A stretch of 64,000 bases of DNA, taken from NCBI GenBank assembly GCA_963695855.1, contig CAVOHZ010000010.1:1504001-1568000 (forward strand), read 5' to 3'. The DNA is from an uncultured Nitrososphaerales archaeon (GTDB lineage Archaea; Thermoproteota; Nitrososphaeria; Nitrososphaerales; Nitrososphaeraceae). The position numbers were made by a program, and so were the translations under genes. Below the pieces are notes generated by a model. The model ran no database searches. It had not been told where the DNA came from and was given only the letters and a program-made list of their open reading frames with translations. Numbering within the stretch: the stretch's first letter is position 1; the number at the start of each line of letters is the position of its first letter. Below, piece by piece: positions 1 to 64,000 of this stretch.

Positions 1-331
1 TTAGATATGGACCAAGTTATCAAGATAAAGAACAAATCTATAGCAAGCTGTAAGAGGAAGTTAAAATAGTGAAACTCGACTCTATAATTTTAATGTTTAA
101 CTATCTACTTTATTTTAATTAATTATTCTATTTTTTTTATTTTCAATATCTATGCATCCAAAATTAAGTGTCTAAAACTATTTGATTTAAGGTAATAGTA
201 GTATTCCCACTGTTGAATAAGAGTAAAAGTCTAAGTTTATGTCTATATATGTTAACAAAATTAAAAATTGAAAATAATAAATTAATTGATTAATATATTA
301 TTCTATGTTTTTGATGCATCTTCATTTGGAT

Positions 332-1306
332 TTAGTAGTGAAAGATGGTATCTCCAATAGTTTTTTTCCAATCAGAACGGATCCCTGGTCTTCCCTTCAA
401 TTTTTCTACGTAGTTAAATGCAGATAAGCCAGCTGCAGCTCCATCTCCGCATGCAGCTACAATCTGTTTATATCGTATATTCGTCGCATCTCCAGCAGCA
501 AATATCGCTGGATGTACAGTTTTTTCTCCGTCCATTATCTCTATCTCTCCTTTTGTGTTAATCTTGACCAAATGTTTCACAAAATCCAAATTTATTTTTG
601 AACCCATTTCAATAAATAATCCATCTATACTGATGGTTTTTTCAGCTCCCATGCTATCCAGAAGAGTTATCTGCTGAATGGTATTATTTCCAGAGATTGA
701 TTTAATAGATGTATTGGGAAACAATTCAACATTTTCTTTTTTTTCAATAGATGCTATCATATCTTTATCTCCTCCTAGTTTTCCTCCTCTGTAAATCAAA
801 TAAACTTTAGACGCCATTCTTGAAAGTAATATACCTGATTCCAGTAGATAACCACCTACTCCAACTGCTGCAGTAACTCTTCCTTGATAAAATGGTCCAT
901 CACATTTCGTACAATAATGTACACCTTTATTTGCTAACTTATTTTCATTTTCTAAACCTAAATTATTTGGGACCTTTCCTGGTGCTAGTACTACTGCTTT
1001 TGCTACATATTCTGAACGTATTGTTTTAATTTTTAAGCCATCTTCAAATTCATCAATTCTCTCTACGGTGTCATATGTTATTTCACCGCCAAAAGTTAGA
1101 AATTGATTTTCTAGAGTTCTTGCAAGCAACGGTCCGCTTGACATGATTGTGCCAGGATAGTTTTCAAGTTTTGGGATTAAATTAAGTTGACCTCCAAGAT
1201 CTTTTGATATTATTAAACAAGATGTTCTTTGTCTAGCAACAAAAATACCTGCAGACAAACCAGCAGGTCCTGCTCCAACCACCACTATTTCATATTCTTG
1301 AGTCAT
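332..1306 (-). CDS. trxB: Thioredoxin reductase (FAD/NAD(P)H disulfide oxidoreductase)
   Basis: GAGPAG FAD motif, ENYPG, redox CTKC (CxxC), FAAGD motif. Confidence 0.9.
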   Translation of the reverse strand: MTQEYEIVVVGAGPAGLSAGIFVARQRTSCLIISKDLGGQLNLIPKLENYPGTIMSSGPLLARTLENQFLTFGGEITYDTVERIDEFEDGLKIKTIRSEYVAKAVVLAPGKVPNNLGLENENKLANKGVHYCTKCDGPFYQGRVTAAVGVGGYLLESGILLSRMASKVYLIYRGGKLGGDKDMIASIEKKENVELFPNTSIKSISGNNTIQQITLLDSMGAEKTISIDGLFIEMGSKINLDFVKHLVKINTKGEIEIMDGEKTVHPAIFAAGDATNIRYKQIVAACGDGAAAGLSAFNYVEKLKGRPGIRSDWKKTIGDTIFHY

Positions 1307-1310
1307 GTTA

Positions 1311-1541
1311 CTATGACACCGAGATTAACGTTGTAAGATTACTAATTCCATCAATACCGTGAAGATGCACATCTATTGAATTTTTCAACTCTTGCATATC
1401 AGATGATTCTAAAATTATTAAAACATCATAAATTCCATATGTTATTTTTACTGTTTTGACAGTAGGAATTTTCTTTACTTCTTCAATGAGTTTTTTTTGT
1501 TTTTTATAATCTACATTTAATAGAACATATGCTTCATTCAT
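1311..1541 (-). CDS. Lrp/AsnC ligand-binding-domain protein
   Basis: 76 aa, AYVLLN...TYGIYDV...TTLI pattern of stand-alone RAM domains. Confidence 0.85.
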   Translation of the reverse strand: MNEAYVLLNVDYKKQKKLIEEVKKIPTVKTVKITYGIYDVLIILESSDMQELKNSIDVHLHGIDGISNLTTLISVS

Positions 1542-2405
1542 CTAATTGTCTTTTATTTATTTTCTCTATTTCAACTTTGTCATCTTGGAGATTTATTTTT
1601 TACATTGTTCTGCATTGCATAACAAAATATTTTAATTATAAGAAGTTTGAAATAAAACAGCTCTTAATTTTTAAATGGTAATAACTAAAAAGTATGTTTT
1701 ACACTTTGAAATAACTGAGAGTGGAGGATCTAATCTGGGAAAATAACAGTAAGATTAAAGATTGAAGTATTTTTAAACTTGAACTTGTTGATACTGTAAT
1801 TTCCTCAATTAAGAACATAGGATTTGAAACAACATTGTATGAGTGTAAAGGTGATGGAAAAGAGAAACAAAAAGTGAGAGCAGGGGGTAGTAGTCAGGTA
1901 ATAGAATTAGGGTATTGAACTAGATCAATCTCTGTAAGTATAGTTAATTGGTATAGACTTTCTGAATTATTGGACGAAATCAAAAAAACTAATACATATT
2001 TAATGCTAAAATAGGCGTGATAGCGATTTATCCGATGGATGCTTTAATGCATATGCAATTTTTTTGTAGAAAATAGATACTAAATATATCTCAAATTTAT
2101 TTTTAATATTAAGTCACTTGTCTAAATATACTATTTTTCGTTTTACTAATAGACCATCACTCGTAACAAAATAGATATTTCTTTTTCATTTACAAAACAT
2201 CAATCCTAAATAAGATTCTCTAGCACATATTGGTACTATTGGATATAATAATATAAAATAACTCATTATTGATCTAAAAGTTAGAAGGTCATTAATAATT
2301 AAATTGAACAGAATCTTTGTAGATACTTATCTTAATAAATTTTCATAGTATAATTTGTATTGTTTAATGCATAAATAATATAAAGATAAAGTTAATAGTT
2401 GATTT

Positions 2406-2720
2406 ATGGTAAAATTCATGGTAGGAAAAAAATCTGATCTTCCAGAAGGGAAGATGACCCATATAACTGCAGGGGGTAAAGAGATTCTTGTAGCTAACGT
2501 TGAGGGGGCTTATTATGCAATTGGTAATATCTGTACTCACGCAGGCGCAGAACTACATGAAGGTGAATTAGAAGGTAAAGAATTAAGATGTCCCTGGCAT
2601 GGTTCAAAATGGGACGTGACTAACGGGAATCTTATATGGTTTCCACAGAACCTGAAATCGGTTGGTTCATATCCTACAAGTATAGAAAATGATACAATTT
2701 ATGTAGATGTAGAAGTCTAG
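2406..2720 (+). CDS. Rieske-type [2Fe-2S] ferredoxin
   Basis: CTH...CPWHGS Rieske ligand motifs. Confidence 0.92.
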   Translation: MVKFMVGKKSDLPEGKMTHITAGGKEILVANVEGAYYAIGNICTHAGAELHEGELEGKELRCPWHGSKWDVTNGNLIWFPQNLKSVGSYPTSIENDTIYVDVEV

Positions 2721-2804
2721 GGTATCATTATATTTTAGAACCTTCTTCATTTTTATTCTGGAGATATAATATCAGTTTATATATCATTTTTTTTCAATCG
2801 TTCT

Positions 2805-3344
2805 ATGGAAATTCTACAAGAAAGAGATCTAGCTAGATATCTTTTTAATCAGTATACAATTAATCCTAAAAACTGGAATTTTATTATCTCAACATCACCT
2901 ATTCGTAATTCTTTCTTTGATGCTTTAATCTCAAATTCTAATGAAGTGTGGCAATTAAAGATAGACTCACTCTACAAACCAAACCCTATGATTATGGGCG
3001 CAAAGGTTGATAACGATCCTTCAAAGCTTGAAAAGAAGATAAGTAATAGATCTCATTTTGGATATAGAAGTCTTGAGACAAGTACAATTATGAATTTTCT
3101 TAAAAATCTATCAGAAGAACAAAATAATAATTCTGTAAAAGACGATGACATCAATATACGTCTTCATTCTTTGTTGTCATCATTGGAACCGGTTAAACCT
3201 ATCAGGGGGAAAAACTACTTATGCGGCCCATTCATTTTTACAGAAAAAAAACTTAAATTCGATAATAATCATGATAAAATATCAGAAACGATCTCCTCTA
3301 AAATGAAAGAAAAGTTAAGAAGAAAATATTCTTCTTATGGCTAG
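2805..3344 (+). CDS. Hypothetical protein
   Basis: 179-aa ORF with ATG start, no motif recognised. Confidence 0.65.
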   Translation: MEILQERDLARYLFNQYTINPKNWNFIISTSPIRNSFFDALISNSNEVWQLKIDSLYKPNPMIMGAKVDNDPSKLEKKISNRSHFGYRSLETSTIMNFLKNLSEEQNNNSVKDDDINIRLHSLLSSLEPVKPIRGKNYLCGPFIFTEKKLKFDNNHDKISETISSKMKEKLRRKYSSYG

Positions 3345-3389
3345 TCATTATACATATTTTCTGTGAACTCATTTTCTCTTTTTAAATTA

Positions 3390-4010
3390 TTAGGTTTCAT
3401 TTAACAATTTTCTATTTTGTCTCCATTTCATCAACAGGTATGTAATTGTTAGCAATATTCCAGCCAGTAAAATTGTTGTTATATCTTGTTTATTAATATG
3501 AAATGAACAAATGGAATCTTCAGAATAACAACTTAAACTAAAAAATAATATATTCCATATTGAATGAGCCGTTATTGCAAACCATCCCTTTCTACTTATC
3601 CATGTTCTTAGGCTATAGAATAATGATGGTATTACAAATAACCAGTTGGCATATGCTAATTGATTTATGTCTGTGGGAAATGTATTAATAATATGTAACA
3701 TAGCCCAGATTATTCCTCCTGCCAAAGTCACTACATTATTCCCAAATAAATAAAATGGAATTCCAAAAAAAAGTGACTCCTCAATCGGACCTGCCATAAT
3801 AACCGGAATCAATGAATGAGGGATAGATGATTCTTCATAATCAAAGATATTATCTATAATAGATGTTCCTATTAATAAGCCAATTATTCCTATACCATGA
3901 TAAAAAAGGAACATCAAAGTCAAGTATCCTGCCGATGTATTTTGATAAATCGATGTCCAATTTCTTGGATTGATATCTTGATAGAAGGTATATATAAATT
4001 TGTTAAGCAT
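3390..4010 (-). CDS. CPBP/Abi (CAAX protease-like) membrane metalloprotease
   Basis: GPIEESLF, WAMLH and AHSIWN motifs; several TM helices. Confidence 0.8.
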   Translation of the reverse strand: MLNKFIYTFYQDINPRNWTSIYQNTSAGYLTLMFLFYHGIGIIGLLIGTSIIDNIFDYEESSIPHSLIPVIMAGPIEESLFFGIPFYLFGNNVVTLAGGIIWAMLHIINTFPTDINQLAYANWLFVIPSLFYSLRTWISRKGWFAITAHSIWNILFFSLSCYSEDSICSFHINKQDITTILLAGILLTITYLLMKWRQNRKLLNET

Positions 4011-4133
4011 GATCTTGATAAATCTTGAAATTAATTACCTATATAAAATTTCAAGATATACTAGTATCTCCTAAGCATTACTATCATGAATTTAATCGAT
4101 AAATATAACAATAATTTATTATATGTATATAAA

Positions 4134-4349
4134 ATGAAATATCTTGTTACAGTTAGTTTTAACTCTTCACATTTTTTTCATGTAGAAAATAATGAGATCA
4201 AAATTTCATTAAAATCTAAACCAGAATTAGGAAAGGCAAATAGAGAATTAATAAAGTCATTATCAGAACACTTCAACGTCTCTACCAATAAAATAAAAAT
4301 ATTATCAGGATTCTCTACAAGGAATAAAGTAGTGGAGATTTTATTCTAA
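4134..4349 (+). CDS. DUF167 family protein
   Basis: PELGKANRELI...ILSGFSTRNK motif; start moved to the ATG at 4134. Confidence 0.8.
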   Translation: MKYLVTVSFNSSHFFHVENNEIKISLKSKPELGKANRELIKSLSEHFNVSTNKIKILSGFSTRNKVVEILF

Positions 4350-4431
4350 TCAAATAATTCCGTATCTACATTTTAATTATTTGAATACAATTAGAAACAA
4401 AGTAAATTATAACTGTTAATTGAGCCTCTAA

Positions 4432-4857
4432 TTGGCAATGAAATCAATTACAAGATATTTGACTTTGAACACATCAAAAAGAATGGAATTGATAAATATT
4501 ACATCGCAAGTAAGAAAGGCTGTTGAAGAAAGTCAAGTCAAGGAAGGATTGTGTCTTGTAAATGCAATGCATATTTCTGCTAGTGTTTTCATTAACGATA
4601 ATGAAAACGGACTTCATTATGATTTTGAAAAATGGTTAGAAAAATTGGCACCTCATAATCCAATTGAACAATATAAGCATAATGATACAGGAGAAGATAA
4701 TGCTGACGCACATTTAAAACGCCAGGTAATGGGACGTGAAGTAGTTGTAGCAATTACAAGTGGAAAACTAGATTTTGGTCCTTGGGAACAAATTTTCTAT
4801 GGCGAGTTTGATGGACAGAGACCAAAAAGAGTATTAATCAAAGTATTGGGCGAATAA
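4432..4857 (+). CDS. yjbQ: YjbQ/UPF0047 family protein
   Basis: [25 protein letters not shown] motifs. Confidence 0.9.
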
Positions 4858-5317
4858 AAGATTGTGAAATCTATTAAATTATTTTTATTCAATTTTGATA
4901 GAAAAAAATTGAACGTGGAAATCATATATTTTTATAGTATAATATACACAAAAAATAATTTGTTAATTTTTGATATATGTTAATTTTTGGTGATGTTAAT
5001 ACTTCTAGTAAATGATTCTAGGTATTTATTTTCAAATTTTAGGTGCTTTAACAAATACAAGTATATTAATTGTTATTTGATCAGATTTATTGGGAATGCT
5101 TATCTTTCTGTTCTCAATTTGCTGTAATTTATATATTTTATATCTTCATGTACAACTTAGACTTCATAATTTGTTTTAATTGGCATTTTCTATGCTGATT
5201 TTTAAGTATTTATCATATCATATGATCTGATCGTTTCTGTTTCTCGTTTAACACTTTGGTATTTGTTTTTCTATTACCCAAGATCGACTGTGCATTTATT
5301 CAGAATTCAATTTGTAT

Positions 5318-5590
5318 CTATGAATCAAATTCATTTCTTGGAATTTCATTTTTATCTAAAAGTAATTTTCTAAAATCTTTACTTATTGACGCCCTTTCCC
5401 AAAATCTTGTTTGATTGTTTTCAGTTTTTTTTATCCATATTATATTTCCATCAAGATCAACTTCTATTATCTTTGATCTGACAAGATACTTGAAAATTGT
5501 ATTTACCTTTATGGAGTTTAAATTACCTCTCAAGATTTTTTGAAGATCTCTGACCTTAGTGTATTCTTTTGATTGCTGTATTGTATTCAA
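5318..5590 (-). CDS. Small hypothetical protein (possible winged helix)
   Basis: 90-aa ORF with TTG start, basic; no firm motif. Confidence 0.45.
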   Translation of the reverse strand: MNTIQQSKEYTKVRDLQKILRGNLNSIKVNTIFKYLVRSKIIEVDLDGNIIWIKKTENNQTRFWERASISKDFRKLLLDKNEIPRNEFDS

Positions 5591-5779
5591 GAATAGAGTA
5601 ATATCTTCTTGTTTAATCTCATTTACTGGATCCTTTTTATTTATTTTCCTATTTTTTATATTATCATAATTTGTGATGTCATTATAAAATCCTATTGAAA
5701 AGTTGTTATTCTTGATGATGTTTATATTTCAAATATCTCGATAGATAATATAATTAATTCAAATTACTAGAAAATAATA

Positions 5780-6100
5780 TTAAAGATTTTTAAGGTTAGA
5801 TTCCATATTATTTGCCAACCATTCGTAGTATTTTCTCTGTTTTCCAATTTATTCGAACTTGTCATTTTCAATTCTTTCTAACACATTATTTATATTGTGT
5901 GATTGTGCGGATAATAGAGTATCTGCCATAACGAACAGTCTTAGATTTTCTTTCATCAAATGACTAGAAACATGGTTTAAATAATTTTGGATATTCTCAA
6001 TCAATTTATTCGGGTCGTCATTCTGTATGTATTCTATCATTGAGGATTCTATTTTTTCTGCTATTTTGATAGTCAATTCATGTTCAAATAATTTTGAAAA
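5780..6100 (-). pseudogene. Hemerythrin-like domain remnant (C-terminal half)
   Basis: In-frame LFEHEL...HLMKENLRLFVMA resembles the HHE motifs; stop just upstream, premature stop at 5849 and a frameshifted tail (KYYEWLANNME). Confidence 0.55.
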
Positions 6101-6126
6101 CTAAAAATAATACCTCACGAGTTAAC

Positions 6127-6931
6127 TAATAACTTTAACACTAACAACAAATACAAAAAAATAAAAAAAGAGTGGATTGAAGTCTTTTTTTCTATGGAAT
6201 GGATCTGCTGTACAGTTTTCCTTCCAATGCTAGCTTGTACATCTCTGCTACATACGGGTTCTTTCCTGGTGTTTCAGCACCAAGTTCTACTAGACGTGCA
6301 TATACTCTTACTACATAAGCAAGAGCACCCATGAAAGCCACAACGACTCCCATGTTAAACATCCAGTGGTTAGGAACAGAAAATATTTCTTCTACGAACC
6401 AGAAGTGCCACATTTCGTTGATACCAATGGTAAACATTGTAGCCAAGTAACCAATTATGGTTATCTTTAATCCTGTATTCATAGAATTGTTTGGACCTCT
6501 CAGGACAGGAACTCTTCTGTCGTACATTGCGACAAATCCCCATCCTAATGGTAATGCAATAAAGTGACTGTATAACCACCAATGAGCTGGTGTGAATGCA
6601 CTATCCCTAATAGCTGTCTGATGTAAAGAACCATCAACGAAGTTATCAACTTCTACTGATGCAGCGATAGAACCTAACATAATGACCATTATGTAGATCT
6701 TTTTCAGTCTTTGAATTTCTACTTCTTTTGGTATTAGAGCGGGCATCTGAGCCATATCGATTTGATCACTCTTTACTTCTTGAAAGTATAATTTAAACAT
6801 GTATCGGAAAAAACAACGAGTAAAAATGTAAAATATAGACAAAAATAAAATAAAATTGTAAAATTTTTAATTTTATAGAATATAAAGTATAGATTTTAAT
6901 ACGGAGCTCTGCTTATCACTAATGCTTATCA
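6127..6931 (-). repeat. 805-bp inverted repeat, arm 1 (amoC cassette: upstream region, gene, terminator)
   Basis: Reverse complement of 10064-10868; both edges checked base by base; translations in two frames are identical. Confidence 0.95.
6192..6755 (-). CDS. amoC: Ammonia monooxygenase subunit C (copy 1), 187 aa
   Basis: MAQMPALIPKEVEIQRLKK start; DGSLHQ...DSAFTPAH and INEMWHFWF motifs of archaeal AmoC; true start at the ATG at 6755. Confidence 0.97.
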   Translation of the reverse strand: MAQMPALIPKEVEIQRLKKIYIMVIMLGSIAASVEVDNFVDGSLHQTAIRDSAFTPAHWWLYSHFIALPLGWGFVAMYDRRVPVLRGPNNSMNTGLKITIIGYLATMFTIGINEMWHFWFVEEIFSVPNHWMFNMGVVVAFMGALAYVVRVYARLVELGAETPGKNPYVAEMYKLALEGKLYSRSIP

Positions 6932-7052
6932 TTACTGATGATCAACATGCAAATTTCCTTCATTCAATAATATTGCTTATTGATTTAAAGCTCCTGTATT
7001 TATTACCTTATGTTATAAAATTTTAGATTGGAATTACTTTTATATTCAAATA

Positions 7053-8651
7053 TTAATAACCCAGATTCTTAAGAATGCCTTCTCGGTCAATATTTCTAAC
7101 ATGAATTTTTCCTGATTTAGAAACATAATCTGGTATTCCTATTCCAGCAGCTAAAATAGGAGTTCTATTTATTGAATGTGGCAGAAAAAAGTTTGTCACT
7201 TCATCATCATAAAAAGTAGAACCAGATGCACCTAATCCTTGTGCATAAGCAGCAAGATATATCTTTCCTAATCGTATTCCACCTTCCAATTGTACGGCTC
7301 TATATCCTCTATTACCTAACTTTTTCAATATTTTATTTATATCAGCCAAAATGAAACAAACAGTACTTGCATCAAAGAGAAGTTTTTGATCTAAACATAG
7401 ATGTTCAGAAGCTGTTCTAAAATCACCAGTTTCAAGTTCATTAAGGGTATTATTAATTTTATCATAGAAATAACTACCCGATTTAATGCCTTCGACAGCA
7501 TTAACAATTAGATAAATATCTATCAAACTATCATCATGTTGAATAAAATCAAATGGAATATTTTTATTTGCAAGGTATAGGATTTTTTCTAGTTGTGATT
7601 GTGTTATTGGTTTCTGAGAAAATTTTCTAGTTGAACCTCTTTGCAAAATCACCTTATATAATGGAGGTCCTGTTTCAAGATTTTCTCTTACAAGACTAAT
7701 TTTATCAGGTTTCTTAGAATATCTTACTGTTTTTAAAATTTCAACCCATTTTTTTACATCATTTTCATATTCTAAATAAGAACCTTCGTGTACCTTCCAT
7801 ATTTGTGGAAAGTTAAGTTCTCCATATCTAGAAATTGGAATGGTATCAAATTTTACATCTAGATTTTCTATATATTTGTTAGAGATTTCTTTTTCCTCTA
7901 TTGTACCTACACCCAATGGAGATAACACAATTGCTGCCTCTTTTCGAGCTGGTAGCGAAATTATTTTGTTGACTAGATCATCTTGAAAACCCACGATGAT
8001 CTCAGTTAATAAAGAATTTGCGTTACACAGAGATAGATAATTGGATATTATTGTTCCAACATCCCAGAACCAATGTCGATATGATCTGTCTTGGTATTTC
8101 CATGAATTTCTCCAAGAAATAGAAGTAAAAATAAGAGTTACAGGAGACGTAATTATTTTTTCATTGTTTCCACAAGCATGATACAGAGTGGATCTATAAT
8201 CACCGCTATGTAATTTGGTTAATGTAAAATCTCCAGGACAAAAATGATATATTCCATCTTCTAGGTCACGTATATGCGTACATGCTAAATAAATTTCAAT
8301 TGGATATAAAGCCCCTGTAGCTGATGCAGATCTCATGTAATAAATTGAATTATTAGTCTTCATTATCCGCGTAATTCCTGCTGAAAGGAATAAAATTTGC
8401 GAAATTCTCATTAAATCTAGTTCATTAGAGGACATATTAGAAAAATTTTGTTCGTTTTGTAAACATGTAATAACGTCATTATCCGCAAGAGGAAAATTGG
8501 ATGGTAAATATAATAAATCTAAATTATTAAAAAATTTAAAGGGTGAAGGTTTATTCTCCCAGTCCAAAAAATGAATGTTTGAATATACAGTAGATGGAGA
8601 ATGTTTCGTAATCTGATGATATTCTTTTGCAATACCGATTTTATTATTCAA
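7053..8651 (-). CDS. SagB/ThcOx-family nitroreductase-like dehydrogenase (two domains)
   Basis: YHQITKH, SATGALYPIEIY, RNSWKY..RSYR, RGSTRKF, RGYR...EGG motifs. Confidence 0.88.
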   Translation of the reverse strand: MNNKIGIAKEYHQITKHSPSTVYSNIHFLDWENKPSPFKFFNNLDLLYLPSNFPLADNDVITCLQNEQNFSNMSSNELDLMRISQILFLSAGITRIMKTNNSIYYMRSASATGALYPIEIYLACTHIRDLEDGIYHFCPGDFTLTKLHSGDYRSTLYHACGNNEKIITSPVTLIFTSISWRNSWKYQDRSYRHWFWDVGTIISNYLSLCNANSLLTEIIVGFQDDLVNKIISLPARKEAAIVLSPLGVGTIEEKEISNKYIENLDVKFDTIPISRYGELNFPQIWKVHEGSYLEYENDVKKWVEILKTVRYSKKPDKISLVRENLETGPPLYKVILQRGSTRKFSQKPITQSQLEKILYLANKNIPFDFIQHDDSLIDIYLIVNAVEGIKSGSYFYDKINNTLNELETGDFRTASEHLCLDQKLLFDASTVCFILADINKILKKLGNRGYRAVQLEGGIRLGKIYLAAYAQGLGASGSTFYDDEVTNFFLPHSINRTPILAAGIGIPDYVSKSGKIHVRNIDREGILKNLGY

Positions 8652-8702
8652 AGGTATATATAATTAAAATTAAAATTTAAAATAATTTTTTAAAAAATTA
8701 TT

Positions 8703-9719
8703 TTATTTGAATAACCCACCAATGCCACCAAATATTTGATCTAAAATGTTCTTTCCTTTTTCTTGAGCTCCTTCAGTAACATTCTTTGCTCCTTCACTAA
8801 TTACTTGACCTGCTTGTTCAGCTCCTTCAGTAACATTCTTTGCTCCTTCACTAATTACTTGACCTGCTTGTTCAGCTCCTTCAGTAACATTCTTTGCTCC
8901 TTCACTAATTACTTGACCTGCTTGTTCAGCTCCTTCAGTAACATTCTTTGCTCCTTCACTAATTACTTGACCTGCTTGTTCAGCTCCTTCAGTAACATTC
9001 TTTGCTCCTTCACTAATTACTTGACCTGCTTGTTCAGCTCCTTCAGTAACATTCTTTGCTCCTTCACTAATTACTTGACCTGCTTGTTCAGCTCCTTCAG
9101 TAACATTCTTTGCTCCTTCACTAATTACTTGACCTGCTTGTTCAGCTCCTTGTTCAGCTCCTTCAGTAACATTCTTTGCTCCTTCACTAATTACTTGACC
9201 TGCTTGTTCAGCTCCTTGTTCAGCTCCTTCAGTAACATTCTTTGCTCCTTCACTAATTACTTGACCTGCTTGTTCAGCTCCTTCAGTAACATTCTTTGCT
9301 CCTTCACTAATTACTTGACCTGCTTGTTCAGCTCCTTCAGTAACATTCTTTGCTCCTTCACTAATTACTTGACCTGCTTGTTCAGCTCCTTCAGTAACAT
9401 TCTTTGCTCCTTCACTAATTACTTGACCTGCTTGTTCAGCTCCTTCAGTAACATTCCCCGTTCCTTCAGTAATTATGCTTTCTGCCTGTTGAGCTGCTCC
9501 TGTCGCAGCAGATTGAGCTCCCTTAGTAATTACGCTTTCTGCCTGTTGAGCTGATGACGTTGCATTTTCTACTAAACTTTCAGCTTCATTCTTTATCCCT
9601 AAATTTTTTTCCAGTATTTCATTAGTAGTGTTTTGCGCAAAAGCTATATGAGAAATTGGTGCTACCAATACCGCAAGAGTTACGATCAAAAGTGTTGAAA
9701 ATATAGTTTTATCTTTCAT
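8703..9719 (-). CDS. Secreted low-complexity repeat protein (LEA-like or glycoprotein candidate)
   Basis: Signal peptide ending AFA-Q, 12 x 18-aa repeat NVTEGAEQAGQVISEGAK, amphipathic C-terminal tail. Confidence 0.85.
   Translation of the reverse strand: MKDKTIFSTLLIVTLAVLVAPISHIAFAQNTTNEILEKNLGIKNEAESLVENATSSAQQAESVITKGAQSAATGAAQQAESIITEGTGNVTEGAEQAGQVISEGAKNVTEGAEQAGQVISEGAKNVTEGAEQAGQVISEGAKNVTEGAEQAGQVISEGAKNVTEGAEQGAEQAGQVISEGAKNVTEGAEQGAEQAGQVISEGAKNVTEGAEQAGQVISEGAKNVTEGAEQAGQVISEGAKNVTEGAEQAGQVISEGAKNVTEGAEQAGQVISEGAKNVTEGAEQAGQVISEGAKNVTEGAEQAGQVISEGAKNVTEGAQEKGKNILDQIFGGIGGLFK
8767..9456. repeat. Coding tandem repeat: 12 perfect 54-bp units plus two 12-bp inserts and a partial unit
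   Basis: Unit gctccttcagtaacattctttgctccttcactaattacttgacctgcttgttca. Confidence 0.95.
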
Positions 9720-10062
9720 AAAAAAAATACAATAAATAATATTATTTATCTCTTTCCAGAGATAAAATACAAGTTTGTTATATGAAATTAAAAAAACGAT
9801 CGGTTATAATCAATGCATTTAGTGAGCTGTATTTTTGTCTTGTTTCATATGGTTACTTATAAAACGGAAATAGTTTCGATATAAATTTTATCGAAAATAG
9901 CTGTAAAATTTACTAAATTATCTGACTATAAAAACTAGCATTACTAGTACTTTTATAACGAATTATAAAAATGAGCTTATTATATTGGAAAATTAAAATT
10001 TATAATTAATAAATACGCTACTTATTCTATAAATAATATGTTGGTATGGCTGCTAATCGTCC

Positions 10063-10085
10063 GTGATAAGCATTAGTGATAAGCA
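10063..10085 (+). promoter_or_regulatory. Direct repeat GTGATAAGCA-tta-GTGATAAGCA upstream of amoC (mirror at 6910-6931)
   Basis: 10-bp motif twice at a 13-bp period, ~155 bp before the amoC ATG. Confidence 0.45.
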
Positions 10086-10197
10086 GAGCTCCGTATTAAA
10101 ATCTATACTTTATATTCTATAAAATTAAAAATTTTACAATTTTATTTTATTTTTGTCTATATTTTACATTTTTACTCGTTGTTTTTTCCGATACATG

Positions 10198-10208
10198 TTT
10201 AAATTATA
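10198..10208 (+). promoter_or_regulatory. Putative TATA box of amoC
   Basis: TTTAAATTATA 32-42 bp upstream of the ATG at 10240. Confidence 0.45.
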
Positions 10209-10239
10209 CTTTCAAGAAGTAAAGAGTGATCAAATCGAT

Positions 10240-10803
10240 ATGGCTCAGATGCCCGCTCTAATACCAAAAGAAGTAGAAATTCAAAGACTGAAAAAGATCT
10301 ACATAATGGTCATTATGTTAGGTTCTATCGCTGCATCAGTAGAAGTTGATAACTTCGTTGATGGTTCTTTACATCAGACAGCTATTAGGGATAGTGCATT
10401 CACACCAGCTCATTGGTGGTTATACAGTCACTTTATTGCATTACCATTAGGATGGGGATTTGTCGCAATGTACGACAGAAGAGTTCCTGTCCTGAGAGGT
10501 CCAAACAATTCTATGAATACAGGATTAAAGATAACCATAATTGGTTACTTGGCTACAATGTTTACCATTGGTATCAACGAAATGTGGCACTTCTGGTTCG
10601 TAGAAGAAATATTTTCTGTTCCTAACCACTGGATGTTTAACATGGGAGTCGTTGTGGCTTTCATGGGTGCTCTTGCTTATGTAGTAAGAGTATATGCACG
10701 TCTAGTAGAACTTGGTGCTGAAACACCAGGAAAGAACCCGTATGTAGCAGAGATGTACAAGCTAGCATTGGAAGGAAAACTGTACAGCAGATCCATTCCA
10801 TAG
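10240..10803 (+). CDS. amoC: Ammonia monooxygenase subunit C (copy 2), 187 aa
   Basis: Same translation as copy 1. Confidence 0.97.
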   Translation: MAQMPALIPKEVEIQRLKKIYIMVIMLGSIAASVEVDNFVDGSLHQTAIRDSAFTPAHWWLYSHFIALPLGWGFVAMYDRRVPVLRGPNNSMNTGLKITIIGYLATMFTIGINEMWHFWFVEEIFSVPNHWMFNMGVVVAFMGALAYVVRVYARLVELGAETPGKNPYVAEMYKLALEGKLYSRSIP

Positions 10804-10825
10804 AAAAAAAGACTTCAATCCACTC

Positions 10826-10840
10826 TTTTTTTATTTTTTT
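10826..10840 (+). terminator. Oligo-T archaeal terminator of amoC
   Basis: T7-A-T7 tract ~20 nt after the stop codon; mirrored at copy 1. Confidence 0.55.
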
Positions 10841-10951
10841 GTATTTGTTGTTAGTGTTAAAGTTATTATATTGATAGTCGAAAAAATTATTCAATACAAA
10901 GATACCTGAATAAATATTAAATATGTGTAAGCGATCTTTCTAACAGGGTTA

Positions 10952-11296
10952 TTGGACCAATGTTATATCTGTGGATCAAAATTTGGTAATGTTATATGTG
11001 CATACTGTAATCAAAATACATGTTCATCTTGTTTGATCGAATCGGAAAGAAAATGTAAAAGATGTGCAATCTCTAAAAAACGACCTTCCGGCTTTCTAAG
11101 AAGAAACATTCCGTTCATATTGGGTATGGTTGCCGTATGGTTTTTTGTTTCAGGTTTGTATCCTTTTCCGTATTTTTATGCTGTAGGAAAACCAGTTGAT
11201 GAGGCAATAATGCAACCGATTCTCATAGCTACGGCCATTTTTATGATTCCTTTCATATTTATGATGATTGCATGGAGAAAAAGACCACCGTATTAA
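10952..11296 (+). CDS. Membrane protein with Cys-rich (Zn-binding) N-terminus
   Basis: Four CxxC pairs followed by two TM helices. Confidence 0.75.
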   Translation: MDQCYICGSKFGNVICAYCNQNTCSSCLIESERKCKRCAISKKRPSGFLRRNIPFILGMVAVWFFVSGLYPFPYFYAVGKPVDEAIMQPILIATAIFMIPFIFMMIAWRKRPPY

Positions 11297-11376
11297 GAGC
11301 AGCTTCTAAATATATTGTAATATATTCCACAATTTTTAAAGATTAAATAAATAAGAAAATCAATTATCTGATAATC

Positions 11377-12756
11377 TTGCAAAAAGTGTTTTTACAATAT
11401 GATAAAGGTTCAATCATTATATCTGGACTAGCTCAAATTCCATATACAATATTTGATCCTAGAACTAATCAATTAAGAGCACAAGGATTTTACTATTCAA
11501 ATATTATCTCGTTTTTACAGCAAAGTGGTATTGAATATGAAGATCGTGTTATGGATATAATTCCAACACCATCTCTTACTATATCTGATTCAAATATTAA
11601 ACTATCTTTAAGAACATATCAAAAAAAAGCCATAGAAAATTGGGTAAACGCAGACAAAAAAGGATGTATAATTTTACCTACTGGGTCGGGAAAAACAATT
11701 ATAGCTATCAAGATAATTGAATTAATAAACTCTTCATCTATTATCATTGTACCAACAATAGATCTAATGGATCAGTGGATGAATGTTCTTTCAATATATT
11801 TCAAAAATCTGAAAATAGGAAATATAGGAGGAGGAAACTCGAATATTAGTGGTATAACAGTTTCTACATACGATTCTGCATTTCTTAAAGCACATCTAAT
11901 AGGAAATAAATTTTCTCTACTTATTTTCGACGAATTGCATCATCTAGCTGCACCAGGATATAGGACTATTGCAGAGCAATTTGCCTCTCGATATAGATTA
12001 GGTCTAACTGCTACTTATGAAAGAGAAGATAATCTCCATCTAGAATTTCCAAAGTTAGTTGGAGGCATAGTGTTTCAATCACATGTTAATGAATTAACTA
12101 AAGAGAAACACTTGGCATCTTTTGTTGTAGAACGGAGATTTGTAAAGTTATTACCAGAAGAAAAAATAGAATATAATCAAAATTACGAGTTATATCAAAC
12201 TCTATTAAAAAAAATTGGGATTAAATTACGCGGTCAAATGGGGTTGCAGAAATTAATAATAATTTCAGGAAAAAACAAAGATGCAAGAGAAGCCTTACTT
12301 GCTAGGAATAGAGCTTTAGATATTGCTCTAAACAGTCAGTCCAAGGTGGAAGAATTAAGAAATATCCTTAATGAAAACCATGGATTAAAAACTATAATAT
12401 TTACACAACATAATAAATTGGTATATACAATCTCTGACAAATTTCTAATTCCATTTATAACTCATAAATCAAGTAAACAGGAAAGGGAAGATACCTTAAA
12501 TGGCTTTAAAGACAATAGGTATAATGCTGTAGTAACATCCAAAGTATTGGACGAAGGTGTAGATGTTCCAGAAGCGGAATTGGGTATAATAGTTAGTGGT
12601 ACTGGTAGTAAAAGGGAGTTTATTCAACGTTTAGGGCGTCTGTTGAGAACTAAACCAGATTCAAATAAAAGAGCGAAATTAATAGAAGTAATTTCTTCTG
12701 AAACACAGGAAATTAATACAAGTGCTAGGAGGAAGCAAGCTCTTAAAAATATTTAA
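11377..12756 (+). CDS. xpb: XPB/Rad25-like SF2 DNA helicase
   Basis: PTGSGKT, DELH, GLTATYERED (RED motif), QRLGR. Confidence 0.88.
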   Translation: MQKVFLQYDKGSIIISGLAQIPYTIFDPRTNQLRAQGFYYSNIISFLQQSGIEYEDRVMDIIPTPSLTISDSNIKLSLRTYQKKAIENWVNADKKGCIILPTGSGKTIIAIKIIELINSSSIIIVPTIDLMDQWMNVLSIYFKNLKIGNIGGGNSNISGITVSTYDSAFLKAHLIGNKFSLLIFDELHHLAAPGYRTIAEQFASRYRLGLTATYEREDNLHLEFPKLVGGIVFQSHVNELTKEKHLASFVVERRFVKLLPEEKIEYNQNYELYQTLLKKIGIKLRGQMGLQKLIIISGKNKDAREALLARNRALDIALNSQSKVEELRNILNENHGLKTIIFTQHNKLVYTISDKFLIPFITHKSSKQEREDTLNGFKDNRYNAVVTSKVLDEGVDVPEAELGIIVSGTGSKREFIQRLGRLLRTKPDSNKRAKLIEVISSETQEINTSARRKQALKNI

Positions 12757-12914
12757 TAGTGTAACTATAATTGATAGATAGATTATTTTTAAAAAAAACT
12801 AAAAATCAAATAAAATATTTAAATAATTTCTTTATCTTACATATTAACTCAAATCGCATCAAAAAGAATTAAATTAACTCGTTAATATGTTAGATTTTAC
12901 ATAATTATTATAAT

Positions 12915-15185
12915 ATGTCAAATAATAAATACATAGAATATAGTAACCTGTCGGAATCAGAAAATTATATAGATCATCCTCTAATCAAAAAAAAATCAAT
13001 TGATCATCGATTGTATCAAACCAATATTGTTAATTCGTCGAGGGGAAAAAATTCAATGGTCATTCTTCCAACTTCTTTAGGAAAAACAATAATTTCAGCT
13101 CTATTATCTGCGGATGTTCTTTATAATTTTAAAACTATGAGGGTTCTAGTAATGGCTCCAACGAGACCATTAGTATTGCAACATATGTTCTCGTTTTCTT
13201 CAGTACTTAAAATATTAAACAATCAAAAAATCTTTGTTACAGGTCAAATCCCACCATCTACAAGAAAGTTGATATGGGATAATAAAAATATCAGATTGAT
13301 ATTTTCAACTCCTGAGATAATAAGAAATGATCTTTTTGAAAGCCGTTTATCTCTAAGTGATTTTGGATTGGTGGTTTTCGATGAAGCTCATAGAGCAGTG
13401 AAGGACTATGCATATACATATATTGCAAAAAAATATCTAGAACAGTCACTAAATCCAGTCATTCTAGCTATGACTGCAAGTCCTGGATCAGATGGTATCA
13501 GGATCGACCAAATCTGTGAACATCTTAGTATTGAACATATAGAGTATCGAAATGAAGAGGATTCTGATGTAAAACCATATGTCAATCCAATCGATCTGAG
13601 TTGGGAATTAATAGATCTATCATGTGATTATAAAAATATTGTACATCTATTTCGCGAAATATTAAAAGAAAAATTAAGATGGTTGGTTTATCGTGGATTA
13701 ATTCAAAAAAAAAATCTTGAGTATATATTTAAAAGTGATTTATTAGAACTTGGAAAAGTTCTCCAAAGAAATCTACAATTTTCGGTAACTGAAGAAAAAG
13801 GTCAGTTGTACTCTGCTTTGTTAAACCAGTCATCTGCTCTTTCTTTAATGTACTGCATAGAATTAATCGAGAGTCAAGGTCCGTATTCTCTTGAAAATTT
13901 TATCAAGAGAATGGAATCTAGTGAGGGAAAAGCACATTCTATACTCTTAAAAGATTCGAGAATGGACGAAATAAAAAAGAAACTTGCAAATATTTCAGAC
14001 CATCCAAAAATTAAATATATTATAGATTTATTGGATCAAAATAAATTCGTTTCCAATATACGGGATTCAAATAATACAAATCTTTCATTAGACTCTAATT
14101 CTAAAATATTAATTTTTACTCACTATCGAGATACAGCTACACATATTGTTGATGTATTAAAACAAAGAAAAATAAGATCCTGTAGATTTGTTGGACAATC
14201 GAGCAAAAATAATGATGTAGGAATGAAACAGGATGAGCAATCCAATGTATTAGATTCATTTAGAAGAGGCGAATTTAATATATTGATAGCTACATCAATT
14301 GCAGAAGAGGGACTAGATATCCCTGAAGTGGATTTAGTTATTTTTTATGAACCTGTTGCAAGTGAAATAAGACATATACAAAGAAAAGGAAGAACTGGCC
14401 GTAGGTCAAAAGGTAAAGTTATAATACTTGCTTCAAAAGATACTGTCGATATGCGTTTGCTATATGCAAGTAAAAGGCGCATTGAGAAGATGAGAAATAT
14501 ATTCAATACAAAAAAAACCTCACTAAAACCAATGAAACGAAATCAAATATCCTTAACTCCATTAACTGAAAAAGAATTAGAATCACTTGAAGAATTACTT
14601 GAAAAAGAAAAAGCCACTCTAGGTACGGAAGACTATGATTTCAAATTACAAAATTACAAGCTATTAGCAAAAATGAAAGATAATAAATTTGATGACAAAT
14701 ATTTAAGCAATAAACAATCAAGATTTGATGGAATTATTAATTCAAAAAATATATCTAAAAGTAATAATAAATTGATAAATAAAACAATTAGAAATATTTA
14801 TGAATTGTTGGTAAGAGAGAAAATAAATAAAAAGACCCAATTTGATCTAAGATATTTGTCCGATCATTTTTCTATAGACTATAACATATTGTTAGATGCA
14901 ATTGATCAACTCCAGAAAGAGCATATGATAACAGTAAAAAATAATTCTATTATTTTTAATAAAATACCAAATTCTAAAGAACAAAAATATATGATCTATG
15001 TTGAAAAAATATTGCCAGGAAAAGCATCTGTGCTAGTAAACGGACGATGGCATGCCGAATTAAATTATTATGATTATGATGGCCCACGTAATATTTTGAA
15101 AAAAGGATCCGAATTTATGGCAAGAGCAGATCTTTATAATAATGAAGGATCATTTTGTATTAGAATAAAAGAAGTAATTCTGTAG
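12915..15185 (+). CDS. Hef/FANCM-like (ERCC4-related) DEAH helicase
   Basis: LPTSLGKT, DEAH, MTASPG, ATSIAEEGLDIP, QRKGRTGR; no ERKxxxD nuclease motif seen. Confidence 0.88.
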   Translation: MSNNKYIEYSNLSESENYIDHPLIKKKSIDHRLYQTNIVNSSRGKNSMVILPTSLGKTIISALLSADVLYNFKTMRVLVMAPTRPLVLQHMFSFSSVLKILNNQKIFVTGQIPPSTRKLIWDNKNIRLIFSTPEIIRNDLFESRLSLSDFGLVVFDEAHRAVKDYAYTYIAKKYLEQSLNPVILAMTASPGSDGIRIDQICEHLSIEHIEYRNEEDSDVKPYVNPIDLSWELIDLSCDYKNIVHLFREILKEKLRWLVYRGLIQKKNLEYIFKSDLLELGKVLQRNLQFSVTEEKGQLYSALLNQSSALSLMYCIELIESQGPYSLENFIKRMESSEGKAHSILLKDSRMDEIKKKLANISDHPKIKYIIDLLDQNKFVSNIRDSNNTNLSLDSNSKILIFTHYRDTATHIVDVLKQRKIRSCRFVGQSSKNNDVGMKQDEQSNVLDSFRRGEFNILIATSIAEEGLDIPEVDLVIFYEPVASEIRHIQRKGRTGRRSKGKVIILASKDTVDMRLLYASKRRIEKMRNIFNTKKTSLKPMKRNQISLTPLTEKELESLEELLEKEKATLGTEDYDFKLQNYKLLAKMKDNKFDDKYLSNKQSRFDGIINSKNISKSNNKLINKTIRNIYELLVREKINKKTQFDLRYLSDHFSIDYNILLDAIDQLQKEHMITVKNNSIIFNKIPNSKEQKYMIYVEKILPGKASVLVNGRWHAELNYYDYDGPRNILKKGSEFMARADLYNNEGSFCIRIKEVIL

Positions 15186-15336
15186 ATCTTGGTATATTAT
15201 AATGTCCTTAGCAAATATTATAAAATGATTTTTGTATCATTTGTTGAAGATTTCATTATTGATAAACGATATGTAGATCTTATATATATCAGAAAAATTT
15301 TGAATTTTAATGCTTCTATTAGTAAAAAATATCTTT

Positions 15337-16290
15337 CTAGGAAGCAATAATCCCTTTAAATTTATCAGATATTTCATTTTGTGTCAAGTTAGAGCCAACT
15401 GCCGTGATTTTAGCATTTAAAGAATATTCTCCATCTGGATTATTACTTCTAATATGATATGCTCCTATAATAGAATCGCTAAAATCTGGACCATATACCA
15501 AGATATCGTCAAGATCGCTTGAAATAAGTTCGATCTGAAGGTCGTTTCCTAGCGCAACAAAGGACTTTGAAAAAACTGTCTTCAAGTTCTTGTCATCATG
15601 CAAGGTAATAGTGTAAGTTAATGGCACAGTTTTTTCAAAGTTAACGGAAGTTGGTTGGAAATCTAGTAAAATTCTATCATTTTCGGTAGTATTAAAAACC
15701 CAATCGTTTTGGGAATTATCCATTAAACCCATGTCAGATCCAGAATTCAATTTTATGTTATTACCTTGCTTAAAAGAATCACTTACATAAACAGAACCTA
15801 TCATCCAAGGATGAATCTCACAATGATATGCAACTCTTCCCGGAGTATCAAAAGTATATTGCATTGAACCAGAATAAGGTATAATACCTGAATTGAACAT
15901 TTTTCCTGAATTCGGTGATCCTGGCGCATCGCTAGTTACAGTATGTATTGCTTCTGGATCAAAATTAAACCATGCTACAGTAGTGCCCATTGGTATGGCA
16001 ATATTTAGGGGATAAAAATGTTGAAATTTGTAACTGATACCCGTACCCGTAGTTATATCAACAGCATAAGTAGGCAGTACCTTGTGGGAGGTTGGAGGTG
16101 GAACCATTCCATTTTCTCCGAATATCTCTGCATTTGATAAGAATAAGGTAAAGATGATTGCTAAAAATAGAAATAAAAATATTGTCAATAAATAAACTTG
16201 TATATAGGCCTTAATATCAGTTATGTTTACACTAGATTCATTTGCAATCATCTGTAACATCTTTAATAATGATTCTATATAGTAAAACAA
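15337..16290 (-). CDS. Membrane-anchored cupredoxin (plastocyanin/azurin-like) protein
   Basis: TM helix, then HTVTS...YHCEIHPWM type-1 copper ligands; start uncertain. Confidence 0.85.
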   Translation of the reverse strand: MFYYIESLLKMLQMIANESSVNITDIKAYIQVYLLTIFLFLFLAIIFTLFLSNAEIFGENGMVPPPTSHKVLPTYAVDITTGTGISYKFQHFYPLNIAIPMGTTVAWFNFDPEAIHTVTSDAPGSPNSGKMFNSGIIPYSGSMQYTFDTPGRVAYHCEIHPWMIGSVYVSDSFKQGNNIKLNSGSDMGLMDNSQNDWVFNTTENDRILLDFQPTSVNFEKTVPLTYTITLHDDKNLKTVFSKSFVALGNDLQIELISSDLDDILVYGPDFSDSIIGAYHIRSNNPDGEYSLNAKITAVGSNLTQNEISDKFKGIIAS

Positions 16291-16799
16291 TATTATTTAA
16301 AATATAAATGACATCAGATATCTATCAATCTTGAACTTCTAGAAGAATAAATAACTTCATTATCCCATAAATTATATTTGGTTAAAATCAATTCAATAAA
16401 TTCAAAAATAGAATACAATTGTCTTGAAATGATAAGTGTCGTGCGACTTTGGTAACCTGAATAAATTTTAAATGAGAATTTGCTATTACCAATATATATT
16501 GATTAATTTTAACGAAAAAAGGATTATTGTTGTTTTTTTAACAAATGGTTATTGATCTGTCAGTTTTATGGAAACAATAATGAAGAACACAAATATTACA
16601 TGAACTGTACTATTAGGATCATATTCATATAAATCTTGATTGCATAAGTTTGGCTAATCTTACCTATCAATTATCAATGTAGTTTCATATTTTTTGCATA
16701 AATAGCTTTAACGTTGTATTGTATATCTTGCTACAAACCAACATGAGTTATTAAAGAATTGATGTAGCAAATAAATTCTAGAAAATGTTCTAAAACGTA

Positions 16800-16826
16800 A
16801 GTTTATGACGGAAATTTGTACCCTTA
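16800..16826 (+). repeat. Left terminal imperfect inverted repeat (putative attL arm)
   Basis: agtttatgacggaaatttgtaccctta matches the reverse complement of 28433-28459 at 20/27 positions. Confidence 0.55.
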
Positions 16827-16863
16827 ACGTTGGTAAAAGAGTGATATTAGACAAAAAAAACTA

Positions 16864-16883
16864 AAAAACGTTGAAAAACGTTG
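16864..16883 (+). promoter_or_regulatory. Tandem AAAAACGTTG x2, putative operator
   Basis: 10-bp direct repeat just before TTTAATATTA and the RHH gene; another AACGTTG at 16826. Confidence 0.4.
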
Positions 16884-16910
16884 GTTTAATATTATAGTTC
16901 TGTATTAACA

Positions 16911-17099
16911 ATGTTGATGAGTCTAATAAATCCTACTATAGATTCAAATAAAACTAAAAAAAGGTATTGGCACATTCTTGTGTCCGACGAGAATCGTAAA
17001 AAATTGAAAATGCATGGCATGGCAGGAGATTCCTTCAACGATGTGATATCCAAATTGCTATCTCAAAATAATGTATTGGAGACTGATACTTCTAAATGA
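16911..17099 (+). CDS. Small RHH/antitoxin-like DNA-binding protein
   Basis: ILVSDENRKKLKMHG...SFNDVISKLL strand-helix-helix pattern. Confidence 0.7.
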   Translation: MLMSLINPTIDSNKTKKRYWHILVSDENRKKLKMHGMAGDSFNDVISKLLSQNNVLETDTSK

Positions 17100-17115
17100 T
17101 AATAATTTATAAAAC

Positions 17116-17448
17116 GGACTGGTTGGGCCATTACCCCACAACCAAGTCCTTAAGCGCAAGTCCCTCACGAACTCCACGCAGAGCCACAACAGAATCGCCA
17201 CGCATGGCATCCCTATCAATAGTGAACGACAATGGAAGATAGTAAAAATTCGCTAATAAGTCTTCCGTACTCATTTGTCGGTTACGCACAGAATACGCTT
17301 GCAAAAATTCACAAAATCTCACAAATTTTAACAAATTTTAACGCTAGCATCCCCTCCGTCGTCGTTTGTTGCGGTTTTAAGTGTTTTCCCGTGACAAACG
17401 ACAAAAAAATGAGTGAGGTACATTCGACATATTATCTGGCGGAGGGTG
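17116..17448 (+). ncRNA. Candidate structured leader RNA of the replication operon
   Basis: Three stem-loop domains with several G-U pairs on the + strand; the outer stem covers a GGAGGGTG SD-like site. Confidence 0.5.
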
Positions 17449-17455
17449 TAACGAT

Positions 17456-17674
17456 TTGACTAGAACTAGAAGAAAAAAGGCCGTATCTATAAAAAATAAA
17501 AATATCGATAGCATTCCAAATGATAAAAAGTTTACCTGGGCGTGGGAAACCAACAGAAAAACTATTGTTGCCAGGTCAAAGTGTCCTTGCTGGGTATGTC
17601 TGGATAGCGGGATCAAATACAACTATGAAGTTTCATCTGGTAACAAACCGTTCGAAGGAGTGTTTTTCATATGA
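17456..17674 (+). CDS. Small basic Cys-rich protein
   Basis: CPCWVC motif, SD-like GGAGGGTG upstream, ATGA overlap with the next gene. Confidence 0.6.
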   Translation: MTRTRRKKAVSIKNKNIDSIPNDKKFTWAWETNRKTIVARSKCPCWVCLDSGIKYNYEVSSGNKPFEGVFFI

Positions 17675-19632
17675 CTGCTGCTTCAGAAGAAAATAACAAT
17701 AACGCTAGAGAATTAAAGCAAAGTCCAGAAGTCCAAAAAAGCGAACTGATTAAAGAAGCCTATTACTACCCAGATAATAATAGAGTAAAAATATCACTTA
17801 ATGGAAAGATAGACGCCGACATTGTATTTACACTGGTTATAGATGATTGGACACGCAACATAAAGATAGTAATGGACCAGGCCCAGGCATATGGGTACAC
17901 GGATAAGGCACACAGATCAATCTTTTACAGATTCATAAATGATAATGAGGACATTTTAACATCTAGTAATAATAAGGCTAAAGAAAAGCAGACACAACAG
18001 CAAGAAGAAGATGAGGAACAAAAAAAACAACTCATTCCAACCCTCAAATACTCGCAAATGGGAAAAGGTGACCTGTATGAATCCGTATTCATCGGAGATT
18101 TCCCGGCATACATAAAATATAATAGGAGCACAGGAACATTTGAAAGATATGATAAGATTGAAGAAGCAATCAGAATCCTAAGACCTCCAGCAATAGAAGA
18201 GTGTCCACACCTACCTTATGAATTTGATAGTCTGGATCAGATTAATGGTATTGCCAAGTTTATTGAAGATAACAACATAGACCGAGATTATTTGTACTAT
18301 ACATGTTACAAAATAGTCTCCAAATATAACAACCAATTACCACACAAATTAAAATTAATAACAATAAACATAATCGCCTCACACTTTCAGGATATGTTCT
18401 CAACAACGCACTACCTTTATCTGGTTGGTGGTAATGGAAGCGGTAAAAGTTCTATTGCAGAGACACTTAGAGGACTTGCTTATAGGGCCGCAGTAATGAC
18501 GGATCCAAGTGCACCCAACTTATTCAGATTGTTGGGAATGGTGGAGTCTATGTAGTGTACCATGGTACTGGAAGAGGCCGACAAAATAGACAAGTCCACA
18601 GATTTAATGGCAATTTTGAAGACAGGTTTTGCATTTGGTGGGACTACTCCCAAAGTCAATCCCTACACAAACCTATCTGAACGATTCTTTACATACTGTC
18701 CTAAAATAATAGTGTCGGAAAGGTCATTAAATCAATCAATTGCAAAAGGTGTTAATTCGAGAATCTTTTCTATCAACTGTTTCAAGGGAAGCATAAAACA
18801 TGATATCCTAGAAATCCTAAATCCTACTAATACAGGTGGACCAGAGAACAAAAGGCTGCTGCAAGAGATTATGAACTTTCGAAAGTTGTTGCTGGTTTAC
18901 AGATTGATGCACTTCAAGGATATGATTCCAGACTTAGATATAGGTGTAGAAGGTAGGGATAGACAACTTGTAAAATACTGTATACAACTCTTTCATGGGT
19001 GCAAATGTCAGGATGAAGTAATTAAAACCGTTCAAAAATTCTTGGATACCAAGAACAATAAAAAACAAGCATCAATTGAATCCGTCTTACTACCGCTAAT
19101 TGATAAACTAATCGAGACCAAGAAAACGAATCAAGTTTCATCTTTAGACTTCTGGAAAGCAGTAATTAACGAGATTCCAGGACTACCAGACCTGCATAAA
19201 CCTAATGAATTTCATACAGACGATTACGGGACATTATACAGAACAACGATATCAGGTGTGGTTTGTGATTGCTTTGGTGCAAGTATAAAGCATGGCGATA
19301 AAGGAAACATCTTGGTATTTGACCGTACCGTAATTAAGGAACTGGTAAAGTCGGATATAGAGAATGATAAAACCAGAATAGTCGTTAACGAAATACCTCC
19401 TGGTCAATCAGTAGTGGAAGAAGAATATGAAGAATATGAAGATGACGAGTACGATGAACCTGAAGGCCTGAATAGTCTGAAGGCATCTGGGGAAGGGGGT
19501 ACCCCTGATTTGGAAAAAAATGACGAGGGAGCCGAAGAGCAGGAGGAGACAGAATCAGAGCCACTAGAACCAAATGATACATATTACCAGTTTGGGAAGA
19601 AAGGCCAATGGCGTGAGGGTATTCCACCTTGA
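17671..19632 (+). pseudogene. P-loop replication ATPase/helicase (DUF3631-like) with an in-frame TAG at 18553-18555
   Basis: ORFs 17671-18555 and 18562-19632 are in the same frame; Walker A GGNGSGKS before the stop, Walker B VLEEAD just after. Confidence 0.8.
19460..19499 (+). repeat. Iteron-like CTGAAGG array plus G-tract (inverted partner at 20034-20073)
   Basis: 32/40 match to the reverse complement of 20034-20073. Confidence 0.7.
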
Positions 19633-19994
19633 TAAATCCTACATTAACGCTAACACCCAAGCAAAAGAAAGAGTTGATGGCAGGGGAAAGGGAAGCAGGA
19701 GCACCATCCTTTTTTAGTTACGGTTATCTTGATACTGAGAATAGACAAAAGATTCTTGAATACCTGAATGAAGGTAAAAGATTGAGGTGTCATCATCAAG
19801 ATTGTCAGAGTTTCAATAGTGAGTTCATAACCCTTTATGATTATAATAGACACTGTCATAGCAATCATCCTAGACAACCGCTACATCCATCACTACAGTA
19901 TATCGAAGACTTGACTACAACATATTTTATTGCTGTAAATGAAAAAGCCTGGCGTAAATCACGACTGGTACCTAGGGGTAATCCGTGGGAATGA
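19629..19994 (+). CDS. C2H2-type Zn-finger protein
   Basis: CHHQDC...HCHSNH; TTGA overlap with the ATPase stop codon. Confidence 0.6.
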   Translation: MINPTLTLTPKQKKELMAGEREAGAPSFFSYGYLDTENRQKILEYLNEGKRLRCHHQDCQSFNSEFITLYDYNRHCHSNHPRQPLHPSLQYIEDLTTTYFIAVNEKAWRKSRLVPRGNPWE

Positions 19995-20033
19995 CTTCAA
20001 CAGTAGAGCAAAAAAGTTCTAAAAACACCTACC

Positions 20034-20073
20034 CCCCCTACCCTAGGAGCCTTCAGGCCCTTCATGCCTTCAG
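20034..20073 (-). repeat. Iteron-like CTGAAGG array plus G-tract, inverted copy
   Basis: Reverse complement reads ctgaaggcatgaagggcctgaaggctcctagggtaggggg. Confidence 0.7.
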
Positions 20074-20252
20074 CCTTAGAGATCCAGAACGACCTAGACT
20101 TTCTTTTAAGACACTTCTCAAATCCGTTATTTCCAAGAACCATAATGACACCAAAGGTAAAGCAGAAGGAAGTATATTCAAAGGAACAGGCACCAGTATT
20201 TTACAAAGAGGTTAAGAGGAAGATAAAAAATAATTATGATGTTGTCGTCTAG
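20064..20252 (+). pseudogene. Truncated, diverged copy of the primase N-terminus
   Basis: EIQNDLDFLLRHFSNPLFPRTI versus EIQAGLDFLLSHFSSPLFPRTI in the next ORF. Confidence 0.7.
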
Positions 20253-21357
20253 TCAACAGGAACGGCAGAAACAAGAAGAAGAAGAGATACAGGCAGGCCT
20301 GGACTTCTTACTTTCCCACTTTTCCAGTCCACTGTTCCCCAGAACAATATCAACACAGAAAACCGAAGATAGCCAGATACCTGTAAACAGTATGGAAGAG
20401 GCATTAACTTATTACAGAAAATCAGAATTCAAAGATTGCAAGATTAATGCCTTTTACTATTCGAAATTGGAAGACACAACAATAGGAGGTTTATTCTGGC
20501 ATCCAGATTTAATATTCATTGATTTAGATTTACAGGATTTTAAGAGTGAAAAGGCTTTAAAGTTTGCACTTGCCAAGACTTTGAACAATATTGCCGATGA
20601 ATTGGGCAGTAATTCCGCAGTTCCTACAGTACTTCACAGCGGGGGAGGATACCACGTCATACAACCGGTAGACTGTCCGGTACCGTTAGAGAGTATCCAG
20701 AATGTAAAAGAGTTCATGGAGATACCGAACCCTTCAGAAATATTTTTGAGGTTTGCCAAAGACTTTCTATCGAATGGAAAGGCAGACAAGAAGAATAATC
20801 CTTCCTTCAAATCCTGCATGTTAAGGATTCCAGGTTCCATTAATTCCAGACGTAATGGCAAGAACGTTAGAATTATTCAACGTTGGAACCGATACAGGCC
20901 ACGAATAACGAAAGAGTTGATAATAGAGTTCCAGGGCTGGTTGATACAGAAGAAGATACACAAAAGGATAGAACAGGAAAAAATAGATAGGGAGAGACAA
21001 GCAAGAAGGAAGCAATTACCTGCAGGTTACAATATCAATTATTACGAGTGGATAGAAAAATTATTAGATACAGGAATAGAAGACTGCAGGAAAACATGTG
21101 TAGGTTTGATTCTAGCACCCTATCTTATTCATGTGAAGGGATTATCGTATGAGACTTCCAGACAAATAATCAAAAACTGGTTACAGAAATGTGACTCCCT
21201 TAGGAAGTTAGATAGAGGTTTTGATTCCAGAATAAGAGACGCTTTAAGAAGTTCACAAAGGAAACAGATTCCCCCAATGTCCAGACAGAAAATTAAATTG
21301 GATAATGCTTATGAAACACTTCATAATATATTATCTAATAAGGGAATTAACGGTTAG
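20236..21357 (+). CDS. Archaeo-eukaryotic primase fused to a PriX-like domain
   Basis: AEP motifs IFIDLD, SGGGYH, LRIPGSIN; C-terminal WIEKLL...DCRK...YLIHVKGLS resembles PriX. Confidence 0.82.
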   Translation: MMLSSSQQERQKQEEEEIQAGLDFLLSHFSSPLFPRTISTQKTEDSQIPVNSMEEALTYYRKSEFKDCKINAFYYSKLEDTTIGGLFWHPDLIFIDLDLQDFKSEKALKFALAKTLNNIADELGSNSAVPTVLHSGGGYHVIQPVDCPVPLESIQNVKEFMEIPNPSEIFLRFAKDFLSNGKADKKNNPSFKSCMLRIPGSINSRRNGKNVRIIQRWNRYRPRITKELIIEFQGWLIQKKIHKRIEQEKIDRERQARRKQLPAGYNINYYEWIEKLLDTGIEDCRKTCVGLILAPYLIHVKGLSYETSRQIIKNWLQKCDSLRKLDRGFDSRIRDALRSSQRKQIPPMSRQKIKLDNAYETLHNILSNKGING

Positions 21358-21416
21358 ATTAGGTTATGATGATGGTACTAGTTAATTTGTATAGATATGA
21401 GGTGTCATTAAAGTAA

Positions 21417-21872
21417 TTGGGTGGAAGTTTCAAAAATAGAGAGAGTCAGATTTTAATGCCTTTGGTCGCAGACTGTGTTAACTATGGCCTTTCAGAACCG
21501 GAAGCATTAGCGTATATCAAAACAAGGTTAGGAAGGACAATATCTCCAGGAACTTACTATAATCGCAAAAAAAAGGTAGATAGTGGAGAGTACGCCAATC
21601 AATGGATGTCCTACTACACCAGAGTAGGTTTTTTGGTTACCCACAAAAAGATTATTGATGTAATTGAAACCATTCAAAAGGACACATTAAGAGATTACCT
21701 TATCGAAAACAGTAAACCACACGAACAGAAAAATATGGATTTAATCCAGAAGTTAAGATATGAGATTAGAGAGAATTCAAAGTTAATTCAAGATTTAAGT
21801 CTAGGAAGTCCAATCATTGCACAGATTAAAGCGAAGATAGAACATGCTGAAAGTATTTCAACAGGCAAGTAA
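21417..21872 (+). CDS. HTH/coiled-coil protein, putative terminase small subunit
   Basis: HTH-like N-terminus, helical C-terminus, overlaps the TerL start; assignment is positional. Confidence 0.5.
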   Translation: MGGSFKNRESQILMPLVADCVNYGLSEPEALAYIKTRLGRTISPGTYYNRKKKVDSGEYANQWMSYYTRVGFLVTHKKIIDVIETIQKDTLRDYLIENSKPHEQKNMDLIQKLRYEIRENSKLIQDLSLGSPIIAQIKAKIEHAESISTGK

Positions 21873-23283
21873 CGTTCTATCCCTGGACCCTTCTGAAATC
21901 TCAAATTCTAAATTTGAGATATTCAAGGATAAACCCTTTTGGATATGGGACGTAACAGAGCATCACGACGAACAATTGGCAACTATGGGTAATTGCTGCT
22001 TTAATCACGTGTTGGGCCTACCTAAAAAGGATGGAATTAGTAAAGAACTATTTGATTATGAGAAAGTAGTTCTCGACCTGTTACAGTATGATAAATGTCT
22101 GTGGATTCTCAAGAGTACGGGTTTAGGAATTACCGAACTATTCCTAAGATATATGGCCTGGTTATGTCTACGTAATAATGATTATCAAGGTTCTCAATTC
22201 GTAATAGTTACAGGACCTAATTGGCACTTGTCCAAGAAGTTAATAACAAGAATGAAAAAGTTGTTTGAACCACTTGGAATTTACTTTGATAGTAAGGAGA
22301 CGTTACTGAATCTTAATAACGTGGCTATCGAATCATTTCCAAGTCATCACGTAGACTCTTTTAGATCATTGGACAATCCCAAGTTTATTCTGTTGGATGA
22401 ATGTGACTTCTTTTCTAAAGGTCAGCAGGAAGATGTAAGGGCCGTAGCAGAGAGGTACATAGCCAAATCAAACCCCTACATAGTTTTGGTTAGTACGCCT
22501 AATCAACCTGGGGGTCTAATGGAATCAATAGAGAGGGAAGAGGAAGATGGTACTTGCCTTTATAAGAGAATTAAACTAGATTACAGATATGGACTTGCTA
22601 AAATATATTCAACGGAAGATATTGAGAAGGCCAAGCAGTCCCCGTCATTTGATAGAGAATACGACCTAAAGTATCTGGGTAAGATTGGGAACGTGTTTTC
22701 ACTAACGGATATTGATAAAGCCGTCGAGTTGGGAATCAAGTATCAAGACTTACCTATCAATCATGGCTGTCTTCACCCCGTAGGCATTGATCCAGGCTTT
22801 AGTTCGTCGGTTACAGCCATAACCGTTTGTGAGATAGATTTAGAGAACCAGGTAGTAAGGGTCATACTATCGGAAGAACATGATAAGGCAAGTCCTTCAG
22901 TCGTGGCGGACAGAATATTTCAAATACATACACAGATACCCAACTGCCTGTTTTTCGTAGATTCTGCCAATAGAGGTTTCACCAACGAATTAAAATCCAG
23001 GTTCGGGGAATCTTTAACATGGGAAAGATCCGAAGACGTATCAATTTATGATAATTATATTATTCCTATTTCCTTTCAAAAAAATCACAAATCAATGTTA
23101 GAATGGACATATAATCTTCTATCAAAGAAGAAGATTGCAATAGATCCCAAGTACCAGAAACTGATACTATCCTTAAAATCTGCGTACGGTACCGAGTTCG
23201 ATCTTGACAAGAATATCACCATATACTCAGATTTTTTAGACTCCTTACGTTTATCTTTAAGAGGTGTGATACTGAGGGAGTGA
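21844..23283 (+). CDS. terL: Terminase large subunit-like ATPase-nuclease
   Basis: Deviant Walker A KSTGLGIT, Walker B ILLDE, coupling motif STP, F.REY, RNase H-fold GIDPG / FVDSA / DFLDS. Confidence 0.85.
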   Translation: MLKVFQQASNVLSLDPSEISNSKFEIFKDKPFWIWDVTEHHDEQLATMGNCCFNHVLGLPKKDGISKELFDYEKVVLDLLQYDKCLWILKSTGLGITELFLRYMAWLCLRNNDYQGSQFVIVTGPNWHLSKKLITRMKKLFEPLGIYFDSKETLLNLNNVAIESFPSHHVDSFRSLDNPKFILLDECDFFSKGQQEDVRAVAERYIAKSNPYIVLVSTPNQPGGLMESIEREEEDGTCLYKRIKLDYRYGLAKIYSTEDIEKAKQSPSFDREYDLKYLGKIGNVFSLTDIDKAVELGIKYQDLPINHGCLHPVGIDPGFSSSVTAITVCEIDLENQVVRVILSEEHDKASPSVVADRIFQIHTQIPNCLFFVDSANRGFTNELKSRFGESLTWERSEDVSIYDNYIIPISFQKNHKSMLEWTYNLLSKKKIAIDPKYQKLILSLKSAYGTEFDLDKNITIYSDFLDSLRLSLRGVILRE

Positions 23284-23302
23284 TAAAGAGGTGGATAGAT
23301 AA

Positions 23303-23536
23303 ATGCCAGGAAATTGTAAGGAAAGTGAAACAAGTTGGTGTCCTCGTTGTCTAGAAGCAGGAATTCATGTTCAATTAATTCCCCGTCTATACAGAAAAGA
23401 GGAATTAATTAATGGCGAATTACCACAGGACTCTTATGACTGGTTACAGTGTTGGGATTGCGGCCATATCATGCATGATTGGAGAACAATAGAAGATATA
23501 TGCCTGGAATTAAAAAGAGAAGAGATTATTTTGTAA
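23303..23536 (+). CDS. Zn-ribbon protein (paralog A)
   Basis: CPRC...CWDCGH; GAGGTG SD upstream. Confidence 0.7.
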   Translation: MPGNCKESETSWCPRCLEAGIHVQLIPRLYRKEELINGELPQDSYDWLQCWDCGHIMHDWRTIEDICLELKREEIIL

Positions 23537-23964
23537 CTACTGCAGGAAATAATTATTATGATAATAATAATGACGACGATTACGACAAAGATACAAAAAA
23601 GTATTGTGTGACTTGTGAAGGTTATGGTTTTAGTGTCGAATTGGGTCCACGTATCTATACACCTGAAGAAAGGATAAACGGTAAGAATCCAGCGGATGCG
23701 GATAACTGGTTAATGTGTGAGAACGGTCATATAGTTGCACAGGTCCACGCTAAACAGACAACGACAATAGTAGGGATAAAGGAAGTTCATGATTCTATAT
23801 ATGACAGTAAAAAAGTGGTAGTTAAACACTTCATAAAACCACGTAGAAAGTTAAATGTAAACAGAGGTGTAATAAGAACAAACGCGGAAGATGATCCAGA
23901 TATACAAAGACATTTAGAAGGAGGAGCCCGATTAATCAGTTATGTATCTTCAGAGGACATATAA
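23479..23964 (+). CDS. Zn-ribbon protein (paralog B)
   Basis: CVTC...CENGH; aligns with paralog A; start uncertain. Confidence 0.65.
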   Translation: MENNRRYMPGIKKRRDYFVTTAGNNYYDNNNDDDYDKDTKKYCVTCEGYGFSVELGPRIYTPEERINGKNPADADNWLMCENGHIVAQVHAKQTTTIVGIKEVHDSIYDSKKVVVKHFIKPRRKLNVNRGVIRTNAEDDPDIQRHLEGGARLISYVSSEDI

Positions 23965-24030
23965 TAAACAAAATAAGTTCTGGAATTTTTTTAAGAAAAT
24001 TATTTGATAATAAACTGAATACTATTATTT

Positions 24031-24297
24031 CTAATCATGTTGTTGTTTGAAATGAAGACGTTTCTTATAAAGAGCAATTTCTAATATCATATTTCTTGTG
24101 AATTGACTGTATTCTGAATTTAATCTTCTTATTATTTGTTGAACATTATTTACTGTATATTCCATATTTTTTGCTAAGAGATCACAAAAAATCTTTTCCA
24201 CTTTTTCTTCGTCTTGTGGATGAATCATATGTTTATTTCTTACTGCTTGGTCAAGATTTTTCAAAATAGTTTCATAGTCGTCTTCGGTAATACTCAT
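24031..24297 (-). CDS. Hypothetical helical protein
   Basis: 88-aa ORF with ATG start. Confidence 0.55.
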   Translation of the reverse strand: MSITEDDYETILKNLDQAVRNKHMIHPQDEEKVEKIFCDLLAKNMEYTVNNVQQIIRRLNSEYSQFTRNMILEIALYKKRLHFKQQHD

Positions 24298-24358
24298 TTT
24301 TTAAATATATTTCGGAATCTGTAATAAATTTTTTTTGATATAATATTCTTTGAAGTTT

Positions 24359-24523
24359 TTATTGATTTCTTCTTTTCTTAAGATAATCATCCAGGGCTTC
24401 AGTAATTAGTTCAGTTAGGGTTTTTTTATCATCTATTGCTAAATGTTTCAAGTCCCTTAACATCTGATGGGGTAATCTAATCGTGGTCTTACTGATCGCC
24501 TCCTCCTCTTCTTCTTCCTTCAT
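24359..24523 (-). CDS. Ribbon-helix-helix (CopG/ParG-like) regulator, 54 aa, missing from the ORF track
   Basis: Manual translation MKEEEEEEAISKTTIRLPHQMLRDLKHLAIDDKKTLTELITEALDDYLKKRRNQ. Confidence 0.8.
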   Translation of the reverse strand: MKEEEEEEAISKTTIRLPHQMLRDLKHLAIDDKKTLTELITEALDDYLKKRRNQ

Positions 24524-24655
24524 TTAATAGTTGTTGGCTTGTTGCCATATAATTTACTATTCATTTCTATGCTTATAATGATTACCATCTTGTTGTCAAA
24601 ACAGATAATCATATATATTTAAATATGCTCATGAGTATAGCGATTTAGTATTATT

Positions 24656-25330
24656 ATGGCTAAAGGAAGAGTATCAGTAGAACAAAAACCAAAGAAGATC
24701 GCAAAGATTTTAGAGGGATATAATAACAAGACGGAGGAAAGTTACAAGAAAAATGAATTAGAAGTACCAGAACGCCTAGACTTTCAGATAAAGCATTTTT
24801 TGATGCTTGTTGATGCTGAGAAATACCCTGTTGAAAAAGAAGTTACAAGAGTTATCCGATTAAAGGCAATAGACTACAATTCAAAGAGAAGAGAAATGAA
24901 AGAGTTTCTAGTCTGGTATGAGAACTGGTTTGGTAAAGACTGGCAAGGAAGGAAAGTCCCGCCGGTTACTGATCATGTAGAAGGCAGGTACTACGAGCAG
25001 GATTTAGAACCTGTCGTTGAAAGACACCAGATAACTGGTTATGATAGAACAGGACAGCATGAAGTTCACTACGTACCTTTTAGCAAGAAAGCAGTAGACG
25101 AAATAATTGCTAAATCAACTTATGACAATAAAAGCCAAATCAAATTCGTAGTAAAAACTCCAACAATCAGAAATGATTCATTTACTTATGAACAATTTGT
25201 TAATACGCCATGGGATGAATGCATTACAATGATAATGACCAATGGAGGACCACCACGATACGAATACGATAAGAAGCAGCAAGAGCAGAAAGACGCCAAA
25301 ACACTAGAACAGAATAAGCAGTACTCTTGA
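24656..25330 (+). CDS. Hypothetical protein of the element
   Basis: 224-aa ORF, TATA-like TTTAAATA upstream, T-rich tract downstream. Confidence 0.75.
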   Translation: MAKGRVSVEQKPKKIAKILEGYNNKTEESYKKNELEVPERLDFQIKHFLMLVDAEKYPVEKEVTRVIRLKAIDYNSKRREMKEFLVWYENWFGKDWQGRKVPPVTDHVEGRYYEQDLEPVVERHQITGYDRTGQHEVHYVPFSKKAVDEIIAKSTYDNKSQIKFVVKTPTIRNDSFTYEQFVNTPWDECITMIMTNGGPPRYEYDKKQQEQKDAKTLEQNKQYS

Positions 25331-25483
25331 TTCTTATTTTTATTTATTTTTGAATGAACTAGATTTTGAAAAATAATCTAACGAGAAAATAAAAGAAGAT
25401 TAGAATAAAAGTATATTTAAAAAATTATATTGCATATAAAAAAATATTAAATAAAATATTAAATATTTAATAAAATTGAAATT

Positions 25484-26083
25484 TTATTTAAGATCTGATA
25501 GGTCATTTTTGATTTTGATCATATCAATACACTTTCTAACCACAATATCAGAGAAGTAATCTTCTTCTATCGCTTTATCATTAAAATGACCTGTTTTATC
25601 TAATTCGGCGAAAACTTCCAACAATAATTTTCTGCCTAAATCAGTATATTTATAGATCGCTTTATCATTAAAATGACCTGTTTTATCTAATTCGGCGAAA
25701 ACTTCCAACAATAATTTTCTGCCTAAATCAGTATATTTATAGATCGCTTTATCATTAAAATGACCTGTTTTATCTAATTCGGCGAAAACTTCCAACAATA
25801 ATTTTCTGCCTAAATCAGTATATTTATAGAATTTACCCCTACCTTCTTTCGCATCCTTCAGAGAAGCCGCTATACAATACCAACGACATTTTTCATCAAT
25901 GTATATTCTTCTACTACCTTCCTTACCGCCCTGTTCGAATACAAATTCTATTATCTTATTACACTTAGGGTCCAGAATTATTACCTGACCTTCTTCATCC
26001 AGAATTACCTGACCTTCTTCATACAGAATTACCTTACCTTCTTCATCGTTATTGTTATTATTGTCGTCGTCTCTAGTAGTCAT
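25484..26083 (-). CDS. Hypothetical protein with internal repeats
   Basis: 3 x 29-aa exact repeat and 3 x EEG(K/Q)VI repeat; coupled to the upstream RHH gene by an ATGA overlap. Confidence 0.6.
   Translation of the reverse strand: MTTRDDDNNNNNDEEGKVILYEEGQVILDEEGQVIILDPKCNKIIEFVFEQGGKEGSRRIYIDEKCRWYCIAASLKDAKEGRGKFYKYTDLGRKLLLEVFAELDKTGHFNDKAIYKYTDLGRKLLLEVFAELDKTGHFNDKAIYKYTDLGRKLLLEVFAELDKTGHFNDKAIEEDYFSDIVVRKCIDMIKIKNDLSDLK
25569..25829. repeat. Perfect 87-bp tandem triplication
   Basis: Units start at 25569, 25656 and 25743. Confidence 0.95.
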
Positions 26084-26226
26084 TTCTGTGATTTCCCCTT
26101 ACTATCATAATAATCCAGCAGTCTTCTAATAATATCGTCATAAGTTTCTGTCTTCTTTCCCTTATCGGTTAGTCTTTCGTAAGTATCATCTTTTACTTTA
26201 ATCAACTTAGTCAACTGAGTACTCAT
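26080..26226 (-). CDS. Small RHH/antitoxin-like DNA-binding protein
   Basis: MSTQLTKLIKVKDDTYERL...ETYDDIIRRLL; same pattern as 16911-17099; start moved to 26226. Confidence 0.75.
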   Translation of the reverse strand: MSTQLTKLIKVKDDTYERLTDKGKKTETYDDIIRRLLDYYDSKGKSQK

Positions 26227-26227
26227 A

Positions 26228-26312
26228 GGTAAACTATAAGGGTAAATAAATATAAGTCTACCCATTAAACCCAATAAACCTAGTTAACTATATATTAGTA
26301 AACTGGGTTTAC
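26228..26312. promoter_or_regulatory. Divergent promoter region with TAAAC repeats and palindromes
   Basis: GTAAAC-tgg-GTTTAC (26298-26312), TAGTTAACTA (26281-26290), further TAAAC copies. Confidence 0.45.
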
Positions 26313-26319
26313 CACACGC

Positions 26320-26664
26320 ATGAAACAAACAGTTTCTAAAATAGTAAAACAAGAAAAGCGCAATAGGAGAGAGGGAGTAGGCCGGTGTATGGCCATATCC
26401 CAAAAAATCTACCGTCTCCAAAACAGTGAAACGTTCTACGTTGAGTCGGAGAGCAGTACTTCACGTTATTATTTCGTGAGATATAACCCCTCTGTTTTCG
26501 AGTGGTGTTCCTGCAAAGATTATGAATCGAACCGTTCAGAAAAATGTAAACATCTGTACGCGGTAGAATACGGAATAAGGTTCAATACAATACAGGAAGT
26601 AGAGCATTTCTCACAGGAAGCAAGAAAGGGCCTATCATATCAGGACGACGAATATTCTTTTTAA
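26320..26664 (+). CDS. SWIM-type Zn-finger protein
   Basis: WCSCKDY...KCKHLYAV (CxC...CxH). Confidence 0.85.
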   Translation: MKQTVSKIVKQEKRNRREGVGRCMAISQKIYRLQNSETFYVESESSTSRYYFVRYNPSVFEWCSCKDYESNRSEKCKHLYAVEYGIRFNTIQEVEHFSQEARKGLSYQDDEYSF

Positions 26665-26688
26665 CTGGAGAGGAGATGATAAAAATGA

Positions 26689-26982
26689 GTGATAGAAGTC
26701 GGGCAATGTTTGAATTGTGGACATGAATTCCTACAGCATCCAGGCGGGCAATGCTATCTTTGCGACTGCGTAAAATGGGAATTGAAGCAACAGCAGCAGT
26801 ATAAGCAGGAAATAAAAGACATTCAGAAAATATATGAATCCCTAAATTTCTATTATATGAAACTTGTATCAAACCAATCAGAAGATTCAAAATATCAAAT
26901 GATACTCAAAGATTTAGAAGACATGAAAGACAGACTCTATGCGTTGAGACTGCATATAGAGGAATATTTCCAGAACCAATAA
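26689..26982 (+). CDS. Zn-finger plus coiled-coil protein
   Basis: CLNCGHEFLQH...CYLCDC followed by a helical tail. Confidence 0.55.
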   Translation: MIEVGQCLNCGHEFLQHPGGQCYLCDCVKWELKQQQQYKQEIKDIQKIYESLNFYYMKLVSNQSEDSKYQMILKDLEDMKDRLYALRLHIEEYFQNQ

Positions 26983-26998
26983 AGAAAGTAATAATTAT

Positions 26999-28406
26999 TC
27001 ATTTTTTCCCTAATGTAAATTTTCTTTTCTGTCTTTCTAATATCTTTTTTTCTCGTGTTTCTCGTTTCTTATCAGAAATTGGTTCCTCTTTGTTGACGGG
27101 GGAAGTAGTGACTCCTTCGTCATGATAGAATTCCATTGCTTCTTTGGGAGGAATATACATCCCCATCTTTTCAAAATCTTTTACAAGGAACTTCTTCTGA
27201 TAGTCCATCTTCATGCCCTGGAATTTTTGCATGGATTGTATAATGTATTGAACCTGAGTCTGAAGGGTTGCAATCTGGCTATCTCTCTCGATAATTTGGT
27301 TCTGTAGTTGGTAATCCTTAACCGATACCTCTTTTTTCAGTTCGGTGTTTTCAAGTTTAACCTTGTTCTCTTCATTTATCGTTAATGGTTCTATAACCTT
27401 CACATATTCCGCCAGTAGTTTGCTATCGTCATCCTTTCCTGTCTTGAAGTAATGCCTGTCCAAACCCATGCCCGCTTTATGTCCCATAAAATATTCTTTT
27501 ATCGTCTGTTTAACATCATGCCAGATACATGCATTATCAAAAATCGTTCTAAAGACATGCGCACGGGGCCTCTGTTTCCTAACCCTTCCACTCTCGGAAT
27601 GACTCTTACTCTCTATCTTTGTCTTGGTTTCTAGGTGTGCGTCATATCTCAGACGTTCCAGCATTTTTGCAATTGTTTTAGGTGTGTAAAAACCCTTATG
27701 TTTGAATTTACGGATACTTTCTGTCTTATGTGTCATGAATGGTGAATCTGGTGTCAGTGTTTCACCGTTCTTTTCTCTATCTTCCTGATACTCCTTTATG
27801 ACTTGCGCACATTCAGGAGTACAGAACACTTCATACCTTGCGTTTATATCGTAACTGTAAGGTGTAAACTTGTAAAGTTTGTATTCTTCTATATACTTTG
27901 TATCTCCAATACGCAATTCTGCAAGTGCGGTAACCCTCATTCCTGTAGTTAGCAAGGTAAGCAATGCAACCTTTTCCGTCAAGTCGGCATGGGACAGCAT
28001 TGATTTTATCTCTTCATTTTCATAGGGTTTCTTATCAACTTGCAGTCTAGCCTTGCCTTTTATTCTTGATAATTCCTTCCAGTTTGGTATATCCCTCCGA
28101 TTCATGTCATAAAAAAATTTGATTGCTGACATTGTAAGGTTCATATAAAAATTTGATTGCTGACATTGTAAGGTTCATATCCGAATACGAGACGTTGCTG
28201 GCCTTCCTGCGATTCATATAATTGCTTATTGCATTGAACAAGTCGTCCCCTTCAAGTTCCAACAACTGTTCATATCCATCAAATTTAAGGAATTTTAGGA
28301 AGCCTTTGAGGTGATAACTGTATGTTAACCTTGTTTCATCACTCTGACATGCCTTCTCAAAGTTCTCAAAAGGCGTGTATATTGGTGTGTAAGACGCTTT
28401 TTTCAA
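26999..28406 (-). pseudogene. Tyrosine recombinase/integrase, frameshifted by a 34-bp duplication (457 aa if repaired)
   Basis: TTGMR, HVFR, MGH and RHY catalytic motifs in 26999-28144; N-terminal part in 28107-28406. Confidence 0.88.
28113..28180. repeat. Perfect 34-bp tandem duplication inside the integrase
   Basis: aaaaatttgattgctgacattgtaaggttcatat at 28113-28146 and 28147-28180. Confidence 0.95.
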
Positions 28407-28432
28407 CCATTTTCCATGCGGATTCCTTTAAT

Positions 28433-28472
28433 TTAAGGTACAACTTCACTTCATAAATTATAGATTATGACG
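28433..28472. repeat. Right terminal repeat / putative attR core
   Basis: cttcataa-(8 bp)-ttatgacg inverted arms; inner arm matches the left end in inverted orientation. Confidence 0.55.
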
Positions 28473-28490
28473 TAACCAGTATTATTCGTA

Positions 28491-29010
28491 TTAGTTGATT
28501 TGATTCAAGGTCTGAAGTATTTTTTCGGTTAATGCATTGGATCTAATTTTTATTTCTTCTTTTATTGTAGTTGGTAAAAATTCTGCATTAAAAAGATAAT
28601 CAAAGGCTTTTCCTTGAATAATTTCAATGATTATTTGCCTTGAGACTGACTTCAACTGATACGCCGGCTTCATCTTGAACTACCAACTACACGTTATTAT
28701 GTAATCTCATGTATGTATCTAATCTCTTGTATGAATTGTTCAAAATAGACTGCTCATCCTCTGAAGTTCAGACTTCATGATGTCCTGTCCAGTATGTAAA
28801 TGGTTGATCTAGTGAATTATACCCTCTTAATTGCTCGAGTAACCAAATATTGGAGACCATTTGGTGTACGAATTCAAGATCTTTTATTACCTATAGAGCA
28901 TTGGGTCAACATGAACGTCTTTCTGGATGACCCTCGCAAGCAACAGGATTGGAAATACGTGCTAACTGTTCCTCGTAAACTTTTGTTCTACACTTTTTTC
29001 ATAGGACCAT
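28491..29010 (-). pseudogene. Possible degraded gene remnant outside the element
   Basis: Protein-like minus-strand segments broken by stops and frameshifts; family not recognised. Confidence 0.25.
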
Positions 29011-29275
29011 CTTACTGGTTTACATCTCTTTTGTTTGTGCTTTACTAATAATATTTTTATTATCCGTCTTGCTTGCTTGATCGTCTCACCTGCTGTTTTT
29101 ATTAACATTATCTTTGAATTATTTATTCTGTTGTACTTAGTTGCAGATACGATCTTTCAGTATTAGTAGAAAGAATATGTACAAACAGAAAGAGAGACAG
29201 TAGTATATAATTCAACAATAATCTAATTTTTTTACTATTTTATTAGAATATTTCAAATACAAGAAACTTGATTTA

Positions 29276-29623
29276 TTGGTTATTATGACTAAATTTGGTC
29301 TTTATACGGAATCACCTAAAATCCCATTTGAAACACACTTATATGGATTGGATGAACCTATTAAAAAACAATTAATTGATCTGAGAGAATTCGTAAAAGA
29401 TCTGGGGAGGAATGTTATTGAAGAAATTCGACCTCACAGAATAGTATATTCTAAGACAATAGCATTTCGTGTATTTTTAGACATAAAACCAACTAAAGAA
29501 GAATTGATAGTTTCGATAAGAATTGATAGACAAAACCCCTATACTACATATAAGGTAAACCATAGATTTGATTTGACAGATATTAAAAAAGAGATAGAAA
29601 GTGCGTATAAAAATATATCATGA
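29276..29623 (+). CDS. DUF5655-like protein
   Basis: 115 aa; LREFV..LG..V.EE...IVY....F pattern. Confidence 0.6.
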   Translation: MVIMTKFGLYTESPKIPFETHLYGLDEPIKKQLIDLREFVKDLGRNVIEEIRPHRIVYSKTIAFRVFLDIKPTKEELIVSIRIDRQNPYTTYKVNHRFDLTDIKKEIESAYKNIS

Positions 29624-29645
29624 TATTTTAAAATTCAGAAATTAT

Positions 29646-29996
29646 TTAACCGTCTATCTTAAAACCTTGAAATTCACCGGTATAAGTTTCATAGTTTATA
29701 TCAATTTTATCGACTCTACTATTCCCAGGTCCCGTATGACACCATTCTATCACTTTTTCAACATTTGACGGTAATCCTTCCAAAATACATTCGACATCTC
29801 CATTTTTAAGATTTCGAACCCAACCACTAACCGCATTTTTTATAGATATTTCTTGAGTATATTTTCGAAAATAGACTCCTTGAACTTTACCAGAGATTAT
29901 TAGATGAGCTCTTATATTACTCAAATAATTATTAACCATGACATTCTCATCCTTAGGAAGCGTATCTTGTGGATTATTATTACTCAATACAATCAT
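29646..29996 (-). CDS. acyP: Acylphosphatase
   Basis: GKVQGVYFR and GWVRN motifs; start may be downstream. Confidence 0.92.
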   Translation of the reverse strand: MIVLSNNNPQDTLPKDENVMVNNYLSNIRAHLIISGKVQGVYFRKYTQEISIKNAVSGWVRNLKNGDVECILEGLPSNVEKVIEWCHTGPGNSRVDKIDINYETYTGEFQGFKIDG

Positions 29997-30685
29997 ACGA
30001 GAAACGAGATTATCAAATATAAATTATGAGAAAGATTATAAAAGAAATTCTTCTTCCTCGTTAAAGATCTTTAATGATGTACCATTTCCAAGTTTGAAGT
30101 TGCTTTCACTAGTTTTCGTAACTATGGGTGAAATGGTATAGAGAATACTATAGAAAACCCAACATTGTAAAAAGAGACATAATTTCCAACTTTATAATTA
30201 TTAAGATTTGAAAATCATGATTAAGGAAAAAATAATAGGTATCGCATAGCCTATCAACAAGGTGAAAATCAATTTTGATAGGAGAAACATGAAAAAAGTT
30301 AAATGGCATTGTACTGGTTTCATTAGACTCTCTTAATTTAATATAAATACACCTTCTTTCAATTTTATAATAAAATAATGCTCTATTCTACAACTCGTTT
30401 ATACAATCTTTTTTATACATCTAATTAGCAACTATGTTACAATTTTACTTCTAAACCAGTTATACAATGATACTTAGCATCATCTCTTTTACAATGTTCT
30501 CAAATATAATAGCGGAAAAATATTCTCCAAACATAATTTTAGTAAAAGTGATAAAATAATATTGTTAACCTCAATATGGATTATAGCTAAAAATAAAAAT
30601 GAGATCTTTCTTTAAGCAGAATAGGTAAGAAAATAGTTTTTATTGATTATTTCATAAAAAAATAAAATAGTTATGATTGCCTATT

Positions 30686-32857
30686 CTAACGATAATAGGG
30701 AACAGTTACTTTTTGATTAGGTGTTGTTTCACGTTGTTTCTTTATTTTCTTAACTGCATTTTCATAATCTTTCATCGAAACGAAAGCTTCAGATGCATGT
30801 TTAGCTGCTTCGTCAGGAGAAGAATATTTTTGCAGATAATTCTGCAGAACGAAGGAAACCGCAACGTTAACTAATGAACTGACTTCAGCTCCAGTAAAAC
30901 CTTCTGTAAGTTCTGTTATTTTTTCTAGATCGACGTCATTTGAATTAGGTTTATTATTAGAATTCATTTTTAAAATCATATATCTTGTTTTCTTGTCTGG
31001 GAGTGGTACATAGACTATCTTGTCAAATCTACCTAGTCTTAGTAATGCAGGGTCAATCATATCAGCACGGTTGGTGGCAGCAAGAACCACTACACCAGAA
31101 AGAGCTTGAATACCATCCATTTCTGTTAGTAATTGGGAAACAACCCGTTCTGCTACCATACTATCATTTTCAATCCCTCTGATAGGAGCTATAGAATCTA
31201 TTTCATCAAAAAATATCACACATGGTGAGGCCTGTCGTGCGCGTCTAAAGATTTCACGAATGCCTTTTTCAGATTCACCAACCCATTTTGATAGCAGTTC
31301 AGGTCCTTTAACACTGATAAAATTGGCTTCAGATTCTGTTGCAACGGCCTTAGCTAGCATGGTCTTGCCTGTTCCAGATGGACCATGTAACAGTACACCT
31401 TTTGGTATGGTATGTCCTAGTTTATTGTACATATCTGGAAAACGCATTGGCCATTCTACTGCCTCTTGCAGTTCATGTTTAACTTCTTCCAGTCCACCTA
31501 TATCAGGCCAATGTACATCTGGTGGTTCCAGATAGACTTCTCTCATTGCTGATGGCGTTACATCTTTTATAGCATGATTAAAATCGCTCATGGTTATGAT
31601 TAATTTGTTCAATACTTCTGGTGCTAGTTTTTCATCTTCTAGATTTAGTTCTGGCAGAAGACGTCTAAGACATTTCATTGCTGCTTCTTTACATAGATAT
31701 TCCAGATCAGCTCCAACAAATCCATGAGTAATTGCTGCTATCTTGTCTTGATCTACATCTGTATCAAGTGGCATGTTACGGGTATGAATCTGTAAAATCT
31801 CCAATCTCCCACGTTTATCAGGGACTTTGATCTCTATTTCTCTATCAAAACGACCCGGTCTTCGTAGTGCTTGATCTAGTGCATTTGGTCTGTTTGTTGC
31901 GGCTATTACTATAACTTTACCTCTTGCTTCAAGACCATCCATTAACGATAATAATTGTGATACAACTCTTCTTTCCACCTCGCCTGTTACTTCCTCTCTT
32001 TTTGGAGCGATTGAATCTATCTCGTCAACAAACATTATGGAGGGAGCCTTTTCTTTTGCTTCTTTGAATATTTCCCTAAGACGGGCTTCAGACTCTCCAT
32101 AAAACTTGCTCATGATTTCTGGACCAGAAATGCTTATGAAATGAGAATTACTTTCATTGGCAACTGCTTTGGCAAGCAGAGTTTTACCTGTTCCAGGTGG
32201 TCCATGTAAAAGAACACCTTTTGGAGCCTCTATTCCCAATTTCTCAAATATTTCTGGATGTCTTAATGGGAGTTCAATCATTTCTCGTACTTTTTGTATC
32301 TCTTCTCGTAATCCACCTATATCTTCATATGTAACTTGTGGCACTCCACGTAGAGTCTCGCCTTTTTCTGCTATGTGGAATATGGTTTTCTGCGTTACAA
32401 GTACAGCATCTGCATTGGCAGGTGTAACACCAATAACTTGAAATGTTAGACGTCCTCCAAAGTATGGAACCATGACGTTATCTCCCTTGATAATTGGGAC
32501 ACTTTCCAGTGCATCTGCAAGATAACGTTCATCTATTGGAGGAATGGCTTCAAGAGGAGAAAGTAAAATTTTTTCTGCATTTATAGCATTAATTTTTCTA
32601 ATAAAAACTGTATCACCTATCGCAATTCCAGAATTATTTCTTACAAGACCATCAATTCTGATGATACCTTTTCCTTCATCTGAAGGATAAAGTGGTAGAC
32701 ATTTTGCAGTGGTTCTTCGCTTTCCTCTGATTTCTACAACATCACCAGTAGAAACAGCTAAAGAATCCATAGTGTCATAATCAATTCGAGCAATTCCGCG
32801 ACCTACATCACGTGTGTATGCCTCTAGTACTTTAAGAGAAAGAGTATTCTTACTCAA
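30686..32857 (-). CDS. cdc48: CDC48/VCP family AAA+ ATPase
   Basis: N-domain plus two AAA modules ([16 protein letters not shown]). Confidence 0.95.
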
Positions 32858-33087
32858 TACACTTAAATTTTATCAATTAAAATCACATAATAATCTTTGG
32901 TTGGTTTCATAATAATATATATAAAATAGAAATTCATAAGAATATTTTTTATTTAATATAATATAATATAAAAAATTTAATGTTACTTACTCGATGTAGA
33001 CATTATCAACATATTATTTATCCTTTTAATTTTATTAAAACACAAAAGTTAAAATCACCTAAATAGATCGATTCTTTTAGATTAACT

Positions 33088-33819
33088 TTGGGAAAACGAC
33101 CACTAGTACGTAGAAGAGGACGAGGAGGCAAACAATTTAGAGCAATTAAGGTAGGAAAGATTGCTGCAGCTAAATATCCAAATTTTAAATTAGATGAAAA
33201 ACACTCTGGTACTGTAGTTGATATAGTTCACGAAAGAGGAAGAGACGCTCCCTTAGCTAAGGTAAAATTTGATAAGGATATAATGTCTTTTATTCCAGCA
33301 GCTGAAGGTACAGCTGTGGGTAGTATTATACAAACTGGAGATGGTACTCCTGCAACTTCAAGAAATATTTTATCGTTAGAATCTATCCCAGATGGAACCA
33401 TAATTTGCAATATAGAAAGGAATGCAGGGGATGGAGGAAAATTAATTAAGGCTGCTGGTTCTTCGGCCGTTGTATTTTCACATTCTACTGAAGGTGTGAC
33501 AATAAAATTACCTTCAGGAAAATTCATGACGATTAATCAAAAGTGTCGTGCTATGATAGGAAATATAGCTGGTGCAGGAAGAACGGATAAGCCTTTCCTA
33601 AAAGCTGGAAACAAAGCAAAATACATGAAGGCACGTGGTAAATTATATCCAAAAGTCAGGGGAATTGCTCAAGCAGCAGTTTATCATCCTCATGGAGGTG
33701 GAAGACATCAACATATTGGTCGTCAATCCTCTGTCAGCAGAAATACACCACCAGGTAGAAAAGTGGGAATCATAGCTCCAAGGAAAACAGGGCGTGGCCG
33801 ATTAAAGGACCGTAAATGA
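33088..33819 (+). CDS. rpl2: 50S ribosomal protein L2 (uL2)
   Basis: MGKR...RRGRG, PKVRG, HPHGGG, PPGRKVG. Confidence 0.97.
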   Translation: MGKRPLVRRRGRGGKQFRAIKVGKIAAAKYPNFKLDEKHSGTVVDIVHERGRDAPLAKVKFDKDIMSFIPAAEGTAVGSIIQTGDGTPATSRNILSLESIPDGTIICNIERNAGDGGKLIKAAGSSAVVFSHSTEGVTIKLPSGKFMTINQKCRAMIGNIAGAGRTDKPFLKAGNKAKYMKARGKLYPKVRGIAQAAVYHPHGGGRHQHIGRQSSVSRNTPPGRKVGIIAPRKTGRGRLKDRK

Positions 33820-34115
33820 CCATTCTTTTCTTAATGGAAAATAATTTTTGGCTCATGATTTTTTACAAACAAACTTTTAGTAATTATTTTTGCAATATCA
33901 AATCTATTTTTCGTAGTTTAAAATTAAAAAAATTTAAAATGTAGATTATAACACTTTAAAGCTTGTCATACATATAAGAATGATCTTTAGTTGAATTTAT
34001 ACATTAGACCTTTTAACTAAATTTTATTTTTCCATAAATTTGAGATAGTTAAATGCATAGCTTTACAAATGAATTCGATCTTTAATTAAATTCAATTGGC
34101 AAAAAAAAATATAAT

Positions 34116-35057
34116 TTAAGAAGCTTTCATTAACATACACAACAATGCTTTTTGCACATGTATCCGATTTTCAGCTTCATCCCAAACAACAGATGATTTT
34201 CCATCTATTATTTCCGAGCTGACCTCTTGACCTCTTTTTGCAGGTAAACAATGCATAAAAATAACATCATTTTTTGCATACCTTAAAAGCTCTGAATTTA
34301 CTTGATATTTTGGAAGAAAAATTTGTTCTCTTTGGATTTTTTCATCATCCTTTCCAAGTGAAACAAAAGTGTCTGTTACAACAATATCAGCATCTTTCAC
34401 AGCATTAATTGGATCATTTACGACCGAAATTTGAGATCCGGTTTTTTTTCCTTCTTCTTTTGAAAGTCTTACTATCCAATTTAATGGTTCGTATCCTTTT
34501 GGACAGGCTGCCGTCATATTTATACCGGTTTTGGCACAACCTATAAGAAGATCGTTACAAATATTGAAACCATCTCCTATCCACGCAAGACTTAAGTCTT
34601 TTAATCTAGTTTTATGTTCTCTTATAGTTAAAAGATCTGCAAGTATTTGGCAAGGGTGAAAAAGATCTGACAGACCGTTTATAACTGGAATGGTTGAAAA
34701 AATTGATAATTTTTCAATATCACTGTGATCATATACTCGTGCCATAATGCAATCCAAATACAAGGACAAAGTTTTTGCAGTATCTTCTATAGTTTCTCCT
34801 TTTGCCAACTGTATATCATTTGAACCCAAAAATATTGCATGACCACCAAGTTGTAGCATACCTGTCTCAAAACTCACTCTTGTACGAGTAGAAGGTTTTT
34901 GAAAAATCATTCCCAATATTTTTCCTTTTAGTAATGGTCTTGATTTCCTTGATCTAAATTCTTTTTTAAGATCTGCTGCAAGATCTAATAGTATACTGAT
35001 CTCGTTTAAATCTAGGTCCTGTAAACTTAGTATATTTTTATTCCTTAAGTATTTCAT
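34116..35057 (-). CDS. argF: Ornithine carbamoyltransferase
   Basis: STRTR, HPCQ, FMHCLP motifs. Confidence 0.96.
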   Translation of the reverse strand: MKYLRNKNILSLQDLDLNEISILLDLAADLKKEFRSRKSRPLLKGKILGMIFQKPSTRTRVSFETGMLQLGGHAIFLGSNDIQLAKGETIEDTAKTLSLYLDCIMARVYDHSDIEKLSIFSTIPVINGLSDLFHPCQILADLLTIREHKTRLKDLSLAWIGDGFNICNDLLIGCAKTGINMTAACPKGYEPLNWIVRLSKEEGKKTGSQISVVNDPINAVKDADIVVTDTFVSLGKDDEKIQREQIFLPKYQVNSELLRYAKNDVIFMHCLPAKRGQEVSSEIIDGKSSVVWDEAENRIHVQKALLCMLMKAS

Positions 35058-36600
35058 CTAAATCATCATCTGTAAGGTATACCACATCATTTTCTGTGTT
35101 TTCGTTTTTCTTATCATTTTTTTTATCTTTGTCATCCTTACCAAAATCATCATTTTTTCTTAAGATGGATTTGACTTCAGTTGTTTCGTTGTTACGTTGT
35201 ACTTTAGGAATTTCAGAACTTGCAGACTTACGTTTTCCAAATATAGATAAAAAACTTTTCTTTTTATTCTTCTTTTCTTCAAGCTGATCAGTTTTTTTAT
35301 CATATTCATTTATAGTTTTGGAAAATTCTTTTTCAGATATTTCGCCTAACTTCTTGTCACACGACTCATTCTTAACAGAATCAGAAATTTTATAGATATT
35401 ATTTTCTTGTTCTGTTTTTTTACCAGTTATTTCCTCATTGTTTTGAATTTGATGGTTGTGTGTTTGTTGTTCGGTAACAAATCCTTCAGATCTAGATGTA
35501 TATGAAGATTTATCAATAGATAAATCATTTTTTGAATTAGAACTATATATAATATTATTTTTAACAATTTCTTCTGAAAAAATCTTCTTGTCTAAAGTTT
35601 TTGTTGGTTTTTGATCCGATAACTCTTTTCTTATATCATGATCACTAGAATTTGTATTTATAGTAGTTTTTTTGGTTTCTGCAGAAAGTGTGGAACTAAA
35701 TAATGATTCGATAAATTGATCAAGATCGAAAGGAACTATATCATCATAATTCTGACCTATACCCAGATACATAATAGGTTTAGATGTTAAATATGAAATT
35801 GAGATTATTGAACCTCCTTTTGAATCTGCATCAGTCTTTGTTAATATAGCTCCATCAAATTTTGTATAAGAATAGAATTCTGTTGCTTGAAAAATAGCGT
35901 CATTTCCTGCGAGGGAATCACCTATAAATATTTTTAAATCTGGCTTGACAACTTGCACAATTTTACTAATCTCATCCATAAGATTCTTTGCGGTTTGCAT
36001 TCGCCCTGCTGTATCTATCAATATTGCATCAACCCTATGTTTTTTTCCATATTCAACTGCATCCCTTGCAACAGCTGAAGGATCTGCACCATAGCGTTGA
36101 TGTATCATTTTTAATGATAGTCTTTTGGCATGTTCATGTAATTGTTCTATTGCTCCCGCTCTATGAGTATCACTAGCAGCTAAAACAACAGAAATATCGT
36201 TTTTGCGAAGAAGATTCGCAATTTTTGCAACTGTAGTTGTTTTTCCTGTTCCATTAATGCCTAAAAATACTACAATATAAGGACCTTCTTGTCTTTCTTT
36301 TTTTGTTTTAATAATCTTTACTAGATCGACACTTCCTGATTTGGAAAGAATGTCATAAATAGATCTCTTAAGATTTAACTCAATGATTTCTTCTGCAGTT
36401 TGACCTTTTTCTAAAGTCAATCCTAATAATTTCGCTTTAAGGCTATTAGAAATATCAGCGATGACTTCCTGAGCAACGTCACTTTCTAATAATGCAATTT
36501 CTAGGTCAAATAAAGTATTTTCAAGATCCTTTTTTGTTATTTCTTTTTTACCTATATCCGAAATAGCATTGGAAAATGCTTTTTTTAATTTATCAAACAT
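35038..36600 (-). CDS. ftsY: SRP receptor FtsY with long charged C-terminal extension
   Basis: GINGTGKTT, DTAGR, TKTD, GIGQ motifs. Confidence 0.95.
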   Translation of the reverse strand: MFDKLKKAFSNAISDIGKKEITKKDLENTLFDLEIALLESDVAQEVIADISNSLKAKLLGLTLEKGQTAEEIIELNLKRSIYDILSKSGSVDLVKIIKTKKERQEGPYIVVFLGINGTGKTTTVAKIANLLRKNDISVVLAASDTHRAGAIEQLHEHAKRLSLKMIHQRYGADPSAVARDAVEYGKKHRVDAILIDTAGRMQTAKNLMDEISKIVQVVKPDLKIFIGDSLAGNDAIFQATEFYSYTKFDGAILTKTDADSKGGSIISISYLTSKPIMYLGIGQNYDDIVPFDLDQFIESLFSSTLSAETKKTTINTNSSDHDIRKELSDQKPTKTLDKKIFSEEIVKNNIIYSSNSKNDLSIDKSSYTSRSEGFVTEQQTHNHQIQNNEEITGKKTEQENNIYKISDSVKNESCDKKLGEISEKEFSKTINEYDKKTDQLEEKKNKKKSFLSIFGKRKSASSEIPKVQRNNETTEVKSILRKNDDFGKDDKDKKNDKKNENTENDVVYLTDDDLDEILKE

Positions 36601-36651
36601 TTTGAATCAGTTTACTCAAATTACTATATTTTTTTAGGTATTTACTTTTAT

Positions 36652-37098
36652 TTAGGACGATGTTTGATGTAATATGGAGTTTACCTGAATTTGAATTTGT
36701 TCAAGTTGTGTAGTTATCTGTCTTTTTTGATTTGTTAATTGATTTATTGCTATCTCGAATTCTTTCATTCTAGATTCTATATAATTTAATGTATCTGCTC
36801 GTGTTTTTTCTAAAGTAACTCCTGCACCAACATTGACTAGTAAGGTGTCTAGAGAGTGAACATTGGCTTTTATAAAGACACCAATTCCAATTGGCACCAA
36901 GGTTTCATTTTCTTGTCCGGCTGGAATATTTTGAAGAGCATAAGATGCAAGACGAGCTTCTTCAATTAATTTTGTAACCGTAACTTCCCTTCCAATTATC
37001 TCATTAAGATATAGTTCCAAAGTCCTAGAATGTTGAGCTAGTTCGTTTATACGCTGTTCAATAGCTATTCTTTGGGAGTTGGGGTCTTCGCTCATCAT
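36652..37098 (-). CDS. pfdA: Prefoldin subunit alpha
   Basis: Coiled coil with LVPIGIGVF...VNVGAGVTLEK hairpins; start moved to 37098. Confidence 0.9.
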   Translation of the reverse strand: MMSEDPNSQRIAIEQRINELAQHSRTLELYLNEIIGREVTVTKLIEEARLASYALQNIPAGQENETLVPIGIGVFIKANVHSLDTLLVNVGAGVTLEKTRADTLNYIESRMKEFEIAINQLTNQKRQITTQLEQIQIQVNSILHQTSS

Positions 37099-37188
37099 TA
37101 TTAAACTATTTTGAATCCACTTATAACTGTGACGAAAATATATAAAAGAGAAATAATATACAATTATTTTCAAAATACTAACAAATAA

Positions 37189-38220
37189 TCATACTTTTGA
37201 GACTTTCATCATATCTATTATTTTGACTTTCATTCCATAACGATCCTCGTTATTTTTCATATGATTATAAATACGTAGCAGATCGTAAGAATTCTTTACG
37301 AGATTAAAAGTTCCTCTTATCTTCATCATAATAAATTTGAAAACCAGAGAATAAATACTGAAATATTTCAAAACTTTTTTACGATATGATTCGAAATCGT
37401 TGTAGTTTTCTATAAAGAGATCTGCACATATTGTAGATGGTATTATCCCTTCTCCAAGCAATGGATATACGGTTCCTATTGATTCTCCAACTCCAATTGT
37501 CTTTATACCATCATTGAAGGGTTCTGAGTTTGAAGGAGGACTTATTCTAACTGGTCTCCCATTTTTCTTAATAATATGACATTTGTATTGTTTGAGAAAT
37601 TGTTCCAAAAAGAGGTTATGGTTTTTCCTAGTAAAATCTCCTGCTCCTATATGAGCATAGCCATTTCCTAAAGGAAAATACCAGAAATAACCTGACATTG
37701 AAGGAAAGCATTTAAGATAAAAATCATCAAATGGGAGATTGTTATTTTCATACTTGACTTTATATTGAACACAGGGGATCCACATCTCATAATCTAACCT
37801 TGGAAGATAATTTCTGTGAAAACCAGTCGAATCAATTATCAGATCGAATTCAGATTCTAATACTTCTTTTTTTGGAGCTTTACCGAAATGGATTTCACTT
37901 CCTTTTACCATATCTTGTATAAGTTTTAATTTATCGTAACTGATCATTCCTCTTAAACCTATATCAACATGAGTGTCTTCATTCAGGTCTACCCTCATAT
38001 TTTTTCCATCATGTAGGATATAATCATCAAAATTAAGACCACATTTTTTTGCATAATTTACCATGACATTTTTACATGTAGCCCATGCACAAACTGCATC
38101 ATGTTCTTCTTCTTTCATTCGTTCAAATCCAGTAATTTGAATGTCATGTATATCATTAAATTGATTCATTAGATAGGCTCCAGCAACTCCTATACCAATC
38201 ACAGCAATTTTCATTAACAT
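37189..38220 (-). CDS. FAD-dependent oxidoreductase (geranylgeranyl reductase-like)
   Basis: GIGVAG, GYFWYFP, GESIGTVYPLLGEGI. Confidence 0.8.
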   Translation of the reverse strand: MLMKIAVIGIGVAGAYLMNQFNDIHDIQITGFERMKEEEHDAVCAWATCKNVMVNYAKKCGLNFDDYILHDGKNMRVDLNEDTHVDIGLRGMISYDKLKLIQDMVKGSEIHFGKAPKKEVLESEFDLIIDSTGFHRNYLPRLDYEMWIPCVQYKVKYENNNLPFDDFYLKCFPSMSGYFWYFPLGNGYAHIGAGDFTRKNHNLFLEQFLKQYKCHIIKKNGRPVRISPPSNSEPFNDGIKTIGVGESIGTVYPLLGEGIIPSTICADLFIENYNDFESYRKKVLKYFSIYSLVFKFIMMKIRGTFNLVKNSYDLLRIYNHMKNNEDRYGMKVKIIDMMKVSKV

Positions 38221-38252
38221 AAAATCTAGAATAAATCAAAAATAAAAATATA

Positions 38253-38486
38253 TTGAGAGAAATCGATATTCTAGCACTATTGAAAAATAAAATTGAGATG
38301 TCTGGTTCTGCAAGAGCCGGAATTGGAATCTTAGTGATGGGTGCATTACTTCTTGGGATAGGGTATTATCAAGAGAGAGGAGCTCTTTCTCTATATGGAT
38401 TAATAATGACCATAAGTGGATTTAGTCTATATATGATATCATCCATATACACATCAATAAAAAATAAAAGATATGGATCTAAATAG
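38253..38486 (+). CDS. Small two-TM membrane protein
   Basis: Two hydrophobic segments. Confidence 0.6.
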   Translation: MREIDILALLKNKIEMSGSARAGIGILVMGALLLGIGYYQERGALSLYGLIMTISGFSLYMISSIYTSIKNKRYGSK

Positions 38487-38489
38487 ATT

Positions 38490-41400
38490 TCAGTCCAAAT
38501 AGATCGCGGGTTTGTACGGTCTTGAAAATTTCGATCGTTGTTTTGGATCAAATCTTTGAGGATCGTTCTCTGAATAAACAATGATCTTGACAGGATTGTT
38601 TTTTGTTATTTCTGTAGATATTAACTCCTTACCATACTCAATAATAAAAGATTCATCTAATACCTTTATTTGTAATCTATTACTTCGCGACTCTGCAGAT
38701 GCTGATAGAATATCTTCAATCATCTTCTTTACTAAAGAAGGATCATGTTTAGCTTCAGAAGTTTCAGGATTATTAATAAGATTTTGCATGATATTTCCAA
38801 AATTTGTTTGGTTTTCTACTGTTATAGACGCTAGAATTTGATTGTATATTATTTGTTTTTTAATTGAAGAACAATAAATATAAACTGTACTTGGGATCTT
38901 TTTGGTTATCTTGATTATTTTGTTAATATCATCTATCAGATTCTTGATAAATTCTTCTGATTCTTCCACAAGAGGATCAATTTTTTCTTTGTAAACTATT
39001 GGCCACTTTGATAAATTAATAGATTTCTTATTACCAAATTTTTCCCAAATTTCCTCTGAAATAAAAGGAGCAAATGGAGAAAGCATCTTTATTCTTAAAG
39101 ATATAGAAAGTAAAAAAATAATATTGACATAATGGTTTTCCTTTCTTCCTTTTGAAAGTGACCATTTTTTATACCATTGAATATCCTGATCAAAAACATA
39201 TAACAAATGATGTAATGCTTCTCTCACTCTTAAAGCTTCCATAGATTCAGTAACATTATGAATGAACCTCTGTAACTTATTTATCATCCATTTATCTTCT
39301 AATTCAAGAAAATTTTCTTTTTCTTCAAGATAAGAATATAACAAATCTTCAAATTCATCGTTCCTGATAGATGATTGAAATTCCTGTAATTTCTGAATAA
39401 ATGTTTTATCTACAGAGCTTTTGTAGGACGAATCAAGAGCTTGATTATATAGGTCATATAGCTTAGACCTAATGGATTTCGCTATTTCAAATGAGAAATC
39501 GGCGTCTTGAAGAAGTTCAGCAGAAATAAGGATACATAATCTTATTGTGTCTGCTCCGTAGTTTTGGATGACTGTTCTAATTGGAATTATATTTCCTAGC
39601 GACTTGGACATTTTTTTACCTTCCATAAGTACAGAACCATTTATGACCATTTGTTTTGGCCAATATTTCTTCTCAAATATAGCTACATGATTAAAAATAA
39701 AAAAAGATAGGTGATTAGGTACTAAATCACGTCCCGAATGTCTACAATCAACGGGATAAAAATAGATAAATTCTTTTCGTAGTTTTTCTAGTAACGATTT
39801 ATCAATTTTACATCGTCTTTCAATATCATTGATATCTCCTTCACCAAATAAAATAAAATCAAAGAATGATTCATCTATTTCATCAATATATTGATTTATT
39901 GAATGGCTTTCACTATTAACAAACTTCGATATAGTATAATATGCCATATAGACTACCGAATCAGAGAGGCTTTCTATTATCCATTCGCGATCCCAAGGAA
40001 GTTTAGTACCTAATCCTGATTTTCTTGCACATGCTCGCTCTTTTAGCCAATCAACGACGTTATGAAATTCCTGTCTTAGTTCTTCAGGAATTATACTCAT
40101 AGAATCAATATAATTGTGAACTTTATTCTTCCATTCTGTATCTCCATAATTAATGAACCATTGGTCATTCAGTAGTTTTACAACACATTCACTCCCGCAT
40201 CTGCATGTGATAGGTTGATTTACAAATTCATAAAATATTTCTGCTTGGTTTTTAGCAAAAAGTAATATCTTTATTTTTTCCTTGGCATCTTTGACATCCA
40301 TTCCTGAATATATACCTGTATTAGGTAACATTATACCTTTATAATATTCAATACTATACAAATCGTTTGTTGCTTTTTCTAGAGCAGGATCCATTTGATT
40401 ATTTATACCATATTTTGAGATCACTGTTTCAACTGAAACTGTAGGAGATGATATCGAACTTTTGTTCTCGTATTCTGATCGATTTTTATTATTATCTTCA
40501 GTATGTACAGTCTTGAGTTCTATAATTTTGATTGGCTGTATTTCATTCAAGTTTAGCTCGTTTTTGTAGATATGTGGATCTTTCTTCAGATCTTTTATTG
40601 CTTGATAGTCAAATGGAGCATGACTAGGTACAGACATAACTATACCAGTACCGGTATCAGGTAAAACGAAATTTGCAGGAAAGATCTGGATATTCTTTTC
40701 ACAGATAGGACTAATGACATTTTTACCGATCAGATTTTTTCCACTTACAACATTTAAAATTTTAATATTATGATTAAGAAATTCTAACTTTTTTCTGGCT
40801 TCTCTGGTTACAATCCATCTTTCTTGGTCAATTTCTATCTCGATATAATCAATATCTGGATTTATCCATAAATTAGTAACCCCAAAAATTGTTTCTGGTC
40901 TTAATGTTACAACTGGAAGAAAAATTTCGCTATTCGATAATCTGAACTTTATCAAAATGTATTCATTAAATTCAGGTTCTACATCACCAACTGTATCATG
41001 TTGGCTGACGGGGTTATTATCTTTAGGACACCACCCTACAGGATGTGATCCTTGGACGATCAATCCTTTTTTTTGTAATATTTTAAATTGCCAGGTAATA
41101 AACTTGAAATATAACTTATCAATAGTTGTGAATTCCCTTCTCCAATCTATGGAATATCCCATATCTTGCATTCCTAGCTTAATTTCATTATGAAAATACC
41201 TAGCTATTTTTTCAGGATCTGAAAAAGTTTTGATAATTTCCTCTGGAACATTATAAATATTTTTAAAAGTTTGAATTAGATCTTTATCACCAGATATCAC
41301 TCTTTTTGACATGGCCAAAATGGGGGTCCCAGTATAATGAAAAGCCATTGGAAACAACACGTTGTTTCCTTTCATTCTCATATAACGAGCATGTACATCC

Positions 41401-41594
41401 GCTAGTGTGTATGTTCTGCCATGTCCTATATGCTGAGGAGAATTTGGGTAAGGAAAAGCAACGGTAATGAAATATTTTTTTATTTTGTTGTCATCGGGAT
41501 CTGTGTCAAAAAGTTTTTGCTCATTCCATTTGGACTTCCATTTTGTTTCTATTTGATTCCATTCTAACTTTGATTCAGATTCATTAAAATTCAT
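38490..41594 (-). CDS. leuS: Leucine--tRNA ligase
   Basis: HIGH and KMSKS, archaeal LeuRS editing domain (GTGIVMSVPSHAPFD). Confidence 0.96.
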   Translation of the reverse strand: MNFNESESKLEWNQIETKWKSKWNEQKLFDTDPDDNKIKKYFITVAFPYPNSPQHIGHGRTYTLADVHARYMRMKGNNVLFPMAFHYTGTPILAMSKRVISGDKDLIQTFKNIYNVPEEIIKTFSDPEKIARYFHNEIKLGMQDMGYSIDWRREFTTIDKLYFKFITWQFKILQKKGLIVQGSHPVGWCPKDNNPVSQHDTVGDVEPEFNEYILIKFRLSNSEIFLPVVTLRPETIFGVTNLWINPDIDYIEIEIDQERWIVTREARKKLEFLNHNIKILNVVSGKNLIGKNVISPICEKNIQIFPANFVLPDTGTGIVMSVPSHAPFDYQAIKDLKKDPHIYKNELNLNEIQPIKIIELKTVHTEDNNKNRSEYENKSSISSPTVSVETVISKYGINNQMDPALEKATNDLYSIEYYKGIMLPNTGIYSGMDVKDAKEKIKILLFAKNQAEIFYEFVNQPITCRCGSECVVKLLNDQWFINYGDTEWKNKVHNYIDSMSIIPEELRQEFHNVVDWLKERACARKSGLGTKLPWDREWIIESLSDSVVYMAYYTISKFVNSESHSINQYIDEIDESFFDFILFGEGDINDIERRCKIDKSLLEKLRKEFIYFYPVDCRHSGRDLVPNHLSFFIFNHVAIFEKKYWPKQMVINGSVLMEGKKMSKSLGNIIPIRTVIQNYGADTIRLCILISAELLQDADFSFEIAKSIRSKLYDLYNQALDSSYKSSVDKTFIQKLQEFQSSIRNDEFEDLLYSYLEEKENFLELEDKWMINKLQRFIHNVTESMEALRVREALHHLLYVFDQDIQWYKKWSLSKGRKENHYVNIIFLLSISLRIKMLSPFAPFISEEIWEKFGNKKSINLSKWPIVYKEKIDPLVEESEEFIKNLIDDINKIIKITKKIPSTVYIYCSSIKKQIIYNQILASITVENQTNFGNIMQNLINNPETSEAKHDPSLVKKMIEDILSASAESRSNRLQIKVLDESFIIEYGKELISTEITKNNPVKIIVYSENDPQRFDPKQRSKFSRPYKPAIYLD

Positions 41595-41601
41595 ATTTTT
41601 C

Positions 41602-44349
41602 TCAACCTATTTCAGTGGTGTTAACATATCTTTCTGCTAAATTAATTATCTCATCAATTTTATCTTTAAATTTGCCTCCTCCTTGTCCAAATTTAGAGTC
41701 TCCTCCACCAGAACCTCCTAACCTAACAGAAAAATCCTTGGCAATTTTGCCCGCATGATAACCATATCTTCTTGCTTCTTCACCTACGAACACTATTACC
41801 CGTATTCCATTTTCTTTAGATATCAGAGATGCATATAACAGAAGGGGATCCAATTCTATGGATTTTTCACCAATAACAATATGATATTCTTCATCTAATT
41901 CATCATCAAAAGTAGAATATAACTTTACACCTTGATCTGATATTTGCTTCCCATTATGAGACACATTTTGTGCAAGTACTGGAGCAATTTTTCTCATAAT
42001 GACTTTTAGCTTTGTTTTTAATTTTTCAGATTCATAGAAATATCGCTGAAAGGATTCTGTCAATCTTTCTTTACTAGATCCTAATGTGTGTGTGATAAGA
42101 GAAATGTTGCGATCTTGGTTTTTGATAAAATCTATTGCAGATTGACCTGCTACAAATTCCAATCTTACAACACCATCTTGAATTCTTTCTGATTTTAGGA
42201 TTTTTATTAATCCTATTTCACCAGTTTTACTAACGTGTGTACCTCCACAAGCTTCAATATCAAAATTACTTATATTCACTATTCTAACATTGTTAGATGG
42301 AACAACACCTCCTTGATATATCCTAAAAGAGAATTTTCGTTCACTTTCTCCTCTTTCATATTCTTTGATATTAACATCAAGGTTCTTCATGACTATATCA
42401 TTAGCAGTATTTTCAATCCTTTCTACCTGCTCTTTAGTTAGAGCAGAATGATGTGTTATATCAAGTCGCCCATAATTTACATCCTTAAACGCTGAATTTT
42501 GCCATACCCAAGATCCAAGATTAGATCTTGATGATGAATTTAATATGTGAGTCGCAGTATGATGTTTGGTGATGGAATCACGTCTTTTGGAATCGATCCT
42601 ACAATTTACAATCAAACCTTCTTTAATAGAAGATAATTTTTCTAATCTGTGAATAACAAGATCTCTATGTTTAACAACCTCTAATACTTTTGAGTCAGAT
42701 ATAATTCCGTTATCTGGTTCCTGACCCCCTCCCCTAGGATAAAATGCTGTTTTATCCAATATTACATAGTTTCCGTTAATAATTTTAACGACTTTGGCTG
42801 AAAAATCTCTTATAAGAGGATCTTCATAATATAGCAGTTTTGTTGGAGGTAATTGTTCATCAAATCCCTTTAAAGGGTCCAAAGTATTTGATTTTTGAGT
42901 ATAACTGTGGAGCTCCGCTAATTTGACATAAAAATTGGACGGTATTTCCGTTATGACTTTAACTTCCTTTAGAAAATCTGGTGTAATACCATCAGATTCA
43001 TACAACGTTATAAGTTCTTCTACAGTAAGTTGTTTTTGTGTCCTTTTTATATCATTAGCAATATCATTCATGCGATCTCTAGTACTACTATATCTTTCTG
43101 ATTCCAACTTGAGAATTGTATGAACTTCCTTCTGATATTCTTCTAATTCAGGATACATATTTTTTAGGTATCTTATATGTAGATCCATTAATTCTTCAAT
43201 TTTTATATCCCACGCAAATCTTTCAATTATTGAAAGGATTCTTCGCAAGAGAATTCTTAAATTATAACCACCTCCTACATTTGATGGTAGAGAACCATCA
43301 GAAATAGCAAATAGAAGTGTTCTACTGTGATCAGCTATAGTATAAATTGCCTCATATGGGGAAACAATTTTATCGAGCTGTTCGAATGAAATATTCATTT
43401 CTTTGGCAATTCTTTGTTTTAGAATTTTGATCTTATTGGATTGAGAATCAGCCATATCATTAAAGTTCTTTGAGACTAACTTGAAGTAATTTGAGAGTAA
43501 TTCTTTATCTTTATCCGCTCCCGTAAGATTCTCCATATATTGGATAACAGATCCGAAACAACAATCATAGCTTGTTGGCGTTCCCATAGTTATCCACGAA
43601 AATCTTTCTAGTCCTGCACCCATGTCAATAATTTTGTTCTTCATTATTCTGTAATTGTTTTCATCTCCTTCAAATTCAGTGAATACAGCGTTTCCAAGTT
43701 CTAAACCGCGAACAAAATATTCTAGAGAATATCCAAAAGCTCCAGCTCCCATCCAGACATCCTCTACAAAGGTTATCTCGTTTTGATTTATTCCCAAAAC
43801 TTTTGTAAGTAGATTAAAATCTAATTCAATACATCTATCTTTCCAATAACCTCCAGGAGTATTCGCATTACATGTTTGACCTATCATACAAAAACTAGTA
43901 TAATGTCTTCCACTTACCCCAACATTTTCAACGTCATTGAATCTCAAACACATTTGGGGTACAACTAGAGGATTTGATGGTAATTCAAAAATAACTTTAT
44001 CGCCAATTATTCTTTGAAAATCTACGATTGACGCGATCGTGAAATAGAGATCTTCACGCCATCTACAAACTACTGGATATCTTCTGACTATCGAGTGTTT
44101 TTGTGATCTGAAATATTTTTCTACCTCTTTCCAAGCATTAACATAATCAAACCTTTTAGTAGTAGGAGAATTTCCAATAAAATCATATTTTTCATGATCT
44201 GGACATACCTCTTTATCTAAGATAGACCAGAAGAATTTTCCACAGTTTACACAATTATGGCGTTTGAATCCTACTCTATCAAATAATGAAACCCTATAAT
44301 ATTTATCAGGATCGGATGAAAATAGAGTAGATATTTCTTTCTTGCCCAA
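41602..44349 (-). CDS. alaS: Alanine--tRNA ligase
   Basis: IDMGAGLER, HTATH, CGGTH, GGSGGG. Confidence 0.96.
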   Translation of the reverse strand: MGKKEISTLFSSDPDKYYRVSLFDRVGFKRHNCVNCGKFFWSILDKEVCPDHEKYDFIGNSPTTKRFDYVNAWKEVEKYFRSQKHSIVRRYPVVCRWREDLYFTIASIVDFQRIIGDKVIFELPSNPLVVPQMCLRFNDVENVGVSGRHYTSFCMIGQTCNANTPGGYWKDRCIELDFNLLTKVLGINQNEITFVEDVWMGAGAFGYSLEYFVRGLELGNAVFTEFEGDENNYRIMKNKIIDMGAGLERFSWITMGTPTSYDCCFGSVIQYMENLTGADKDKELLSNYFKLVSKNFNDMADSQSNKIKILKQRIAKEMNISFEQLDKIVSPYEAIYTIADHSRTLLFAISDGSLPSNVGGGYNLRILLRRILSIIERFAWDIKIEELMDLHIRYLKNMYPELEEYQKEVHTILKLESERYSSTRDRMNDIANDIKRTQKQLTVEELITLYESDGITPDFLKEVKVITEIPSNFYVKLAELHSYTQKSNTLDPLKGFDEQLPPTKLLYYEDPLIRDFSAKVVKIINGNYVILDKTAFYPRGGGQEPDNGIISDSKVLEVVKHRDLVIHRLEKLSSIKEGLIVNCRIDSKRRDSITKHHTATHILNSSSRSNLGSWVWQNSAFKDVNYGRLDITHHSALTKEQVERIENTANDIVMKNLDVNIKEYERGESERKFSFRIYQGGVVPSNNVRIVNISNFDIEACGGTHVSKTGEIGLIKILKSERIQDGVVRLEFVAGQSAIDFIKNQDRNISLITHTLGSSKERLTESFQRYFYESEKLKTKLKVIMRKIAPVLAQNVSHNGKQISDQGVKLYSTFDDELDEEYHIVIGEKSIELDPLLLYASLISKENGIRVIVFVGEEARRYGYHAGKIAKDFSVRLGGSGGGDSKFGQGGGKFKDKIDEIINLAERYVNTTEIG

Positions 44350-44441
44350 CTAATGCTACGGATATAATAGTCTATATTAATGCCTTTTTGAAAAATATTT
44401 TAAAAAAAATTAAGAAATGAATTGAAAGAAAATAAGAGTAG

Positions 44442-44783
44442 CTAGTTCTTTGCAAGCGATTCTTCAATAAATTTTTGATAAGCTTCTTTAGGCGCCGCAC
44501 CTACCGTTCTTGCAATCTCATTTCCATTTTTAAATAACAATAGCGAAGGGATGGAATGGATACCGTATTTTACAGCAATCTCTTGGTTTTCATCAACGTT
44601 GACCTTTGCAATTTTAACTTTTCCATCTAGAATTTTTGAAAGTTGTTCTACTGCTGGACCCACCATTCTACATGGACCACACCATTCTGCCCAAAAATCA
44701 ACAAAAACAGGTAATTGGGAATTTATCACTTCTGCTTCCCAAGAATCCTTATCTACATGAAGTAGATTCTCATAGTTCCCCAT
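44442..44783 (-). CDS. trxA: Thioredoxin
   Basis: WCGPC. Confidence 0.97.
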   Translation of the reverse strand: MGNYENLLHVDKDSWEAEVINSQLPVFVDFWAEWCGPCRMVGPAVEQLSKILDGKVKIAKVNVDENQEIAVKYGIHSIPSLLLFKNGNEIARTVGAAPKEAYQKFIEESLAKN

Positions 44784-45042
44784 AATCTGAAAATATGAAT
44801 AAGGATATTTGAACTATACTAATAAAAAAATATAATTTTAAAAATAGTCTGTGATTATAGATAGTTTTTTACTAATAATTTAACACGACTTTAAATTTAT
44901 CTTTTATTGAAAATAATTTTTGCCGGAAAAAGAAATTTGCTGGTGAATTTATGAATTGTATAATTAAATTCTTTGATAACTCCGTAAAGCACTATATAAA
45001 AAATAAATTAGTGTTGTATAAACCTTATACAATATCTAGGTT

Positions 45043-46410
45043 TTGAAATTGGATGAAATGTTAAAGGAAGAAGAATTGGGAAAATGGAGAAAAAATCAAT
45101 ATTCTTCTGACATTGACCATTCCTTTGAAGGAAAAATTGTTACTTTGATGGGATGGGTTTCAAGTGTTAGAGATCATGGAAATATTCAATTTATAATGTT
45201 AAGAGACAAGCAAGGAGATTTACAAGTTATAGCTAAAAAAGGACAATGTTCAGACGATATATATTATCAAATATCCAAAATAAGGGAACATACTTCTATG
45301 GCCATTCGTGGAAAGGTAATATCACAGAAAAAGGCTCCAAACGGTGTAGAGATAATGCCGCTTGAGCTTAAAATATTTTCTATTCCTATTAAAGCGCCTC
45401 CATTTATGATTCAACATAAGGATCCAGCTGGTATAGATACAAGATTAGATTTTAGAGCTATTGATCTCAGAAGAAAACATCTGCAAAATATTTTTATTAT
45501 TCGAGATTCTGTCCTAAAATTTACTAGAGAATTTTTAGCTAATGAAAGATTTATAGAAGTTAACACTCCAAAGATTATTGCCACAGCATCTGAAGGAGGT
45601 ACAGCATTATTTCCAATATTTTACTATGACAGAGAAGCATTTATGGCACAGAGTCCTCAGATATACAAAGAACAATTGACATTATCTTTTGAGAATGTTT
45701 TTGAAATAGGTCCTATCTTTAGGGCAGAACCCTCTCGTACAAATAGACACTTATCTGAAGCTACTTCTATAGATATCGAAAAAGCTTTTGTGGATTATAA
45801 TGATATCATGACAATGTTGGAAAAATTTATCAAATATGTAATAAAGTCATTAAAGGAAAATAACTCGAAAGAAATTGCCGAGCTTGAAATAGATTCACAT
45901 ATTATCAACAATTTAATGATTGATAATACTGGTACTGAATCTTTCCCCAGATACAAATATTCAGATATGATAGAAAGATTAAGAGAATCTGATGAGAGGA
46001 TTAGATGGGGAGATGATATCTCACCGCAGCTCATTAACAAACTTGAAGATGAGAAGTTAAATGGATTTTACTTTATAGTGGATTGGCCATCATCTACGAA
46101 ACCATTTTATGTTAAAGAAAAGTTATTAGATCCTAAAATTTGCGAGTCATTTGATTTAATGTATGGTTCTTTAGAAATATCTTCTGGAAGTACAAGAATT
46201 AGTAATAAAGATATTCTTGTAAACAGGATGAAAAAAAAAGGCCTCAATTTGAATTCCTTTGATTATCATTTGCGTATTTTTGATTATGGAGTACCTCCTC
46301 ATGCAGGATGTGGTATAGGTCTTGAAAGATTATTAATGACGATTACTAAGGTAGATAATATTAGAGATACTATATTATATCCAAGAGATATTGATAGATT
46401 ATCTCCTTAA
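45043..46410 (+). CDS. aspS: Aspartate--tRNA(Asp/Asn) ligase, archaeal type
   Basis: QSPQ.YK, FRAE, GVPPHAG.G.GLER; adjacent to gatCAB. Confidence 0.95.
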   Translation: MKLDEMLKEEELGKWRKNQYSSDIDHSFEGKIVTLMGWVSSVRDHGNIQFIMLRDKQGDLQVIAKKGQCSDDIYYQISKIREHTSMAIRGKVISQKKAPNGVEIMPLELKIFSIPIKAPPFMIQHKDPAGIDTRLDFRAIDLRRKHLQNIFIIRDSVLKFTREFLANERFIEVNTPKIIATASEGGTALFPIFYYDREAFMAQSPQIYKEQLTLSFENVFEIGPIFRAEPSRTNRHLSEATSIDIEKAFVDYNDIMTMLEKFIKYVIKSLKENNSKEIAELEIDSHIINNLMIDNTGTESFPRYKYSDMIERLRESDERIRWGDDISPQLINKLEDEKLNGFYFIVDWPSSTKPFYVKEKLLDPKICESFDLMYGSLEISSGSTRISNKDILVNRMKKKGLNLNSFDYHLRIFDYGVPPHAGCGIGLERLLMTITKVDNIRDTILYPRDIDRLSP

Positions 46411-46429
46411 TGAATAGGATCTTTAGAAT

Positions 46430-46702
46430 ATGATCACAAAAGACGAACTTAAGCATCTCAGTAAACTTTCCAAAATAGAACTATCTGAAGAAGAGTATGA
46501 AATATATGTAAAACAGATTGAAAAGATTGTTGGATATTTGGATAAATTAGATCAAATATCTTTAAATGAAATAGAGTCATATTCAATGATAAAGAAAATT
46601 TCAGATTTAAGAGATGATGAAGTTAATGAATTTGATAGAGACATACAGAAGGTCATAAAAAATAAAAAAGACAAATTTGTCAGAGGTCCACAGATGAATT
46701 AG
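46430..46702 (+). CDS. gatC: Asp/Glu-tRNA amidotransferase subunit C
   Basis: Size, LSKIEL and LRDD motifs, operon context. Confidence 0.9.
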   Translation: MITKDELKHLSKLSKIELSEEEYEIYVKQIEKIVGYLDKLDQISLNEIESYSMIKKISDLRDDEVNEFDRDIQKVIKNKKDKFVRGPQMN

Positions 46703-46703
46703 T

Positions 46704-48161
46704 ATGTCAAATCTGCCAAAATTAGATGTTCAGGGTGTAGTAGAGGGTATTAGAAATAGATATTTTACTGCTGAAGAATATGTTTCTTCGTTACTGGATA
46801 GAATAGAAAAGATAGACAAAAAGATTAATGCATTTATAACACTTAATAAGAATGCCTTAAACCAAGCAAAAGAGATCGATAAAAAGATAAAAAGGGGAGA
46901 TCCTGTTGGGTCTTTAGCTGGAATAGGTATAGGAATTAAAGATAATATAAGTACAATAAATCTAAAAACTACCTGTGCCTCTAAAATGTTATCAGAATAT
47001 GTTCCCCCATATAATGCCACCGTAGTAAAAAGACTGCTAGACAAGGATGCAATAATTATAGGAAAGGTAAACTTGGATGAATTTGCTATGGGATCAACTA
47101 CAGAATGGAGTTTTTTTGGTTTGACACGAAATCCATGGAAGACAGATTATGTTTGTGGAGGGTCTTCTGGGGGAAGTGCAGCAAGTGTTGCAGCACAAAT
47201 GTGTACTGTATCACTAGGTTCAGACACCGGGGGATCGATACGATGTCCATCCAGTTTTTGTTCTGTCGTAGGATTGAAACCTACATATGGTTTGGTTAGT
47301 AGATACGGCCTTATTTCATATTCTAATAGCTTGGAACAAATTGGTCCTATTGGTAAAAATGTTTCAGATGTCAGAGAAATATTTTCTATCATTTCTGGAA
47401 AAGACTTTAATGATAATACTACTTTAGACAACAACATATATAATCGTAATACAGTAAATAATAAATCATACAATAATAAGAAGATAAAAATAGGATTAAT
47501 AAAAGAATTAATTGACGGAGCTGATGTAGATGTTTCCAAGTGTGTTTATTCTTCAATGGACGTTTTTAAGAATCTAGACTTTGAGTGTGAAGAGACCTCA
47601 TTGAAATCTACAGAATATGCACTTGCCTCATATTACACTATAGCCACAGCCGAAGCTAGCAGTAACCTTGCAAGATATGATAACATACGATATGGTTTTG
47701 AATTAGATCCTGAGGAATATGAATGGAATGTTTATTTTTCAAAAGCAAGAGGAAATTTTGGAAATGAGGTTAAACGTAGAATAATAGTTGGTACATATGT
47801 ATTGTCTTCTGGATACTATGGAAAATATTACCTTAAAGCCCAGAAAGCTAGATCTATGATAAAGACGGAATTAAAGCAATTGTTCAAGAAATATGATTTA
47901 TTACTATCTTCAACTGTTCCTGTTCTTCCGTTTAAAATTGGAGAAAAGATAGATGATCCACTGATGATGTATCTGATAGATGTAAATACCGTTTTAGCCA
48001 ATTTATCTGGCATTCCCGCTATATCTATTCCTGCTGGACTCAAAGATGGTCTTCCGATAGGAATTCAAATAATGGCAGATGAATTGCAGGAAGATAAACT
48101 ATTTAATTCAAGTGAATTATTTGAAAAATCTATTAATATTAATTCATATCCAGATCTATAA
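46704..48161 (+). CDS. gatA: Asp/Glu-tRNA amidotransferase subunit A
   Basis: Amidase signature GGSSGGS...GSDTGGSIR. Confidence 0.96.
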   Translation: MSNLPKLDVQGVVEGIRNRYFTAEEYVSSLLDRIEKIDKKINAFITLNKNALNQAKEIDKKIKRGDPVGSLAGIGIGIKDNISTINLKTTCASKMLSEYVPPYNATVVKRLLDKDAIIIGKVNLDEFAMGSTTEWSFFGLTRNPWKTDYVCGGSSGGSAASVAAQMCTVSLGSDTGGSIRCPSSFCSVVGLKPTYGLVSRYGLISYSNSLEQIGPIGKNVSDVREIFSIISGKDFNDNTTLDNNIYNRNTVNNKSYNNKKIKIGLIKELIDGADVDVSKCVYSSMDVFKNLDFECEETSLKSTEYALASYYTIATAEASSNLARYDNIRYGFELDPEEYEWNVYFSKARGNFGNEVKRRIIVGTYVLSSGYYGKYYLKAQKARSMIKTELKQLFKKYDLLLSSTVPVLPFKIGEKIDDPLMMYLIDVNTVLANLSGIPAISIPAGLKDGLPIGIQIMADELQEDKLFNSSELFEKSININSYPDL

Positions 48162-49585
48162 TGGTCCTTCCAGTTAAAATTGGTCTTGAGATACACTGCC
48201 AGCTAACAGAATTGAATAGTAAATTATTTTGTTCGTGCTATTCAAACTATCGAGGAAAAGACATCAACGAAAATATATGTCCAGTCTGTATAGGTTTACC
48301 AGGAAGTCTGCCTATTTTGAATAAAAAGGCATTAGAACATGCCATCATGATCTCGAAAGCCCTAAATTGTAAAGTACCAGAAATAACTATGTTTTCAAGG
48401 AAAAATTACTTTTATCCTGATCTGCCAAAAAATTTTCAGATTACACAATATGATTCCAATGAAACCGATACTAGTATTGGTAAAAATGGTATTGTATTCT
48501 ATGGAAATAACAAAAAGACAAGAATTAGAAGAATTCAATTAGAGGAGGACCCAGGTCGGCTTATTTTTGAAGAGGGTAGACAACAAGCATTAATTGATTA
48601 CAATAGATCTGGTGTTGCACTTGTAGAAATAGTAACTGAACCTGATTTTACTGACCCAAAAGATGTAAGATTATTTCTCAATAAAATGACTTCAATACTA
48701 GAACATTTAGGTGTATGTCATACAGACTTGGAAGGATCTGTTAGATGTGACGCCAATGTTTCTATTGGAGATGGAAAAAAAGTTGAAATAAAAAATGTTG
48801 GATCGTTCGGAGATGTAGAGAAAGCCCTTGCGTACGAGATAACAAGACAGCAAACAATGAATTTACATGAGATTGAGATAAAGGCAGAAACTCGTCATTG
48901 GGATGATAAAAGGAAGATAACAAAGCAATCAAGATCGAAAGAAGAAGAAGAAGATTATCGGTATTTTCTAGAACCGGATATACCAAAAATCATGGTGGAA
49001 GAAAAATACATTGCTTCTCTCCAGATTCCAGAACTTCCGGATGATAGAAAATCTAGATTTATTAATAACTTCGGATTATCAGAACATGTATCCCAAATAC
49101 TTATCGATAATAAGGAATTAGGAGACCTCTTTGAATCTGCTGTCAATATATATAATTCTCCGGTATCAATATCAAATTGGATAGTTAGTGATATTTTGGC
49201 TTTCGCGGATTATGATTCATCTGGGAAAAAGTCTCTAAAAAAGATGAAGATCAATGCTAACCATATCGCAGAAATTGCAAAATTGGTTGATAATAACAAA
49301 ATTAATAGAACAACTGCTAAAAATATTATTGGCAAAATTATTAAAACTGGAGAATTGCCTTCAAAGTTAATAAATGGAAAAGAGGTTACTATGATTACAG
49401 ATGAACAAATCCTCAATGAAACGATTAACAAAATATTTGAGGAGGGAAGAAATGTAGTAATTGATACAAAAAAAAATATCAATGCCATTAATTTTCTATT
49501 GGGAAAAGTGATGATGGCTACTCGCGGAAGAGCAGATCCTAAGATTACTATGAAGTTAATAAGAAAAAAATTAGAACAAATTTAG
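48161..49585 (+). CDS. gatB: Asp/Glu-tRNA amidotransferase subunit B
   Basis: IGLEIH, RKNYFYPDLPK, DYRYF. Confidence 0.96.
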   Translation: MVLPVKIGLEIHCQLTELNSKLFCSCYSNYRGKDINENICPVCIGLPGSLPILNKKALEHAIMISKALNCKVPEITMFSRKNYFYPDLPKNFQITQYDSNETDTSIGKNGIVFYGNNKKTRIRRIQLEEDPGRLIFEEGRQQALIDYNRSGVALVEIVTEPDFTDPKDVRLFLNKMTSILEHLGVCHTDLEGSVRCDANVSIGDGKKVEIKNVGSFGDVEKALAYEITRQQTMNLHEIEIKAETRHWDDKRKITKQSRSKEEEEDYRYFLEPDIPKIMVEEKYIASLQIPELPDDRKSRFINNFGLSEHVSQILIDNKELGDLFESAVNIYNSPVSISNWIVSDILAFADYDSSGKKSLKKMKINANHIAEIAKLVDNNKINRTTAKNIIGKIIKTGELPSKLINGKEVTMITDEQILNETINKIFEEGRNVVIDTKKNINAINFLLGKVMMATRGRADPKITMKLIRKKLEQI

Positions 49586-49675
49586 AATTAAAATATCAAA
49601 TAAAAAAATAAATTAGCGTTACCAAAAAAATGTAATGGATCCAAGAACAATATTTCCTCGACTAAAGTACTACCT

Positions 49676-50905
49676 CTAAAAATCTTTTAAATGTTGCAGT
49701 ATCATTGGAAGAAATACACCCACATCAGTTACTATTCCAATAGCTTGAGTTGTACCTCTATCCAATAGTTTGGTGACAACAGATTGATTTATATCAACTG
49801 CAATGACTTTTACATACGAGGGTAACATATTTCCTACGGCGATTGAATGCAACATTGATGAAAGCATTATTACCATTTTTACATCCTTCAAAATTTCTTT
49901 ATATTTCCTTTGAGCCTCAACAATATCAGTAACAACATCTGGAATAGGACCATCGTCTCTTATAGATCCAGACAATACATATGGAATATTATTTTTAATA
50001 CATTCATACATAATTCCTTTCGTTAGAGATCCCTTTTCAACCATTTTCTTTATTGAACCGTATTTAAAAACTTCATTGATTGACTGCATGTGATTTCTGT
50101 GTCCTCGTACTGCTAAAGTTCCGTCATCGATATTCATTCCAAGAGAAGTACCCAATAATGCATTTTCAATATCATGAACTGCTAACGCATTTCCAGCAAG
50201 TAACCCGTCAATATAGCCCATACTTATTAATTTGGCTAAGGATTGTGAACCACCAGAGTGTACTATTACTGGTCCTCCTACGGCAACTATTTTACCTTTT
50301 TTTTGTTTTACATCATAAATATCGTTTGCTACTTTTTTGATAATATGTTGGGTTGGTCTCTCACTAGATGAGCTACTACTCATAAATTGAAATATATCGA
50401 CTCCCTGACGCGGTCTTTCTTCTGGGATAATTCTTATGCCTCTTTCCTTTACTACTACAGGATCTCCTTTTTTTATATCTCTTATCATTTTACATTCGGC
50501 AATATTTTTTTGTGTATCAACCACTATACACTTATCCATCATAATATTTTTGACATCGATCCATTTTCCACCATAATAAATCTGCGTTGGTTTATTAGTA
50601 GTACTATAAAACAAATCTGGCATAACCATATTCGCTGGAGATGGTTCCAACAAGACATCTTTTTTAGTGATTGGTTGAGCACCTTCTCTATAAACAGCTT
50701 CTAATATCTCATCTAGGTGTTTTTGGTCCTTGCCGTTTATTACTAGTCTGGCATAACTAGGAGATGTTTTCTTTCGACCGACGTTAAATTCAATAACTTT
50801 GAAATCACCTTTTAGATCCATGATCTTATCGAAAATATTAGTCAGGATCATTGAATCAATCAAATGGCCTTTAACTTCTATTTCCTGTTCTATTTTTTTC
50901 GCCAA
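49676..50905 (-). CDS. TIGR00300-family protein (putative ornithine cyclodeaminase)
   Basis: GHLIDS, FYSTTN, GNALAVHDIE, GSIRDDGP motifs. Confidence 0.85.
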   Translation of the reverse strand: MAKKIEQEIEVKGHLIDSMILTNIFDKIMDLKGDFKVIEFNVGRKKTSPSYARLVINGKDQKHLDEILEAVYREGAQPITKKDVLLEPSPANMVMPDLFYSTTNKPTQIYYGGKWIDVKNIMMDKCIVVDTQKNIAECKMIRDIKKGDPVVVKERGIRIIPEERPRQGVDIFQFMSSSSSSERPTQHIIKKVANDIYDVKQKKGKIVAVGGPVIVHSGGSQSLAKLISMGYIDGLLAGNALAVHDIENALLGTSLGMNIDDGTLAVRGHRNHMQSINEVFKYGSIKKMVEKGSLTKGIMYECIKNNIPYVLSGSIRDDGPIPDVVTDIVEAQRKYKEILKDVKMVIMLSSMLHSIAVGNMLPSYVKVIAVDINQSVVTKLLDRGTTQAIGIVTDVGVFLPMILQHLKDF

Positions 50906-50945
50906 ATTACATTGTTAGATACAGTGTTGGGTACTTAAGGGTTAA

Positions 50946-51269
50946 TTATATAGGCAAAGATAATTTTCCAAAATACTCCTGTAACTTCTGCTCCTCTTTT
51001 ATTTTTAAAATAATATTATTCTTATCTTCTTCTGAAAACCATTGTGCAATAGTTTTTGCTATCCCATTACTATCACATAACACTATCATATATCCATTGG
51101 ATTCTTGAACCACTGCAACAAGATTTTCTTCTCCTACCGGAGACCAGTCATTTAATTTAGTATCTTTAAGGGCAAGAGCTGGCATTGCATTTCCCGTATA
51201 GAGTTCTAGAAGATCTCGTGCCTGTTTAACTCTTTTCTCTCCAAGTTTTAACGCCATAAAATATTGCAT
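50946..51269 (-). CDS. Hypothetical protein
   Basis: 107-aa ORF co-oriented with its neighbours. Confidence 0.7.
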   Translation of the reverse strand: MQYFMALKLGEKRVKQARDLLELYTGNAMPALALKDTKLNDWSPVGEENLVAVVQESNGYMIVLCDSNGIAKTIAQWFSEEDKNNIILKIKEEQKLQEYFGKLSLPI

Positions 51270-51279
51270 TTTATATACA

Positions 51280-51933
51280 TTATTTTTTATCTAAAGAGTA
51301 TTTTAAATTTTTCAAGATATTTGAAATACCTAAAATCCCATATAATGATGGATCATCTTCCTGATTACAATATTTTTCTATAGATTTGAAGAATTGTTCT
51401 AAATATCTGATTGGATAACCCTGAAGGAAATACTCTCTTGCTTGTAACAACATTTCTAACTTATCCATTTTATGAACTAATCGAGCTTCTTCTGATCCAT
51501 TTAACAAGAATTCTCTCCATATTCCAATGTAATCTATCCTGACGGAAACAGGAAGGGAAAACAATATGGATTTCATAACTTTATTTTCCTTCATCTTTTT
51601 TTCCTTCTCAGGAATTTCACCTGGCATAATATCACCCATTATTGATTCGGCCAGATCGTGTATTATACACATCTTCATTACTTTTCCAGTATCCAGACCT
51701 AAAATATCAGAAAAAACCATACAGAGTGCAGATAAGGAATAGCTGTGATCAGCAATAGATTCTCCATTAAGTATTTTTCCTTTCGCAAGCCATCCTGTTC
51801 TTTTTATTTTCTTTAATCTAAATATGGATTGAATAAAAGTGTCAATGTCTACATCATGGGATTCGTTGTTACTTACACTATTACTAATATCAATAATTTT
51901 ATTATCATCTTTAACATCATTTGGTGTATACAT
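51280..51933 (-). CDS. HD-domain hydrolase (YfbR/HDDC2-like)
   Basis: RTGW, ESIADHS, HDLAE, DKLE. Confidence 0.9.
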   Translation of the reverse strand: MYTPNDVKDDNKIIDISNSVSNNESHDVDIDTFIQSIFRLKKIKRTGWLAKGKILNGESIADHSYSLSALCMVFSDILGLDTGKVMKMCIIHDLAESIMGDIMPGEIPEKEKKMKENKVMKSILFSLPVSVRIDYIGIWREFLLNGSEEARLVHKMDKLEMLLQAREYFLQGYPIRYLEQFFKSIEKYCNQEDDPSLYGILGISNILKNLKYSLDKK

Positions 51934-52200
51934 ACAATATAAGAAAAAAACATGGGTTTTATCTTTTTATTCATTTAAGTGTAATATACCAAGATAAATC
52001 ACGGCTGAATGATATAAGATATCATTATTAAATCTGATGAAAAGATAGACATAATCAACGGTTTTAGAAAGATGTCAAAAAGATGGGCTAGCAATATTGT
52101 AATAATTCCCATTATGACAGTAATTACTATGATTATAGCAACATTTCGTATTTGTCCCATTTAAAGACACTACTTTTTGATTGTAAATTTCTTAATTATA

Positions 52201-52770
52201 TTAAGATTTCCATGCAACATCGGATACACCTAATCTTTTATTTATCAATCTAGCTATGACAAACAACAAATCAGAGAATCTGTTTAAATAGACAAGTATC
52301 AAATTATTCACTGTTTCAGCTGAAGTAGAAAGTAATTTTGAAACGTTCGTTTCTGCTCTCCTAGTAATACTCCTAGCAATTTGAAGATGTGCTGATTCTA
52401 CAGAACCACCTGGCAATATAAAAAACGTTATAGGATCAAGTTCGCTTTCATACATGTCGATTTTATTTTCTAGATAATCTATCATCTCTTTTTTTACCCT
52501 AATAGAAGATGGTTTTTTCAAGTCAGGATCAGCGAGATCGGATCCCATAACAAAGAGATCATTCTGTAATGAGGTAAGTAATTCTATCAGATCTTGGAAA
52601 AAAAATGCGGAATTTTGTCTTTGTAGCAAAATTGAAATACATAATCCGACATAAGAATTAAGCTCATCAACGCTTCCATAACATATTATTCTTGCATCAT
52701 TCTTTGGTATTCTTTGGCCACCTATAAGACCAGTATATCCATTATCACCTGTCTTTGTATAAATCCTCAT
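52201..52770 (-). CDS. PduO-type cob(I)alamin adenosyltransferase
   Basis: IYTKTGD.G.T, GSVDELNS, RRAE, YLNR.SDLLF. Confidence 0.93.
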   Translation of the reverse strand: MRIYTKTGDNGYTGLIGGQRIPKNDARIICYGSVDELNSYVGLCISILLQRQNSAFFFQDLIELLTSLQNDLFVMGSDLADPDLKKPSSIRVKKEMIDYLENKIDMYESELDPITFFILPGGSVESAHLQIARSITRRAETNVSKLLSTSAETVNNLILVYLNRFSDLLFVIARLINKRLGVSDVAWKS

Positions 52771-52859
52771 ATATCATTAATAAAATCTTCTTATAGCAAT
52801 TAATATTATCGATACTCAATTATGGAATACAAGTATATTATAATGTTGATTATAAAGAC

Positions 52860-53030
52860 TTAGTATGAATGTACCTCTGCCTTGTGTTCTCGAAGGTATT
52901 TTTTTTTCTTGAACCTTTCATTGCATTTATCACATTTGAAAGGCATATCAAATTCCAGAAGAAATCTTTTTTTCCTTTCCTCTGCAGTTTCTACAACTTG
53001 ATTGGATTCAGGATTAACTGAATTATTCAT
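52860..53030 (-). CDS. Small C2H2 Zn-finger protein (56 aa, missing from the ORF track)
   Basis: Manual translation ends PFKCDKCNERFKKKKYLREHKAEVHSY. Confidence 0.8.
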   Translation of the reverse strand: MNNSVNPESNQVVETAEERKKRFLLEFDMPFKCDKCNERFKKKKYLREHKAEVHSY

Positions 53031-53246
53031 TTTGCTTATCTCCTAGCAAATTATTTTTAATCTTTATTTAGTTTTAGATATATAGTTATGTTAAAAAAGT
53101 TATTAATAAAATTACTTTTATTTTTATAGAAATATTATAAATTTGATTTTATATGAATATTCAACAATATAAATCTTATATAAAACAGAAAATTCGTGAA
53201 TCAAAATAGAATTATATATTGATGAAATTAATTTAGTTATTTAAAT

Positions 53247-53347
53247 GCCGTCGTAGCTCAGCCTGGGAGAGCACTCGACTCGTTATGGTAATCACGAGGG
53301 TGAAGCTGAAGACCGAGCTGTCGTGAGATCAAATCTCACCGACGGCA
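53247..53347 (+). tRNA. tRNA-Phe (GAA) with a 27-nt intron (53278-53304) at position 30/31
   Basis: Acceptor GCCGTCG/CGACGGC, D stem GCTC/GAGC, spliced anticodon stem CTCGG/CCGAG, T stem GTGAG/CTCAC; bulge-helix-bulge at the junctions. Confidence 0.92.
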
Positions 53348-53390
53348 TTAATTAATAATATATTATACTACTCACATTAGGATCGTATTA

Positions 53391-53555
53391 TTGAATGCTA
53401 TAATACAACTACTTAGAAGATTATTTTGTTCACATAGTGATTCATTCTCTTTCAGATTATACAATAATTTTGATTTCAGTGAATATTATAAGTGTGCAAA
53501 ATGCGGCAAAATCTTAGGTTATTTTAGCGGATTTGACGAGGATCTGAGAGGTTGA
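53391..53555 (+). CDS. Small Zn-binding protein (54 aa, missing from the ORF track)
   Basis: RRLFCSH...YKCAKCGK; TTG start; stop overlaps the next start (TTGA). Confidence 0.55.
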   Translation: MNAIIQLLRRLFCSHSDSFSFRLYNNFDFSEYYKCAKCGKILGYFSGFDEDLRG

Positions 53556-53764
53556 TAAAATTAGTTACTAAAATTAGTCTTCAATTGCTAATAGTAAGTT
53601 GGTGGATAGGAGCTTCGATAGCATTAGCTTCGTTTTTGATCCCGGTATATAACTATCATATTATTGTTGCATTTATTGGATGGTCAATTATTGTTGGAAG
53701 TACTATACTAATAATTTATGAAATAAAGAAAATAAAGGAAGAGGATAGAAAAACTAAGTCATAG
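53552..53764 (+). CDS. Small two-TM membrane protein
   Basis: Two hydrophobic helices and a charged tail. Confidence 0.65.
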   Translation: MIKLVTKISLQLLIVSWWIGASIALASFLIPVYNYHIIVAFIGWSIIVGSTILIIYEIKKIKEEDRKTKS

Positions 53765-53803
53765 AATAACTATGTAGAATTGCTAAATATAAATAAAATT
53801 AGA

Positions 53804-54058
53804 TTAAAGACTTTCTTTCCCACCTTGTTCCTCTATTACTACTAAAGTAACTGTTGAGGTAATACCAGGGATTTTCCTTATCTTGTTTGTGATCGTGTTA
53901 TTCATTGATTCAGTATCACTGGATCGAACTTTAACAAACACATCATGAACGCCATAGGTTCCTCTTACTTCCTTCACATCTGACAACGTTGTCAATTCGC
54001 TAATTATTTTTTCTTCCGAGCCTAAAGTACAATTAACCAAAATATATGCTGTGGGCAT
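53804..54058 (-). CDS. Lrp/AsnC ligand-binding-domain protein
   Basis: AYILVN...GTYGVHD...STVTL. Confidence 0.88.
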   Translation of the reverse strand: MPTAYILVNCTLGSEEKIISELTTLSDVKEVRGTYGVHDVFVKVRSSDTESMNNTITNKIRKIPGITSTVTLVVIEEQGGKESL

Positions 54059-54213
54059 TGATTTATCTTGTTTTGATTAATATTTTAGTTTTATTTTTTT
54101 TTAACCAAAATATTGCCAAATAGATAAGATATTTATCAAAGCTATTGAGAATAGACACAGACTAAAAGTTTTTCAAAATCTATTTTAAAGTTAAATAATT
54201 ATAATTATCTAAA

Positions 54214-55077
54214 ATGCGGCTACCTTCAAAAGGAGACGATGAATTCGTTTCAAATATTAATAAAGAAGTAGATAGGATTAACTATGAATTTATAACATTT
54301 CTGAAACCCAAATTGATCATGCAAAAGGTTAATGTCATGTTAGGAGATGGAACTATTACCACTTCAGAAACATTCGATCCAAGAGAAATTCGGAATTTGT
54401 TTCAAAGCTTTTTGAAAGTATTAGACGGGTGGATTGTATCTGATATTTCTGAATCTAAGACTGATGATTTGCATCGTTTATTTTTTCAGATTTCAACTAC
54501 TATAGATAAATTTTATATTTATGGATATTTTGGGATACAATTTCATGCACTATCATTCTACAATGTTGATAAAAGAGTTATTGAAATACAAAAAGAATTA
54601 ATAAAACTCAATCAAGAACAATTTGAAAGTTTTTCTTTATTAACAGAAAAAGGAAATGAAACAATAAAAGAAGAATTGAAAAAAAGTGGAAAAGATATGC
54701 TAAACTTTGAAGAATTATTCACGATACTATTTGAGGATCCTCAACTAATGTCAAGATTGGAAAAAATTGCCTTACGACATGAAAAAGACTTTCCAGAAAT
54801 AACGATTTTGAACAGAAAGAGAGAGCGTTTAGTATCAGAGTTAAACGATATGGTTAGAGAGCTATACAGAATATCTACAATTGGAATAGATTACAACAGA
54901 TTGATGCAAGGAGAGGAAGGAATTATATCTTATTTCGAAATAGCAGGTATCAGTAATAAAAAGAGTGGTATAAGAGATCCCTATATAAATACAAAAATAA
55001 TTAAAAAAGCAACGACAGAAAGTATTCTTGAAAAATTAAATGAAATAGTTCGTATATTAAAACTAGTATCCAGTTAA
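54214..55077 (+). CDS. Hypothetical coiled-coil protein
   Basis: 287-aa ORF, no motif recognised. Confidence 0.7.
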   Translation: MRLPSKGDDEFVSNINKEVDRINYEFITFLKPKLIMQKVNVMLGDGTITTSETFDPREIRNLFQSFLKVLDGWIVSDISESKTDDLHRLFFQISTTIDKFYIYGYFGIQFHALSFYNVDKRVIEIQKELIKLNQEQFESFSLLTEKGNETIKEELKKSGKDMLNFEELFTILFEDPQLMSRLEKIALRHEKDFPEITILNRKRERLVSELNDMVRELYRISTIGIDYNRLMQGEEGIISYFEIAGISNKKSGIRDPYINTKIIKKATTESILEKLNEIVRILKLVSS

Positions 55078-55138
55078 TCTTCTTATTTTAATAAAATAGC
55101 AAATTATAATTAGAAATGAAAATCTATTCTTTAATATA

Positions 55139-56380
55139 ATGAGCAGTGATTTAAATTTAGAAACAAAAAAATTTCCGGTCTATGAGGATATTATAAGAAG
55201 TAGAGAAGTATTAAAAAGCTTTGTTGGAAAAACTTCTCTCTATAAATCTAATACTTTTTCTAAAATTATAGGTACGAATGTTTTCTTAAAAAATGAGGCT
55301 TTGCAAAAAACAGGATCCTTTAAAGTAAGAGGAGCACTTTACAAGATCCAATCTTTATCTGAGGAAGAAATAAAATATGGAATCATAGCTGCATCAGCAG
55401 GTAATCATGCTCAAGGTGTAGCTTATGCGGCGGGTATAAGAAATGTTCCATGTACAATTGTAATGCCAATTAATGCATCTCCTGCAAAAATTGCTGCAAC
55501 AAGATCTTATAATGCACAAGTTATTCTAAGAGGTTCTGACTATGATGAGGCTTGGATAATGGCAAAGGAAATGGCAAGAAACGAGAACAAGACTATAATA
55601 CATGCCTTTGATGATCCCAAGGTAATAGCTGGACAAGGTTCTATAGGTTTAGAGTTAATGGAAGATCTACCTGACCTGGATGAGGTTTATCTTCCTGTAG
55701 GTGGAGGGGGTCTTGCTGCAGGGGTTGCTATAGCAATAAAAGAGAAAAAAAGAAATGTTAGAATTATTGGTGTTGAATCGAAGGCATTTCCTGCAATGAA
55801 AGAATCTTTAGAGAAAGGATCGATTCAGACAAAAAAAGGAGAATTTAGTATAGCTGATGGAATTGCAGTAAAATCGCCAGGAAATTTAACTTTTGAAATA
55901 GCAAAAAAATATCTCGACGATGTAGTATTAGTTGATGATAGTTCCATAGTAAAAACTATGTTTCTATTAATGGAAAGATTGAAGTTAGTCATCGAACCTG
56001 CTGGTGCAGCAAGTTTAGCTTATTTAATGACCAGTGGTCACAAAAATAAAAATAAAAAAATTGTATCAATTCTTTCAGGAGGCAATGTTGATATGTATCT
56101 ACTTGGACAGGTAGTGGCAAAAGGACTTATGCAAATGAACAGAATGTTAAAAATTTTTATACAATTACCAGACAAACCTGGAGCTTTGAAAACTGTTGTA
56201 GACGGTATTTCTGATCTAAGCGTAAATATTGTTGAGGTAGTACATGATAGACTCAGTTCAAATATCGCTGCAGGAACAGCAGGAGTTTATTTAAGCTTAG
56301 AATTGGAAAATGAGAAACATTCAGAACTTTTGATAGAGTTTCTAAAGAGAAAAGAAATAGATTTCAAAATAATTACATAA
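55139..56380 (+). CDS. ilvA: Threonine ammonia-lyase with C-terminal ACT domain
   Basis: GSFKVRG PLP lysine, SAGNHAQG, VGGGGL, PDKPG ACT motif. Confidence 0.93.
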   Translation: MSSDLNLETKKFPVYEDIIRSREVLKSFVGKTSLYKSNTFSKIIGTNVFLKNEALQKTGSFKVRGALYKIQSLSEEEIKYGIIAASAGNHAQGVAYAAGIRNVPCTIVMPINASPAKIAATRSYNAQVILRGSDYDEAWIMAKEMARNENKTIIHAFDDPKVIAGQGSIGLELMEDLPDLDEVYLPVGGGGLAAGVAIAIKEKKRNVRIIGVESKAFPAMKESLEKGSIQTKKGEFSIADGIAVKSPGNLTFEIAKKYLDDVVLVDDSSIVKTMFLLMERLKLVIEPAGAASLAYLMTSGHKNKNKKIVSILSGGNVDMYLLGQVVAKGLMQMNRMLKIFIQLPDKPGALKTVVDGISDLSVNIVEVVHDRLSSNIAAGTAGVYLSLELENEKHSELLIEFLKRKEIDFKIIT

Positions 56381-56698
56381 AGCCAGTTAATAATTACTTT
56401 TCTTTATATCTTATTTCATACCTCAATTTAAAGATACAATCAGTTTTATTTCACTGATATACTTTATCTATGTATTGGTAGCAATAACTTTTTGCCTTTT
56501 TATTGGATTGAGTAATTATTTTATTCTAGGAAACACTAGTGATTTGTTGTTGCAATTGTTTTTGATATGAATTTCTTAGACACATAAACATAACTCATTA
56601 TTTTCTTTCAACTTTGAAATGTCTGAAATCCGTTTTTCAAAAGTACAATTGAAGATATATCAAATAGTTTCCTTTAATAAATATCAAATTCTATATTT

Positions 56699-57961
56699 TT
56701 AAAATCCGCACTTAATTGGATCTTTAGGTTTTATTAATTCTCTTAACAAAGTCGTTGCATATGATCCCTTTGGTAGTTTAAAGGAAAGAATATTTGATCC
56801 TGAATGCATGAAATCAGTACAACATAGAGATGTCTGTCTAAATCCCGTCTGTAGACTTAGTTCCTGCAATTCTTTTACGTAGAAATTAATTGGCAATATT
56901 TCATCATCATGTAAAATTCTTCTAATTATATTATCAAATCTACTATCCTTTCCTGCCTGAAAGTTATACCCAACAAGGCGTATTGCTGGAATGATATTTT
57001 CATATGAATCAACTTTGCTAAATTTTTTTATTTTTCCAAAAATCAATGGTTTTTCTATTTCGAAACATAGATCTCCATTATTGGATACATGAATATCTTC
57101 ACCTTTAAGGATTGCTGTACTAAGGCACTTATTATAAACATAGGATTGATAGGCATGAACAAATAATCTTCTGATAGATATTGGGAGAGACCTTAATGCA
57201 AAAATCGGTCCTTTTCCATCAGCAAGAACAGACATTATTTTTCTTTCTAAATCCATGCCTTTTGGGATATTTTTGATCAGTATAGGATAATTTTTTGGAT
57301 CTCGACTCTTTTCCCTGATCTCTTTTGAGAATTTGGAATCATATATAGAAGTATAACAAAGTAAATATTCTATTGCTTTATCAAATTGTCTTTTTAAAAT
57401 AGCTTTTCCAACTAAATGTGTCACCATACGTTCGCTTCCAAATCGTTGCAATCCATAAAAATTAGCTATTTTGTTTATTTCTGATGAAAATAAACTCAGA
57501 TCATCTTTTAATACGTTGTGAATTCTTATCTCAAAATTGTTTCCAATGAGTATAGATTTCGACAAGGGTTTACTCAAAAATCCTAATAAAGATAGCCGAA
57601 TTTTTGAAGTTTGAATCTCTCTTGGAAAGTTCTTTGTATTTTCCGCACTTGCATATTGAACTGTTATGGCCTTTGCATCCTTGATACCTAATATTCTTAG
57701 ATTTAATCCTGTTTTCTTTTTGATCTCGATTAAAGCATGATTTGAATCCAAACCATTTTTTTGTAACAAAAAAAGAGGGAATTTATTAGTTTTATTTTGT
57801 TGAGAAGAGAAATAAGGAGATTTTAAAAAAGATTCATTTATCAATTCGGAAACATAGAAATCATTATTTTTTTCTTTTATTCTCCCATTTATGCCTGGGA
57901 ATTCTGTACAATAACAGTCTATACCGGCTTGACGATCGATATCTGGAACGATATTTGCCAC
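56699..57961 (-). CDS. truD: tRNA pseudouridine(13) synthase
   Basis: DFYVSE, GIKDAKA.T.Q, NFYGLQRFG, GSYAT. Confidence 0.94.
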   Translation of the reverse strand: MANIVPDIDRQAGIDCYCTEFPGINGRIKEKNNDFYVSELINESFLKSPYFSSQQNKTNKFPLFLLQKNGLDSNHALIEIKKKTGLNLRILGIKDAKAITVQYASAENTKNFPREIQTSKIRLSLLGFLSKPLSKSILIGNNFEIRIHNVLKDDLSLFSSEINKIANFYGLQRFGSERMVTHLVGKAILKRQFDKAIEYLLCYTSIYDSKFSKEIREKSRDPKNYPILIKNIPKGMDLERKIMSVLADGKGPIFALRSLPISIRRLFVHAYQSYVYNKCLSTAILKGEDIHVSNNGDLCFEIEKPLIFGKIKKFSKVDSYENIIPAIRLVGYNFQAGKDSRFDNIIRRILHDDEILPINFYVKELQELSLQTGFRQTSLCCTDFMHSGSNILSFKLPKGSYATTLLRELIKPKDPIKCGF

Positions 57962-58063
57962 AAAATCAGGTCATTAAAGATAAATATAAACAATTCAATG
58001 ACATTCTATATCAAAGGGTAAAAATAAGGATTTATATTCAAACAAAGTATAAATTAATTAGAT

Positions 58064-58456
58064 ATGGGATTGGTGATGTACATGGCAAAAGAAGTAATGA
58101 AAGAAATTAATAACAAATCCAAGGAATTTTATGAATTTGTCCTTCCTCCTGTAGATATGCTAGATAATGGAAAAGATTTATTGATTATTATTGATTTACC
58201 TGGATTCGATAAAAAGGATATTGACCTTAGAATAACAAAGAATATACTTTCAATAAAAGCAAATAGAAAAGACAATAACGAGGATAGCACAAGTACAGTT
58301 TACTTTAAACATAGACCTACCAAGATAAATAAGAAAATAATTTTACCTTTCTCAGTTGAAGACGAAGAAATAACTGGAACTGCCAATTATTTAGATGGGA
58401 TAGTTACTTTACGTATTCCTCTTAAAAAGAGTGGTAGTGAGATACCAGTTACTTAA
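58064..58456 (+). CDS. Small heat-shock protein Hsp20
   Basis: DLPG and A.Y.DGIVTL.IP alpha-crystallin motifs. Confidence 0.9.
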   Translation: MGLVMYMAKEVMKEINNKSKEFYEFVLPPVDMLDNGKDLLIIIDLPGFDKKDIDLRITKNILSIKANRKDNNEDSTSTVYFKHRPTKINKKIILPFSVEDEEITGTANYLDGIVTLRIPLKKSGSEIPVT

Positions 58457-58624
58457 TTTACGATAAGTGATTAAAAATTACTTTTAATTAAGATTTGGTT
58501 AACTTGTTCGTCGATAGACTAAGCTTTTTACATGTTAAACTTTTCAGGAGTCAGGAAAAATAATGGATCTCTATAACATGATTGTAGGATAAAATCCATC
58601 CTCAATCAATTAAATCCTTAGATA

Positions 58625-59545
58625 TCATTCAGCTGATAAATCCCAATAATTTGCATCCTTAAATTCTATTTTTGGCTTACCTAATGCTTTCCAATCTTTA
58701 AATGATTTAGAATATAATTTCACATTTTTGACTCCAGCCAATTTTAATGCATAGTATGCTAGTCCGGATAACGTACCTACACTTCCACAGTAAGTAATCA
58801 CTTCAGAATCTGGTTCAATTCCCCTATTTTCAATAAAACGTTTCAGATCTTGCACTGGTCGCAAAATGTTGTCAACGGTTCCCAACATTGTATATGGAAT
58901 ATTTTTTGCGTTTGGAATATGTTCTGTTAAAAAGTTTAGTCGTTCTCTAGAATCTATTAAGATCTTGTTAGGATTATTTTGTGTAGATTCCACATAGTTC
59001 GCATCTGCATGAATAGATTGATTTAATTTTAGAGAATGGACTTTTCTAGGAAAAGTATTATTCTTTTTTTCTATTTCTAAACCAAGATTTTTCCAATTCG
59101 TAAAAGTCATTTCAAGCAACGAGGTATTATCATGTCCGACATATTGAAAGGTCCATGCTACTCTTGCAGCTAAAGCTCCAAAAGTATCATCATAAACAAC
59201 TAGTGGAGTTTCTTTTGATACTCCAATATCTTCCAATATTTTTATGATCTGCTCAGGAGTATCATTAGAAATTATTTTTGCAAGAGGTAATGAGACTGCA
59301 GTGGGAATATGTGCTTTCTTATAGTCTTCGGATCTACGAACATCTACAACTCTAACAGATTTTTTTCTGATTAATGTTCTTAATGTATCTACATCACAGA
59401 TTATTGGAAGTGGTGAATATGACTTTTTTAATTCCTGTCTTTTCGTAACAGAATCTTTTGGTGGTATTACATGTCTCTTATATCGGTTTTGTGTATTTTT
59501 TTTAATATTTTCTTTTATTGTAACACTTTTTTTCAAGCGGCGCAT
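58625..59545 (-). CDS. Rhodanese-like sulfurtransferase
   Basis: Tandem rhodanese domains (HIP.A twice; YCG active site); start uncertain. Confidence 0.88.
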   Translation of the reverse strand: MRRLKKSVTIKENIKKNTQNRYKRHVIPPKDSVTKRQELKKSYSPLPIICDVDTLRTLIRKKSVRVVDVRRSEDYKKAHIPTAVSLPLAKIISNDTPEQIIKILEDIGVSKETPLVVYDDTFGALAARVAWTFQYVGHDNTSLLEMTFTNWKNLGLEIEKKNNTFPRKVHSLKLNQSIHADANYVESTQNNPNKILIDSRERLNFLTEHIPNAKNIPYTMLGTVDNILRPVQDLKRFIENRGIEPDSEVITYCGSVGTLSGLAYYALKLAGVKNVKLYSKSFKDWKALGKPKIEFKDANYWDLSAE

Positions 59546-61374
59546 TCGCCCCTGGCAGTTTTTGCACTAAATTTAACATCGTTTCCGTAATCCTGATATA
59601 AATCAGGAGACTCTTCAGATGAAGTAAGTTGCACTACTGGAATCAGAGCAGTTTTAATATCTTCTATACTTTTTATAGTACCATTTGCATTACCAGCCAA
59701 AATATGATCTATCCACAAGCTCAATGGTTCATTAGATTTTTCTTGTTTATATAATTCCACTATTTTCTGAATAACTTCTATGACTCTTTTGGCAGGTACA
59801 CGCATAATGGCTTTCCCCAATTTAGATTCTTCCTCCGAGCTTCCTCCAAACAGCATGGTATATACTGGTGCCATTGTATCACCTATTCTTGCCGCACCTC
59901 CAAAAAATCCGATGGTTGCAATCTCATGTTGTCCACAGGAATTAGGACATCCACTTATTTTGATTGTCGAAGTACGGAGACTGTCATCAATATCAAAACC
60001 TAGCTCTAAAAGATTACGTTGCACTTCCTTTGCCAATCTGTGAGAATTGGTGATTGCCAGATTGCAAGATGTAGTACCCGAACAACCTACTGCTGACGTT
60101 ATTGTCAACGCACCGGGATTTCCCATTCCACTACTATTTAATCTTTTATAAACCTTGGACAAATCATTGTAATGAACATATCGTATTGCGAAATTTTGTT
60201 GGGGTGTATTTCTTGCAACACCTTCAATAGAAAAGTCGCGAATAAGTACGGCCAAAGATCTTAGTTGATTTGCAGTTATATCACCTGCTCCTAAGGTTAC
60301 AAATATTGTGAAGTATCCTTTTTGCTTCTGTGTTACAGTATTTGTGTGTAACCAGCGATCATATCCAGAACTATCTAAGGAAATGGATTCGCTGACAAGT
60401 GGCAATTTACTATTTAACTTCGGGGCTTTGGAAAGTGACATCTGAAAAGAATCATAGTTGAATTGTTGTATTGCAAAAAGATCACGTGTAGATTCAGAAA
60501 TTGTCATCTGCATTATTTTTCTTTCCTTCAAGATTAATTTTTGAAATTTCTCCCATCCTATTTCATTTACCAAATATCGCATTCTATTTCTAGCCATGTT
60601 TTCTCTATTTCCATGTCTGTCGAATATCCTGATAGTAGCCATACAAGTTGATAGAAGATGGTCTTCTGGAGTAAAATCTTCCAACAGATGACCTATAAAT
60701 GAAGCGGCTCCTAGACCGCCACCAAGATATATTCTAAATCCTTTTTTTCCATCTTTTATATCAGGAATCAAACCTATGTCTGCTATCCTAACAAGACCGT
60801 GTTTATCACAGCAACCAAAATTAATTTTGAACTTACGTGGTAAATTTTGAGATATAGGATTACGTAAAAAGAACTTTGCTAGTGCTTTGGAATAAGGAGT
60901 AGCATCAAACATTTCGCCAGAACAGACACCAGCAAAATGGCTACACATGATATTTCTTACAGTATTACCACAGGCTTCTCTAGTGGTCAAACCAACTTCA
61001 ACTAATCCCCTCATAACCTCACTTACATCTTCTAACTGTACCCAATGTAGCTGAATATTTTGTCTAGTTGAAACATGAGCAGATCCTATAGAAAAAGATT
61101 CTGATAATTGTGCGATCTTCTCAAGCTGGTTTGGAGTTATTTCACCACCAGGAACTTTGATACGTATCATACTGTAATCTGGACGCAACCTAGAACCATA
61201 TGCACCATGTTGAAGTCTATATCTTCTAAAATCATCATCAGATAATTTTTCTTGACGATATAATTTAACTTGATTAGCAAAAGTGTCAGTTTCCTTTTCT
61301 AAACCCCATTTTTCATCAGGTCTAGTAAAAGACTTTGGTTTTTGCTTAATTTTCATGAAATCTTTTGTCTTCAA
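59533..61374 (-). CDS. Ferredoxin-dependent sulfite/nitrite reductase (siroheme)
   Basis: STRQNIQ, LPRKFK, C.G...C and GCPNSC Fe-S/siroheme ligands. Confidence 0.92.
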   Translation of the reverse strand: MKTKDFMKIKQKPKSFTRPDEKWGLEKETDTFANQVKLYRQEKLSDDDFRRYRLQHGAYGSRLRPDYSMIRIKVPGGEITPNQLEKIAQLSESFSIGSAHVSTRQNIQLHWVQLEDVSEVMRGLVEVGLTTREACGNTVRNIMCSHFAGVCSGEMFDATPYSKALAKFFLRNPISQNLPRKFKINFGCCDKHGLVRIADIGLIPDIKDGKKGFRIYLGGGLGAASFIGHLLEDFTPEDHLLSTCMATIRIFDRHGNRENMARNRMRYLVNEIGWEKFQKLILKERKIMQMTISESTRDLFAIQQFNYDSFQMSLSKAPKLNSKLPLVSESISLDSSGYDRWLHTNTVTQKQKGYFTIFVTLGAGDITANQLRSLAVLIRDFSIEGVARNTPQQNFAIRYVHYNDLSKVYKRLNSSGMGNPGALTITSAVGCSGTTSCNLAITNSHRLAKEVQRNLLELGFDIDDSLRTSTIKISGCPNSCGQHEIATIGFFGGAARIGDTMAPVYTMLFGGSSEEESKLGKAIMRVPAKRVIEVIQKIVELYKQEKSNEPLSLWIDHILAGNANGTIKSIEDIKTALIPVVQLTSSEESPDLYQDYGNDVKFSAKTARGECAA

Positions 61375-61632
61375 TATATTATTGAGTTGTTTGAAACCTT
61401 ATATTTTTTGTGGAATGGTATTTTAAAACAATAGACTTGCAATTCTATGGCAAGTTATTGTATAAATATCATAGTTTATTAAATGGATAATTTTTTGGTT
61501 AAATAATAAAGAAAAGATTTGAAAATCAAAATTTTTTAGAAATAGAATTAATAGTTAGTACATGATACTATTGTTTTTAAAAAGAATTTTTACTTAGTAC
61601 ACTTAAAATCAATAAATATGGGGTTATGTATA

Positions 61633-62166
61633 CTAAATTTTCTCTATAGATTTTCCAGTTGATGAAGGTATTATCTTCATTTTTGCAGATTCAAAATCGA
61701 ATTTTAGTTGTTTTCCTTCAAATATTCTATCTAACGTTATCGCAAGAGCAGCTATTTCGGAATGTGGTTGATTCCCTACGGCAATATTATAATCGGATAT
61801 TCTATAAACTTCGCTTGGAACCTTTTCTGCTCCTATAACTATAAGAAATTGATCCGTATTCTTTTTTATTGCTGGAATAACATCGTCAATGTTTATTCCA
61901 TACATGGTAAGATGAAGAACTGTTCCGCCCTTTTCCTTCCATCTCTTTAGAATATTCTTCCAATTAGTAACTAGTTCAATTTCAAAATTGAACTTGTTAT
62001 ATCCCCATCTATTATTTACGTCAACTAAAGTCGATTTTATTGAATCGTCGATATCAGTCATGTAAAGCTTGCTGCAACCAAAAGCTCTTGCTACCAAGGC
62101 CACATGAGTTGTAGTACGATAATCTCTAACTAATCTATGTCCTAAGCGAAGTATAGCAATATTCAT
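61633..62166 (-). CDS. trm56: tRNA (cytidine(56)-2'-O)-methyltransferase
   Basis: RLGHR..RD.R.TTHV.L.ARAFG, HLTMYG, NQPHSE. Confidence 0.94.
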   Translation of the reverse strand: MNIAILRLGHRLVRDYRTTTHVALVARAFGCSKLYMTDIDDSIKSTLVDVNNRWGYNKFNFEIELVTNWKNILKRWKEKGGTVLHLTMYGINIDDVIPAIKKNTDQFLIVIGAEKVPSEVYRISDYNIAVGNQPHSEIAALAITLDRIFEGKQLKFDFESAKMKIIPSSTGKSIEKI

Positions 62167-63272
62167 TTGAAAAATTTCCTATTGTTTTTCGGAGTAATTT
62201 TATTTCCACATATGATGGTCTCAATTAAATCCTTTAATTTATTGATATTATGTCCATTAGTAGATGAAATTGGCAAAACTATATGTTCAGAATTAGATAA
62301 CCCTAAATCAATCGATTTATCATAAGCATCATTGAGATCAGTTAAATCAATTTTATTAAGTAAATAAATTATTTTACCTGTGGGAACTTGTAATTCATTC
62401 ATTATATTAAGAGAACTATTCAATTTAATTCTGATATCTTTTATTTTTTGACTAATATCTATTACCAATAATATAAGTTTTGAAAATAATAGTTCATGTA
62501 AAGTTGATTTAAAAGCATCGATCATATAAGTAGGTAACTTATTAACGAAACCAACCGTATCTGTTACCAATACTTTGCTTTCATTAAGATTCATAGCACG
62601 TGTAAATGTAGATAATGTAGTAAACATTCCCTGTCCAGTAATCTTGGATTCTCCGGTCAAAGTATTAAATAAAGTAGTCTTACCAGCTGAAGTATAACCT
62701 ACCAATGAAATTATAGGAATACCTATTTTGTTTCTTTGAATGCGGTATAAATTTCTCCTTTTCTCTTCTTTCTCTAATTTCTTCTTTAAAACAGACATAC
62801 GCGATTTGACATCTAACATATAAACATCTGCATCGTATTTGCCTAGACCAAAAAAACCGGGTTGTTCTCCCATTTTAGCTAGTCGAACTTTTTCACGGAT
62901 TCTTATCATTTCGTATCTTAATTGAGCTAATTTGATCTGAATACGAGATTCTGAGTTACTTGCCCTGCGTTCGAAAATCTCTAAAATGATACGCTCCCTA
63001 TCTATAACATCTTTCTTACATAAACTTGCTAAATTATATTGTTGACTAGGCTTTAAAACCTCATCAAAGATAATAACATTTATTTTTAGTTCTTTGAGCA
63101 TGTCATTAACTTCTTGAGCCTTACCTTTTCCTATCCCATATTTTGATTTTGTTATATGTTTCTGTTTAACTATTTTCTCAACCTTATAACCAGCTGCTTC
63201 AGCTAATGATAAAGCTTCGTTGATTGATTCTTCCGTCGGATACGTTATTAAAATTGCATTAGTAATATTCAA
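62163..63272 (-). CDS. hflX: GTPase HflX
   Basis: GYTSAGKTT, FTTL, DTVGF, NKID. Confidence 0.95.
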   Translation of the reverse strand: MNITNAILITYPTEESINEALSLAEAAGYKVEKIVKQKHITKSKYGIGKGKAQEVNDMLKELKINVIIFDEVLKPSQQYNLASLCKKDVIDRERIILEIFERRASNSESRIQIKLAQLRYEMIRIREKVRLAKMGEQPGFFGLGKYDADVYMLDVKSRMSVLKKKLEKEEKRRNLYRIQRNKIGIPIISLVGYTSAGKTTLFNTLTGESKITGQGMFTTLSTFTRAMNLNESKVLVTDTVGFVNKLPTYMIDAFKSTLHELLFSKLILLVIDISQKIKDIRIKLNSSLNIMNELQVPTGKIIYLLNKIDLTDLNDAYDKSIDLGLSNSEHIVLPISSTNGHNINKLKDLIETIICGNKITPKNNRKFFK

Positions 63273-63719
63273 TCAAGTTTCATCTTCATCATCTTCTTCA
63301 ACTAGTCTTTGATACAACTGAATACCCAAAAAACGTTCTATTTTTTTACATAATAATTCATCTGGTTTAATTCCTCCGCTTTCTATTTTTTTAAATAAGA
63401 TGACTTTTTCGTTAATCTTGTTGGCAACATATTCTTGAGTGTAACCTTTTTTCATCCTAGCTTGATGTATAATTTTGGCAAAATCTGGTTTCAATACACT
63501 ATCATCAAAAATATCAATTTTATTAGACCTAATCATGGAAGGTTTTTTAAATGAAGGCTTATCTTGTGTTTGTTTTATAACAAGTTTTTTTGCAGTAGGT
63601 GGTTGATACGCCTTCCCTCGTTTGGAACAAGATAAACATACATTAAAAAGACTACTATCGATAATAACAGTTTTTAGACCTTGTATTGGATTACCACATA
63701 ATTCACAAAAAGATGACAT
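63273..63719 (-). CDS. mbf1: Multiprotein bridging factor aMBF1
   Basis: N-terminal CELCG...C..C Zn ribbon and C-terminal HTH. Confidence 0.9.
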   Translation of the reverse strand: MSSFCELCGNPIQGLKTVIIDSSLFNVCLSCSKRGKAYQPPTAKKLVIKQTQDKPSFKKPSMIRSNKIDIFDDSVLKPDFAKIIHQARMKKGYTQEYVANKINEKVILFKKIESGGIKPDELLCKKIERFLGIQLYQRLVEEDDEDET

Positions 63720-64000
63720 ATATCAACAATACACAGAGCAAGAAATAAAGTCTTTTTCTTTTTGAGATGTAAATATAGTTTAGTATTATTATCCTGCAAT
63801 CTTATTATTTTTCTATGTGTAAAAGAAGCTGGTTTGTATATAATGATCAAATATGAGATACTTAACTTACACTAATCACTAATTCTGGCAGTTGACACAA
63901 CTGGTCTTACCACATCTTAGTCAAGGTAAATATCAAAGATAGTAATATACTAACAAAAAATTTGGATATAATTGATGTACCAAAATCAGATATCATATAT

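What the first reader, a model, noticed from the sequence alone, without database searches (positions are those of the whole stretch)
16800..28459. Capsid-less, terminase-encoding integrated element: candidate virus satellite of an ammonia-oxidising archaeon
Seen: an 11.7-kb GC-richer island ordered RHH regulator, structured leader, replication ATPase, iteron-like inverted repeats, PriS-PriX primase, HTH protein, TerL, Zn ribbons, RHHs, SWIM protein, integrase. Both ends appear present and no ORF resembles an HK97 capsid, portal, protease, tail or conjugation protein. Known: bacterial satellites (PICI, P4) are ~10-15 kb with integrase, regulators, primase-helicase and packaging-hijack genes. 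Inference: an archaeal analogue that brings its own whole terminase and borrows helper capsids. Alternatives are a deleted provirus or a TerL repurposed for another DNA-processing role. This copy looks grounded (ATPase nonsense codon, integrase frameshift).
Basis: partly seen in the sequence, partly recalled or inferred. Interest (0 to 1): 0.85.

Follow-up and report, generated by a model that had tools for sequence, protein, structure and literature searches.

The report
Capsid-less terminase-carrying archaeal mobile element
This is a dead, rearranged copy of a widespread family of small integrating DNA elements in soil ammonia-oxidising archaea that carry a virus-type DNA-packaging motor but no capsid genes, which makes them good candidates for parasites of tailed archaeal viruses.

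Summary
The island is real: window 16787-28471, GC 0.362 against 0.309. It encodes an RHH protein, a P-loop ATPase, an AEP-PriX primase, a TerS-position protein, TerL, two Zn-ribbon proteins, a conserved 224-aa protein (o224), a SWIM protein and a tyrosine integrase. No capsid, portal or tail gene was found.

This copy is dead. The ATPase has CAG>TAG, a 34-nt tandem duplication frameshifts the integrase, and the two ends come from two different elements that swapped halves by an inversion. A close relative, G140, keeps the un-inverted arrangement.

It belongs to a family:
- The genome has 12 TerL loci and no detectable portal or capsid gene.
- The TerL-Zn-o224 block recurs without capsid genes in 11 loci.
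- TerLs next to o224 and TerLs next to a portal fall on opposite sides of one branch (SH-aLRT 100).
- TerL and o224 are under purifying selection (dN/dS about 0.17).
- o224 models at pLDDT 94 with no known fold.

Packaging, a helper virus and free circles are not shown. The closest precedent is NitKor-E1 (Krupovic 2019).

The parts
16787..16804 (.). Left junction: 18-nt direct-repeat core GTTCTAAAACGTAAGTTT (attL of ancestral 'element 1')
   Evidence: It is identical 18/18 to the integrase-side junction of the sister element at C10:1488297-1488314. A near-identical core sits next to MoaA in G140.
16811..16822 (.). Left terminal motif GAAATTTGTACC, inverted with respect to the right-end GGTACAA
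   Evidence: It is shared by the window and sister elements. Reading it as an integrase core-binding site is inferred.
16911..17099 (+). Small RHH-like protein (62 aa)
   Evidence: VapB_antitox hit, E 0.0016, below cut-off. A homologue opens the G041 element.
17100..17670 (+).
   Evidence: Fold z-score -3.06 for 17100-17460. No Rfam match. Function unknown.
17671..19632 (+). P-loop ATPase of about 650 aa, pseudogene with an in-frame TAG at 18553-18555
   Evidence: Sister copies read CAG and CAA at that codon. Only P-loop-level Pfam hits. Atlas look-alikes are phage hypothetical proteins, some carrying DUF3631. It sits next to the primase in 4 copies.
19629..19994 (+). o121, conserved 121-aa protein of unknown function
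   Evidence: 87% identical in the sister element. No family hit.
20079..20207 (+). Partial duplicate of the primase N-terminus (aa 17-61, 56% identity)
   Evidence: tblastn.
20236..21357 (+). AEP-type primase fused to a PriX domain
   Evidence: PriX: PF18689 at 1.8e-13 and NF033412 at 71.2 bits against cut-off 50. The AEP motifs (DLD, SGGGYH, RIPGS) were read by eye and their assignment is recalled. The G140 copy is 93.7% identical in nucleotides.
21417..21872 (+). TerS candidate (151 aa), overlapping the terL start
   Evidence: Homologues lie directly upstream of TerL in at least 6 capsid-less copies and in 3 true proviruses, L050, L051 and L055. There is no family or PDB match. The assignment is positional only.
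21844..23283 (+). Terminase large subunit (479 aa), intact
   Evidence: phrog_2 at 1.5e-18. 43% identical to Pro-Nvie1 TerL. Walker B DE and three nuclease Asp are invariant across 9 family members.
22811..23543 (.). 733-nt tract with 1 mismatch to the sister element: the recombination or gene-conversion scar
   Evidence: The flanking sequence is only 45-88% identical.
23303..23536 (+). Zn-ribbon protein (77 aa)
   Evidence: CxxC...CxxC. Paralogous to the next gene and conserved after TerL.
23479..23964 (+). Zn-ribbon protein (161 aa)
   Evidence: Conserved after TerL in the window, the sister element, G041, G275 and L099. No family hit.
24031..24297 (-). o88, an 88-aa ORF found only in this copy
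24656..25330 (+). o224, hallmark 224-aa protein of the terminase block, with no known fold
   Evidence: 395 representative clusters at E<=1e-3. AF2 pLDDT 94.1. No structural match. dN/dS 0.17.
25384..26140 (-). Cassette with a 199-aa ORF holding 3 perfect 87-nt tandem repeats
   Evidence: 93-97.5% identical to 4 other genomic copies, while the neighbouring genes are 66-80% identical.
26080..26274 (-). RHH protein (DUF7557 / VapB-like)
   Evidence: PF24434 at 4.3e-8, above cut-off.
26320..26664 (+). SWIM zinc-finger protein
   Evidence: PF04434 at 19.7 bits against cut-off 19.6. It recurs next to the integrases of the family.
26689..26982 (+). o97, a Cys-rich 97-aa ORF
   Evidence: The only homology found is at nucleotide level in G140.
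26999..28406 (-). Tyrosine integrase, frameshifted by a 34-nt tandem duplication at 28107-28174
   Evidence: phrog_216 at 2e-7. SAM-like N-terminal domain. Duplication. The frame is restored when one copy is skipped.
28437..28471 (.). Right terminal motif GGTACAACTTC and direct-repeat core TTATAGATTATGAC (attR of ancestral 'element 2')
   Evidence: It matches the sister element's left junction 13/14. Homology to the sister element ends at 28457.

Best explanation
Window 16787-28471 is an inactivated, chimeric copy of a family of 11-14 kb integrative elements of Nitrososphaeraceae.

A working member has four modules:
- a tyrosine integrase with small RHH and SWIM proteins, for integration, excision and control;
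- its own replication module, here an AEP-PriX primase plus a roughly 650-aa P-loop ATPase, elsewhere a D5-like primase-helicase;
- a packaging block made of a TerS-position protein, an intact TerL, one or two Zn-ribbon proteins and the novel-fold protein o224;
- no capsid, portal or tail genes.

The most likely way of life is that of a satellite. After excision and replication, its own TerS/TerL would recognise and cut the element's DNA. They would then pump it into procapsids made by a co-infecting head-tailed virus of the Pro-Nvie1 kind. The Zn-ribbon proteins and o224 would serve as accessory or interference factors.

Shown here: the anatomy, the family, the separate TerL lineage, the selection on TerL and o224, and the defects and rearrangement of this copy.

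Inferred: TerS identity, packaging into helper capsids, the helper's identity, and the roles of o224 and the Zn-ribbon proteins.

Family:
- This genome has 12 TerL loci, all on contig C10: 4 full-length, 1 fused variant and 7 broken.
- TerL is found in 49 of 301 genomes of the order and in 42 of 73 genomes of the own family.

Capsid-less state is the rule for the family:
- The TerL-Zn-o224 block was found at 11 distinct loci. A Pro-Nvie1-type portal or MCP was found at none of them.
- The own genome is 99.9% complete. It has no hit to 8 of 9 profiles built from Pro-Nvie1-type proteins (portal, MCP, tail-tube and six others). The ninth, p10, gave one weak hit (E 0.014, on C3).
- It also has no hit to Pfam Phage_capsid, Phage_portal or SPP1_portal.
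- 29 genomes that have TerL were also searched with a portal profile. 2 have a portal.

Not recent deletion derivatives:
- In a 34-row TerL tree one branch (SH-aLRT 100) separates two groups of 17. One holds the 15 portal- or MCP-linked TerLs plus 2 TerLs of unknown context. The other holds the 8 o224-linked TerLs plus 9 TerLs with no detected portal.
- The 23-row careful tree gives support of 99/99.

Genes are kept by selection:
- TerL dN/dS is 0.18 (dS 0.64). o224 dN/dS is 0.17 (dS 0.28).
- The Walker B motif and the nuclease acidic residues are invariant in 9 members that are 41-74% identical.

Autonomous, modular replicon:
- The same packaging block is combined with different replication genes.

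A helper kind is plausible:
- TerL is 43% identical to that of Pro-Nvie1.
- The TerS-position protein has homologues directly upstream of TerL in true proviruses.

This copy is dead and chimeric:
Against: - There is no direct sign of packaging or mobility.
- No o224 relative was found in IMG/VR.
- None of the 26 IMG/VR TerL relatives carries o224 or the Zn-ribbon proteins, and 22 of them are ordinary viruses with a portal or MCP.
- No circular junction was seen. The whole-contig element L048 has no terminal overlap.
- No helper provirus is detectable in this genome.
- 0 of 36 CRISPR spacers of this genome match any element or virus locus held.
- TerS identity has no sequence or profile support.
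- No satellite class reviewed in the Introduction of PMC10690885 (passages seen) carries TerL without a capsid and portal. TerL would therefore have to dock on a foreign portal, which is an untested demand.
- Most copies in this genome are decayed.
- Portal and MCP searches used sequence profiles of one virus type plus three Pfam families. A very divergent or novel capsid system could have been missed.
Confidence: 0.5

Rival explanations
1. The terminase works in the element's own DNA processing or in conflict with viruses. Examples are resolving replication concatemers, transfer by a non-capsid route, or interfering with an infecting virus's packaging. On this reading the family is an integrative plasmid-like element, not a satellite.
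For: - The family has a full replication and integration kit and varied cargo, such as a ParB-methyltransferase and a metallophosphatase.
- No helper and no virion-derived sequence was found.
- One copy (C10:479984, 828 aa) keeps only the TerL ATPase half, fused to an unrelated C-terminus. That hints at functional drift.
Against: - Krupovic et al. 2019 state that terminase complexes had not been found in non-viral mobile elements (passage seen).
- Both the ATPase and the nuclease residues, together with a TerS-position partner, are conserved as in packaging enzymes.
- No protein of the block matches a known defence family in PADLOC.
Confidence: 0.2
2. The element is a relic of a head-tailed provirus that lost its morphogenetic genes by deletion. 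This is how NitKor-E1 was read.
For: - This copy is visibly decaying.
- Seven of the genome's 12 TerL loci are fragments.
- G140 shows that elements of this family do lose whole modules: its copy lacks the terminase block.
- TerL is clearly of viral descent.
Against: - The same capsid-free order recurs in 11 loci, in genomes of genus g1 and genus g6 as numbered, with TerL only 41-61% identical.
- Those TerLs sit apart from all portal-linked TerLs.
- TerL and o224 are under purifying selection.
- The Zn-ribbon proteins and o224 are absent from the true proviruses examined.
- Independent deletions would not give this pattern. At most, one ancient loss followed by long success as a capsid-less lineage would, and that amounts to the satellite reading.
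Confidence: 0.1
3. The family is a complete small virus whose shell and portal are built by unrecognised proteins, with o224 as a capsid protein of a new fold.
For: - o224 is the hallmark of the block. It is beta-rich, under selection, confidently modelled and without any structural match.
- The family is abundant: 395 clusters.
Against: - TerL-type motors are known only with a portal and an HK97-fold capsid. That is established knowledge, recalled here.
- No ORF of portal size is left unassigned in the 11.7-kb element.
- o224 is absent from the IMG/VR contigs scanned.
- Some family members (E, I and K in this genome) have TerL but no o224.
Confidence: 0.1

Closest known systems
NitKor-E1, cryptic integrated element of Ca. 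Nitrosopumilus koreensis AR1 (Krupovic et al. 2019, PMC6563490; passages seen)
   Same: A thaumarchaeal integrated element with TerS and TerL, a tyrosine integrase and VapB-like small proteins, and no other Caudovirales gene. Its authors called the terminase's role enigmatic.
   Different: - NitKor-E1 was a single case, read as a probable relic. Here there is a multi-copy family spread over several genera, with its own TerL clade, selection on the genes, the Zn-o224 accessory genes and a primase-ATPase replicon.
- I did not test sequence relatedness to NitKor-E1.
- That paper reports only five TerL hits in the thaumarchaeal genomes it searched.
Capsid-forming PICIs and the Streptomyces satellites MulchRoom and MiniFlayer (PMC10690885 passages; cf-PICI preprint 10.1101/2022.09.08.507074, search listing only)
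   Same: Integrative satellites that bring their own TerS and TerL.
   Different: Those also encode the MCP, portal, protease and connectors, and borrow only tails. This family has none of these.
Classical PICIs/SaPIs and P4 (as summarised in PMC10690885)
   Same: Size of 10-15 kb, an integrase, small regulators, an own primase or replicase, no capsid genes, and a packaging-redirection module.
   Different: - They carry at most TerS, Rpp or a cos site, and use the helper's TerL. Here a complete TerL is carried.
- There is no sequence relationship: no PHROG or Pfam satellite family was hit.
Nitrososphaera phage Pro-Nvie1 and related proviruses (FR725450.1)
   Same: It has the closest characterised TerL (43% identity). 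Relatives have a homologous TerS-position gene. The host family is the same.
   Different: Pro-Nvie1-type genomes continue with portal, protease-MCP, tail tube, tape measure and baseplate. None of these is present here, and the TerLs form the opposite side of the tree.
Archaeal satellites described so far: pSSVx-like and SRCE elements of spindle viruses, and the putative Asgard satellite NMV2S (10.1101/2025.02.15.638363 and 10.64898/2026.08.12.739948; passages seen)
   Same: Small archaeal replicons thought to ride in a helper's particles.
   Different: Those are plasmid-derived. In the passages seen no terminase is attributed to them. Only NMV2S is linked to a head-tailed helper.

Membership tests
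Virus satellite (functional class: PICI/P4-like) | Integrase plus own replication genes in a 10-15 kb element | tested here: met
   Integrase, AEP-PriX primase and ATPase are present. The span is 11.7 kb.
Virus satellite (functional class: PICI/P4-like) | No capsid, portal or tail genes of its own | tested here: met
   No hit in Pfam or PHROGs for any ORF tested. No tblastn or HMM hit to Pro-Nvie1-type structural proteins. o224 has no capsid-like fold match. The result is limited by search sensitivity.
Virus satellite (functional class: PICI/P4-like) | Helper-dependent induction and packaging into helper-made particles | not testable with these tools
   No virome contig with o224. This needs culture work.
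Caudoviricetes provirus | TerL | tested here: met
   phrog_2 at 1.5e-18. 43% identical to Pro-Nvie1 TerL.
Caudoviricetes provirus | Portal protein | tested here: not met
   None in the element or anywhere in the genome by tblastn, an own profile, PF04860 or PF05133.
Caudoviricetes provirus | HK97-fold major capsid protein | tested here: not met
   None by tblastn, an own profile or PF05065. No unassigned ORF over 224 aa remains in the element.
Terminase large subunit | N-terminal ATPase plus C-terminal RNase-H-like nuclease with conserved acidic residues | tested here: met
   The PHROG match spans residues 69-421. D185/E186, D316, D373 and D463/D466 are invariant in 9 members. Naming these as Walker B and nuclease residues is recalled, not computed.
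Terminase small subunit | Sequence or fold match to a TerS family; oligomeric DNA-binding protein | tested here: inconclusive
   No Pfam, PHROG or PDB match for the 151-aa protein or its profile. No profile link to the alternative upstream family. Only its position next to TerL supports the assignment.
Archaeo-eukaryotic primase with PriX | PriX domain | tested here: met
   PF18689 at 51 bits against cut-off 25. NF033412 at 71.2 bits against cut-off 50.
Archaeo-eukaryotic primase with PriX | AEP catalytic domain | tested here: inconclusive
   No Pfam or NCBIfam hit on residues 1-270. DxD, sGxGxH and RxPGS-like motifs are visible and were recognised from memory.
Tyrosine recombinase | Catalytic domain with an N-terminal SAM-like domain, in an intact reading frame | tested here: not met
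   The domains are present: phrog_216 at 2e-7, PF02899 above cut-off, PF00589 below cut-off. The frame is broken by the 34-nt duplication. The sister copy is intact.

The most novel reading that the evidence does not exclude
Nitrososphaeraceae harbour a large, long-lived lineage of satellites of head-tailed archaeal viruses. These satellites use a packaging strategy not described in bacteria. They bring a complete terminase (TerS and TerL) plus a novel-fold accessory protein (o224) and Zn-ribbon proteins, they carry no capsid or portal, and they load their own DNA into a helper's procapsids.
Probability: 0.4. Interest if true: 0.85.

Novelty: new variant of a known kind. Interest (0 to 1): 0.68.

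Why it matters
Satellites are known to shape phage-host dynamics in bacteria. For archaea only a few plasmid-like candidates exist, and I found none described for ammonia oxidisers.

A family present in more than half of the sampled Nitrososphaeraceae genomes would add a hidden layer to virus-host ecology in soil nitrification.

It would also explain why TerL hits inflate 'provirus' counts in these genomes.

It would pose a mechanistic question: how can a foreign TerL engage a helper's portal?

It offers o224 as a new protein fold tied to DNA packaging.

The locus also gives a clean worked example of two sibling elements swapping halves by inversion.

Tried and rejected
Steps that led nowhere:
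- Direct repeats flanking the island were sought inside the window alone. Only chance-level 11-12-mers turned up. The ends were solved only by comparison with the sister element.
- The first o224 fold, from 7 sequences, had pLDDT 55 and was discarded. The Atlas gave no usable hit for o224.
- Foldseek against PDB and BFVD, and VIA-align against 48,161 chains, gave no credible match for the good o224 model. No family is excluded by that alone.
- Pfam on 76 o224 relatives gave nothing beyond one stray SHOCT hit.
- Complex prediction on TerL with o224 returned no verdict, score 0.00. This is not evidence either way.
- TerS tests failed. The profile of the 151-aa family has no PDB or PHROG match. 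hhalign to the alternative upstream HTH family gave probability 3%. That alternative family shows only weak LuxR/GerE-type HTH similarity.
- PADLOC gave no defence family for the block. The ATPase gave P-loop-only hits.
- The IMG/VR scan with o224 found nothing.
- No terminal overlap in the whole-contig elements L048, L049 and L054. No clear att repeat in the G041 element.
- CRISPR: 36 spacers were taken from two repeat types. None matches any element or virus locus held.
- Large unknown ORFs near unclassified TerLs in L039, L040 and L043 gave no PHROG hit. Their context therefore stays unknown.
- I considered conserved stop-codon read-through in the ATPase and rejected it, because sister copies have Gln codons there.
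- Supplementary files of Krupovic 2019 were not seen. They may list elements that bear on novelty.
- The tallies include the unpublished genomes G257 and G271. No sequence-level claim rests on them.
- Rows L052, L054 and L056 (long branches) were dropped before the tree.

Full report
WHAT IS THERE.
The island is real. GC is 0.362 for 16805-28457 against 0.309 for the rest of the window (per-kb profile). No tRNA gene lies in the window.

On the + strand it encodes, in order:
- a 62-aa RHH-like protein (weak VapB hit);
- a 570-nt GC-rich spacer;
- a P-loop ATPase of about 650 aa, split by an in-frame stop;
- a 121-aa unknown;
- a primase with a PriX domain (Pfam 1.8e-13; NCBIfam above cut-off);
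- a 151-aa protein overlapping the start of TerL;
- TerL (phrog_2, 1.5e-18);
- two paralogous Zn-ribbon proteins;
- a 224-aa unknown (o224).

After these come a repeat-bearing cassette, an RHH (DUF7557), a SWIM protein and, on the - strand, a tyrosine integrase.

No ORF matched a capsid, portal, protease, tail or conjugation family.

THIS COPY IS DEAD, IN THREE WAYS.
(1) The ATPase stop is TAG where two diverged sister copies read CAG and CAA. It is a plain nonsense mutation and not a conserved read-through site.

(2) The integrase is frameshifted by a 34-nt tandem duplication (28107-28140 and 28141-28174, one mismatch). Skipping one copy gives a single 457-aa frame that aligns over residues 1-399 with the intact 443-aa integrase of the sister element.

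(3) The two ends do not belong together. A sister element lies 2.3 kb left of the window, at C10:1488297-1501710, in the opposite orientation.
- The window's left junction carries an 18-nt core that is identical to the sister's integrase-side junction.
- The window's integrase-side junction matches the sister's left junction 13/14.
- The two elements are 45-90% identical, except for a 733-nt tract (22811-23543, covering the 3' end of terL and the first Zn gene) that has a single mismatch.
- A close relative, G140 (host genes 96% identical), has the predicted ancestral arrangement on one contig. Its order is helicase, 317-aa gene, element, core, MoaA. In that element the primase is 93.7% identical to the window's copy and 68% to the sister's. 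The integrase is 92% identical to the sister's copy and 65% to the window's.

So two inverted sibling elements recombined, the roughly 19 kb between them was inverted, and each now carries the other's integrase half.

The 'iteron' claim is not supported: there is one 16-nt imperfect inverted pair. The 'leader' folds better than shuffles (z -3.06) but has no Rfam match.

IT IS A FAMILY.
- TerL relatives occupy 12 loci in this 3.55-Mb genome, all on contig C10. Four are full-length, one is a fused variant and seven are broken.
- Across the order, 49 of 301 sampled genomes have a match. In the own family, 42 of 73 do (the tallies include two unpublished genomes).
- The block of TerS-position gene, TerL, Zn-ribbon genes and o224 recurs at 11 distinct loci. 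These are three in this genome, two in G041, two in G275, one in G200 and three further contigs.
- In these loci the block is followed within a few kb by an integrase or cargo. It is combined with different replication genes: AEP-PriX plus ATPase here, a 792-aa D5_N/DUF5906 protein in G041.
- Genome contigs carrying o224 are titled Nitrososphaeraceae or Nitrososphaerales. The one exception is a 2.7-kb scaffold binned as Brocadia.

CAPSID-LESS BY DESCENT, NOT BY RECENT DELETION.
- The closest phage record is Nitrososphaera phage Pro-Nvie1 (TerL 43% identical). It has a portal, protease-MCP and tail genes.
- Six loci from other genomes are true proviruses of that kind (L044, L046, L047, L050, L051, L055).
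- In this genome, tblastn with 20 Pro-Nvie1 proteins found only TerL and one unrelated hit on C3. Profiles built from the provirus portal, MCP, tail-tube and six other families found nothing, apart from one E 0.014 hit. Pfam Phage_capsid, Phage_portal and SPP1_portal found nothing.
- Of 29 genomes that have TerL and were also searched with the portal profile, 2 have a portal.
- In a 34-row TerL tree, one branch (SH-aLRT 100) puts the 15 portal- or MCP-linked TerLs plus 2 of unknown context on one side. The 8 o224-linked TerLs plus 9 with no detected portal fall on the other side (three long-branch rows were dropped). The 23-row careful tree gives 99/99. The trees are unrooted.
- TerL and o224 are under purifying selection wherever dS is unsaturated (0.18 and 0.17).
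- The acidic residues of the ATPase and the nuclease are invariant in nine members.

THE UNKNOWN HALLMARK, o224.
A profile search found 395 representative clusters at E<=1e-3, of which 66 are at E<=1e-30. With 76 sequences, AlphaFold gives pLDDT 94.1 and pTM 0.85. The model has five long antiparallel strands flanked by helices. Neither Foldseek (PDB, BFVD) nor an all-against-48,161-chain alignment gives a credible match; the best Z is 3.0. It is therefore not a recognisable HK97 capsid or portal protein. Its role is open.

WHAT IS NOT SHOWN.
There is no evidence of excision, circles, packaging or a helper.
- o224 was not found in IMG/VR.
- Of the 26 IMG/VR TerL relatives, 22 are ordinary viruses with a portal or MCP, and none carries o224 or the Zn-ribbon proteins.
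- CRISPR spacers do not target the family.
- The complex prediction gave no verdict.
- The TerS assignment is positional only.

COMPARISON WITH WHAT IS KNOWN.
The nearest precedent is NitKor-E1 of Nitrosopumilus koreensis. It has TerS, TerL and an integrase but no other viral gene, and it was judged an enigmatic probable relic (PMC6563490, passages).

The bacterial satellites reviewed in PMC10690885 fall into two groups. Some use the helper's TerL (P4, SaPIs, PICIs). Others bring TerL together with a full capsid set (cf-PICIs, MulchRoom, MiniFlayer).

Archaeal satellite candidates are plasmid-like, and in the passages seen no terminase is attributed to them.

My searches found no description of a capsid-less TerS/TerL family in Nitrososphaeraceae. 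I could not see supplements.

VERDICT.
This particular copy, however, is a triple-damaged chimera, and the satellite life cycle is still an inference. I rate the family-level satellite reading at about 0.4-0.5. The capsid-less family itself is well supported.

Noticed in passing
window 25384-26140: The cassette with the 199-aa ORF is 93-97.5% identical to four other copies (C10 at about 322k, 1296k and 1780k; C8 at about 217k). The genes around it are only 66-80% identical between elements. Its perfect 87-nt repeat is present 3 times here, and the shorter ORFs elsewhere (170 and 162 aa) suggest fewer units. It looks like a recently spreading or converting module.
   Followed up: partly
G000 contig C10 (whole genome): All 12 TerL loci lie on contig C10 (1.8 of 3.55 Mb) and several are clustered (1.47-1.53 Mb, 1.70-1.81 Mb). 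None lies on the other ten contigs.
   Followed up: no
L065:7548-10034 (C10:478547-481033): An 828-aa ORF keeps only the TerL ATPase half (PHROG match on residues 66-344), fused to about 480 residues with no match.
   Followed up: partly
L067 (G140:C26) 3913-11850: The orthologous element in the close relative lacks the left end, the RHH gene and the whole TerS-TerL-Zn-o224 block. It carries an insert (8060-8636) of a repeat present about 30 times in G000. Copies of that repeat overlap a 224-331-aa ORF family (cluster c5) with no Pfam hit.
   Followed up: partly
window 30373-30500: A stretch of about 110-130 nt upstream of the CDC48 gene is repeated at least 25 times across the genome at 70-85% identity (MITE-like).
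   Followed up: no
window 20079-20207: A degenerate duplicate of the primase N-terminus (aa 17-61, 56% identity) lies just upstream of the primase gene, as a separate 62-aa ORF.
   Followed up: no
G000 C8:550855-551615, C8:583941-584156, C10:1185516-1186325, C8:198146-198403: CRISPR arrays with two repeat types hold 36 spacers. One spacer matches C3:303179-303213 of the same genome (37-nt alignment, 92%). None matches the TerL elements.
   Followed up: partly
L103 (PHFX01000287.1, 2.7 kb): A TerL-o224 pair (61% and 47% identical to the window's) sits on a scaffold binned as a Candidatus Brocadia MAG. This is probably a binning error and not a bacterial host.
   Followed up: no
window 8765-9434: A 22-mer recurs 12 times at 50-95-nt spacing (seen in the CRISPR scan). 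It is probably a repetitive coding region and not CRISPR.
   Followed up: no
L060:7304-8116 and L050/L051/L055: A DUF1326 protein (9e-54) occurs downstream of o224 in one capsid-less copy. It also occurs between TerL and the portal in three true proviruses. It is a gene shared between the two kinds of element.
   Followed up: no
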